Shown piece by piece: positions 1 to 64,000 of a DNA stretch of 64,000 nt. The notes beneath the pieces are model-generated. The model saw only the letters and a list, made by a program, of their open reading frames with translations, was not told where the DNA came from and did not search any database. Source of the stretch: Anthoceros angustus (Eukaryota > Plantae > Anthocerotophyta); contig MU008158.1 in assembly GCA_010909165.1 (NCBI GenBank), positions 3,311,478 through 3,375,477 on the forward strand. Reading direction: 5' to 3'. A program made the translations under genes and the position numbers. Positions within the stretch are counted from its first letter, which is position 1; each line of letters opens with the position of its first letter.

Positions 1-2107
1 CCTGAGTTGTACAGAATGATCAAGTCAGCTCCACCTTCCTCTTCAAACTTTGCAGAAATCCCTGTCCCTGCTCCTGCACCAATGATGGGAATGCCACGAG
101 AGATCTGTCCCCTCAACCTCTGCAGCACCAAGGACCTTGGCAAACTTGTGTCTCCACGCATGACATCCCGGGACGAGTCTTCAGCCTTGGTTACGACAAA
201 GGAAAGGGAGTGTATCTGCACTGCACATTCATCTGTGGTGGCACCTTGGTCTGGAAGCTTGTGCACTGTCTGTGCTGCATCTATCCCTGAGGACATGGAG
301 GCAGTTTCTTGCTCGTTTTGAACATTTAACGGCTCCTCACTTGATGGCACCTTTATGACTGATGACTCCGAGGCAATAGCCAGGAACTCCTGCACGAGAG
401 CTTCAGCAAAATCCTGGTCGTTGATGTGGAGCGGTTTGCGCTGAATCTGCAGTAGTATCACCCGAATGAGGACTTAGTCCATAATCTAGTTCCCACATGG
501 GAACGGAATGCAGTACTGGTTGCTCACTTGACGGTCTGCTGTTTGATGGACTGCTTGCTGTAGTTGGTTGTACAGGGCCTCTCTTGCTTCAGGATTGTAG
601 AAGGGCATACCCGAGGCATCAAGTGCAGAGACGCCATGGTCAGGAAGCAGCAGTCTCACGGGGCCACTTGATTTATTAAGAGCATCTGCAATGAAGTTCG
701 CAAACTTCTTGTTCTCTTCCACAGTTGTTCGCATAAGAGTCACCTGTATGATGATCACCCCACACCAGCGAATATGAGACAGTCAGTTGGAAACGTTGCA
801 GATGTGAAGCCCATCGGCCACGAGCATTGCACCTTTTCATTGTGAGCGTGCAACTGTCTTGTGCTGAACTCAGCTGGTATACTGTTGCGCTCCCAAAAGT
901 TCACCATGTCCAATGCTCCAACACTGACAACCAGAGGCACACCCATTTGGATCATGGCTTCAAACCGGTTGCTCTTACAGGGCATCACTCCCCCCACGAC
1001 ATAGTCGGCTACCTCCGTGGTGGTGATGTCTATGACGCCCTGCAAGCCAAGGCAGCATAGAATCTCCTTGTAGTAAAGCTGACAATCCCCATAAATGTAA
1101 AACGGGCAACACAAGCATCCAGCTGCCAGCGCAAGACCTGAAGAAGACCTTGAGTCACCATGTTTTCCATCGCTTGGCCGCCAGTACCAGTAGCATGAAA
1201 CACCAGTGACTCAAACCCAGCCTCCCTCAGCTTCGTCTGCACGGCTTTCACACAGGGAGTTGTGACACCGAACATTGTCAAGCCCACCGTGGGCCTTTCT
1301 GCCCCACAGCCAGACTCAGACTGGTTTCCGTCCAACTTGTTACTGATAACGCCAGCCACCATACCCGCCAAAGCAGAAGCAGCATTGTTTAGGATACGCG
1401 AGCTGAAGCTGTTCAGGCCACTTAAGTCCACCACAGATGGCCACAGAACAAGGTCCGAAGCCTGTACGAAGGTTTCCGCATTCCCGCTGGCTACGGTGGA
1501 TACCAGAATCTTTGGCACCCCAATTGGAAGTTCCCGGAGAGCTGGTGCTATGAGAGCTGTCCCGCCAGACCCACCAATTCCTATAGCTCCAGCCACCCCG
1601 CCCTCGGTGCGGAGGAATTCCCGGAGAGCCGCACTCAGCACAGACACCGCAGCGCCTCTGTCACTCGGGAGACTTGTGGATGATCTCAAGGATGCATCTG
1701 GGTGGCAGGACAGAACATGCTGTCGGCTGACATGCGAGTGTCCACTTTCAGGTTCCACCACAGCAGCTTGGGATGAAGACACGTCGACGGTGACAACTTC
1801 CACCTGCAGAAAAGCAAAATGTGTGACTGGATCATGACAAGAGGGGCGGCATTCCGCTGCCCCGCAGTTTGGCCAAAAGCTTGGGTGAGTGGCCACCTAC
1901 CTGTCCTCGGGCTGCAGGGCAGAAGAGAGTCAGATTGGAGGAGACCTGCTGAGCAACATAGAGAAGCTCCTGGCCCTTGGTATCCAGGGTCCCTATGCAG
2001 TAGATTGTCAGCCTGGATGGCGGTGGTGCTGGTGCTGGTGCTGGAGCTGCTGCAGCCATTTCCGTCGTCCTCCAGGTCTGTTGCGCTTCATGGGACTGGG
2101 TCGCCAT
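1..2107 (-). CDS. Tm-1: Tm-1-like protein (UPF0261 N-terminal domain + TIM-barrel domain); multi-exon, 3' end runs off the left edge
   Basis: Hand-spliced exons 2107-1901, 1803-1138, 1039-833, 743-528 and 446-<1, all with GT-AG junctions. Motifs: IYCIGTLDTKGQEL, GIGGSGGTALIAP, PKILVSTVASG, VGLTMFGVTTPCV, FHATGTGGQAME, VSVGALDMVNF, TLMRTTVEEN and GAGAGTGISAKFEEEGGADLIILYNSG. The start codon is either ATG 2107 or ATG 2059. Confidence 0.9.
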
Positions 2108-2691
2108 CACTGCAGTTGCGGGGAGAGGCCAAGTAAAAGAGCTGGGACTAGCATTGAGTGTGTGACAAGTGGCACACCTATGGTGCACAGAAATCTTGTG
2201 CTGAGCGAAATTTTTCACTGTGAGGACAGAATTATTGCTGGACCACCAACCGCATTGCATTGGGTAGGTGATCGATGACGTCGCCACTTCAACGCAGCTC
2301 GTTGCTGGTGACTGCCGAAATTGCTGGGATCCGTTACCTAGGGGTGGACGAAAAAGAGTCTTTATATGTAACTGCGTGGCGAACCTTCTGGAGGCGTATG
2401 TTATCTGAATCTCGTCAGTGGGAGCATACAGTATGTAGTCCGAATCCAGGTTCTCTTTGACTTCTTTTTCGTCAGCCAAGTGTCATAGCCACTGCCTGTC
2501 TCTTGCGATGCTCGCTTGTGGTGCTTTCAGCTTCGTGGCAAGCAAGCAAGCTTTTCGTGGCAACAAACCTCCGAGCATCGGAGAATTGGGGGCTGTTAGC
2601 TATTTGCTGTCTACCTACAGCCGAAGGGCCTTGCAATTGCAATTGCTTGAGGTGGAGTCTGTTTGTTTGGATGGTCTCTTGCTTGAGTGAG

Positions 2692-4879
2692 ATGGAACGC
2701 AGATTCCGCGAGGTAGGGGAGGTTGGATTTTTGTGGTAACAGATGCTGCTGCCCACCTTATAGTATCCATCTAAGTTCAAGGAGCTGATCAGGACGACGA
2801 CTTGGGCAGCAACCTCGGATCGCGCCTGTCTACCTTCTCCCTTGTTCCTGGTCCTTTCCTACACCTAGTGATTTGCACACATGTTGGTGGGCAAAGGTTT
2901 GGCAAGGTGGTTGTTCCACCGGAAGCCCCTCCGGTTGAACATTGCAATTCGAATGGTGAGTCCTGGTTCGCTCGGCTGCAACAGCTTGTCAAGGAACGGT
3001 GAAACAGCAAAGCAGCATCCAGTGTCATCCGGATATGGTATGTGCTGGCTCAGGCCTCTTGAAAGTGAAGAAGCTCTACTTGGAGCAGGGGATGAAACGG
3101 CTTCAACTGCAAGCCCCATGACCTGTCAATTCAGGTGTCATCTCTGTCCTCTCCAGTTGCTTGTACATTTGTCCCTACCTGCTGCTCTCATGCTTAGGGC
3201 CTTTGCAGGGAGAGGGGCTCTAAGTATCCACCGTCGCTACTTGGACTTCGTGGTGCTCCCAATTCTCCGTCAGTTGACATTTCTCCTGTCAGAGGGGCTG
3301 GTCGTGGTAAACGGCACCAAAGCCATCCCAGCTGTGAGAGGGGATTCTGGTCTTCACCAACTAGCCTTTATGAGGCATCCAAGGAAGTGATACCAAAGCG
3401 GCCCAAGGTACTTCTAAAACTGGAATCTGCAGAAGTAGAGAGGATGCATCTCATGTTGGCTGGATGGTCCTACGTTCTTTGCGTCATGTTTGTTGGTTGG
3501 TTGGGGTAACATTCGTGTGATCTCTTCCAAAAGGAGGTGCTTGCCGGGTTGCCCAGCTACGTCAAGGTTGTGGAGGTGGGTCCTAGAGATGGGCTTCAAA
3601 ACGAGAAGAAAACGGTGCCAACAGACGTGAAAGTCGAACTTATCCGAAAACTGGTGGCTGCTGGCTTGTCGGTTATTGAAGCCACCAGCTTTGTCTCCCC
3701 AAAGTGGGTGCCTCAGGTACGAACTTGCAAACTTGGAGGACTCTTCTATCTTTATGTTCAAATGACTGGTTTACTTTATTGGGGCTTGTCAGCTTGGAGA
3801 TGCAAAAGATGTTATGGCATCACTCAAGCCATTCAGTACAGCAAGATTTCCAGTCCTGACGCCTAACCTCAAGGTAAATAAATGCTGGGGTGGCAGTCTG
3901 AGCCACCCCAGTTCATGGCCGAGCCATGCCTGTTCATGTTCTGATGCCTGGAGCTTGTCGTCAGGGATTGGAGGCAGCCATTTCAGCTGGAGCAACTGAG
4001 GTTGCAGTTTTCGCTGCTGCCTCAGAATCCTTCTCAAAGTCCAACATTAACTGTACCATTGAAGAAAGCCTTCAGAGATACAGAGATGTGTGTGAAGCAG
4101 CAAAATCCGGAAACATTCCAGTCAGAGGGTATTGTTCAGACATCACCAAAGCCTTTGCAGGGTGCTCATTGTTTCTCTTTTCGATCAATACTGCCCATCA
4201 GATGTGCTTTTTCATTTGTGTGCGTGATAGGTACGTTTCATGCGTTGTTGGTTGCCCCATTGAAGGCCCGATTTCGCCGGCCAAGGTAGCTTATGTAGCA
4301 GGGGAGCTCTATAAAATCGGTTGCCAGGAAATTTCCCTTGGTGACACAATCGGTGTGGGCACTCCTGGTATGCATCTCTGGTACCCTTGTGCAACAAGTC
4401 GTACGGTCATTGATGTCGTGGATTGGAAAGTAATAGCCGTGCTTCATTAGGAGGAGTGGCACGGATGCTGCAAGCAGTTACAGATGTGGTTCCAGTGGAG
4501 TGCCTGGCAGTGCACCTCCATGATACATACGGACAGGCACTTGCAAATATTCTTGTTGCTCTCCAGGTATGACTTATTGACGAGTGAGCAGATTTAGCTT
4601 GCACAGAAACATCAAAGCTCTAATCCTGTGGTCCACTGGCGGCAGATGGGTGTGAATGTAGTAGACTCGTCAGTTGCAGGTCTTGGGGGTTGCCCCTATG
4701 CGAAAGGTGCGTCAGGAAACGTGGCAACAGAAGATGTGGTTTACTTGCTGAATGGCCTCGGCATTGAAACTAATGTTGACCTCAACAAAGTAGTGGCTGC
4801 CGGAGAGTTCATCTGTCAGCACCTGGACAGACCTTCCGGATCAAAGGTCGCAATTGCTATTCGCAGATCTAAAGTTTGA
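2692..4879 (+). CDS. HMGCL: Hydroxymethylglutaryl-CoA lyase, multi-exon, with plant-type N-terminal extension
   Basis: Motifs: [84 protein letters not shown] and [24 protein letters not shown]. Stop at 4879. The core (3537-4879) is certain; the 5' exons from ATG 2692 are inferred from splice signals only. Confidence 0.9.
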
Positions 4880-5733
4880 ACGGCGTTCACCGAGTGCTGG
4901 ATGCTGGAACTGTGTTTTGTCACTCGATTCTTTGGTTGTAGACTCAAATATTTAAGTCTGGGAGCGTGAAACGACAAATCCAACGACAATGTATCGCTAA
5001 TTTTTGTACGCGAGGAATTGACCCTGGATGAACTGGGTCCCTTCTCGATGGATGGTTTGTCATTCCTGATCCACCACAGACAAAGAGTGCAGGGACAGAG
5101 CGCGCTTGCCCATTGCCAATTCACCACTCAAAAGGAGTTGGAGTTCAAGGAACATAAGGGGCCTCGAGGCCGCCGAGGCATATTCATGCACAGGTAGCTG
5201 GTATGTTACCCACCGCTACGGTGTACGGTGTACCGTGTACCTACCATAGTACTTTACTGTAAATTTTATAAGGTCCCCATTATCCTTTGCAGTAGCAAGG
5301 AAGAGCATATCAAAATGCTATTTACATACAGGTAGGCGGACAGTCATAGGGTGAGTCATGGGTACATATAGGTGATCGGACATCATATGAGTGCAAATTG
5401 ACATCCTTTTGCATACATACTGTATGTATGTATGTGGATACATCTCTAAGTTGGAGTGGGAACTCGGAATGAAAGAGACCTGATTGATCATTGGAGATAC
5501 CCAGAGAGCGAGCTGGCGCCGCCATCCACGGTAGCCGCTAGCCAGGGCGAAGAGGCAAGGAAAGGGTCTTGTAGAATTGGATTCCAAGAGGAGGGCTCAG
5601 ACTCCTTAGCTCCCCTGGCGCTGGCCAGTGAAGGAAAGACTTGGAGAGATTAGCGACTCCGGTAGAAAGGGTTGTGGTTTTGGGACAAGGGTTGTTTAAT
5701 GCCAGCTTGGTGTGCATCCCAAAAAGTTCGACA

Positions 5734-6640
5734 AGTCGCCAACATGTCGGCACATTGCTATTCAATGCGTCATTGTAGTGGCGCAATGTTCTTCAAAGGG
5801 CCAAGAACATTGCTATTCAATGCGTCAGTGTAGTGGCGCAATGTTCTTCAAAGCGCCAAGAACGGGCGCACTCGGAACGTTTTCTTTTCAAATAATTTTA
5901 AAGATAATTATCTTTTCAAAGCGTTTTCTTTTCATATGTTTTCAACAAATAGCATTGAAAGCCAGCATCACAAATAGCCATTTACTTGCCAACTTTAAAG
6001 ATTATACCGACACCCCCTAAAACGACACATTGATGTTGTCTGCGCCGCATAGCATCAACAATTCGCCAACATGTCCGCACATTGCTATTCACCGTGTAGT
6101 GCGCAATATTCTTCAATACAATTCCGCCAACATGTCCGCATTGCTATTCACCGGTGTAGTGGCGCAATATTCTTCAATACAATTCGCCAACATGTCCGCA
6201 CATTGCTATTCACCAGTGTAGTGGCACAATATTCTTCAATGCGCCAAATACGCACTCGAACGCTTTTCTTTTCAAATAATTTTAAAGATAATTATCTTTT
6301 CAAAGCGTTTTCTTTTCATATGTTTTCAACAAATAGCATTGAAAGCCAGCATCACAAATAGCCATTTACTTGCCAACTTTAAAGATTATACCGACACCCC
6401 CTAAAACGACACATTGATGTTGTCTGCGCCGCATAGCATCAACAATTCGCCAACATGTCCGCACATTGCTATTCACCAGTGTAGTGGCGCAATATTCTTC
6501 AATACAATTCGCCAACATGTCCGCACATTGCTATTCACCAGTGTAGTGGCGCAATATTCTTCAATACAATTCGCCAACATGTCCGCACATTGCTATTCAC
6601 CAGTGTAGTGGCACAATATTCTTCAATGCGCCAAATACAG
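5734..6640. repeat. 62-bp minisatellite (AATTCGCCAACATGTCCGCACATTGCTATTCACCAGTGTAGTGGCGCAATATTCTTCAATAC) nested in a ~385-bp tandem duplication
   Basis: Three units at ~6060-6240, three at ~6443-6628 and two diverged units at ~5734-5850. The spacer block CGCACTCG...AAACGACACATTGATG occurs at ~5867 and ~6251. Confidence 0.9.
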
Positions 6641-8105
6641 GCGCACTCGGAATGCTTTGTCAATTCGAAATACATTAATATTTTTATATACATATGTATT
6701 ACAAAATATCGAAATGCTTTTGACAAAGCATTTTCTTTTCAAACTGTTTTAAAAAATAATTATTTTTTCACCATTTTCTTTTCAAACTATTTTAAAAAAT
6801 AATTATTTTTTCACCCGCTTGACCAACCGGGCGAAAGGCACAATTTTAAGTGCCCATTTAAAATCGCTTAAAGGTCATTTAACCGATATTGTGGACAAAA
6901 ATAAAATTATCCTTGTTGACCAAAAATGGCTTCGTGGAATAAGCCCGATTTGTGTAGAGGTTACCACATTTATTTGTAAATTCATAGCATGTAAGGAGTG
7001 TGCAAGTTAATTGTGTGGAATCTAGCCTAGTATGTAGACGAGAATATATTCGTAGAACCCTACCTATTGCGGAGCCCTTTGGACTGCTGTTGTAAGACCT
7101 TTCGAGACCCAACGTTGAGACATGGTTGTCCAACTTATTCACCCAAGCTCGGGTCTACTTCAAGCTATCCTATGATACATAGAATTCGTTCCATTTCTAC
7201 TTATTAAATTTCATTTATGCTTGCCCAAAGCGTGTAAAAATTTGTATATTTATCAATATATCTGTCAATAAAGCGTCACTCTATAATGTAAAGACTTTAT
7301 ACTCAGGAAAATAACACAACCAATTTTGTTTTTGTAATACTTGTTATCGAGATGTTTTAAAATAAAACTCTATATATGAAGGTCATTTCTTGAGTGAGAT
7401 CCTAGAGGGAGATCATTTTTTTCTAATATTCAGTAAGTGTCTTGATTTTGGATATGTTGAATTAGTTAATTAGAATGATTGTAATTATTTGTATATCTTT
7501 TTTCTCATTGATAGAAAATTTTAAAATAATTTAGGTATTGAGGTGTCATGTCTTGTGCTTTTTGTGTGACAAGTGGATTCTAATGTTGAGTAACATATAT
7601 GTGCATCGAAAGAGATGATTTTAAAGGCTACCTCATTTTGCTCGCAACAGCTAAGTGTCATCGCAAGCAATCAAAGATATAAAAGACAACCCAACGTGGA
7701 CGGGTACCTTTCCATGTGTGGGATATGATGATTCCTCTTATGGAAGCAAGGACTAAATCAAGGATGATCCTTTTACCACTGCGTTGACAAATCTTCTTAC
7801 TTTAGCTAATTTGCATTCTCCTTTACAAAAAACCAATTCAGATTGTGATTTTGTTTGTGCTCTTAAGGTATGTTGCAAGATTTTTCTTACAATCTTTGTT
7901 CGTGTTCTTAATATGTTGCAAGATTTTTCTTACAATATTTGTTCACGCTCTTAATATGTTGCAAGATTTTTTTTCTCTTTGAGTTGACATTAACAAAAGT
8001 ACATTAGATAAAAATAAGTAGGTTATTAAATAAATATATGAAAATAGTTCTAAAAGTCACTTGAGTAATGCCCCTCACTACACAGCCAGTAAGGAAGCGA
8101 CAAGT

Positions 8106-8426
8106 TGTTACGGGGCAACTCTGAGTTCCAGATTCAGGAAAATGGACGTTTTCTTCATGTTCAGATTCGCTATAAATACATGTGTGCAGGCAATGCCAAG
8201 AAGGCTGAGCCTGCCCGGCTAACTACCCTACTTCTTGGGATTCTCTTGGTATACTTTTAGTTATCCGGATATCCTACATAGTGGCATTTATCTATTTAAT
8301 TAGTATCTATTTAATTATTTCGTATCAAGGTATTTGCTAAAATCATGAGTGTTTTAGGGTTCACCTGTTTGTGGTAGCTTGGTTCCTCGGCGGATGACTT
8401 GAGTGGCGGCTCGTCATCACGTTTCA
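8106..8426 (-). repeat. 3' LTR (321 bp) of the gypsy element
   Basis: TG...CA termini; homologous to 14874-15202; adjacent to the PPT. Confidence 0.95.
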
Positions 8427-10756
8427 TTCTCCCCACTTGGGGTCCTCGGCCATCCGGAATCTGCAGCAGGGCAGGGGTATTGGAGGCAATCCTCGGGTTC
8501 CCATGTTGCCGCTAAATCGGGCTCGCCCTCCCACGCAACCAGGAAGTCACGGATGTGTCGGTGCTGGAGGTGCCGGTCTCGGCCAGAGGATGCGGTCGGT
8601 TGGTGGGAAGTGGTGATCTGGTCGGGAGGGTTGAGGAGGGAAGGCGTGGCTGGCCTCCGGAGAGGAATGGGAGTCATGTCTTTGGAAGGGTTGGCCGGGT
8701 TCTTGGGGACGGACTCGGTGGTGTCGGCGATGGGAGAAGTTGCACGGTGGATCACGGTTTCAACAGGGACACATGGAATGTTGGCGGCGCCGTCGGATGA
8801 TTCAAGGCTGATGCAGCGACCTTGTTGGCGTTCGACACGGAAAGGCCACAGCGGTAGGTGAGCTTCTGCGTTCTTTGAATCATGGCGGGATACATGGGGC
8901 TTGACTCGAGCCAAACAAAAGCAGCCAGCGGAGTAGTTGACGTCAGCGTCGGTGGATTGGTATGATCAGTCGGTCTTGTGCTGCTTGGAGTTTGTGTCGA
9001 GCCATCTTGACCTCGTGCCAAATGTCCTCGGCGATTTGATTGCCACTTGTCTTATTTGTTGGGCCATAAGCACGGAGGTGGGGTGTCTCACCGTCTGAAG
9101 TTTGAAGGAGTAACCCCACAGCTGCGTGCTTGATTATCGCATACTCCAACAAGGGAAGGAGTTCCTCCACTGTCACTTCTCATGTGTGAAATGGCGAAGC
9201 ATGTCTTCTAACACCTGATTCTCCTTCTCTGTCTGGCCGTCCGTCTCTGGGTGATAGGCGGAAGACATGTTACATTTGATGCCAGTGTGTCCATGAAGTT
9301 CCGCCAAAACCCGGAGGTGAATTTCGTCCACATCAGACACAATGTCCTCGGGTGTTCCGTGTGTCGGAAGATTTCACGGACAAAAAGGTAGCTAGTTTGG
9401 TTGCGTAATGGTCGGTGGCCAGGAATGAAGTGGCGACCTTGGAAAACCTATACATCACCACCGGATGTTGTCCCACGGAGTGCAGGTAGGTGTGTAATGA
9501 AGTCCATGGCTATTGGAAGCGCCTTTGAGGATTTGGAGGGTTGGAGTAGACCTGGGTATTTGCTAAAATCATGAGTGTTTTAGGGTTCACCTGTGGTAGC
9601 TTGGTTCCTCGGCGGATGACTTGAGTGGCGGCTCGTCATCACGTTCATTCTCCCCACTTGGGGTCCTCGGCCATCCGGAATCTGCCTGGGCAGGGGTATT
9701 GGAGGCAATCCTCGGGTTCCCATGTTGCCGCTTCATCGGGCTCGCCCTCCCAACCAGAAGTCACGGATGTGTCGAGGTCTTGATCTCGGGAGGATGCGGT
9801 CGGTTGGTGGGAAGTGGTGATCTGGTCGGGAGGGTTGAGAGGAAGGCGTGGCTGGCCTCCGGAGAGGAATGGGAGTCATGTCTTTGGAAGGGTTGGGGGT
9901 TCTGGGGCAGACTCGGTGGTGTCGGCGATGGGAGAAGTTGCAGCGGTGGATCACGGTTTCAACAGGGACACATGGAATGTTGGCGGGCGCCGGTCGGCAG
10001 GCGATTCAAGGCTGATGCGACCTTGTTGGCGTTCGACACGGAAAGGCCAAGCGGTAGGTGAGCTTGCTGCGTTCTTGAATCATGGCGGGATACATGGGGC
10101 TTGACTCGAGCCAAACAAAAAGCGGAGTAGACGTCAGCGTCGGTGTGATTGGTAATCGAGTCCGGTCTTGTGCTGCTTGGAGTTTGTGTCGAGCCATCTT
10201 GACCTCGTGCCAAATGTCCTCGGCGATTTGTAAGCCACTTGTCTTATTTGTTGGGCCATAAGCACAGGAGGTGGGGTGTCTCACCGTCTGAAGTTTGAAG
10301 GAGTAACCCACGTGGCTGCGTGCTTGAAGAATTGTCGCATACTCCAACAAGGGAAGGAGTTCCTCCCGCCGTGCCTTCTCATGTGTGAAATGGCGAAGCA
10401 TGTCTTCTAACACGATTCTCCTTCTCGTGCCGTCGTCTCTGGGTGATAGGCGGAAGACATGTTACATTTGATGCCAGTGTGTCCATGAAGTTCCGCCAAA
10501 ACCCGGAGGTGAATTTCGCGTCCCTCAGGCACAATGTCCTCGGGTGTTAGTAATCGGAAGATTTCACGGACAAAAAGGGTGGCTAGTTTGGTTGCGATGT
10601 GGTCGGTGGCCAGGAATGAAGTGGCGGACCTTGGAAAACCTATACATCACCACCGGATGTTGTCCTTGGAGGCGGAGTGCAGGTAGGTGTGTAATGAAGT
10701 CCATGGCTATTGAAAGCCACTGAGGATTTGGAGGGTTGGAGTAGACACAGGTATTT
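8329..10756. repeat. ~1.2 kb tandem duplication of partial LTR + PPT + chromodomain/integrase 3' end
   Basis: 8329-9554 is repeated at 9555-10750. The junction motif GGTATTT occurs at 8329, 9555 and 10750. Confidence 0.9.
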
Positions 10757-12700
10757 CGATGGCTAGGTTTGGTTTGTTGGCGGGGTGGCGAGCGCACCAC
10801 TCGATGCAATCGGGCGCATGCCTTCCAGTGGAAATGCTCCGGACCTTGGCATAGGTTTTGTCAATACCCAAGTGCCGGAGATTGAGTCATGCGGATCATG
10901 GAGGATGGCTTGTTTGGCTGATGGTGGGAGGGATGACCAACCGGCCCTTACAGTAACACAAGCATCCTTGAGGAATAGAGTTGGGTAAGTCTTTGTGGGA
11001 ATACTGCTGCGTCTGCGAGGAGACTTTGATACAAGCGCCACAACTACGGGTCTTGAGGCAATCCATCCGACTAAGCGCACGTTTGGGGGTTGTGTGGTCA
11101 TGAGTGTCTGAGCTCTCCTACTCAAGGCATCTGCGACCACGTTAGAAGTCGGTAACATACTTGATCTCGAGGTCGAAATCGCGGATATTGACCCATCTGC
11201 TGTCTGGAGTTGAGGTTGGGTTGTGAGAAGAAATGTTGCAAGGGTGGTGGTGCATGTGACACACCACTTTCGGCCTAAGAGGTAATGCCTCCACACCTTG
11301 AGGCGTGGGTGATCGCCAACATCTCTTTGTCATGTACATAATTCAATTGTGCCTTGCAACTTCCTGGATTCGTAGGCAATAGCTCGACCCTGTTGTGACA
11401 GTACTGCACCCATAGCAAAATCTGATGCATCTGTGTGCAGGGTGTATGGGGCCTGAGGGTCTGCCACCGCCAGCACGGGAGCCGAACTAAGGGCTTGTTT
11501 GAGCTGTTCAAATGCCTGGACGGCCGCTGGTCCCAGTTGTAAGGGTTTGCGGTTGAGTGCCTGAGGGCATCCGTCAGGGGAACAGCTATCTTGCTGAAAC
11601 TTTGGATGAAGCGGCGGTAAAAGCCGGCCATGCCCAGGAACCCACGTAGTTGTGTGATATCCTGAGGTAGGGGCCAGTCCACCACGGCTTTGACCTTGCG
11701 GGGATCTACCGGATACCTGTTGCACTAATGATGTGGCCCAAGTATTCACACTCCTGTCTCATGAAGACACACTTACTTCTTTTGGCCAATAACTTATTTG
11801 CACGCAGCAGCTCAAGTACCTTTCTGACCAAGGTGTAATGTGTCTCTAGGTCGGTGTGTATATGAGGATGTCGTCGAGGAATACTTGACGCCCCAACAAT
11901 GGTCGTAAGATGTCTGCATGAGACATTGGAATGTTGCGGTGCGTTGTCGAGCCAAGCGGCATGACCACGAACTCAGTGGCCATGTCTTGTGCGGAAGGCT
12001 TTTGACTCATCCCTTCCTTGATCACGATGCGGTGGGCGGATCTCGGATCAATCTTGGTAAACCACTTTGCACCGTGAAGTTGGTCCGAGGATCTCATCGA
12101 TCCTCGGCATCGGTAGACATTTCGGTGGCGGTTTAGTCCTCGATAGTCAATGCATAGCCAACCACCATCGGTTTGCCAACAAGAAGAATTTGGGGCTCGA
12201 AGGGACAAGAAGGGCACAAACCCTTTCAGGAGTTCGTCTACTTGTTTTTTATTTCCTCGTTTTCGATGGGCGTCGGTATGGTTGGATCTTGATGGGTTTA
12301 TGACTGGCGGGAGCTCTATGGCATGGTCGACGGCGTCTAGGGGAGTTCTGGTTCGGTGAACACATCACGGAACTCTGTGATGACTTCATGGTGGGTGGTA
12401 GGAGTTCCTCATGAGCCTTGGCTTCACTGGACTCGGGGTTCCTTCTAGGGGTAAGACTTTTTCGACAGCTCGTACATGAACTCGCAGGCGGTGGCTCTTG
12501 GCAGAGATCACTTGTCGGGGTATCTTGTTCACCTTGCATGGTGTATGTCTTATCCCCCTTTGTAAGACTCACTACGTTAGACAACCAGTCTATGTCTAAT
12601 GTGTGGGTATGCTTGGCCAGCCAGGGCTTACCAATGATGATGTCATGACACAAGGACGGCATTACAGTCAGCTTGAAGATTTTTTGAAGATTTCAAAACC
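8417..12700 (-). pseudogene. pol: Gypsy pol remnants: protease region, RT, RNase H, integrase, C-terminal chromodomain
   Basis: RT motifs WLCIDYRGLN, FTKID and FLDDILIY. RNase H region LRGFLGMAGFYRRFI, LHTDASDFAMGAVLSQ and YESRKL. Integrase fragments IAMDFITHLP and FHVSLLKP. Chromodomain-like DFLVAWEGEPDLAATWEPEDCL. Many indels. Confidence 0.9.
8427..8438 (-). promoter_or_regulatory. Polypurine tract (AAGTGGGGAGAA on the minus strand)
   Basis: Purine-rich run directly abutting the TG start of the 3' LTR on the minus strand. Confidence 0.8.
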
Positions 12701-12876
12701 ACCTAGGAAGGTGATTAGTGCATCAGTCCACTCTTCCTTCTTTGGTTTCATTCATGCAGTCACTCTGTGGACACATGTCGAGAGGTACGGATCTGAGCCA
12801 ACCTTTTCGACGGATCTAGACACATAATGATGGCACGAGTCTAGCGGCGTGGCTCGGGCGCCTTCTAGACCAACCT

Positions 12877-14222
12877 CTAGTTTGATGGGCACATGGTGGG
12901 TAACCCTCTTGGAGATTTGACTTCCACGAGATCGCTGCGGCTATGACATGGAGTCTTGACCTCGGTTGTGTTGATGGCATGTCCGCTCTTGGGAGGGTTT
13001 GGGTTTGTTCGTGGTCTTCCGGTTTCTCTCAACCGATTGATGAAGTCCTTGCGGAAAGGCGTTCTTTGAACCATGGTCTTGTGCCATGCAAGTGAAACAT
13101 TCCTCTTCTCACTTGTATTCCTTCTTCTCCTCCTCGTCGATTTTGAAAGTTGGTTTCTTGTCGTAGCGTTAATCTTGTTCCACTTAGGCTTGGAGGGACC
13201 TGCGGAAGAGAAGTGTTTGTACTTGTTCGTACCGTAATTGATGGCTGCTCGCATTGCTTCGACCAAAGTTGCTGGGTTCGTTTGGTTCACATCCGCTCTC
13301 ATTTCGAATTTCTGTCCGTCGATGAATTTCTCGATCTTTTGCTCCTCATCCAGCCTGGGCATGTCAAGTGTGAGTTGGAGAAACTTATAACAGTACTCTT
13401 GTACACTACCTTGTTGGAATATCTTTCGGAATTGTTGATACAAATCTCTGCGATGATTCACTGGTAGGAACTGTTCCAAGAAGAGCTGTTTGAGGACAGG
13501 CCAGGAGTACACGGGTGGTTCCATGCCAAGGTCCACATGTTTTTCTCTCTGGCGCCACCAACGGTAGGCATATCCTTCAAGCGACATCACGCAGAACTGG
13601 ATCTTCTGCAAATCGTCTTTGTGGGAGGCTGCAAGGTACTTGTCGAGTTTGTCCAACCAGTCATGCACACTTTGAGCATCTTTGGCACTTCCGTCGAACG
13701 TTGTGGTCTTGATTTTTTGGTGTAACTCCTTGTCGAGCTGGGGCTTCGGTTTGAACGGGTATTCTTCTCCCACTTGAGCTTCTCCACTCGGCGACCTCGT
13801 TGGCGCTCCCAATGCTCATATCTCATCATCTGCAGACGCCTCACCATTGCTTTGATGTCTTTGTTCTCTTCCTCGCTTGAGTTGGAGTTCTGATGAGTTT
13901 CTTCCTCGGCTCCCCATCCTCTGGGTGGGATTCCTTCTCGACACAAGTGCGGTGGTGTATCTCGTCCTTCTTCCCTTCCGTGTCGGGCGGGTTGCTCTGG
14001 TCTTCCATCCACGGTGTGGAGAGGTGTGTTCCGGTTGGCGCTCACAGGGGCCGGCAGTGCAGTCACCTCGGCGTCAGGGTGGGGTGGTGGCGCTGGGGTG
14101 TTGGTTGCTCCAGTGGAGCACACCCTCCAGTTGCCTCTCCAATCGGGCTTGGCCTCCCCACGGACTTCGATCCGATCGACAGCCCGCTCTACCTTAGCCA
14201 GCTGTTGGTCTTGTCGGGACAA
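12877..14222 (-). pseudogene. gag: Gypsy gag (retrotransposon gag domain), split by a frameshift
   Basis: ORF 12877-13812 has TFDGSAKDAQSVHDWLDKLDKY...LEGYAYRWW...LKQLFLEQF...QQGSVQEY...KFIDG. The overlapping upstream ORF 13587-14222 is probably its N-terminus. Confidence 0.88.
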
Positions 14223-14855
14223 GGATGAGTGCTATTCGTCGCAGGTGTGTTCGACACTGGCTGTCCTTTCCTCCATCCTTCGCAAGGTGTCTGTCCGATT
14301 CGCTTCACTCCCGGTTGGCTCATAGGCGTATTGTGCGGGGAGGGTGGCGTGATTCATTGAGTCTTGTGCTTCCTCGGCGTCACGTCGCTTCTCAGGCGTG
14401 TGAGAATTCTGGGCGTCCGGTTCGGTCCGACCTCCGCAACCGATTCTCGACCTCCTCTCGGGCCGGAGGCGGCAGTGTGTTCCGGTTGGCGCTCACAGGG
14501 GCCGGCAGTGCAGTCTGGTCCCGGTGGTGGCACGCGGGGGAGATGGCCTCCTAAGGAATCACGGAGGTGTTGTTGTGCGCGGCGGCGCACCCTCTTCCCA
14601 ATTCCTTCGAATGGGTCTTCTTCCTCACTTGCGCTGGAGATTGCTGGTCCTTCTGCCGGGGTCAAGGCGCGATTGTCCATGCTGCCTTTCCAGGAGAGAT
14701 TTCCAAGACTTCTCCTAGTTTCTGCCCTCCTCCCGGTTGGTCCGTTCTCTGTCGCTGGTGATGGTTGCTGTGAAGCTGCTACCACCTCTAGGCGCTCCCG
14801 AACTCGGCCTCTCGATCCTGGCTGCCGGCCTTGATCCTCGATCTAAGGGTGGCTA

Positions 14856-14869
14856 GCTCTCTGATACCA
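14856..14869 (-). promoter_or_regulatory. Primer-binding site complementary to tRNA-iMet
   Basis: TGGTATCAGAG on the minus strand, 4 nt inside the 5' LTR boundary. Confidence 0.9.
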
Positions 14870-14873
14870 AAGA

Positions 14874-15202
14874 TGTTACGGGGCAACTCTGAGTTCCAGC
14901 TTCAGGAAAATGGACGTTTTCTTCATGTTCAGATTCGCTATAAATACATGTGTGCAGGCAATGCCAAGAAGGTGAGCACCGCCTAACTACCCTACTTCTT
15001 GGGATTCTCTGGTATAGGTTTTAGTTATCCGGATATCCTATATAGTGGCATTTATCTATTTAATTAGTATACATTTAATTATTTCGTATCGGTGGGTATT
15101 TGCTAAAATCATGAGTATTTCGTAGGGTTCCTGCTACCTGTTTCGTGGTAGCTTCGGTTCCTCGGCGGATGACTTGAGTGGCCGGCTCGTCATCACGTTT
15201 CA
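14874..15202 (-). repeat. 5' LTR (329 bp) of the gypsy element
   Basis: TG...CA termini; homologous to 8106-8426; followed by TSD CAAGT. Confidence 0.95.
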
Positions 15203-15427
15203 CAAGTGCTAGCTTCCCGGCGGTGGAGGACCTCGCCAATTCATTCCACATAGAGACTTGTACAACTCTTAGCGCTCTCAACCTCACGACGCAACACTAG
15301 GCTCCAAGTAGCCGCTGTCCATTGACGATTCGCAGGCCACCTCCTCGAGGTGCTGCTCTTTATTGATAGAATACACTCTTGAGTTTGGCTATCTACGCTC
15401 AACTGGCTACTGCCCTTGACTCCACGA

Positions 15428-15700
15428 CAAGCTTACTAGTTAAGCTCTTCACATCTCTCTCCCTGGCTTGCAGCGCACACTTACCTGCTCTCTCAAATGA
15501 GTGTCCTCAAAGCCCTTGCTCTAGCCCTTATATATCCCACAACTTGACCTCAACTAGGCAAGCTTACTAGTTAAGCTCTTCACAGCTCTCTCCCAACACA
15601 AGGCTTGCAGCGCACACTTACCTGCTCTCTCAAATGAGTGTCCTCAAAGCCCTTGCTCTAGCCCTCATATATATCTAGCAGCCTGACCTCAACTAGGCAG
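15428..15700. repeat. ~131-bp tandem duplication in an LTR-like remnant flanking the gypsy insertion
   Basis: CAAGCTTACTAGTTAAGCTCTTCACA...CTCAACTAGGCA occurs at 15428 and 15559 and contains a TATATA-like motif. Confidence 0.75.
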
Positions 15701-16090
15701 CTGTTAACTTAACTGATCGCTAAGAGTCTTCTCTAGCTAGCTCTTCAGTAGTGGCTGTAGCAATTCCTCTCTAATAGGAGATTGCATGATGCATGCAACA
15801 TATGCATTTTCTTAACAGGGCAGCTACTAATTAGTTTTTTACTTCTTTTGATTTTTCACCTTTCTATCTTATTTCATAATACCGTTACTATTTATTACGA
15901 GGACATTTTTTTACTTCTCTTAATTTTTTACTTTTTTACTTTATTTTACCAATGCCGTTACTACTTATTGTATGAGAACGTCAACAAAAAAAACCAGCAC
16001 ACTCGAAGGAAAAAAACCTAGCTGGCAGAGCTCTTAAGAGTAGTAATGGTTTAAACCTTACTAACCTCCGACCTTGAAGCTGTTGGAGGC

Positions 16091-17738
16091 ATGGGGAAGA
16101 AGCGGAAGCACGTTACTGCGGCGGTGGATTCGGACAACGCTACGGGAACCGAAGCGGCTGCGGAGCCTCAGCCAAAGCGCACGCTGTTGGGACCCCTCAA
16201 GGACTCCGACGGCCATCTTTCTAATGGGGATCATCATGAAGAGAGTGGTGACAGGCCGGTGGTGTACAGGAACAAGGAAAAATTGCTTGTTCTTTGCTCC
16301 CGCCGCATTAGTTTCGGGTTCGTGGCCTTGTGTGCGCCCCTGTGTATTCTGCTTGCCCAGCACCTCCCTATGTTTTTCTCCCAGCTGAGAGCTGACGACC
16401 TAATTTGGACAGGTATCGGCATTTGATGATGGACATGGCCGCCCTCCTACCGCATAGCAAGAGGGACGTGAAGGTTGCGCTTAAGGGCAACAAAGCTGAG
16501 ACACTGAATGAGCTGGCGGATTTGAAGGGTTGTTCGAGTTGCATCTTTTTCGAGGTTTGTACGTTCTCCACTGTGGTTGTTGGCAAGTACTGAGAGGAGG
16601 ATGGGGCTCTGTGTTTTGTTGCCATGCCAGCTATTTGGTGGTGACCGTAACACGATGCTGCCTTCTGGGTTCAGTGCAGGAAGAAGAAGGACCTCTACAT
16701 GTGGCTCGCCAAGTCGCCCTCTGGACCTTCAGCCAAGTTTCTTGTGAACGCAGGTGAAAAGCAGTGTGCACTTTGTTTTTCTTCAGCTTGCAGGTGATGT
16801 CCTGTTGGAAGTAGGTGACTTTGTTTCATTTCTGCGTTTGATTTCGAGGCTACGTGTGATGTGCAGTTCATACGATGGAAGAGCTTAAGCTGACCGGTAA
16901 TCATTTGAAAGGCTCTCGGCCTCTTCTTTCCTTCTCATCGACATTTGATTCCCTGCCCCATCTTCAGCTCTTGAAGGAGCTATTTATGCAGGTATTAGTG
17001 GTCAGAGATGGTGGACTGCGCTGCAAGCAGTTGATTTCATTTTGCTCATGTTTTTGGTACTGGGGTGAAGGTTTATTGCACACCGAAGGATCACCGAAAG
17101 TCGAAGCCATTTTTTGACCACATTCTCTCATTTTCAATATTGGACAACCGGATATGGTTCAGAAACTATCAGGTAGGCCAGTGTACATGTGTTTCCAGGT
17201 ATTGCTTGTTGGGATGAGTCAATTGCTCGCTGGTCTTTCCCCTGTGGACTCACTGTTGAGCCTTTTGCAGATATCTGTCCCTCATCACGGATCTGGGAAT
17301 GCTGATAAGTCCTCGTTGGAGAAGATGACGCTTATAGAGGTGCGATACGCAGTGCTTTTTCCCAGAAAGCTGTGACCTTGTCACCGTTGGGCTGCTCACC
17401 CAAATTCTCGGTCTGGCTGTTTGCAGGTGGGACCAAGGTTCACCTTAGATCTGATAAAGATCTTTGGTGGAAGCTTTAGTGGACAGACACTGTATGAGAA
17501 CCCTTTTTACGTCTCTCCGAACAAGGTCTGCCAGTTGTTTTGTGGCTCCATGTTCGTTCCTTACCACGCTATTCTTGTCTTGTGACAAATGGGTTGGGTC
17601 TTGCAGGTTCGATCAGAAGCAAAGCGTGCGAAGGCTGGAAAGTACACTAAAAAGGTCAAGGCCAAGCAAAGAAGAAAGCAACACGTAGTGAACAACCAAC
17701 TGGAATCAGACGAATTGGACGGCATGTGGGATGAGTAA
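16091..17738 (+). CDS. BRX1: Ribosome biogenesis protein BRX1 (Brix domain), multi-exon
   Basis: Motifs: MGKKRK, NKEKLLVLCSRRI, RYRHLMMD, KDLYMWLAKSPSGPSAKFLV, HTMEELKLTGNHLKGSRPLLSF, KSKPFFDH, RIWFRNYQI, VGPRF and KIFGGSFSGQTLYENPFYVSPN. TAA at 17736-17738. Confidence 0.95.
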
Positions 17739-19201
17739 GTGGATTTTGGGTAGCCTACAAGCTGCGAGACTCGTGGTACAGGTTGGGCACACTTGGTCTG
17801 CTGGGGTTCGTTCCGTGGGCTGATCCATTCGTGCCTCCTACCGTAGATCTGTTTTCTGTTTCCATGAGAGTGCTGTGCACAGTTTTGTCGGGAAACACGT
17901 AGATTGATATTCTCCAATAACAAAATCAATTTCATTCCACACAACGTGTAGTGCACGCTCTTGCATCGGTTTTGTGGTTCCCGCTAACCTAAGTGCAAAG
18001 ACTGCTTACGGAAGGATGATTTCCGGCAGCATGCTGGAGCACAGGCCAGGGCAGCAGGGCAGCAGGGCAGCAGGGCTGCTGAATGCTGTGCCAGGGATGG
18101 AGGGTGAGCAGTGGCCTGGTAGTCACGACTCACAGCATGTGCCAAAGTGAGGCTCCCCTTGTCAGGCTCAGTGCACGCCGCTGCCAAGAGCCTCCCTTTG
18201 TCAGGGCCACTGCATGCCATTGCAAAGGAGGTGGTACAGATGTGGCGATGGGACTGGATCTTGAGCTGAGCTTCACACGCGGTCGGGATCTTCCAGCTAC
18301 TAGAAGAAACGGGGCTTGTGAAATCCTGGAAGGCTACTTTTGGCGGCAGCCACAGGTGCAGTCAGGAAACCGAAGCTGGGACAACTGAGAGGAAATGTAT
18401 GCAGGTTCAACCGAGGCGTTGACAGTGGAGGGGACGTCTACTGCGCCGACTGGTGCGGACGGCGTCAAAAGTTAACCCACACAAAAGTGTTTGCCAGACG
18501 ACTACCTAGTCTACAGCCGTTTGAGAGTGTCCAAAATTGTTGCATCCATTTCAATTTCCGCAGCACGTTCCTTCCAGTGACTTGGATCACGAGTCACGAC
18601 TCACATATTCGTTCTCCCACCCCCTGTTGCTCTGGTAGGCCACGGCTGTCGTGGAGCGGGAGAACGACAAAGCCGGAAGCATTCCACGGTTTCACACCTA
18701 AGTCGACAAAACCTGCACTGTTGTTGCCCTTATGCCGTTCGTGCAAGCCCGTATCGACAAGGGAGGAATGTGTCGGCAGCTCTGCACTGCAGTAGAGTGG
18801 ACTCCAGTCAACCAGGCATGTATGTAACTGGTAATCTGCCTCCCTGGTCTCCCGCGACTCTTGTCCCAACTAATATTCGCCACTTGCCCGAGTTCAGCTT
18901 TGACTGGTGCAACACCAATGGAGATCGGAGCTAGCATGTCTTTTCACTAAAAACGATGTGAGAAAATGGAAAATCACAACAATGGATAAGCGGTTGGACG
19001 GAAGTGACGTAAGAAACCGGCTCGCGGAAGGATTTGTGGTGTCACACTGTCACTGTGTGGACTTTTGACATGCCTGGTGCGAAGACCAGGGTTGGAGCTT
19101 TGGTTTGTGGTGCGATGATAGCCACTAGGGCAGACTCGTGCAGAGCGCAGGCTGTAGACGACTGGTGATGCGGCTGCAGAGAATGGCGAGCAAGGATGCA
19201 G

Positions 19202-19240
19202 AGAAGCAGAAGCAGAAGCAGAAGCAGAAGCAGAAGCAGC
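19202..19240. repeat. (GAAGCA)n microsatellite
   Basis: About six direct copies of AGAAGC. Confidence 0.85.
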
Positions 19241-19660
19241 AGTTGAGATATTTTGATGCCCGCATAGAGGAATCTCGAGACAAAAGCGGAGCTTGACGAA
19301 GTTGAAGACGAGCTTTGGGGAGTTGTAAGACGATTAGTGGGCGAGGGTATAGGTACTAGGTCCAGCAATCGGCGGGGCTTGCCAAGGGTGGGTCCGCGCC
19401 GTGCCGAAAACGGGCGTGGCCAGCCTAACAGCTAACAGCTAACGGCGTCGAGCGCGGGGTGGGCAGTCCGACTCCGGACTCCTGCCGCGCACCCTCTTCC
19501 TTTAGCCCGTCCAGAGGAGAGCTCACATGTGGTGATCGCTCCAAGCGGAGGCAGCAGTCGCAGGTGAGAGAGAGATATCCATGCCGGGAGATATATCCAT
19601 GCTCCGCCGTGAGCGGCTGCTCGCAGCTTGCTGTTGCTCTTGCCTGACGAGAGCCTAGAG

Positions 19661-22600
19661 ATGCTGCAACAGCAAATGCAATTGCAATTGCAAATGCAAA
19701 TGCAAATGCAAATGCGGCCGCAGCAGCGAGCGATGGCGCCGCAGCTGCTGCTGCTGCTGCTGCTCATGGCCATGGCGGGCCTGCACGCGGCGGAGGGAGC
19801 CTCCCCGGCGGAGCTAACTGCGCTGCGGGCGGTGCAGGCGGCGCTCAAGGATCCCCAAGGGAAGATGCGCTCCTGGGTGGGCAACGATCCCTGCGCGTCG
19901 TGGGCCGGGGTGGTTTGCAGCAGCAGCAGCAGCAACGGCACCAACGGCACCACCAGCGTGGCGGCGGTGGTGGGCTTGGACCTGAGTCAGGGAGGGCTGT
20001 CGGGCACCATCTCCCCCGCCATCGGGGCCTTGTCCGGGCTGCAGAGCCTCAACCTCTCCTACAACCTGCTCACGGGGCCCTTCCCGTCCTCCATGGCCAG
20101 CCTCACGTCCCTCCAGGCGCTGGACGTGAGCTTCAACCGGGACGCCAAGAACACGCCGGGGACGGGCCTCACCGGCTCCATCGCGCCCGTGGTCGGCATC
20201 CTGTCTCTCCAGATCCTGCTGCTTAACACCAACAGCTTCAACGGCACACTCCCCGCCTCCCTCGGCAACCTCCGGGAGCTCCAATGGCTGTACCTGGACA
20301 GCAACCAGATGACGGGGACTCTGCCCCCGCAGCTGGGGAGCCTCCCTGCCCTCACCGACCTGTCCGTGTCCGACAACCGGATGACGGGCGGCATTCCGAG
20401 GCAGCTGGGGACTGGGGTGGCTCCGCTCTACTGGCTGGGGCTGGCGCTCAACGATTTCTCGGGGCAGATACCCCAGGAGCTAGGGAACAAGACGGGGCTC
20501 AGCTTCCTGGACCTGCAGGGGAACAGGCTTTCCGGGCCGCTGCCGAGCTCGCTCGGCCAGCTCGCTGCGCTGCAGAATCTCTATGTGCAGGACAACCAGC
20601 TCACGGGCCCGCTGCCCCCGCAGCTGGGCGGGTGCAGCCAGCTGCTGGTATTCATGGGCTTCGGGAACAGGTTCACGGGAAGCATTCCCTCGCAGCTGGC
20701 CAACCTCACCCAGCTCAATACCCTCTGGCTGTCCCACAACAACCTCACCGGCCCCATCCCGCCTGCGCTGCTCAACATCTCCTCCCTCACCATCGTCAAC
20801 CTCGACTCCAACAGGCTCACGGGGCGGCTGCCCACGGCGGTGGGATCGCTGCCCAACCTGCAGGATCTCACGCTCTTCGACAACCAGCTCACGGGTGGCC
20901 TGCCGGCAACCTTCCGCTCCCCCGTGCTCAGCATCCTCGACGTTCACGGGAACCCGGAGCTGGGGGCAGCATCCCAGCCGGGCTGTGCAAGGGAACGCGC
21001 TCACAGTGCTGGCGCTCTCCAACACCAGGGTCGGCGGGCCATCCCGCCCGACCTGGCCGCCTGCAAGTCGCTGCAGAGGTTGCGGGTCAGGAACGGATCC
21101 CTCACTGGAGGGGTCCCCAGCTTCTGGCTCCACCCCGCAGCCGGATTTGAATTACGTGGAGCTCGGCGGCAACAATCTCGGAGGCGGGATCCCTGCCAGC
21201 TTCAGGAGCTGCCCCAGGCTGGGGACATTGAAGCTGGATGGAAACCAGATGACCGGGACGCCAAGAACACGCCGGGGACAGGCCTCACCGGCTCCATCGC
21301 GCCCGTGGTCGGCATCCTGTCTCCAGATCCTGCTGCTTAACACCAACAGCTTCAACGGCACACTCCCGCCTCCCTCAGCAACCTCCAGGAGCTCCAATGG
21401 CTGTACCTGGACAGCAGATGACAGGGACTCTGCCCCCAGCTGGGGAGCCTCCTGCCCTCACCGACCTGTCCGTGTCCGACAACCGGATGACGGGCGGCAT
21501 TCCGAGGCAGCTGGGGACTGGGGTGGCTCCGCTCTACTGGCTGGGGCTGGCGCTCAACGATTTCTCGGGGCAGATACCCCAGGAGCTAGGGAACAAGACG
21601 GGGCTCAGCTTCCTGGACCTGCAGGGGAACAGGCTTTCCGGGCGCTGCCGAGCTCGCTCAGCCAGCTCGCTGCGCTGCAGAATCTCTATGTGCAGGACAA
21701 CCAGCTCACGGGCCCGCTGCCCCGCAGCTGGGCAGGTGCAGCCAGCTGCTGGTATTCATGGGCTTCGGGAACAGGTTCACGGGAAGCATTCCTCGCAGCT
21801 GGCCAACCTCACCCAGCTCAATACCCTCTGGCTGTCCCACAACAACCTCACCGGCCCCATCCCGCCTGCGCTGCTCAACATCTCCTCCTCACCATCGTCA
21901 ACCTCGACTCAACAGGCTCACGGGCGGCTGCCCACGGCGGTGGATCGCTGCCCAACCTGCAGGATCTCACGCTCTTCGACAACCAGCTCACGGGTGGCCT
22001 GCCGGCAACCTTCCGCTCCCCGTGCTCCAGCATCCTCGACGTTCACGGGAACCCGGAGCTGGGGGCAGCATCCCAGCCGGGCTGTGCAAGGGAACGCGCT
22101 CACAGTGCTGGCGCTCTCCAACACCGGGGTCGGCGGGCCATCCCGCCCGACCTGGCCGCCTGCAAGTCGCTGCAGAGGTTGCGGGTCGGGAACGGATCCC
22201 TCACTGGAGGGGTCCCCAGCTTCTGGCTCCACCCCGCAGCCGGATTTGAATTACGTGGAGCTCGGCGGCAACAATCTCGGAGGCGGGATCCCTGCCAGCT
22301 TCAGGAGCTGCCCCAGGCTGGGGACATTGAAGCTGGATGGAAACCAGATGACCGGGACGCCAAGAACACGCCGGGGACAGGCCTCACCGGCTCCATCGCG
22401 CCCGTGGTCGGCATCCTGTCTCCAGATCCTGCTGCTTAACACCAACAGCTTCAACGGCACACTCCCCGCCTCCCTCAGCAACCTCCAGGAGCTCCAATGG
22501 CTGTACCTGGACAGCAGATGACAGGGACTCTGCCCCCAGCTGGGGAGCCTCCTGCCCTCACCGACCTGTCCGTGTCCGACAACCGGATGACGGGCGGCAT

Positions 22601-25384
22601 TCCGAGGCAGCTGGGGACTGGGGTGGCTCCGCTCTACTGGCTGGGGCTGGCGCTCAACGATTTCTCGGGGCAGATACCCCAGGAGCTAGGGAACAAGACG
22701 GGGCTCAGCTTCCTGGACCTGCAGGGGAACAGGCTTTCCGGGCGCTGCCGAGCTCGCTCAGCCAGCTCGCTGCGCTGCAGAATCTCTATGTGCAGGACAA
22801 CCAGCTCACGGGCCCGCTGCCCCGCAGCTGGGCAGGTGCAGCCAGCTGCTGGTATTCATGGGCTTCGGGAACAGGTTCACGGGAAGCATTCCTCGCAGCT
22901 GGCCAACCTCACCCAGCTCAATACCCTCTGGCTGTCCCACAACAACCTCACCGGCCCCATCCCGCCTGCGCTGCTCAACATCTCCTCCCTCACCATCGTC
23001 AACCTCGACTCCAACAGGCTCACGGGGCGGCTGCCCACGGCGGTGGGATCGCTGCCCAACCTGCAGGATCTCACGCTCTTCGACAACCAGCTCACGGGTG
23101 GCCTGCCGGCAACCTTCCGCTCCCCCGTGCTCAGCATCCTCGACGTTCACGGGAACCCGGAGCTGGGGGGCAGCATCCCGGCCGGGCTGTGCAAGGGGAA
23201 CGCGCTCACAGTGCTGGCGCTCTCCAACACCGGGGTCGGCGGGGCCATCCCGCCCGACCTGGCCGCCTGCAAGTCGCTGCAGAGGTTGCGGGTCGGGAAC
23301 GGATCCCTCACTGGAGGGGTCCCCAGCTTCTGCGGCTCCACCCCGCAGCCGGATTTGAATTACGTGGAGCTCGGCGGCAACAATCTCGGAGGCGGGATCC
23401 CTGCCAGCTTCGGGAGCTGCCCCGGGCTGGGGACATTGAAGCTGGATGGAAACCAGATGACCGGGACGATTCCGAAGGAGTTCGGGAACGCGTCCAACCT
23501 CACGGTGTTGGATCTGTCGGGGAACCAGCTCACGGGCAGCATTCCTTCTCAGCTCGGGGCTCTGTCTTCGCTTTCCAGCCTGGTGTTGTCCGGGAATGCT
23601 CTCTCGGGGGCTGTGCCGCAGGAGCTTTTCCAGCTCTCCTTCTTGCAGACGCTCCATCTGAGCGACAACCAGTTGCAGGGCCCGCTGCCCCCGTCGGTCT
23701 CGGGGTTGCAGAGGGTGCAGGATTTGGAGCTGGGTGGAAACAGGTTTCTGGGCAGCATTCCTTCGGAACTCGGGAGCCTCACCAGCCTCATCTACGGGCT
23801 GAATCTGAGCCACAACGGGTTTAACGGGAGCATCCCGGCTACCCTCGGTGGGCTGTCCAAGTTGCAGAGTCTGGATCTGTCTTACAACAACCTGTCGGGC
23901 CAGATTCCGGGGTCTTTTGGGGGATTGGCGGCTTTGTCCTTCTTCAATGTCTCCTACAACCAGCTCTCGGGGCCCATCCCGGACACCCCCACCCTCAAGA
24001 AGTTCCCTCAGTCTTCCTTCCTGGGGAACCCGGGGTTCTGCGGTACTGTGCTGTCCGGCTGCGGCGGGGACGGGGGCAGCCGCAGCAGCAAGAGCAAGCT
24101 CAGCACTGGCGCTTTAGTGGGCATAATCGTTGCCGTGGCTGTGATATGTGTGGGAGTGCTGCTGGCGGTCTGGATTTCCTGCTGCGATGGCCACCCCGTT
24201 TCTGACGATGGCAGCGGCAGGAAGCGGAAGAGGTGGAGTGCGTCCCTGCTGGGTGGTCTGTTCGGCAAGGGCAGGTCGTCTCGTCCCAACCCTGCCGCCA
24301 CCGCTCTTCTCCCGGACTTGTATCAGAAGTTCACGTTCCAGGAGATCATGGACGCCACTAACAACTTGAGTGACAAGAACCTCATCGGCCAGGGAGGGTA
24401 CGGGAAGGTGTACAAGGGGTTGCTCCAGTCGGGGCAGGAGATCGCCGTTAAGAAGATGACTGTGGAGGAGGAGGATCCCGACGTGTTTCAGAGCCACATG
24501 AGGGAAATCCAGACGGCAGGCCAGGTCAGGCACCGTAACATCGTCAGGCTCATAGGCTACTGCAAGCACAACGACACGGCGCTCATTCTCTACGACTATC
24601 ATCCCTTCGGCAGCCTGGGGGATTTTCTGTACAGGAAGAAGGAGAATGGCCCTGACCTGGACTGGGAGCTGCGCTACAAGATTGCTCTGGGCACAGCGCA
24701 GGCCATTTCCTACCTCCACTCGGATTGTGTGCCTCAGGTCCTGCACAGGGACATCAAGAGCAACAACATTCTTCTGGACGAGGAGTTCGTCCCCCACGTC
24801 ACGGATTTCGGAGTTGCTAAGCTGGTGACTCGTGTGGACGGAGAGAAGACAACACCCATGTCTGTGATTGCGGGATCTGTGGGCTACATTGCCCCTGGTG
24901 AGTCCTTCTTGTGCCTTCTTTTGAAACTTTTGTCTACCTATACTGCGCACGCGAATTGTTGAAAGACAAGCTTAGGGCTTACCAGTTGTGTGGAAACGTT
25001 GCAGAGTACGCTTACACAATGAATGTGGGGGAGAAGAGTGATGTGTACAGCTACGGGGTTGTGCTGCTGGAGCTTCTGACGGGCAAGATGCCTGCGGATC
25101 CCAGCTTCGAGGTGGGAAGGGACTTGGTGCACTGGGTGAGGGACAAGCTGGAGAGCAGCGAGACCATCGATGTGGTGCTGGAGCCCGGGCTGCGCAAGGC
25201 CATGCAAGGTCCTGAGGCTCAGGAGATCTCCGCCACACTCAGGGTAGCCGTCATGTGTACCAGTGAGACTCCCTCTGACAGGCCCACCATGAAGGAGGTG
25301 GAGGACATGTTGCTCAGAGTGAAGAGTTTCTCCGACCCGGATCTCCTAGCCAGGAGCAAGAGCAGGTTGGATTCTCTCATGTGA
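19661..25384 (+). CDS. Leucine-rich-repeat receptor-like kinase (subfamily XI-like); ectodomain segment triplicated and frameshifted as assembled
   Basis: Signal peptide, N-cap DPCASWAGVVC, plant LRRs (LxxLxLxxNxLxGxIP), C-cap GNPGFCG and a TM helix. Kinase motifs IGQGGYGKVYK, AVKK, RHRNIVRL, HRDIKSNNILLD and DFGVAK. A single intron splits GSVGYIAP/EYAYT (~24899-25002), typical of LRR-XI. The ortholog is not identifiable by eye. Confidence 0.9.
20136..23468. repeat. Three tandem ~1.1 kb copies of an LRR-coding block
   Basis: The motif ACCGGGACG marks boundaries at 20136, 21252, 22351 and 23460. The blocks are near-identical. Confidence 0.95.
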
Positions 25385-27170
25385 AACATCTCGCTCCTCC
25401 ACTCCTGCAACCGCCGTCAGTGAAGGCAAAGGAAGGGAAAAAAGCTGGGACACGGAGCCAAAGTCAGCAGCGTCGTCACAAAATGTGTGAGGTTTTGTTG
25501 ATGACCAAGGGTGGTGGCACATCTCGAGGCCATGCCTCCTAACTTGGTAAGGTGCTCCGCCCCTGATCGTGCATCATGTGATGTGCGTTAAGTGTGTGCC
25601 ATGAGCGGCAACTTGCATTCATGTACTTTTCTGGTACCAGAAGTGGCTATGCTCAATGGCAACCACTTCTAGCCTGAGGTTGGTAGATAGTAGTACTGGA
25701 CCAGGTGTGCTCTTCTCGAAGGTCCCCATCTCATCTTCCGAGTCTATCTCGGGGACCTCCTCATCTTTTCGGCATTCGTGCTGATACCTGCTGTAACATC
25801 AATATGCCAAGGGACAGATCCGGCAGGCCCAATTGCTGTGGTGTACAACACATACCTTACCAACCATTATTCTTTTACCGTCCTTCATCGATGTCATGTT
25901 GTGCGAAATTTGTGTGGAAGATATGTATTCACAAATTGCATTGTGCAGCAGCTTTGTACCTTTGTCCCATCAAATTTGTGAGCAAGTCATGAGTGTTGGG
26001 ATTATCCCATGCATTATGCTCCAGGAAGGTATGGTTAAAGACGCCAAGTGTTGTCACTCCTGGTTGCCTGTCAGGAGCGCACAATGGACTGCCATGCGCA
26101 ACATGCTTCTCCCACTGTGGATCCTCAAAACATCTCTCACATTTTTCCATCCCATCGTCATGGGCTGGATTCCTCCGGTGGATTTTTCCATCCCATCCCA
26201 TCTGGATTCGGTCCTGGAAGACTCCGCAGACGGCCGCACAGCCAAACCAGATGTGGACAAGTCGGAGTTCCACTAAAGTCAGTTATGGTGGACGTGGTGG
26301 GAGCCACATCCGTCGGAACCGGTTTTGGCCAGCTTGACGCCACCAAGCAGCACTACAAGTGGTGGCAGACAAAGAGGACGGAATGCTCATACATGCTGTC
26401 GTGAAAGCTGTGGACGTGGTGAGGATCGACAAGGAAGCCCCGTTGAGCAACATGGTGGGCATGTTCCTCCTTCCACTGCCCAGCACCCCGAGCATCGCTT
26501 CTGCGGAACTCTCTGGGCACCTTGGACTGGGTTCAGGTGACATATCTGTCCAGCGGACTGGGTAGGCTTGCTCTGTCATTTCCTTTCCGGACTTCCGTTT
26601 CCAAGAAAGGGACAGAGTATGTATCCTTTCCATCGAACAGCAGCTTGAAGTTCCCCTACATAGAGCAGGTGCGATTTCAAGCACATGCTCCGTTCCCGAG
26701 ACCCGGCAACGCAAGGCTCCTCAAGGCTGCTGCTTCCCTAGCAAGATTCCTCAAGTTGGAACTCGGGCGAGTGCATCCAGAGAGGCACCTCCCTGCACTT
26801 TCAGCACATGGAGCACCCGCTTGAAATCGACACCGGCCGGCACGCTAACTCCAAAGGGACAACAAGCAAGTAAAATGCGGTCGAAGAGCGAGGTGAAAGT
26901 TTGATTCACCTGACTGCTGGACTCCTGTGTACGTAAGCACAGGCCACACCACACAAATGCCCATACTGTACATACCGGACGCGGGCTCGAACTCAGGAGT
27001 CCAGGACTGCGCTTGTGGTGTCCCCTACGGACATTTGCGGATTCTATCGCAAAATGTACCGAGTATGTTTGGCTTTGCAAACATTACCTACACCAACCAC
27101 GCGGCTACCGCTTCTCGCTCCACTCAAGCCCGCGCATCAGACTCGTCCAGTTGGAGCAATGTATGACAGC

Positions 27171-27390
27171 CCTTATTCTCGGGCAAAGGTAATGGTGGGG
27201 AGTTTTAGTGGGTGAGGAAGTTTTTTCCCCAGTCCCACATAAACTCTGCGATGGTAGCAGATGGTGGCAGCCCTCATTCTCGGGCAAAGGTAATGGTGGG
27301 GAGTTTTAGTGGGTGAGGAAATTTTTCCAGAGTCCCAAGGTAATGGTGGGGAGTTTTAGTGGGTGAGGAAGTTTTTCCTAAGTCCCACAT
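27171..27390. repeat. Three copies of AAGGTAATGGTGGGGAGTTTTAGTGGGTGAGGAA
   Basis: Copies at ~27187, ~27287 and ~27338, downstream of the HIR stop codon. Confidence 0.8.
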
Positions 27391-27740
27391 AACCTGCGAT
27401 GATATCTAAGCACGTATTTAGATGACCTTGGGAGGAGTATAGGTCTCCTTGTGATGCGATAATACGATGTGTAACATAGGGGAATCAGAGCCCTTGCTGA
27501 AGATTTTCCCGGGTTTGATTTGATTTATCTTCAAAATACCAAATTAAAAAAAAAGGACTCCCCCACCCTTCCCCGTTCTTTTCTCTCCGCGCTTCTCAGT
27601 TCTCTTGGTTCTATAGCAACGGGCTGAAAAACTACACAGGATGTGGTGAGGCTCTTCACACAGCTCGGTTGGCATCTACGGGCTGAACTTTAACAAAGCG
27701 CTTGACCTGACTCATCAGCCCCGCAGAGCGGATCTGCCCT

Positions 27741-29186
27741 TTAGCTTCGCGGACTGGAGCTTGAGCTGGCTCCTGGAGCAGGCATGGCGCTCCCTTGTAT
27801 GATTCCGTTTCGGACCTGTTCAGCCACATCCTGCACATGCCCGGGCCCGTGTGGGATGAAGATGGTTGTGTTCTTGGAGCTGTTGCCGATCTCCTTCATG
27901 GTGTCGAAGTACTGTGTCACCATGACCATGTCCAAGACATCCTTTGCCGAGGTACCAGGCACGTTGTGAGAAAAGGCTAGCACGCTCTCCCTCAGCCCGT
28001 CGGTGATAGCCTGGCGTTGCCTAGCAATACCTACACCAGACAGATATTTGGCTTCTGCGTCTGCCTCTGCTCTTTTTACTTGAAGGATCTTCTCTGCCTC
28101 AGCCTTCTCCACAGCTGCCATCCGCAAGCGCTGTGCTGCAACGTGGAATTTCCACAACATCGTGAGCAAACATCCTTCTCTTGTCCCAGAAACATGCAGA
28201 TTTGGTGGTTGTTCAGAGTAAAGAAAACAGACCAGCATTGATTTCATTCATTGCTCGCCGCACTGTCGCATCAGGCTCTACATCCACAATGAGAGTCTGC
28301 TCTATGCTATATCCATAAGCACTCATGACCTGCAACAATAGAAGAGAAGAAAAATCAGCAGGCAAATGGCTCATCAGGCCAAAGCTAACAGAATGTGCAG
28401 AGGCTCAGGGCGCACACCTTCTCCAGCTCCTCTGACACAGTCCTTGCTACCTCATTTTTCTGTTCGAACACCTCGTCCAAATTCATCTTCGGAACACAAG
28501 CACGGACCACTACATACGTAGTACGCACCAAAAAGTTAGCTCCCCACATGACTGACATCTCCAAAATTTCAAGCAAAGTGGAAGACGGAAGGACAAAATA
28601 TAGAGCACTACCGTCGAAGACATAGGACTGAATCTGCTCTTTTGGATTCTGGAGCTCGTAGAATGCATCATCCGCGTCTTGCCGCACAACTCTGTATTGA
28701 ATAGAGCACACCACCGTGACGAACACATTATCCTGCCACATCGGACGGACCAATGGTCAACCAGGATACAAAACAACCCTAGGTGCAACAGAACAATTCC
28801 AGCGGCAGCTAGACAGACTAGCTAAGCAGGCAAACAATTCGCTTGAGCTCGTAACACGGCAAGCAGGAGGTTGCAGAGTAGATGAAGGACGCGTGCTCGA
28901 ACATGTCCACCCAATCAATTTCACCAAAGAAAAGAAGATCTGAAGTCGGAAGCAGGCAAAAATAGAAGGCAAGGCGGCAAGGTAAATTCTCGGGACCAAC
29001 CTTGCTCTTGGTGAGGCATCGGACCTCCAGATGCTGCACACGGAGCGAGAGCGTCCCAGCCAGGAACTCGCCAGCAAGCGGGTTGAAAAAGTGGCAACCT
29101 GGCTGAGCCATGTGGGAGAAGCGGCCCCATTTCTCAACAATGCCGACGGTAGCCTGCTCGATGCAGGCAATACAGAAGAAGGCCAT
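27741..29186 (-). CDS. HIR: Hypersensitive-induced reaction protein (SPFH/Band-7 family, HIR4-like), 5 exons
   Basis: Motifs: [100 protein letters not shown] and FIPHGPGHV. Confidence 0.95.
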
Positions 29187-32100
29187 GACTGAGATCTTTG
29201 AAACCGCAGGTGCAGGTGCCGATTCAGCCCCTACCAACTGCACCTCCCGGCGGTGACACCACCTGATGAATTTCACAAAATTGCAGGACTAGCACACAGG
29301 ACGGGGATACACCAGGACTGGACGTGGCAGAAACTCAGCCAGCGTATGCCCCCAAGCTTCCCAAACTTTGTTAGGTTGAAGTCGTAAACTTCCACTGTAC
29401 TCCATCGCCTAGCGAAATTATCCATCGCCTGGCGAAATTATGGTTTGGGGACGTTTAGATGTTTCACCCTTTTTTTTTTGGTGATGTCCCTCCTTGACAC
29501 TCCAACGGGCTTTGTCCACCGAGAACTCCAGCGTGGCGGACGCAGCGCTGGCTGCGTGACCGGGGCGTGCAACCGGGAGGAGAGCTGTGGAGCAGGAGCA
29601 GGAGCTGGCTGTGACGCTGCTCGTCTGCAGGCATGATGACTTACAACGACGATGCCAGCACGGGCTCGCAGCCTTCGACTTGGAATGCGATCCGCAGCTA
29701 CAATCTGGCCGCTTTGAATCTTTCGGGGCACTCCAGATCAATTCCCGGAGACTGCGGACGATTTTTGGGAACCCGATGGCACGAACTTGCCCTCACAACC
29801 ACCAACGGGTAATTTGGCTATCACCACTCTGAGCATTCCTACACCGCCTTCGACAACGAGGCTGCTCAGCAGCTTTTCTACACTGATTCCTTCCGGGCGA
29901 AGTGTCATACCGACTTCAACGAAATCTCGACTTTTCCACCGACGAGTATCCTAATGGCAAGATCTTTTAGGCGTACCAGGAAGATGCGGCCTCTACACCT
30001 TCGCGGAGGAAGACACGGGCAAGCCAGCCAGCCTCCTCCGGAACAGATGCAGCCTGAAGAAGGTTTTGGCGTGTCTACAGCATCAGCAGGCTGAGCAGGC
30101 GATCGGTCCATCGCGACCCCCGATCACGAACTCCCAGTCACCGCCCTGGTCACCCTGCCGAGCTGGCGCTTGAACTGGCTCCGTCCGCCACGCTGGACGT
30201 TTAAATTGGTGGACATAGGCGGTTGGAGGTCAAGGAGGACATCACAAGAAAAACAGGGTGAAACTTGTAGGAAACTTCTGGATGTCCCAAACGGCATGCC
30301 AAACGAAATTAGGTCTGTGATAAGTCCTTAAACTTAAATCCCGAACCTCCGAAACGGGCGCGGGGCCTATCCTATGCCGTTTCAAGCAGACTGCATGTGC
30401 GTAAATGACCTAGTGTGGCAAGGGGAGCAAGATTGAGCGCTCCCGTTTCACCCTGTGAATAGCTTGAGCCCCCTTGGCAGAAGAGAGTGTCGGGTAGGGC
30501 ATTGAGAAGAGTTTTTAGTAGGAATGAAAATTCTGAAGCATGGGAACGACAATCTGCTCCGTTTTCAACACTGTTCTATAATCCTCTTCAATTGATTCTG
30601 GCCTCCGTCTGGTTTAATTTGTCTGATACGACAAGCAACCTAATTGTCTGATCAGCTGCGGTCTGCAGTTACATAACAGCCTTCAAAATGCAGCAATTAA
30701 GGAAACAACCACATCAAATTGATTGATCATTGGGCCGTGATTGGATGTGAATGCAAGAGACAACATCGAGCAGCTTCATTTCCATGGGGGAGAGAACGGT
30801 ATTCTGTCTTGAGCATTCTGATGAATTTTTGGTAGGGAATGAAAATCCTGAAGAATGGAAACTCCAATCTGCTCCGTGTCCAACAATGTTGTATGACGTC
30901 TTGAATTGCATCTGGCTCTCGTCTGGTTGCGTTTGTCTGAAGCGGCGAGCTATTTAGCTGTGGTCTGCAATTGCGGGTAGTTCTCGATCATAACGAAAGT
31001 CTCCCAACCGATTTGGTATCTTTTAACCCTAGAGGTTAAAGATACAATTGCAGAACACTGCGATCTCAGTCTCACACAAACCTGCTTAAGATCAGCGCTC
31101 AGATCTGGTATAAGGATACGAAGTCGTAGAGGTAGATTGTCCTTGTTGAAGTAGTAGGATTTCAATGTAGGTAAGGTGAAAGCTTCCACAACAAAAGATG
31201 GCGCTATGAGCAGTGTGCGATCCCGCTCCGCCCTGTAGTCGTAGGTCCGCTGTCATCGCTTGACCTAGGCGTCATAGCTCTAGGGCTGCACGGAAGGACT
31301 GTAGACTCGCACACGACTCGCACTCAAACATGTCAACCCAAGAAAGCACTATCGCACCACCGGCGCATGGTGGAGGAAGCTGGATTTGAGTCGTTTCCCG
31401 ATTGTGCATATGCGGGACGGTGAATGAAAGGAGCAAATGACGATTGGAAGAAATGAGGAAGATTCCTCTCGGAAGCCATCTCTCGAGACCCGGATTGCAA
31501 GACCGAACCTATTTCGGCAATGAAACGGGATTCCGGGACTATACCGAATAGACTTAGACTCCTTCTTCTTCTTCCCGTTTCATTGCCCAAGCCAAGCCAA
31601 CTTTGAGGCCTGTTGAGGAACGACTGACATTTCCTCCCAAACCGTAGCGCAGGCTCAAGTTTGCAGGTGTTTCCTTGTTTAGGCATAGTAGCGGTAAAGT
31701 CGGGATATTTGTGAAAAAGATGGACGTGTGGTTAGGGAGGACGGGAAGTTAGGAGATAAGAAGGAGGCAGCTTGCTGGTCTGGCTAGAGTATAAAGCTGG
31801 CTCAATTTTGCTGAGTGTACTCATCCACTTCCATCAACAAGGCTATGCTTGTGTGTCCCTTTAGCTCTATTTCAGTGTGGTCACTTCTAACAGAGCTTGG
31901 GACAGGACAAACGGTCGTCGTGGCCGAACACTAAGCCGCTTAAGCTCAAAGTGAACAACCGAGCTCCCCCACAGAGAGAACAAACAGACTTGTGACTTGA
32001 GCGCTTTTTGTCCAACTCGATTGCTGCCCTTGCTGCTTTGGCATTAGCCCCCTCCACCTTTTGATTTGCAACCCCAATTCTCATCTTCTCCTTCCTAGCC

Positions 32101-34094
32101 ATACGATCCAGTCTCTAGCGGCTGTAAGAGATCGACAGACCTTGGAAAAGAAGGGACCCCTCTCGAGCACCGGGTTGCATCCGTTCTAAACAGCCAACTG
32201 TTTGCAAAGCTCAGCTTCTGCGACATATGGGAAATCTCAGTTCACTCCAAATGATATGTCCCGTGGTAGGAAAATCTCTTATCTAATTTTGATCTGTAAA
32301 TAATAATTTTGTTTTGCATAATTCCTTATTTTCTATGTACTACTAGAAGAAAGTTACCAGGCTGGATTTAGTTTAGCCAACAAAATTATGATCCTTCTAG
32401 TGATATCCCTAAGCAATTTATAATATAAATTAATTTATCTCAAGATTAAAATATAAAGATATATAATTCTTAAGAAATGTGGAGACTTTATAAATATGAT
32501 TTTTATAGATATTAAAATAAATATTAGAAATAAATTATTAAAAAATCTTGAAATCTTTTAGCTTAGGATGTCTAGTTAATACAAGCCATAGATACAACAT
32601 TGCTATATGGCCTCACCAAAGAGACTACTTTTAGTATCTAAGCTTGACCATATCAAAGTACCAAGCTTGAGTATACCAAAGTACCAAGAAGTATTTCACA
32701 ACATAACCTTGTTTGTGAACCGCAACCATGAGTCGCCATCGTTTTATGATTGCAGGTGCAATTATTTTGACTTTATCCTTTCTCACAGTGGCTGCTGCGA
32801 CACAAGGCTTTAATTTAGATGTGGTGATTCCGATGCTTTCTTTCTCCTATAAATCTTAAATTCTATCTCAAATGGTTACTATGTCAATAAATCTAACAAC
32901 CAAAATATTACTTGGAAAACCCATGATCTAATTAGGAAATCTTGTCTATCTCATAGATATAGAAAAAAAACAACATATTTTATTTTGGTTGCAAGGGGAG
33001 TTCATAGATGCAAAGTTTTGTAGACCTAGTTCCTGATGTACCTACTTCAATCTCAATTCAGTGATCTTAAATAACTGATGTCTTTATTGGGTGTCTTGTC
33101 AATAGGTGAAGAGAAGGGTTAGGGATCTTGGTAAGTTGGAAAGTTAATCATAAAAAGTGTTAGACTAACAAAATCTTCTTGTTACATGAAGATCAAGTGC
33201 ATCCATAGTTTTAACTAGTACAAGAAATAAATGTTGTACTCTCCCATTTTAACATTGTATACCTATTCAAATAATAATTATCTATTATAATGTGACACAT
33301 AATTCTCATTAAGTTACACTCTTTTTTTTTGTAGCTGGCCAGAATACGAGGCGAGCATGGCCAGAGTTGGTTGGACAAGGTGCTGGAAAAGCCAAAGAAA
33401 GCATTGAAGCAGAAAATAGACATTTAATTGTATACATACTTCCTAGCGACTCTATAGTCACAGGAAATTTTGTAGAAAATCGTGTGCGTATCTTTAAAGA
33501 TGCACACGGAAAGGTTGATTCTATACCAGTGATTGGATAACTTTTGAATGTACGTTATTTTTTAAGTTGGAAAGTAAAAAATCATAAAACATGTTTGTAT
33601 TGTGTAGAAATCTAAGGCAACAATACTTTATTAGTACTTAGTATCTGAAACATCTTGTGTTATCCTATTATAACATTGGATATGTTCATTTTTGAAGTTG
33701 TGCTTGATAACTTATTGGCAACCAAGTAGAGCAATATGGAACAGGCGCGGAATAAAATGTGTGCATATATAGACACATAGACAATCACAGACAGATTCAT
33801 CAATGAGTATGGTTAATTAAAAACATGCCTTGTGAAGAGCATGCTATCTCTTTTCGATATGTTTAATGTAGAATCCGTTTATTGTTTTTTAAAAAGTCAT
33901 GAAGAGAATCAAGAAAGCTTATGTAGTAAATTCATTATGAGTTTGATTACGATCTTGCCATCTATAAGGGTTTGATTTTTGTAATGTGTCAACCAGAATA
34001 TTTTATTTTCTCGACATACACACTTTTTGTACACGTTCCTAAAAGTAAAGCAAAGCTTCTCTAGCCCAAATCCTCCTGTCTAATATATGAAGCC

Positions 34095-34340
34095 TAGATA
34101 TTATAAAATAAAAATTTCATGCTACAATGTTATAAATAAAATGTATATTATTTATATAAAATTATATAAATCAACAATATTTTATAATAATAAATATTTA
34201 TATAAGTTTAATAAATTATAAAATAATTTAATAATAAATATTTTGTAAATTAAATTTAATAAATTATAAAATAATTTAATTATAAATATTTATATAAATT
34301 AAATTTAATAGATTATAAAATAATTTAGCAAAAAAAATTA
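34095..34340. repeat. Extremely AT-rich low-complexity tract
   Basis: Almost exclusively A/T, with degenerate TATAAAT/TAAATT units. Confidence 0.8.
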
Positions 34341-34884
34341 GGTATATAGTATTAATAAATTGCTAACCAAAAACCTACACAACGGACTAAAAACTAGCTT
34401 GAAAGGTAGAAGAGTGGGACCATGTCCACTAGAGTCTCCACCTCCACCCGGTACCCACCTATTGATGTCATCACGGAAGACCAACGAAGTGCACGTAGAT
34501 ACATATGTATGCCCGGAATACATACGTACTGTATCTAGCTATAACAAACAGAAAACGTGGCCCAAGTTGGATGGCGTCAAGAAGGCAAACAGGCGGACAG
34601 TTCGAAGTTGAAACCCTCTGTTTACGCGGGCATCGTGGGTATGTCGAGGCATTGTGGCATCCAGGTACCTATCTATTGAGCACAAGGGAGAGGGGTTTAG
34701 GTACACGTTAGAGGTGGTTGGCCATCTTGTTGGATACCTTACCCAAGTTCCCAGAATGAAAAACAATCGCGACAAGTGGGAAAGGACAGCCGAGGTGGTC
34801 AAAGCATCATCAACTACACCAAAGGCGATGCTTCGTATGATGTGAAAGCATAACATGCTTCTTCACAAAAAGGCGGATCGCACT

Positions 34885-36266
34885 CTACAACTTGTGGATA
34901 CTGAGATCCACTGCATCAGGTAGCGTGCAGTCTTCTAGCTTCTTCCACCAGCCGAAAAGAAAGTTGTCCACGACAATACGGAACCATGGTGACAGCTTGA
35001 TACCGTCCTCACCAGCATCTGCCTTTCTCACGATCTCCAGCAACTGCTCCTTGTTCACAAACTGGACATCGGAGACCTCATCTGGGTTCGGCTTCACCTC
35101 CACATCTTTCTTCAGGACGAGCAGGTAGTCCACTGAAGTAACGACAAGACGCATAATCAGTTCCTGGTAGAATGGATGGTGCGCAAGGAACAAAGAGCGA
35201 GAAGCTGTGAGCATCTTACGTTCATGTTCTCCCCATTTTCCATCAGACGGAGCCTTGTACAGGATGCGTCCAAGGACAGTGAACTCGTCTACGGGAGCAT
35301 CTTTAGCAACTATGCCAAGCTCATCGAACAACTTCCTCTGAGCTGCATTTCTGACACCTGTTACCAATGTCTCCAGATGAGAAACGTGCATGACCAAAAT
35401 CGCCGCAATTGACAACCATGCAAACGACAGGAAACGTGACCTAAATTGTTCTCCGCGATGAGCTCCGAATCCCGGTAGAGAGGGTGACTGCAGCATGTGT
35501 TCGTCCACACCTCAGGGAATGTAACCTTCGTGGCAGACCGTTTCTGCATGTGCGTCGCACAAACGCTGTCAGGCAATTCCTTCAGAAACAGCGACACTGC
35601 CTCAGCTTCATCACAATACCTGAAGGAGCAGCTCGTTTTTGGAGTTGAAAAGAAAGACACTGAAAGCCCGATGGAGCAGGTTTTCCGCTTCAATCTTCGC
35701 CATCAAGTGACCTGACCGCAAGACAGAATTAGCCACGAAGCACCAAGATCAAGAACTAGTAAGCGAAGACACAGAACACCGGGAAGGGAACGCACAATTG
35801 TACTTGGAGTCATGACCAACAACATTGTCGTGCTCATCCACCAAGATGCACCTGCACGGCATTTCCAAGTGAAATCCCTGACATTCCCGATGCCCTAGCT
35901 AGCCTGACATTCCGAAAAGCAGGATCAAGCACCCGAACGCCACGCACAAAACAATCGGCCGCGCAGACCAGGCCAAGCCAAGCCAACTCACTCGTCCTCA
36001 AACATGAGGCGCTGCTGCACCGCATCCATCACCTCCACTTCCGCCATCCCGGTCACAGACGACGCGCGCACTGGCACAAACTGGAGCAACTTCCGAGCAG
36101 GAAACGGGCTCCTGCGAGCGTCACAGCTGGGAGCAGGAAGATGCCGGGAGGAGAGGTGCGGCCGCAACGAAATGCCGCGAACAGACGAGGACGCAGGAGA
36201 TCGGCACAAGGAGGAGAGGCGTGCCGACCACCTGGAAGAGAGCGTCGCTACCGAGCCACAGGACAT
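34885..36266 (-). CDS. IDI: Isopentenyl-diphosphate delta-isomerase (type I) with N-terminal transit peptide
   Basis: Motifs: [94 protein letters not shown] and LSPWFR. ATG 36266 opens an S/R-rich presequence. Confidence 0.95.
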
Positions 36267-36712
36267 TCCTCTGCCTCTTGCTCTTCCGCCTCCAGATCCG
36301 GCAGTCCCTGCCCAGTTCCTCGCATCCGCTTCCACCCCGCGCCCGGGAGCTACGCCCCGCTCCAAGTACTCGGCCGCAACGCGATAAAGGCCACCATCGA
36401 GGTGCAGGAGCATTTCAGACATGGCTCATTGTAAACGCCCAGCAGTGGTCGCTGCCGCGTACAGACATGTATATATTTATATACCCTATGTACATATGTA
36501 GCACATGAAGCTTTGATGCGGTTGGACGTAAAGGACTGTACATACATACATACATACATACATACATAAAACCGCGGCTGGAGAACGCGCACTTGGAGGC
36601 CGGTGAGCTAACCACGGTCGCAAGGACCGGGAAACATCCTGCCAGCGACCGATGTCGGGTTAGCTAGCTCGTGCTGGAATCTGGACGCAGCAGGAAGGAA
36701 GCAGGCGCAGCC

Positions 36713-37334
36713 ATGGCGTCCACCCTCGCGTTCTCTTCGACTTCACCGTCGTCCGCGCTGTGCAGTCGCGTCTCGCTCTCCGGGGCGGGCGTGCCCGGTT
36801 TGAGTCCGGTCAGGGTTTGCGTCGGCAGGAGCGAGGCACCAGCGGCCGCCGCCAGGAGGTTTGCTCCCATCAGGGCCCAGGCGCAGGACAATGACGGCGC
36901 CACACCTACCGCCGCCGGCCTCAAGAAGGTGAGCTGCCGCGGTTTGGATTGAATCTGCGTTCCAGCCTTGCTTGGTGCTGATGCGGAATGTGAATCTCCG
37001 GTGCGGGCGACGTTAGGGCTGCTGCGACCTGCTCTAACTTGTGCTCCTGATGCTGTCGCAGAAGGGCAAGCCTGTGGTTGCCAAGCAGCGGGTGCTGTTG
37101 AGGTTTCTCTGGCTGGAGAAGAATATCGGGATAGCTCTTGACCAGGAGATTCCCGGCCATGGGTCTGTGCCCCTCAGTCCCTACTTCTTCTGGCCCAGAA
37201 AGGATGCTTGGGAGGAGTTGAGAGCCAAGCTGGAAAGCAAGTCCTGGATCTCCAGGAAGCGGACAATCATTCTTCTCAATCAGGCTACGGACATTATCAA
37301 CTTGTGGCAGCAGAGTTCCTCCGCTTCGCAATGA
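36713..37334 (+). CDS. PSRP3: Plastid-specific 30S ribosomal protein 3 (Ycf65 family), 2 exons
   Basis: Transit peptide followed by [16 protein letters not shown]...[28 protein letters not shown]...[13 protein letters not shown]. Confidence 0.93.
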
Positions 37335-38460
37335 GTTTCTTCTGTTTCCATGGGCCTGGCCGAACTCTTATCTCTCACCGATTCCTCATCATTGCCTGTT
37401 CCTGAGGTCGTTGCCTTCGATGTTGGGCTTGCGTTGGTCTGCTGAGGCAGTGCTGAAACGATGGCACTGCTTGTGCTCCTCATCCTTGTATGTATTGTCA
37501 TCTCCAAGCCAGGGGTGTCCGTCTCTACAGAACAATGTACTCTTTTGAGTTCTAGCTTCGCGAAAACCAGCTTATCGCCTGCCACCTCATTCGGGTCGTA
37601 GAGATTATGTCAACCAATTTTAACAGGAAATGTGTCGAGGATGCGCGGTCGACCAGGAAACGAATTCCCATGTTTTGTTCTAGGACAAAGTGAAAAATTG
37701 AGTTGAAATGGAAACACTGCTGGGTGTTACACCGGCATCTTGGGGAGAACCGCCCCATTCCGCCTCCCAACGAGCCTTAACTAGAGAGAGACGACAAGAA
37801 ACCTTCACCCACTAAAAAGGCCCCTGTAACTTGATGCGGCACGCCATGGAGGCATGAAAAACTAACCAAGCAGGTGACGATGGATCTGCTGCAGGTACAT
37901 GGAATCATCAGACACTTGATGTGCATGTTCTTACTACCTACTAAGAATCAACGCGGTACCAAAATACGGTAAGGCATTCACTCTTAAAAACTCGGAATGC
38001 ATAGTGTAGGATGACTCAAAAAACTTCTTCTGGACCACAGCTCTGCAGCGGTTAGGACATCACCGCAAGACATGACAACACCTCTGTAGCCCACAAAAAA
38101 GAAATCGAAGCTTACTCACGGCGAGATCAAGGAACATCAAGGAACTTCGGTACGGGTCTCAGACTAGATTCCAGAGCTTCCATGAGGCCTCTGAATCGCT
38201 GGATAGGAAAGCAGAAAATTGTGTAGATGGAATAACTGTGGGAAGACAAGTACACCAGCGATCAGTGACAACATTTGATAGCATATGTAACGAATACCTC
38301 ACAGCGAAAGGGCAATCCGAACCACGAGGGAATCACATAATTACCTTAATTAGACCCGAAGGTGCTGCAACATACTGCCCATGGCACTGATAACCCTGTA
38401 GTAGGTGTTTCTGGGTCCACATGGCCCTCAAGGCACGAAACGGCTATCACATGAAGATGG

Positions 38461-40829
38461 TCATGACCTCTTTGCTGCCTTCCCCTCAGTCTGTTCTGCC
38501 TCGAATATTCTTTTCCTCTCTGCCTCTTCCTGAAGGCGACGTCTCGACAAGGCCCGGCGCTCTTCTTTCTGCTTTTTGTAACGACGGAGCGAATCCAAGA
38601 CAAAGTTGTATTCCCTTTCCTTGACAGCCGTAAACCATCGTAACGGACTAGTAGCAGCCCTTTCCTGTGAAAGGGATGATGTGGCCTGACAAGAACAAGA
38701 CAGAATTCAGACTTACACTAGTACACAGATAATCAACTTAAGACCTGCGACTGAAAGCTGGTATTGCCCTCCAACCAAATTCGAGGGTCAAATGAGAAGT
38801 GCTAGCGAGACTTGACATACGGTACATCAGTGCCTTACTTTAAATTGTGCCCTCGCAGTATGGGCTATCAGCCTCTTTACGTTGTCTGTTTCTTCTGCCT
38901 TACTTACAAGCCATGGCCTGACACACACAGCCAGGAAGAACATAAGAGACTTTCAGTCTAGAAATTAGTGGCAGTCCAAACACACCTCATTAAGTTCATG
39001 GCTCACAAGGAGTGATACCTGAATCCACAAGATGCAACCAGGCAAGTATCAGCTGTCAGCAGATTACAAGCAGCTGCAGCAGATAACGAGTCCCTGAAAA
39101 CAACAAATCCAAATGCAGCGTCCTCATCTTCTTCAACAGGAGGCGATAAAATGACGGTGCCCACTTTTTCAAACATGGATTGCAAAAAGATTCTAGCCTC
39201 ATGCGGAGCCAAGCCTATCTCTACATTGTCAATCCTCAGCACAGAATCAATGGGCCATGAACCAGAGCATAAGAGGTCTCTTTCTATTGATGTATCTTCT
39301 ATAGGCAAACTTTGATCAGGTCTCTTTGATCCCTCTGATTTCCTTGATTTATTAAGCCTGGATCGACGTTGATCTCGGAGCTCAGGCACAACTCCTCCAG
39401 ATGCACCATGAACATTACCTTCCTGGACATCTGCTGCTAACCCTGCTGGCGAAGATGCTGGTACTAATGCTAACTGCTGCATATCTCGGACATCAGGATC
39501 GGACAACTTGAGCCTTAGGTGTGTACCAAAGGACAGCGCCTTGCCATCCAGCCTGCTTTCCACGGAGACTCCATGACGGTCTTCACGGCCTGGTACTAAT
39601 GTCCACACCTTTGGAGGTTTGGCAAGCTCAAGCCCCTTTCCAACGTGAGCTGCAGATCTCAGTTTCCTGCGTGCTTGGGTCTGAATGGCATCATTTACAA
39701 TTTGCAGACCTGGAGAGGCACCCTGACCATGGTCATCATCAGCCTGTACATGCTTGGTCTGATTGTTACCCATCCTGTTGCTAGCCATTATTTGGATTGT
39801 GGTACTAACTGCGTTCAAAAGCACTTTCAACTGAGGATTATCTTCTGCATTTGTGGTGGCCGATGGCACCCTGATACTAGAAGCAGGCAACTCCGCCCTC
39901 TTCAACTTGTTGGGCCCCTCAAGCCACGTGATAATAAAAGTACACGTACACTTTTCATCTTCAGTGTTTTTGTTGGTGTGCAAACCTTCTTCTATCTGCA
40001 TCATGGGGCATGATCAGGAAACAGTATGCAAGCACAGCTAACAAGGCTTACAACAGCAAACCAGAAATAGACCAGCTACCTTCACAACCGACGCATCGAA
40101 CCACTTCTGTTGGTGTTCAGAAATCTGGTTGAGACCGCAGACTAGTTGTCCCTTGACATGACCACAGTGTGAAGCATCCAGCTCGGGTGAAATAAGTCGC
40201 ACCCTCCTGAAGACGTCTTGGAGCGTGGTGAACGTGGACAGACGAACCAGTTCAGGGCCCTGACCCCCCTGAAAGTCCATGATCAGCATAGTGTTCTTGC
40301 CCGTCAACTTGATGCTGCACGGATACCATGCTTGATCGTCACTGAACTTGCCTTCAAGCAGGTCGACGCCCTTAGCTGTGACGTCCTCAGCTGTGAAATT
40401 CTTGACGGACTCAGCACCTTCCATGGGCCTGACAAGCGTGGATGACGGCAGCAGGGCTGTAACAGGCTACAGCACGCCAAGCCCAATTTCCACAGAAGCA
40501 GCTGAGCATAAATGGGCCAACGTTTGATCTCAGCAGCAAGAACCTAAGCACGCGAATGCGAGCAGCGGAGTGGGCAAACAGTAGAGCTAGGAACTTCGGG
40601 CAGAAGGGCAACAGGGAGCAGTGCAGATTCGAACTTGTTACCTGGGATGCGAGGCTTAAGTAAATCAGTCGCGCGTGCTGCTCACCCTCACGATTGTCGA
40701 TAACTTGTCCGCAGTGTGCACAGAATCATCAGGGTCTGGACAGTTTTGACATCCGCGAAGAACTCCTGAATGTTCCACTCCGCGGGCTTCCGTGCCTGCC
40801 AGTACGCTTCGGCAGCCCGGCTGACCCAT
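38461..40829 (-). CDS. SAWADEE-domain protein with a C-terminal ASI1-like RRM and coiled tail
   Basis: SAWADEE-like: LEGKFSDDQAWY...RVRLISPELDASHC...KWFDASVVK/IEEGLH...CTCTFIITWLEGP. RRM-like: SVLRIDNVE...FGFVVFRDSLSAAAACNLLTADTCLVASCG/RPWLVS. Terminal exon ERAATSPLRWF...KAAKRS with stop at 38461. The start codon and the exons between 40424 and 40829 are uncertain. Confidence 0.7.
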
Positions 40830-41206
40830 CGTTTCCTATGTTTGGTTTGGTCCTTCCATCTACCGTGTTTATTTATCGATGTAGGATGTACATGAAACGA
40901 AGGGAGAGGATAGTTGAAGGCTACTCCATTCACCTAATATAACTGGCCGTTCAAGTTACCTATACTTGAACGGTTAATATTTCCTATATCTCTATTTTTT
41001 AATTCTATGGTTTAGGGTTTATAGACCCTAATACGTATACACTTAATATTATGAAATAAAAAACTTTTACTAATATTTTTTATATCTCTATTTTTTAATT
41101 CTATAGTTTAGGGTTTATATGATGAAGTACTAGTTGAAATTGAACCACTTCATCTCGTAGACGAGGTGGAAGAATTTGAAGAGGTTGAGGTAAATGTAGG
41201 GAAATG

Positions 41207-41762
41207 CTGTGAGCTTGTGAGACCGAGAGCTTGTGAGCCTGTGAGCTTGTGAGACCGAGAGGTTGTGAGCCTGTGAGCTTGTAAGAGCCTATGAGCCTAT
41301 GAGAGTGAGAGTCTGTGAGAGCCTAAGCATGTGAGCTTGTGAGACCGAGAGCTTGTGAGCCTGTGAGCTTGTGAGACCGAGAGCTTGTGAGCCTGTGAGC
41401 TTGTGAGACCGAGAGCTTGTGAGCCTGTGAGCTTGTGAGACCGAGAGCTTGTGAGCCTGTGAGAGGACAACTTGTGAGCTTGTGAGACCAGAGCTTGTGA
41501 GCTGTGAGAGGACAACAGAGCTTGTGAGAGACCGAGAGCTTGTGAGCCTGTGAGAGGACAACTTGTGAGCTTGTGAGACCAGAGCTTGTGAGCTGTGAGA
41601 GGACAACTTGTGAGCTTGTGAGACCGAGCTTGTGAGCCTGTGAGAGGACAACTTGTGAGCTTGTGAGACCGAGAGCTTGTGAGCCTGTGAGAGGACAACT
41701 TGTGAGCTTGTGAGACCGAGAGCTTGTGAGCCTGTGAGAGGACAACTTGTGAGCTTGTGAGA
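41207..41762. repeat. Minisatellite built from TGTGAG(C/A) modules (30-bp and ~38-bp units)
   Basis: GAGCTTGTGAGCCTGTGAGCTTGTGAGACC repeats grade into a variant containing GAGGACAAC. Confidence 0.93.
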
Positions 41763-42041
41763 GTGTGGACAAGGGAAGGATGTTTGACTCCCCCTTAGAA
41801 ACGAGTAGTTTTTTTTTTGTTTTCTTTGAGTTTTTGTATGAAGAATAAGGCGATATGCGAGGAAATAAGGCTGTCCGACCAACCACAATAACTGAGACGG
41901 GGGCAAGACCTATAGGTCCAATCCGGCCGGAGCGGGGCCTTCCACCTCCTTGGCCTGTTTCGCGGCCAACTCTTTCTCCACCCTCCGACGCTTGGGATCC
42001 GGTGGGGGTGAAGGGGTCCGGGAGCTAGCTCCCTTCCCCCT

Positions 42042-42254
42042 TGTTAGAATGATGAGGGTTAGTGAATCCTTATCCGTATCTATATAATCTACCCCTACGT
42101 AAGTCGTGATATCTTAAGGGTAAATATGAACCGTCACTATACATTTTATTTAAACATTTTGGATCTTTTATCTAAATCAGTTCTTACTAGCACATTTTAT
42201 GAGCCTCGATGGGCTTTTAGGCTCTCTCAACAAACTTATTATGGTATCAGAGCC
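42042..42254 (+). mobile_element. Short LTR-like segment (TGTTAG...TCAACA) followed by a tRNA-iMet PBS; degenerate retroelement leader
   Basis: TG/CA termini at 42042 and 42232, TATA-like TATATAA near 42082, and TGGTATCAGAGCC at 42242-42254. No second LTR or pol was recognised. Confidence 0.5.
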
Positions 42255-42875
42255 ATGCGCATTATATCGAATCCTTTGAACAAAAATGCCTAGATCGGGT
42301 AGTTCGGGCAGACGAGATTATCGAAGGGACAATTATAACAAGAGTAGAAATTCTACTCCAAGCTATTTGCCAGTCGATACTGCCGTTGACTTGTTTGAAC
42401 AAGACTACCCGATCATCTGGCTAAAAAGGCTTGCTGATAAGTTTTCTGGATGAGGTCGAGATTCTAAATTTCGGAATCTTGGCCAACATCAGAGAACTGA
42501 GTCTCTTTACAGAGAGCGAGCCAAAAGGAGAGGACAACATCCAGATTTAATTCATTGCAGACCAGTGGCAACAGCCTGTCCTCTTCGACGTCCAGATCTG
42601 TACACTATACACAAAAATCTCATTCAGAATCATCCAGCAGTGCACAAACTACAACAGAAGAAACACTTACTGGATTGAAGAGGATTGAGAGCACTTTATC
42701 ATTCATCTTGTCAAAACAAGAGATCATAAAGGACATTCTCCAAGACGTTGATCTACCCGCTATGAGGCGCGCAATTTTCTCTGATTCATTGATCACTGAA
42801 ATGGATGTTAGGAGAATGATGCAAAATCTTGCGATTTTGGATAGAAGTGTACAAGAAACTGGATGTAATCCAGTA

Positions 42876-45344
42876 AACACGATAATTTTTGAAGGGGGGG
42901 ATATACTGACCCCCTTCGGCCGAGACAGCACCCCCTTGTCACGAAGAACACCTTACCTAGAACAGCATATGTGCCCTACTTTGATAATGCACACACCCTT
43001 TACGAGGTCATATCTTTGATAAAAGATGCACTTTCAAGTCTACACCCGAGAACTGGAGCATGAGGGTGTGGGCCCGTTGCGTTTAGTAGAATGCATAGAG
43101 GGCTGCCATTTTCATATGTTTATTACAACCGAAAACTTTTACTTTCAAGTGGTGGAACACAATGAAAACAATCACATGTACTAGCGGAGTCTCATTTAAG
43201 TGGTCGTGAGAACATTGCAACAAACAAGCTGGAAGGAGGAAGTGGTCATCGGCATCGACAATAGCCATTCAAGAGTGCGGCTGGCGACTCATCCATGCCT
43301 TGGCGGCGGGTCAAGTACCACCGCCATATTCGAGGCGGTCCATATCCTCCGCCTCGAAGTTGTCGTTCTCCTCCATTGCTTGCTCGTCTTCAATAGTATC
43401 ATTCTTGGGCCCGTCCGGCGGTGTCGGCCACCTGACATCTAGTGACCCTCATCCAAAAGGTCGCGGTCGTGGTCTTCAACCTTCCGCACTCAATGCAACC
43501 ACTTGGGCTTTAAGGCAATGCCAACGTCCTTAAAATGAACAAAGTTAGTTGCCCATGCGCCCATGCAAGCATCCTTAAAATCAACAAAATTGAGTTGAGG
43601 AGGCACGAGGTTTGAACACGAAACCTATTCATTACTACACTTATTTCCCAAACACTAGACCAACAATCCATGGTTGAGTTCTTGAGGCGCTAAATATTTA
43701 TTTTCTAAGACAGCCTAGGGATGGAGGTAGGCGGTGTGCTAGGGGAGGCGCCGGCCGCCCATGGGCAAGGCATGGCGTGTTGGTGGGGGGCGCCGGCCGG
43801 CCGCCCATGGGCAAGGCATGGCGTGTTGGGGCGCGGCGGCCGGCGCCCATGGGTGGTGTTAGGGGAGGCGCCGGCCCATGGGCGGTGGTGTTAGGGGAGG
43901 CGCCGGCCGGCGCCCATGGGCGGTGTGCTAGGGGAGGCGGCCGGCGCCCATGGGTGGTGTTAGGGGAGGCGCCGGCCGCCCATGGGTAGGTGTGTTAGGG
44001 GCGCCGGCCGGCGCCATGGGCGGTGGTGTTAGGGGAGGCGCCGGCGCCCATGGGTAGGTGTGCTAGGGGAGGCGCCGACGCGCCTCCCTTAGCACCATCC
44101 TACGGTGCATACGGTGAAGCTAGGGGGACAAGAAGGGCAGCGGTATCCTATCACCGATGGAAGGTGTGGCCCATTTGCGGGAAGGGTTAAAAGATTTGCG
44201 TCCATAGGTGTTGTTGAAGAGTATAAGTGGTGGGAAGCCTTTGTTGGACGGAAGGAGATTGCTATCGTTGTGGAGAATAACATTGGGCTAGTGCTACAGC
44301 GTCCTTGGAAGTGGTTTTCACGTGCAGAAGTGGATCATACAGCCTGACCACTTCAAGTGCCGGATGAAGCTTTGCTAGATGAGGCATTATTGAGGGACCT
44401 CCCACAGCGTGATATGTATTTGGGGCATATCAAAATGCGGGAAGGCAACTGCGGGAAATGGCACGGATGAATGGGGACATAACGGAAATCCGAGAGGGGA
44501 TGTTTCTGGCAGTGCCGTGCAATACGGACATGCATAACAGGCCATTCTGGATTGGGGAGGTCATTGACGTGAAGCTAAACGCACCACGACCTCACTTTCT
44601 TATCCACTAGTATCGGACCGAGCACATAGATGCGTATGAAGGGAGATATGTGCAGGAACACATAGTCCGCCAGAGTGGTAACCCATCGGTCCAATCTTGG
44701 GGAAAAAGGGAATAAGATCCATTACCTAAAAACATACAGGAGGTATTTGTAGATGAAGCAGTCATCACTGTATTATGGGTTTGTGTTGAACGACGGAAAC
44801 ATCATGTCTGCGGTGGACAAAAAGCGATAAGGGATAAGCTCTGCGAGTTGCGTGGCTTCATACAACTGCGAGTGAAAGTGTCGAAGATAGTGATGACAAT
44901 GGAGGAGAAAATTTGGACCAAGTGATGACGATGGATTGAACTACGGGGATGAGTGGCGAAATCTCGTTTTCCGGGGTCCCGAGTTAATGTTGTAAGTCCG
45001 GTTCTTGATGTTTACATGTTAGGAAATACCGTCTGCGTGGCTTTTGTGGTGTCATAACAAAACCACATTTCCATCAAAGCGAGTTCTGATCGTCCTGCCC
45101 GTGAGCGGCCTTCCTCACCGTTCCTACTTTGCATCATTCCCTAGGTTCGAGTTTGCGACCACCATTCGACACAAACATTCTTTTGGATGGAAAGTAGTAA
45201 CTTTCTTGGTGACACCCTTTTTTCGAGTGCTTTTTCCGAATGCCTTCAAAACGCTGTTTTAGGGCCCATCAAAAACCCCCTTCAGAGATTATTTGCGGAA
45301 AACCCCCTTCGAGATTATTCACCCCCTTCAAAAATTATCGTGTT
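42876..45344 (+). mobile_element. Non-autonomous Sola-like DNA transposon (deletion derivative of the family at 47772-60042, opposite orientation)
   Basis: Perfect 23-bp TIR AACACGATAATTTTTGAAGGGGG (42876-42898; 45322-45344) and 4-bp TSD AGTA (42872-42875; 45345-45348). Internal sequence is homologous to the transposase 3' end (44150-44900, +) and the methyltransferase tail (~43250-43530, -). Confidence 0.9.
43727..44090. repeat. GC-rich minisatellite (GGGGAGGCGCCGGCCGCCCATGGGCGGTGTGCTA-like units)
   Basis: About ten degenerate 30-35 bp units; the last copy is inverted (CGCCTCCCTTAGCACCATCCTAC). Confidence 0.85.
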
Positions 45345-48300
45345 AGTACAATGAAGATCCTGATGCTTCTGTTGATGGGAGAGCATCCTACGCTTTTGCG
45401 TTGGAGCAAGTTTGGGGCGTGCGATCTCTCGAACCTGATATGAAACGGTGTTGAGATGAATTGTGACTCTTGACATTCTTCTTTTGGTCGAAGACTATAC
45501 GTCCAACTGTTTCGTGTCCCTTCATGAACAGGTGAACGAAACGTTTAGGTCTTATTTCAGATCTGGAAGATACCGTTTCAAATAAACTCAAGATAACGTT
45601 TCACTTACCTTGGAGTTGGAGCCCTTTCGACTAACTGCTTATATCTAGAAAGTTTGATGAAGAGGTCAGCACGGTCAGGCTAGGCAAAAATTTCTATCCT
45701 TCCTTCCCAGGCTGATCCCCCTCATCAAACCTTCCTGCATAATGAGCTGTTAGTTCTCCCTGTAGGACCATAACGATACCCTACGTGTATGTTTATAGTC
45801 ATAACTTTAACTGTCTCATAAGGGTTCGTATGTCCATAGAGCACTTTGATGCTTTGTCTCTACAATTTCAACAGCTTAGCATCAACAGTCAACCGACATA
45901 TTGCATAATGTCTGGAACTAATTTTGGACCAGTATTTACCTCTTCCTTTCTTAGGTTTAGCCTGCTAGCTTTGTGGCGGCTGCTGTTTTTGGGAGCTATT
46001 GCCCCCTTTTTCATTGTATCATTTTCCCTCTTTGGTGCAGACTGTTGTCTTACATTTTTTTGCCTTGTTTGTGTGTTGTCTTCAGGATGGGGGATGGTGT
46101 TCTTACTTCTTCTAGGGTTTTGAGTGGGGCTCATAGGCGTCTTGTTGTTCGATAGCCCTAGGCTATTCGTCGTTGTGTCTTTTCCCTTGTTCTTACTCCC
46201 TTTGCTTCTAAGTTTGTTTCGCATTCTTGTTTCCATAAGTTGTCCTCCTTTGAATGTCGTAGGCTGTTGGGTCTTGATCATGCTTCCACTCTTGTAGTGG
46301 ATGCTTCTTCTTCTCAGGAGTTGAGTTTCGTTTAGGGCTACTAGTGACAAAAGGGATGCTACTACTGTTCTTGTTGAAGCTTTCTATGCTTTTAGCTGGG
46401 ATTTTCCCCGGGATGGTTTGGCTATTCAGGTTATTGAGGCGGCTCGTTTGATGGATAGTTTTGATTTTGATAAGTAACGTTTCCTATCAATTTTTTCTTT
46501 CAAGCTTTCCGGTTTTGAGAAGATCGGCTCTTACTCGGTGACTCTTCAAATTTCTTCTCCTTCTCCTGGGGAGGTGTTCAAGAACTCTACTTCTTCCTTT
46601 CATCTCAATGGTGACTTTGCTGTTGGGACTCTTCTTTATCTTGGGTGGGATCTTGTCATTTCATTTTTTGTGGATGTACTTCCTGAGTTGTCCAAGCAGT
46701 TGCCTTTGGATTTGGAGGTTGTGTTCCCTAGTGTGGCTGCTTTTGTGTATTACATTCATTAGTGGCAAGAGGCAAAGGATTCCTTCGCTTTGCTTGCTGA
46801 AGCTTGGGTTCTGGCTTTTGGTGAGCTGGCTACTATGGTTGGTGCTGTTCTTTTCAAACTTGAGTGGACTCACTTGCGTCAGGCCTGTATGGACAAATTT
46901 TGTTTGGAGCATCTCATGAGGCTGTTGCTTGTTTCTCGGAGCTGTACGGCTGGTTTTCAAAGAGTTGTTGTAGCCTAGAGCCCCTAGTGGGCTTACCTGC
47001 TATGGACGTTTAAATTTTTTTTCCACTGATTATGATGATTAGTGGGATTGGTGTGAGTGTTTTTCTGAGTTCAAGCCCTTTGTTCATTTTGCAAAGGTGT
47101 TGCAGCATATTTTGAGCATTGTGAAGATGGCTCCTTAGATGGGGGATGTGAACCTTGTTTGGATTGATGGTTTGCAGTCTCTTCTTCTTCATTTGGTGCC
47201 AATTTTCACATATTGGGGTGTGGAAGGATGTTTCGGAGGACGATCTGATAACTTTTGTTTTCTTCACCGTCAAGCGTTTTTGGTTGGCGTTGGATGAGAA
47301 TTTCGAATCGGCTATACTTGAGCCGCTCAAATTGTCGAAGTTCCTCAACTCCCGTGTTCTGTGATTGCCCTTTTGCCTCTTGAGTTTTGAGGAAATCTTA
47401 AGGCCTTGTGGCGCCTGCTTTTGAGGCCTTTGTTGTCTCCCGCTTTTGTCCGATTTTTATTCACTAATATATCTCCCTCTTTTTCACTAAAAATGAATTT
47501 GGGAGTTTTGTTTTTGACTATCCCATTGCCATACATTGGATAGGTAATCGAGCAAACATTCATGAGCACACCATCAATGGGTCAAGCAACATTTATACCG
47601 AAGAAGACACTTGATTCTATGTTCTTTTCTAAGAAAATTATACATATGTAATTTGGAAGTATAATTCAAAAGGCTGTATCCTCTGATGAACATTGAGAAA
47701 GGTGTGCATAATAACCTCAAAATAGAAACCATCGAGTCGCATTCACACAAGAAGCTCTCGGAAGAAACCATAACATGATATCTTTCGAAGGGGGTGAATA
47801 TTCACGAAGAGGGTTTTGTGACATATATCCTCTGAAGGGGGTTTCACATGGGCATTGAACTCCCACTTTTTGGGGTATGGGTCAATTATGCGTAAAAGAA
47901 GGGTGACAATTCGCATGAACCAGTTGATAGAAGATCCATTCAACGCCGAAGGGTTATGGTGTTAGAGTTAACCTCAATTGGTCCGCATTTAAGACCCATG
48001 ACAAAGGCCATTGCAGTAATTCCGGTCTCTTTTCCGTGGAGGAAAATGAAATCTACAAAAGAAGGGTGATGAAACTTTGAGGACGAGGCTACGGCGGTAT
48101 GAAAGCGAGTTTGAGAGGAAGGGGCCGGCGGCGTCCCTACCATGCCGATGATCCCTTGCGAATGGCGTGGAGTTGCGAGCCTTAACTCGGTTTGGTTTGA
48201 AAAGACTTGAGATTGGGGTGGGGATGGCTTCCGATCTCAATTGTGGTCGCAAATATATTGACTGCTCAGTCCGCTGATCGATGAACTTAAAAAGTCGGCG

Positions 48301-48699
48301 AAACTAGTTCCGCCGTCATGGCCTGAGAGGAACATGCCCGGCTCAACGTATGATGCCTTACATTATGCCGCAATGCCGATGTCGGCCCTGGCCAAATTCC
48401 CCACGTGTCCTTCTCTATGGTAAGCACAAACTCTTGAAAATGGAAGATAATATCTATGACAGTCTACAACTTCTACAGGATAGCCACAACCAAAAGCCAT
48501 GGGCGTACATACTATTGAAAATGTGCACGCACATACATTGTGCGCAAACTACGAGAATAGAGCATGACGCGCAACCTCATCAATTGCCGTGAAAATGACG
48601 GATCATTGAGTGTTTCCTACTCTTGCGACTCCACGCCTTCATCTTATGGGCCCGGCATCGACCATCCTCTTGTTGTCCTCGGTTGCACTTTGACTCAGT

Positions 48700-51600
48700 T
48701 GAATAAACCCTCGCAATTCAATTAACTTATCTTTTATGGCCTTCTTATCCACAGTACAAATGTTTCCGACAAACCATAATAGAGGATGACTGTTTGGTGA
48801 ACAAAAACTTGTTGGATATTCTTGACGGATAGCCTTCGCCCCGTCTCCCGAGTTGCTTCTGCCATCCCTCGATTATATATTCTTCCATTACCTCCTTCAT
48901 ACGCATCTGTGTTGATTCTGTACCAATGAACAAGGAAGTGAGGCTCGTGCATGTAGTTCAACACAAGTCACCTTGCCAATCCAAAAGGGCCTATTTTGCG
49001 TGTCGGTGCCGCGAGCGCAACTAACATTCCCCTTTATTTGCGATATCACCATTCAACCGTGACATTTCTTGTTGTTGCCTCCCAGTTTTGGTATGCTCCC
49101 AAATACATATCTCGTTGTGGGAGCTCCTCAAGAATGCCTCCTCCAGTGCTTCATCCGGAACATGCAGAGGTTGGGCTGTGCCTTGCACTTCAGATCTGGC
49201 GTACCACCTCCAAGGTTTGTGTAGCACAAGGCCAATGTTGTTTTCCACAATAACAGCAATCTCCTCCTGGTCCACCCAGAAAGCTTCCCACCATAAAAAC
49301 TCCCTGGATGTCACATACGGCCTAAGTTCTGCAAGACCAGCCTTTAGATGAGCAACGGCTGCAGTTGGAGATAATATCATGTGGCTTCCTTTTTATCCCT
49401 CGACCGCGGCGCAGTAGCAAATTATAGTGTCCAAGGCACAATTTCAAAACTCCAAACCCCTTGATTTCCCAGGCGAGGTCGAGGCTTGCTCGATCTGTCC
49501 AACCGCGTCGCTTTTCTTCACGTGTTATTTTGAGCAGTCTTTGGAGCGATAGGTTGTTCGGTTCTTAACCGCCGCCATAATCGAGTCCTCTCGGCCTTGT
49601 GTAATGGGCCACACATATGACCAAGTCGGCCACTTGATCAATACCTTGACCTCTAGGCGTGTACGCTTGCAGATCTCGACAATGCGGGAAGCGTGTGAGC
49701 TTCTTTATGTTTCAAGCTTTTGGAGAAGCAAGAAAACATCCGTCGATTTGATCATGAGTATGTCCGACCAAAAGGAATCCCACTTTCACTTTTCAAAAGT
49801 ACCCATATCAACAAGCATGTTCGGATAAGCAAAAGCGGTGGTTCTTATTCTCCTGCATGTGTTGTCCAACCGCAAATACAAAACTCTTGGCAGACACCGT
49901 AGTTATGTATAACGTCACGAATAATGGTGATCGTAAGATTCGCGTCGTTCATGATTCGCATAATGCAAATAGGCTCTAGCTTTAAGCGTATAGTTGTGAA
50001 TCATGCACCCAACCACGTGGTGAAATCGACACTCCTCTACGAGGTTTTTCGCCACCGGAGAAGATGAGGTATCTGTCTTTTTGGTCCATTCCATCAATTG
50101 ATAGCAAGATATACTTATGTGGCTCCACATAGCTCTTGCTCTGTGTTTAGCCATTTTGCCGTTCTGGTGGAGCCGCACGATGTGCTTCCAAGGCAACTGG
50201 TATTTCTCTGCCAAAACGAACATCATAATCAGCAACAAAAAGACCCCCATCATCGACCATCCACTTTGCAGAGAACCATCCAACCTATACAAAAGCGTTT
50301 TTCAAGACGCCTCTAAACATTCATGCAAGAGTGGGGAAGGGCGCGTCGGCGGTCGGCGCCCTTCCCCTTGTGCCGGATGATTTGGGAGGGTCTCGAATCA
50401 TCATAAGCAGTGCAGGCGCGGCGGCCGCGCCTCCAACTGAGAGGGCTGGTTGCCTCAGGCGCCGGCCGGCGCCACGGCGGCGCCGCCCTCCAGCCAATAA
50501 GCATTGGGCATTGCAAGCATGAATCGATCATGACGAAGAAGAAGGGTACATCCGTGCGGATGATAGGCGGGCATTCAACAACCGGAGGAACAAGCACATG
50601 AAAGACACATCGGTGCAATTTACCTTGATCTTGCTTGTGCTTTGTATTTATAGTGCTCTTGAGCTGCGCAAGCGAGCATGTTGAAAATCTGTTGGACTTG
50701 ATTTTACTCGGGAAGTTGCTTCTCCAGTTTAAGAACCATGGATACTTCACATAGCGTATGCGAGCTTTTGGCGCCTTACAACGCCCATATTTCCAACTTT
50801 GTATACGTGTCGGAAGATTAAATACTTCCAAATTAGGAAGCCGCTCGGCCATAAACATAAAAGCATTGTCCATCCAAGAAATGGCATCAAGCGCATAAGT
50901 AGATTGTGCCTTCGGGTTTGGTCCGAATCCATCCCAAGGTGATTCCAGAAAGACTCTGCTCTTTAGCTCCTCATACCTCTTGTGCCCAAGGCAATACACT
51001 CTTTTGAAAGCCTTCAAGCAGCAGCGCATAAGAGTCGCTCCCATGAGATGTGTGACCGCTTTCCTTCTATCCTGCACTCCATCCGGTGAACAAGACGAAG
51101 AAATGTCTCCTGTTCCTGCCTCCCCATCCGAAGAAAGCGGTATCGCTACTCCTGAAATCGCTCTTTGGTCAGCTTTAGCAAACACATTTTGTTGCAACAA
51201 GGCTTCTTGAAATCTGCAAGCATTGTCTCCCTTCACTTTTGTCAACGACACTCAATTTCCGTCTCCGGCATGATAGAGTATTTGCGGTTGTCGGGGCCTT
51301 CAAAGTGTCACTCAGAGGCTTCGGATGGAAGGATTGAGAGGCATCAGGTGTCTGGAAGTGGCGAGAATCGTCGTCGTCCCCACTGGGCCTGTCATCATCC
51401 GGTGAGTGGAGGCGAGCAACAATATCCTCATGAAACAAACCACGGCGTGGAACCATCGGTCTGTCTCCGAGGGGAAGGTCACAGACAATGGGAAGGGAAA
51501 GAGAACGGCGTTTGGATGGGCTTCCCTCCAAAGCAGCATAGCGATGCAAATTCCTAGGTGTTCGAGGAACACCTCGCGGGACATTTGGCGACGACAAATG

Positions 51601-51950
51601 TCGACGTTTTCGTCTGCTGCAAGAGCAATGTCCGAATATTCAACGGGGATCACACCATGTGGATTTTCACACCGCCCATCGTCAATTATAATCTGAAGGG
51701 AAGAAATTTAACCTTCATCATCTCTACGTTCTTCTGCAATGGCAAACTGCACACGACGGGTGGCGACAGATGTCGGCGATGTGGCGGCCTTCTGCCCTCC
51801 CTTCTCTTGTTTTCGTGAAGCACGGGACATTGGGAAGGCAAGTGTTGATCCCAAAGATGATCCGATGGCACCTGATCAACGAACTTAGAATCATAAAACA
51901 AACCCGTCAAGGAAAGCGTAACGGTGCAGGCCGAAGAACTCAAACCTCTT
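48700..51950 (-). pseudogene. Sola-like DDD transposase (DUF7869-type), frameshifted as assembled
   Basis: Manual frame-joining gives CLKAFKRVY...WMDNAFMFMAERLP, NRFSTCSL, SIDGMDQK (~50080-50100), HVVGCMIH, NDANLTI, LYLRLDNTC-ENKN (~49840-49870), FLLVGHTHDQID (~49742-49775) and C-terminal PFWIGKV...FLVHWY. The 5' limit is uncertain. Confidence 0.8.
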
Positions 51951-52257
51951 GTCCTTAGGGTGTGTGAGGCGCAACATTGTATGCCCTCTGGTTCACAAGA
52001 ACCTTGAGAGCGCGCCGAAGGCGAGGCGAGGAGATTTGTGAAGGAAGTTGCATGCGAATGGCGGTGTGTGCCTTCAAGGCATATCGCAAAGATAGGAAGG
52101 ACATTATTTCTCTCTCGTTACGACATCATGATGGTCTATCGTGAGAGGTATCCAACGTGCATCGCGCCGTCATGCCTTTTATTAGACAATTATGGTGCCC
52201 GCCAGCCGTCAAGTCAATGTGATTATGGATAGACAAGAGTTTATATTAGGCATAAGG

Positions 52258-52530
52258 GTGGACGTGAAATGTTAACGTTTTGGTCTATAAATGCAGGGGC
52301 AAGGGAACCCTAATTACAAACCTCTCTCTCTTGTCGATTCGCGTGGCGGTGTGGGCGTATTTCCAGTCCGAGAGGCGGCACGAGGCATAGCGAAATATGG
52401 TGGAACGTGAAATGTTAAGTACGTTTTGGTCTATAAATGCAGGCAAGGGAACCCTAATTACAAACCTCTCTCTCTTGTCGTTTCGAGGCTGTGGGTGTGT
52501 ATTTCAGTCGAAGTAACGAGGCGAGCGGCA
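52258..52530 (+). promoter_or_regulatory. Tandemly duplicated TATA-box promoter module upstream of the methyltransferase gene
   Basis: GTGGA(A)CGTGAAATGTTAA...GGTCTATAAATGCAGG...AAACCTCTCTCTCTTGTCG occurs at ~52258 and ~52399. Each copy has TATAAAT followed by a CT-rich tract. Confidence 0.6.
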
Positions 52531-53226
52531 TACGCGTGTGTTGCTTGGCGAGTTGGAGAACAATTGCGGTTGAATTGCAGCTTTGTCCCTTTCACGCCGG
52601 CGGGAATTCGCGATCGCCGAGAAACTTTGAGAGGCGGTCGGAAGCAATCATCGAGTTTTGCGAGGCAGTTGCCCCTCCATGTGATCGAGCATCACCTTCC
52701 TTCCATTCATCTTTGACAGTTGGCGATTTGTCGCCGCCTTGTCTTGTGATTTTGCTTGCGCAATTGAGATGGCGGCGGGAGGCGGAGCAAGAAGGACTTG
52801 GCGGTGGCCGACCCCAGGCGCCCCGGGAGGCGGGAACAAGGCGAAGCGGCCAACCCCGGGGCAGGTGGCGCCCAGACGTGGAGGCGGGAGGTGTGGGAGG
52901 GCATAAACCATCGGCTGTGGAGGCAAAATCTGGGAGCATGTCTTCAGGGAAGACAAGCCGGACAAAGGCTGCTAGCGTGCAAGGGCTGGGGAAGGAGGCT
53001 CCGAAAACCTCAAAGCATGTGGTGCCACCTCCAATTCCATCGCCTTTCAGCTACGAGGAAACCGTGCACATCCGCAGACTGGGAGGCCAGATTGACCCTG
53101 TTATGATTTTGCAGAAGGATTGGATGCTCGTCCAGGATCCGCATCCGAGGAAGAGGAAAAGCAGATGGACGCCTTTTGAAACTACGGATAATGGGGTATG
53201 TGGGGGCTTTGCCCAATCGAGCAAGT

Positions 53227-55430
53227 GGATGGGTAATCTGGGCAACAATGGATATGAATGAGGGGAGCCGAGTTCACGTTTTGCACCACCAGCCATATGA
53301 GTTTGATGCAGATGATCCGGGACCACGATATATCTGGTCTTATGTTCTCGACCTCGGAGGGTTCAATGCCAAGAAATGTGCACCTCGCTCACTTGTCGAA
53401 GAGTTCCAGTGCATGCGACAACACCTGTAAGTTGGAACAACAACTGTCTTTTGAGAACCATGAGGCTAGGATGGTAGCGTGATTTTCGCTTTCTCTTTCC
53501 ACGATTAGTCGGAATGGCCCTCATCAGGCTATTTGCGGAAGATTACGGAGGCAGTGTGGATCACGGAGAGAGCTTTCAATGAGAAGGGTGAGAGCAGCCC
53601 ATCAAAGAATTGCGAGAGGCGGAGAGAGAGTCGGAGCCCCGGATCCCGAAAGTGAACTTGGGCCCTCGGATGAGGAAGATGGCCCCATTCCACGTCCTCG
53701 GGCATTCGGAGGAAGAAGTGTCCGGGGGCATGAGGAAGACGGAGATCGGGATCTTGCCGCATTGCATGGTCAATGGTTGTCCCACCATGGCCTACATCGG
53801 AGCGAGGCGGCCGGCCGGCCGGCGCCTGTGTGTTGAAGGGTGGGCGGGCCGAACTTGCCACCGGATCCTAAGCGGTTTATCCGGTTTCAACAAGGAGATG
53901 GGGTTGGGCGCCGGCCGGCTAAAACTTCGGTACGCCCTTCCACCGGACCGCAGTGGAAGAATAGACACATGGGATCCCGAGAGGGAAGAGGGGTGGGTGT
54001 GGAGGCGGGCAGCAGAAGAAGGAGGAGGAGGGCGCCGCCGGCCGCGCCTCACCGGAGAGTCAAGACCAGGGTGGTCGATGGGAAAGCGCCCGCTCACATT
54101 TGGATTCTATGGGGACTACAAAGGCACATAGTGGCGACGGAGGCGAGGAAGGAAGAAAAAAGCAGAAAGCGGTGGAGGATCGTTGAGTCATTCATTTTAT
54201 ATTTCGACAGATGAAGAACGGTTAGAAGACGCGATCCGGGATGCACCCCTCTCTCGCTGAGGGATTCAGCTTCGAAGAAGGTGGTCTTGGAACAAGTGTT
54301 GGTCAAGTTGGAGAACTTAAGACCGGCGCACATAACAGCCGGATGGGTAACTGGGCAACAATGGATATGAATGAGGGGAGCCGGAGTTCACGCTTTTGCA
54401 CCAGTGCCATATGAGTTTGACGGTTGATCCAGTGACCTCGATATATACAGGTCTTATGTTCTCACCTGAGGGTTCAATGCCAAGAAATGTGCACCTCGCT
54501 CACTTGTCAAGAGTTCCGCGAGTGCATGCGACAACACACCGTAAGTTGGAACAAGCAACTGCCTTTTGAGAACCATGAGGCTAGGATGATCGACGTGATT
54601 TTCGCTCGCTTTCCACCCAAGTCGGAATGGCCTCATGTGGCTATTTATGGGAAGATTACGAGACAGTGGGATCACAGGAGAGAGCAATGAGAAGGGTGAG
54701 AGCAGCCCATCAAAGAATAAGAGGCAGAGAGTCCGAGCCCTGCATCCCGAAAGTGAACTTGGGCCCTCGATGAGGAAGATGGCCCCATTCCACGCCCTCG
54801 GGCATTCGGAGGAAGAAGTGTCCGGGGGCATGAGGAAGACGGAGATGCCGGATGCCGCCAAGCTGGCATTGCAGGTCAATGGTTGTCCCAACCATGGCCT
54901 ATCCGAAGGGAGCAGGGGGCCGGCCGGCGTGTGTGAAGGGAGGAACTTGCCCACCGGATCCTAACCGGTTTATCCGCCCAACAAGGAGATGGGGTTGCGC
55001 CGGCGCCGGAAGAGCTTCCATGATTCCACCGGACCGCAGTGGAAGAATAGACATGGGAACCCCGAGAGGGAAGAGGGGTGGGTGGAGGCAGCAGAAGAAG
55101 GAGGAGGAGGGCGCCGCCGGCCGCGCCTCACCGGAGAGTCAAGACCAGGGTGGTCGATGGGAAAGCGCCCGCTCACATTTGGATTCTATGCAGGGACTAC
55201 AAAGGCACTGGCGCAGACGGAGGCGAAAGGAAGAAAACCGAAGAAAATGGCAGGCGGGAAGATCCGTTGAGTCATTCGATCATCATATTTCGGCTGATGA
55301 AGAACGGTTAGAAGACGCGATCCGGGATGCACCCCTCTCTCTCGCTGAGGGATTCAAACCAAAGAAGGTGGTCTTGGAACAAGTGTTGGTCAAGTTGGAG
55401 AACTTAAGACCACGCACATAACGCCGGATG
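53227..55430. repeat. ~1.1 kb tandem duplication inside the cargo gene
   Basis: The junction motif GGATG occurs at 53227, 54341 and 55426; the blocks are homologous. Confidence 0.9.
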
Positions 55431-58400
55431 CGCATTCGAGGGTTGATGAGGCATGGGCCAATTATTTGGCTCGGGTTATTTCAAGGGAGGATAGAGGAGG
55501 GTGTTTTGCCACTCTTATGTATGATAGATCCAAGTGAGTGCGACCTCGTGGGCGGGTGAAGCGATGGCGGGCGAAAAAATACGTTATGGGGTTCTTGGTG
55601 GGAACCATACATATGCGAATGAAACATCTATGTGATATCTCACGGGGAAGAAGAGGTTTCAATATGTGGAAGCACATGTCTATTGTGGGCTTACTGTACC
55701 AGAAATGCGAGTGCTGGCCACGGATCACAATACCATGTCGGACAAAGAAAGAAGATGAACTTCATTGAGCAGGTCCGGTACTTACGAGATGAGCTGATTG
55801 CGAAACGCGAAGGAGTACAGATGACCATGGCATGGAAGTACAATCGTACAAAGTGCTAGGATTGATTGAGGATGATGAAGGCGCGAAGACGATGTCTACA
55901 AGCAGAACAAAGTAGACAATCGCACACACATTTTATGCATCGCCAAGGTGAGGAAGGTGTGGGACAATGTGGACTTGATTTTTTCAAAGTGGGAGGCTGG
56001 AGAGCTTATGGAACAAGAAGCATTTACCAGCAGGGACTAGCAAGAAAGGGAAAGGGAAGCGGAAGATGGCTGACGAGCAGAAGCAAGTGGACACAGTATA
56101 CGTAAAGCCAAAGGACATGTTGGCAAAGCCATGGAAATCCTTCCAAGGAATACCAGCTGGAGAGTGCGGGCAGCAAATTCTGGTCACAGCTACAGAAAAA
56201 GTTTTAACTGGACTTATTGATTTGAAGGGCATGGACGAGGAGATCACTTTGGAAGAAGTTCCATGTCATACAAGTTGCTATGGTAAACACACAGGGTGCT
56301 CTTCGTTCGAGAGGTGCGAGAAGAATATCCGCTGCATTCGGCTGCACTGGATGTTGTCCCGCTTTCAAACCGCTTTGGAAAGGTTAGTTTCGCCCATGTG
56401 TTCGGTGGAGGAGGCGCCGGCCGCGCCTCCTCTCTTCTTTGCGTTTGGACTAACCATCATGTGTTTGGCAAAGAATCGAAGGATATTGAGGTCCTTTCCA
56501 AACTTCCGGATGTCTTCCAACATTTCATTTTCAAGTAAATAATTGGAAAGGACGAGGACGGCGTGCTCTGCGGACAAGGACCTTGAGGAAGGATTGGAGG
56601 TCTTCAATGTTCCATCCTCGGACAAACAAGTACAATACCAAGTGGAAAGCAGGGATGTTTTGGACATGCGAGGATTTCTGAGAGGCCGGAAGTACACACT
56701 TCTGGTGATGGACGTTCCAAGGGGGTTTCAAATTGGGCCCTTGGACAAACGAGTTGACATGCAGATGATGGACACTATTTTGCAGAGTTTTGCGGAGAAA
56801 ACTACTTCGGATGAGTTGAGAATGATTGTCATGCATGGTGTGGAGGAGGCTCACACCGTGAGGGAGTCAATGCGAAAGTGGAGCAAGAAAGGGGGCTTGG
56901 TCTCATTTGTATGGGACAAGACCAACATGAACAATGACAAGGGTGGATTCGAAACCGTGGAATATGTCACGGTAGGGTGGGGCATGGGAGATGGATTCAC
57001 AGGGGATAGAGTTCCAATGATGCCTAATGCCATGCACGGCACTTTCAACAATGGGAGGTCCGTGATCGCACACGATACGGTTGTGAAGAAAGCAGTGTAC
57101 ATGTCCCAAGACAAGCTGGTTGTTTGCCCATACCGAGGCCTCGGGCTTATGATGAAACTTATCGAACCTTCTCGCGAGAGGGAAGAGGGGTGGGAGGAGG
57201 AGGAGGAGGAGGAGGAGGAGGGCGCCGGCCGGCCGCGCCCCTCACCGCGGGAGATGACCACCAAGGTCTGGTCATGGAAAGCGCCCGCTCAATTTGGATT
57301 CTATGGGGACTACAAAGGCACATAGTGGCGCACGGAGGCGAAAGGAAGAAAACCGAAGAAAACGCAAGTGGAAGCGAGATGTTTTGGACATGCGAGGATT
57401 TCGAGATGAAGAACGGTTAGAAGACGCGATCCGGATGCACTCTCTCGCTGAGGGATTCACCACGAAGAAGGTTGTCTTGGAAACAAGTGTTGGTCAAGTT
57501 GGAGAACTTAAGACCACCGCACATAACGCCGGATGCGCAGATTCGAGGGTTGATGAGGCATGGGCCAATTATTGGCTCGGGTTATTTCGAAGGGAGGATA
57601 GAGGAGGGTGTTTTGCCACTCTTATGTATGATAGATCCAAGTGAGTGCGACCTCGAAGTCGGATCGGAAGCGATGGCGGCGAAAAAATACGTTATGGGGT
57701 TCTTGGGAACCATACATATGCGACCATGAAACATCTATGTGATATCTCACCGTGGAAGAAGAGGTTTCAATATGTGGAAGCACATGTCTATTGTGGGCTT
57801 CTTGTAAATGCGAGTGCCGCCACGGATCACAATACCATGTCGGACAAAGAAAGAAGATGAACTTCATTGAGCGGTCCGTACTTACGAGATGAGCTGCAGA
57901 TTGCGAACGCGAAGGAGTACAGATGACCATGGCATGGAAGTACAACTGCAAAGTGCTTGGATTGATTGAGGATGATGAAGACGATGTCTACAAGCGTAAC
58001 AAAGTAGACAATCGCACACACATTTTATGCATCGCCAAGGTGAGGAAGGTGTGGGACAATGTGGACTTGATTTTTCAAAGTGGGAGGTGGAGAGCTTATG
58101 GAGCAAGAAGCATTTACCGGTGAGGACTAGCAAGAAAGGGAAAGGGAAGCGGAAGATGGTGACGAGCGTACAAGTGGACAGATAATGTGAAGCCAAAGGA
58201 CATGTTGGCAAAGCCATGGAAATCCTTCCAAGGAATACCACCGGAGAGTGCGGGCAGCAAATTCGTCACAATGTAAAAGTTTTAACTGGACTTATTGATT
58301 TGAAGGGCATGGATGAGGAGATCACTTTATGGAAGAAGTTCCATGTCATACAAGTTGCTATGGTAAACACCGGGTGCTCTTCGTCAGAGGTGCGAGAAGA

Positions 58401-59242
58401 ATATCCGCTGCATTCGGCTGCACTGGATGTTGTCCCGCTTTCAAACCGCTTTGCTGGAAAGGTTAGTTTCGCCCATGTGTTCGAAAAGTGGAGGCGCCGG
58501 CCGCGCCTCCTCTTCTTTGCGTTTGGACTAACCATCATGTGTTTGGCAAAGAATCGAAGGATATTGAGGTCCTTTCCAAACTTCCATGTCTTCCAACATT
58601 TCATTTTCAAGTAAATAATTGAAAGGATCGGAGGACGAGCAGGTTTCTGCGACAAGGACCTTGAGGAAGGATTGAGGTCTTCAATGTTCCATCCCTGACA
58701 AACAAGTACAATACCAAGTGGAAAGGTGGATGTTTTGGACATGCGAGGATTTCGAGAGGCCTAAGTACACACTGGTGATGGACGCTCCAAGGGGTTTCAA
58801 ATTGGGCCCTTGGACAAACGAGTTGACATGCACATGATGATGGACACCTTTGCGAGTTTTGCGGAGAAAACTACTGGATGAGTTGAGAATGATTGTCATG
58901 CATGGTGTGGAGGAGGCTCACCGTGAGGGAGTCAATGCGAAAGTGGAGCAAGAAAGGGGCTTGGTCTCATTTGTATGGGACAAGACCAACATGAACAATG
59001 ACGGTGGATTCAAACCGTGGAATATGTCACGGTAGGGTGGGGCATGGGAGATGGATTCACAGGATAGAGTTCCAATGATGCCTAATGCCATGCACGGCAC
59101 TTTCAACAATGGGAGGTCCGTGATCGCACACGATACGGCCAGAAGAAACAGTGTACATGTCCCAAGACAAGCTGGTTGTTTGCCCATACCAGAGGCCTCT
59201 GGGGCTTATGATGAAACTTATCAGAACCTTCTCGCGAGAGGG
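55063..59242. repeat. ~2.1 kb tandem duplication inside the cargo gene (ParB region + MTase N-terminal half)
   Basis: The junction motif CGAGAGGG occurs at 55063, 57175 and 59235; the blocks are homologous. Confidence 0.9.
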
Positions 59243-60042
59243 GGATTGGATTTTGGACGTATGCTCCGGGAGTGGGACAACGTTATTGGCTTCCCTACTG
59301 TGCGGCCGGAATTGTATTGCTGTTGAAGCTGACTTGAGGTGTGCAGGATACATACCACAGCGGATTGCTGGGCATGAGGTTCACGATCTTGAAGAAGAGG
59401 CGGCGTTTGGCGCCCACCGCAGGTCTTACTTGATTTTAGGCGAAGGAGGTGTGTATCGTGAGAAGGACTCGCAAGCGCAGTTGTTTCCTTAAACGCAAGG
59501 CGGTGAAGACCAAAGCGGTGATCTTTTGGCGGATGGGCAGCAAACTTTGGACAACTGTGGCAGCCTTCCCACCCTTGACGGCGGTGCACGAGAACAAGAA
59601 GACACAAGGCGTTGGGGAGAACGATAGCTTCGATGAAGAGGAAGTGGGCGCTTGCAATCGCTATTGTGATGGATTCGGAGTTTTCTCTGCCCCCTGTCGA
59701 GTCCCAAGTTAGCCCTAAGGAATAGGCTTAGTGTTCTCATGTCATGTGCGTCTGCTGCTTCGTTTAGTTCATACTGTGTTATGGGACCGTTTCATTGCGG
59801 CAAGTGTTGTCTTCGGTTTTGCCAGTTCCAAATAAACAATGAAAGGGCGCCGGCCGGCGCCTCTATCCGCTTTCATGTCTTTGTTGCGAATCGTTTTTGA
59901 ATACCTACGTGTTCTACCATGGTCGACCTTTCTTCAAAAAGAGCTAAAAGGCATATTTCGGGACTGTGTGTCATGTGCAAAGAGGGTTTTCATTTCACGG
60001 AAGGGGGTTCGGATATTCACCCCCTTCACAAGATATCGTGTT

Positions 60043-60312
60043 CCATGATAGTATGAATTCGCAGACAAGTCATAACAAGAAACTACATTATGATGTGCAT
60101 GAGTTACAACGCAAGTCACGATAAGAAAGCTAATGATATGCACATGTTTAGGCGCACGGTTGTAAAGTGACACACCATGATAGTATGAATTCGCAGACAA
60201 GTGATAAAAAGAAACTACATGATGATGTGCATGAGTTTAGGCACATGAAGCAAGTCATGATAAGAAAGCTAATGATATGCACATGTTTAAGCACACGGTT
60301 GTAGAGTGACAC
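60043..60312. repeat. Two tandem ~132-bp repeats immediately outside the right TIR
   Basis: CCATGATAGTATGAATTCGCAGACAAG...GTGACAC occurs at 60043 and ~60175. Confidence 0.85.
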
Positions 60313-61946
60313 TCTTGAAAAATGAAAACTCTGTCGGACCCCTCGAAAGGTAAGCTAGTTCTAATTTTGAGTCTAATTCTAATTCTAGTTTCAATTCTAA
60401 TGATCATTTGAATATAATTTTAATTTTAATTATACTAATTCTAATTTTAATTCTAATTTTTGGATGTCGTTGGGCCTATTGCAAGAGTGTACGTGCGATG
60501 ATTGTTCCGCTGTCGCTGTGGCCTGCGTCTCAATCTCCGAAGCAATCAATGCTTCGCGCGTGTCAAATCTGGCGTGGCATGCCATGCCTCGCCCATCACG
60601 ATTCTCTCTCATCATGGTATACTTTAAACGCAACACCATGTACCGGTCCATACAGGATGTCACTGCCGTATTTTGCCCAACACGACACAACCCCAGTATG
60701 CGCACCCACCACAACGAGGTTGTGATGTAAACCAACCATGCTTGATTTTAGAAGCGCACGAATAGGGTGGAAACGAACGCGCGTAAAATTTGCAGGCCGC
60801 ACCGTATTGCAAAACGGAGTGCACAAATACGAATACCACTTGTACGTGTACAGAATTTGAAAAGGCATCGTATATATATTTGAGTAATGACATCGGGCAA
60901 TACGTACCTGGAAGCCAAGGCATATTATATACTTATAGTCTGGTACACGCATAACAATAAAGGCAGGGGAAAAACAAAGGAATGAAAGCAATAATGGCAA
61001 ACCCACATGGGAAGGAGGTTCGTACCAAGCCTCGCAAAATCAACATAAGAGGGTGTAACACTTTGGTTGTTGCAAATATGTTGAAATTTTGAAAGGGCCA
61101 AATACCGCCTCTTACTACACTGCAACAAAATTGCAACAAGATCAGAATGCGATTGTAATAAGATGGAGGGTTGGTTACCAAGCTGACTAGATAAGGGGCC
61201 AAATAAGTGTAACAAGACCCCAAGATTTCAACATAATTGCAACATGGGGGGGTTCAAATCTTAACAAAAAGTGTAACATAGGCGGCCTTTTCTAGTAGGG
61301 TTTTCTGAAGAGAAAGAGAAGCATGCCCCATTCCCCACAATGTGGGTAGCAATGCTATTCATAGGATGTTGCACCAATCAATAGGATTAACTGAACCTTG
61401 TCACTGCACAAAGGTTGGCATGCTATATGCTTGTTTTGCAATTCGAATTGGGTACTGTGCTAATTTGTGAAACATGCTAGTGAAGGAGTCTAGGCTATAC
61501 AAGGCCAGAAACAGTCTGAACAAATTCCTCAGCCCTCGATTGCAAAATTTCTCAGCCCTCGATTGCAAAATTCCTCAGCCCTCAGCCCAATTTTTCAGCC
61601 CTCAGCCCTCGGTTGCAAATGTGTGAGAGGCCACACTCGTACACACAAGCCTTTAGAGACTAAAACAAAGGCATCACAAAGGTATCACAAAGTAAACACT
61701 TTTTTCTTCTTCGGTCTTGAGCGTTCTTCAATGCCCTTGAAACGCACTAACCAGTTGGTCTCGTCATTCGGAACAAACTCCTCTAATACTGCCATCGCTC
61801 AGGCCTCGCCCACCGAAATGCAACTTCCCTAATACGATGTTGTGCTTGTTCCATTATTGCGCAGACCTCAAACAAAATAGCAGCTTGGCTTCCACAATGC
61901 TTGAATACCCATGCAGTTGCATCCAAGTCTCGACGCTGCTTCACCT

Positions 61947-62470
61947 TCAACTCGCCCAAGCTACAGGTTGATGGGAAGAGGTGCGACAACAAGATTGCCA
62001 GATTACCGTTGTATCCTGAACATGATTACCATGTGACATCTCATTCTCCGTAACAAGATTTAGGTCAGGTAATGTTCTTCCTTCTTCTTGTGCGCGAACA
62101 TAAGATCCATTGGTACACCAAGCAAGGCGCAATAACTGGGAAGTATGTTCAAATATACCACATACCTGTTGCACCTTCACAACATGTTTGCAAATGAATC
62201 CTTTCTGCCCCATCCCACAAGTACAAAATGCCCATGGAGAATGTGCAGCCTCAATGACGTAAACTTTGTCACTATCCTCAAAGGACATGCAATATGCAAC
62301 AGTAGACCCAACTACAGACGGGAATATGACAGCCTCGTCTGGGATTGTGCTCGCTGCAGACAAAACATGCTCATATACCTTCTCGAGTTTTAAATTCGGC
62401 TTATAACCCCCAGTCTTGGTGAAATCAAGTATGGAAGACCACATATACACTAGCCCCTCTCTGAAGTGTC
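61947..62470 (-). pseudogene. Mutator/MULE transposase C-terminal fragment with SWIM zinc finger
   Basis: VYVIEAAHSPWAFCTCGMGQKGFICKHVVKV fits the CxC-x(n)-CxH SWIM pattern. The upstream catalytic domain is absent. Confidence 0.65.
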
Positions 62471-62754
62471 GGGATGAACGATTTTTTTTTTTTTGAGAGT
62501 GTTTGTATAGCAAAGTGCTTTGAGAATCGCCTGGGTAAGGTCTTTTATACGAGAATGGTCCTTGGCCCTTGGGATAATAATTTGTTTTTTTTGAACCTTA
62601 GGTTTTCAATTTTTGATAGGTAGGTCGGAGATAGAGTCCTTGGGTTTTGGTGATTTTAGAAATAAGAAAGTGTCTATATATGTTAGGTGCCTACACCGCC
62701 ACAGGGCGCAGCTGGAGGTAGCCGCCCACCACGGTCAAGAACGGGACATGCACT

Positions 62755-63030
62755 GTGGGAGTTTACAACCCTAGTGGCGGAGCACCGCTGCAGCCGAGAA
62801 TCGAGAGACGGACACACCCAAAGACCGCGAGGTTGCGAAATTCGGCTGTGCCGGGCGAGCCGCAGCAGTCGCGCACATGCACCGGCGAGCTCGTCACTGC
62901 AGCAGGACGACGCTGCCGTGGGGCGGCGTGGCGAAGAGCAGGACGTCTGAGACCGGGGTTTACAACCCTAGTGGCGGAGGCGCGACAGTCGGCGCAAGCG
63001 AGAGAGACGGACACACCCAAAGACCGCGAG
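62755..63030. repeat. ~200-bp spaced direct repeat (GTTTACAACCCTAGTGGCGG...GAGAGACGGACACACCCAAAGACCGCGAGG)
   Basis: Motif pair at ~62760/62803 and ~62958/63001. Confidence 0.7.
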
Positions 63031-64000
63031 GAAGAGGCCATGGCTCGAGGCAGGCGTCGGGCGGGCGGGCTGACAAGTGGCGCATCTGCAGCGCTGGGCG
63101 GAGCCTCTGTTTTGTGCGGGTTGGACGCCGTGTCGGTCAGGCACGGCGTGTGGCGGAGGAAGAGAACAGTGGAGTAGCGAAGGAGGAAAAGAGACGCTGA
63201 GGCAAGAGCGCCAGCGCAACGGCAAGTGGAGGAGACGCGCGAGGGTGGTGTTCCCTTTTCTGACCAGCGTTTGCAGGAGTGTTGGGTTCTTTTCCTGAAG
63301 AAACAAGGAGAAAGAGAGATGGCGCCCGAGCGCCGAAATTTCACTCATGCAAAGGCCCAACATGGACCATCGAGAAGGTGAGCTGTGCAGGAGCCGGGTC
63401 CGGAATTTATGGAGATGAAATGGTGTTACGATACCAAAGATTGGTGCAAGAGTGCGCCGCAATTGAGAACCAAGTTGCAAGAGGGAGACGCGAGGAAGAG
63501 GCCGCAAAACTGGATTTGGGACTCTTTCGAGCAGCAGAAGGGCAGAAGGAGGATGGAAGCTTGGTAATTGACCCCAGAAAGAAGACCACGAGGCTGCGGT
63601 GCGCTCATGAAGCCTGGGAAGTGAGAGTGAACAATGGATGGGTGACTCGCCAACTCGTGTTCACACCGGTGGGATTAGCCAAGTGGATTTTGTGTTTCGT
63701 AATCGGAAGTTGGATCATATGGCGCACTACTCGGTCTTTCTTCATGAGGTGGTTAAAGGTACACAATCGATTGGGGCGGATGATCTTTGAAAGAGCCTGT
63801 GGAGGAGAGGCGAATTTGCTCTCCCTTCCCTCGACCCTCCTTGATTTCACCTTTTCTAATTCATGTGTTCGCGATTCCGTGTCTAACGAGTTGGAAGTCA
63901 GGTTCCGCCTTCATAGCCGGAAACCGCCGTGAACTCAAGGTAGAGGAGGAGGAGTGTAAGGAAGATTAGGGAAGGATTCCAGCAGTTGGGAATGCGCTTC

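Follow-up and report, generated by a model that had tools for sequence, protein, structure and literature searches.

Positions 47772-60042 of the window, the 64,000-nucleotide stretch of the Anthoceros angustus genome analysed here, very probably represent a decayed Sola1 element that carries a ParB-methyltransferase gene as cargo at the level of its family. We interpret it as an old, inactive DNA transposon of the Sola1 superfamily, with a DUF7869 catalytic core, 30-32-bp ends and a 4-bp duplication. The family would be bipartite, with the transposase on one strand and a divergent accessory gene combining a ParB/sulfiredoxin-fold domain with a beta-class PF01555 domain. In the copy examined here, the transposase is frameshifted, and the accessory gene was probably split by a 2.1-kb tandem duplication before it decayed. 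The features are listed in Table 1.

Table 1. Features of the main element, its flanks and the neighbouring sister element (window coordinates).
Feature	Position	Strand	Remarks
Sister element, 2.47-kb deletion derivative	42876..45344	-	Same termini as main element
Left target-site duplication CCAT	47768..47771		Identical 4 bp immediately outside both ends
Left terminal inverted repeat AACATGATATCTTTCGAAGGGGGTGAATATTC	47772..47803	+	Terminus common with sister element
Subterminal GAAGGGGGT motifs	47787..47842	+	Also 60000-60027 and sister ends
Sola1/DUF7869 transposase pseudogene	48700..51251	-	Many frame pieces; GC-rich palindrome stretch inside
Transposase motif GHTHD	49765	-	
Transposase motif ENKN	49852	-	
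Transposase motif LDNTC	49869	-	
Transposase motif IDGMDQ	50098	-	
Remnant of palindrome array	50345..50473		One exact GGCGCCGGCCGGCGCC at 50458
144-bp unit, two copies	52252..52509	+	Each with TATAAA-like box; between divergent genes
Two tandem 1.1-kb GC-rich units	53227..55430	+	Upstream of ParB-like domain; degenerate palindromes inside
ParB-methyltransferase gene, copy 1	55573..57169	+	ParB-like core, linker, methyltransferase N-half, DVPRG
GGNH motif	55597	+	Gene copy 1
Motif IV DVPRG	56711	+	Gene copy 1
Second unit of 2.1-kb tandem duplication	57175..59242	+	Matches 55063-57182
ParB-methyltransferase gene, copy 2	57663..59489	+	Heavily frameshifted; bears sole motif I (DVCSGSGTT...RNCIAVE)
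Motif IV DAPRG	58781	+	
YQRPLGL motif	59187	+	
Motif I CSGSGTT (DVCSGSGTT)	59262	+	
RNCIAVE motif	59307	+	
Exact 16-bp palindrome GGCGCCGGCCGGCGCC	59846..59861		About 180 bp inside right end
Right terminal inverted repeat	60011..60042	-	28/32 identical to left end
Right target-site duplication CCAT	60043..60046		

The boundaries agreed well with the first-pass annotation, which had described a 12.3-kb element enclosed by terminal inverted repeats and a CCAT target-site duplication. Searching 47000-61000 for inverted pairs of at least 25 nt revealed a single pair, 47772-47801 with 60013-60042 (30 nt, 90% identical); the figure of 28 identical and four differing positions over 32 bp is a reading by eye. 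The sister element has a 4-bp duplication of its own (TACT/TACT, in minus-strand reading), and both elements have the terminus AACAYGATA...GAAGGGGGTGAATA at either end. Similarly, each of the eight exact copies of GAAGGGGGT in the window, against 0.6 expected by chance, lies at most about 75 bp from one of these four ends. Between its ends, the sister element holds remnants of the transposase C-terminus and a palindrome satellite, and lacks the methyltransferase. A paralogous empty site was also sought, and the left flank showed no match to the 139-bp repeat of the right flank. Rfam had no match to the window.

As reference for the transposase relics we took L003, an ENA metagenome contig whose 869-aa DUF7869 transposase is intact (Pfam DUF7869, E = 1.7e-51). 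This protein gave collinear tblastn matches running from 51223 to 48779, with E = 1.8e-15 for the catalytic core, and also matched the sister element. Its DGMDQ, DNTARENKN and GHTHDHIDQ correspond to IDGMDQ, LDNTC/ENKN and VGHTHDQID in the window. The Sola1 assignment itself is based on the curated transposase of Sola1-1_Ec32, an element of the brown alga Ectocarpus, whose motif blocks were read from the supplement of the paper describing it (PMC12477816): four blocks, DG.DQ, LDNT..ENKN, VGHTH.QID and F..W...FP.K.K....F..C, occur there in the same order. Together, the DUF7869 collinearity, the DDD motifs, these blocks, the inverted ends and the 4-bp duplications bear out a cut-and-paste element of Sola type. 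The DDD residues proposed earlier are present. All of the quoted motifs were recovered at their places, but no single frame holds them all, which makes the gene a relic broken by frameshifts. The third catalytic Asp is more likely that of QID than that of THD, because the Ectocarpus protein reads THIQID. Pfam matched none of the stop-free pieces of the transposase and ParB-like regions, because these pieces are too short or broken, and a word-indexed protein search with the transposase N-terminal ORF and the methyltransferase N-half as queries returned no match.

The accessory gene had been proposed to encode an N4C/N6A-type methyltransferase at about 58700-59400, and PF01555 (N6_N4_Mtase) indeed matched 59124-59489 above its cut-off (E = 2e-11; 44.6 bits against a gathering cut-off of 26.7). 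The match covers profile positions 163-212 only, the C-terminal third of the domain; one relative (P0012) aligns to positions 3-218. In the window and in all relatives motif IV lies upstream of motif I, which confirms the suggested beta-class order. With the methyltransferase N-half as query, an exhaustive HMMER scan retrieved ten real relatives only, all of the transposon-type family. The AF2 model of a Ginkgo relative matched CcrM, RsrI and MboIIA with Foldseek E-values of 1e-12 to 1e-14, and the best solved-structure matches of the methyltransferase domain were CcrM, M.RsrI, M.MboIIA and M.BceJIV. By sequence, the family scored E = 2e-6 against N6A enzymes of solved structure, versus 0.35-0.9 against N4C enzymes.

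Motif IV is unusual. Across the family it reads D-[ILVA]-P-[YHR]-G and aligns with DPPY of M.RsrI; the variants are DVPRG and DAPRG in the window, DLPRG in four diverged intact relatives, DIPYG in other branches and DIPHG in Ginkgo. The gene in the window departs from the canonical (D/N/S)-P-P-(Y/F/W), keeping neither the first Pro nor the aromatic residue. Characterised amino-methyltransferases stack the aromatic residue of their DPPY against the flipped base. Judging from the sequence, catalysis by a protein with D-V/A-P-R-G may thus be altered or lost. The missing aromatic residue makes activity doubtful, and we consider it rather unlikely that the Arg-variant protein truly methylates DNA. 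The Arg is conserved among relatives sharing only about 30% identity, which argues for a constrained change and not for decay. There is therefore a real, if less than even, possibility that this lineage has a pseudo-enzyme as its accessory protein, in which the methyltransferase fold would serve as a DNA- or SAM-binding module, by analogy with METTL14 or the inactive DIRS1 methyltransferase domains. The protein would in that case be a ParB-like DNA-binding or bridging factor in transposition or regulation and write no methyl mark. The distribution of the motif IV variants, the loss of the stacking residue and the constraint on the Arg all favour a pseudo-enzyme. Against it stands the good conservation of motif I (GSGSG/GSGTT) and of YQKP, which fits a protein that still binds and uses SAM.

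The ParB-like domain was recognised through structure. In an AF2 model of the whole Ginkgo protein, the N-terminal half had pLDDT below 50, and a domain-only model took its place. For the homologous domain (P0023, residues 285-500), AF2 gave pLDDT 70-89 over about 130 residues, and all of the top Foldseek matches (50 of 50 in PDB and 30 of 30 in Swiss-Prot) were Noc, ParB, PadC, KorB, sulfiredoxin (Srx) and other proteins of ParB-like fold (E = 7e-5 to 1e-3, probability 1.0; TM against Srx 0.56-0.62 by target). On this modelled structure, the N-terminal domain of the family has a ParB/Srx fold. Window positions 55573-56022 align to the modelled domain and retain only broken pieces of it. The ParB-like domain of the first-pass annotation was thus upheld as a fold, by the model of a homologous domain, but not as a profile match: Pfam ParB_N (PF02195) did not match, and DUF6551 reached E = 0.019-0.032 in the Ginkgo paralogs, below its cut-off. 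The GERRxRA CTP-binding box is not conserved, its position reading GGNHTYA or GGSHSAEA. A profile of the ParB-like core, searched against PDB sequences, gave chance matches to ZAP only. Separately, a protein atlas contained ParB_N and DUF6551 phage clusters, which we regard as leads only.

Inspecting the accessory gene revealed how far this copy has decayed. It had been read as a single plus-strand gene, and all the motifs quoted for it are in place, but the 2.1-kb tandem duplication splits it. The GGNH and DVPRG motifs consequently belong to copy 1, which is truncated upstream of motif I, while motif I belongs only to the end of copy 2. The two units, 55063-57182 and 57175-59242, are 90.5% identical by blastn (92% over aligned columns), differ by 55 small indel events and 161 substitutions (8%), and meet at a microhomology, TCGAGAGGGA. 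Further upstream, the GC-rich pair (53227-54345 and 54341-55430) is 86% identical; no homolog of these units was found, and their depth in a set of contigs (X1) is zero. The TATAAA-like boxes of the 144-bp units may mark a promoter. With transposase and accessory gene both broken, the element is not the functional one initially envisaged, and no intact copy of the family was seen in the A. angustus genome. Some of the frameshifts could be indel noise of the assembly: across 47650-47818, which takes in the unique left flank and the element's end, an X1 contig shows no substitutions and eight one-base gaps, and the duplicate units have a high ratio of indels to substitutions. It is nevertheless quite improbable that the internal duplications and many frameshifts are altogether artefacts of a noisy long-read assembly concealing a single, possibly intact, gene pair. 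The duplicate units also carry substitutions, the inverted ends differ from one another, and the indels lie mostly outside homopolymers, some being 4-8 bp long. X1, for its part, contains only 10% of the words of the stretch and may itself be a noisy set.

The divergent arrangement of transposase and ParB-methyltransferase gene recurs in two unrelated outside sources, L001 (Logan) and L003/L004 (ENA), at 25-45% protein identity; paralogs in Ginkgo number at least five. This recurrence indicates family cargo and not a nested insertion and, with the published layout of Sola1-1_Ec32, sustains the claim that a ParB-like/PF01555 gene resides inside the transposon. Inverted ends were not found in L003/L004, whose contigs are partial. 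That the gene is instead foreign to the transposon, a separate mobile element or host gene that landed there or was captured, could be suggested by the gene-free sister element and by the missing family-level depth of 53227-55430 in X1, but is highly improbable and largely refuted by the conserved layout. The sister element, being a deletion derivative, has lost most of its transposase as well; the gene has neither an inner inverted repeat nor a duplication around it; and word depth in X1 is high for the transposase and methyltransferase cores alike.

The pairing of a Sola element with a methyltransferase, of which the first-pass annotation knew no described case in plants, was published in 2025 for Ectocarpus (PMC12477816). 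Sola1-1_Ec32 has a ParB-like plus N4C/N6A-type methyltransferase accessory gene opposite its Sola1 transposase, 4-bp target duplications and termini starting with AAC, and its authors propose that the element is bound and modified by the accessory protein it encodes. The element described here resembles it in the opposite-strand layout, the 4-bp duplications, the AAC termini and the transposase motif blocks. Sola1-1_Ec32, from a brown alga, is however 21.5 kb long, and its imperfect inverted ends measure 282 bp, whereas ours is a dead copy in a plant, with 30-32-bp ends and a DxPRG motif IV; the accessory relatives found here have about 600-760 aa, against 1104 aa in the published description of the Ectocarpus protein. 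The plant host, the non-canonical motif IV D-V/A-P-R-G and the element-specific 16-bp palindrome appear to be new.

Other transposons carry comparable proteins. In red algae, a Bostrychia preprint (10.1101/2025.02.11.637652) describes Plavaka elements with a PF01555 DNA methylase (PAG2) and a ParB-like protein (PAG3), the gene of the latter adjoining tandem arrays of inverted repeats that are read as self-binding sites. PAG2 and PAG3 are separate proteins (methylase with SET; ParB with 2OG oxygenase), and are carried by EnSpm/Plavaka, Zisupton, Mutator and Fanzor elements, not by Sola1. Where it cites VANDAL transposons, the same preprint presents VANC as an anti-silencing protein that induces hypomethylation. 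On that account VANC would be comparable, as the product of a DNA transposon that recognises specific sequences and alters the epigenetic state of that transposon's copies, but by analogy only, being unrelated to the ParB-methyltransferase. Beta-class N6-adenine methyltransferases of phages and plasmids, including ParB-methylase loci (Iyer et al., PMC4738411), share the fold and motif order. The methyltransferase domain of the Ginkgo protein matched 554 phage records by tblastn at 24-28% identity, and two that we inspected were stand-alone methylases with canonical motifs, unlike the ParB-fused family. That search matched the methyltransferase domain only, and the ParB-like part had no sequence match among prokaryotic proteins. 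A link to the domesticated enzymes of Marchantia (MpDN4MT1a/b) and bdelloid rotifers (N4CMT), raised by the first-pass annotation, was not supported. These are likewise eukaryotic beta-class enzymes of PF01555 type with bacterial ancestry, but they are encoded by host genes, carry (T)SPPY and are proven 4mC writers, and N4CMT bears a chromodomain while MpDN4MT1 has no extra domains. The ParB-fused family lacks SPPY; we set it apart from MpDN4MT1 by the motif and published descriptions, by its scores against N4C structures and by its HMMER relatives, all ten of transposon type.

How the accessory protein might work can be outlined in three steps. The ParB-like domain would dock on element-specific sequences, the best candidate being the 16-bp GGCGCCGGCCGGCGCC; the methyltransferase-fold domain would then act on the element's own DNA, with N6-adenine the more likely target if it is active; and this action would influence silencing or transposition. 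With up to three mismatches allowed, GGCGCCGGCCGGCGCC matches the window 12 times, where 0.21 matches would be expected, and every match lies inside one or other of the two elements, which makes it a concrete candidate binding site specific to them. Palindrome arrays were not found in the partial contigs of the outside loci, and self-targeting through the palindromes is a tentative idea, with less than an even chance of being right. A bolder and improbable reading is that the streptophyte Sola1 accessory protein is something other than a standard amino-methyltransferase, its catalytic Tyr having given way under constraint to Arg (in Ginkgo to His). With its ParB-like domain and the 16-bp palindrome, it could make up a eukaryotic, transposon-encoded self-recognition system of parS/ParB type. 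If so, its chemistry might be new, or its role might not be catalytic at all, as in end bridging, copy clustering or shielding from silencing.

To our knowledge, few transposons encode accessory proteins that modify or bind DNA, by which an element could mark itself or gain protection against host silencing. Since the main element is dead, its value is that of a family member and not of a functional locus. Anthoceros angustus, the Ginkgo paralogs and the two outside sources provide evidence that plants, too, have the Sola1 plus ParB-methyltransferase module, and the conserved change in its catalytic motif makes the question of methylation directly testable.

Overall, the main element is a genuine and correctly bounded copy of a Sola1 transposon with an accessory gene, yet it is dead and rearranged. 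Its arms (47772-47801 and 60013-60042) form the sole inverted repeat of at least 25 nt within positions 47000-61000; once extended to 32 nt, the ends are identical at 28 positions, and CCAT immediately flanks the element on both sides. The sister element lies in inverted orientation, has the terminus AACACGATA...GAAGGGGGTGAATA at each end in common with the main element, and is flanked by its own 4-bp repeat, TACT as read on the minus strand. Four matching termini and two independent 4-bp duplications thus fix both the boundaries and the duplication length. In the window, the 14-mer GAAGGGGGTGAATA is confined to these four ends, and all eight occurrences of the 9-mer GAAGGGGGT are subterminal (0.6 expected). 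The terminal inverted repeats and CCAT duplication proposed in the first-pass annotation are therefore real, and every protein motif that it quoted is present where it was placed.

The neighborhood holds further features. A two-copy 139-bp tandem repeat (60043-60312, 89% identical) begins exactly at the right target-site duplication. The left flank has no match to it, so the element did not insert into, and split, an array that was already there; the repeat may stem from duplication of flanking sequence tied to insertion or repair, or it may be a coincidence. Just beyond the right end, a 216-aa minus-strand ORF (61950-62597) shows a zinc-finger pattern of the SWIM type (CTCGMGQKGFICKHV), typical of Mutator-like/FAR1 transposases, and is probably another transposon relic. 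At 41207-41762, a long tandem array with a 16/32/47-bp unit (TGTGAGCTTGTGAGA...) translates as SQAHKLS-type repeats.

Two ENA contigs, L003 and L004, were reached through a relative of the accessory protein. L003 contains an intact 869-aa gene on the strand opposite the accessory gene (Pfam DUF7869, E 1.7e-51), whose product gave collinear tblastn matches on the minus strand of the window, from 51223 down to 48779, and also matched the sister element at 44216-44682. For comparison, we took the curated transposase of the Ectocarpus element Sola1-1_Ec32 from the supplement published with that element. Matching blocks follow one another there as they do in the window relics: FNRIWAQEFPHLKLKPTGDFMLCKIC, MMDGANQ, VDNTVAENKN and VGHTHIQIDQIF. 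According to that supplement, Sola1-1_Ec32 has 4-bp duplications and AACCG...CGGTT termini, and its best match is the Physcomitrella Repbase entry Sola1-1_PPa (PMC12477816). Given these shared blocks and listed features, we file the main element under Sola1, an assignment based on motif blocks and not on a computed alignment.

The methyltransferase gene had been read as part of the transposon family, and this reading stands: the accessory gene is family cargo, because its divergent layout recurs in related elements, it has paralogs in Ginkgo (at least five), and no inner inverted repeat of 25 nt or more flanks it within 47000-61000. L001 is a contig of 16 kb from Logan whose proteins are 25-45% identical to those of the window; on it, a minus-strand gene matching 51232-50811 is divergent to a plus-strand ParB-like/methyltransferase gene. 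On L003 and L004, a DUF7869 transposase is divergent to a ParB-like ORF, with a PF01555 ORF coming next. The sister element is a deletion derivative that has no accessory gene and is reduced to the left end, C-terminal relics of the transposase and a satellite; it is neutral on cargo status. L001 also holds, downstream, a Peptidase_C48 (ULP-like) gene and a RecQ-type helicase fragment (11918-12892 and 15394-15961 of the contig).

Damage to the main element is extensive. The minus-strand transposase motifs do not share one reading frame, and even the longest stretches free of stops are short. Within the accessory gene, the 2.1-kb duplicate units differ by 161 substitutions and by 55 small indel events that lie mostly outside homopolymers; over aligned columns they are 92% identical. 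The N6_N4_Mtase domain expected from the initial reading was recovered by Pfam as a PF01555 match (E 2e-11) on the motif I part of copy 2.

Elements, rearranged units and palindrome copies, in window positions
Feature	Position	Description
Main element	47772-60042	Sola1 copy
Sister element	42876-45344	2.47 kb
Tandem duplication in accessory gene	55063-57182 + 57175-59242	90.5% identical by blastn
Accessory gene copy 1	55573-57169	ParB-like core, linker, methyltransferase N-half with DVPRG; ends before motif I
Accessory gene copy 2	57663-59489	heavily frameshifted; carries the sole motif I at its end
Second tandem pair, upstream of accessory gene	53227-54345 + 54341-55430	1.1 kb, 86%
GGCGCCGGCCGGCGCC array in sister element	43789-44015	5 copies, tandem, period ~34 bp
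GGCGCCGGCCGGCGCC exact copies in main element	50458, 59846	
GGCGCCGGCCGGCGCC degenerate copies in main element	50345, 53811, 53907, 54916, 57221	

Contigs of X1, the only DNA run listed, represent pieces of further copies in the family; they are piled on the transposase and methyltransferase cores and show inserted letters at several sites where copy 2 carries deletions. A contig of the same run covering the unique left flank and left end (47650-47818) differs from the window by no substitutions and eight one-base gaps; sequencing noise in either the assembly or the run may thus account for some of the indels, and this bears on every frameshift call in the Anthoceros angustus genome. Regardless of such noise, the substitution load makes the main element an old copy. 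The region between the divergent genes holds a 144-bp unit twice (52252-52509), with a TATA-like GGTCTATAAATGCAGG in both copies; this may reflect duplication of a promoter.

When the methyltransferase N-half was searched exhaustively with HMMER against 1.8 billion representatives, only 12 proteins matched; the 10 true relatives among them are from Ginkgo biloba (Gb_37443, 670 aa), one Logan run and metagenomes. Their alignment shows motif IV as D-[ILVA]-P-[YHR]-G, followed by conserved RxxVxHS, WxKxN, YQKP and GDWVLDxxSGSGT; one relative covers PF01555 positions 3-218, and the Ginkgo VDIPHG is paired with DPPY of M.RsrI in the HMMER alignment. The AF2 model of the Ginkgo protein, confident over residues 350-590, matches CcrM, M.BceJIV, M.RsrI, M.MboIIA and M1.HpyAVI at E 1e-12 to 1e-14, with M.PvuII and rotifer N4CMT ranking behind the CcrM/M.RsrI group. 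Sequence scores likewise favor N6A enzymes (E ~2e-6) over N4C enzymes (0.35-0.9). The domain thus has a beta-class amino-methyltransferase fold nearer to adenine enzymes, a resemblance that does not reveal its base specificity. Methyltransferase domains of this kind are reported to have repeatedly switched between 6mA and 4mC (PMC8885841). The motif IV variants track lineage, with DIPYG in metagenomes and other branches, DIPHG in Ginkgo, and DLPRG, DVPRG or DAPRG in the Logan organism and the window. In characterized amino-methyltransferases, the aromatic residue of motif IV stacks on the flipped base; since that residue is lost here, canonical activity appears doubtful. The replacement is conserved among relatives only ~30% identical, which favors a change under constraint over decay.

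Window pieces near GGNH align with a domain conserved in the Ginkgo, metagenome and Logan proteins (Y.V.GG.H...A...L......F..VE..VY.GLT..E..LL..DHN). This domain did not match Pfam ParB_N, reaching only DUF6551 at E 0.02-0.03, nor any PDB sequence, and the GERRxRA CTP-binding box is not conserved in it. A language-model search offered phage ParB_N and DUF6551 clusters as leads. A domain-only AF2 model (pLDDT 70-89 across the first ~130 residues) had as top PDB and Swiss-Prot-model matches exclusively Noc, ParB, PadC, KorB, sulfiredoxin and other ParB-like-fold proteins, so that a ParB-like fold is supported by modeling.

The 16-bp palindrome GGCGCCGGCCGGCGCC occurs 12 times in the window at up to 3 mismatches, against 0.21 expected, and all 12 occurrences fall within the two elements. 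Bacterial parS sites are of this size, and GGCGCCGGCCGGCGCC is the best candidate for a putative docking site. According to a Bostrychia preprint (10.1101/2025.02.11.637652), inverted-repeat arrays adjoin a transposon ParB-like gene. Two palindromes, GGCGCCGGCCGGCGCC and GCCCATGGGC, make up the sister element's GC-rich satellite (43750-44081; periods 34, 67 and 101 bp).

The first-pass annotation was not aware of a described plant Sola element with a methyltransferase. The 21.5-kb Sola1-1_Ec32 of Ectocarpus, described in 2025, encodes opposite its transposase an accessory protein of 1104 aa that combines a ParB-like domain with an N4C/N6A-type methyltransferase domain and that its authors propose to bind and modify the element's own sequence; such an architecture and its proposed role are thus already in print (PMC12477816). 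The analysis gave no link to the suggested DN4MT1 domestication; MpDN4MT1 is a host gene with a TSPPY motif and no extra domains. We found no literature placing the Sola1 and ParB-methyltransferase architecture in land plants. The points worth keeping are the plant host range, the Arg/His replacement in motif IV, and the 16-bp palindrome.
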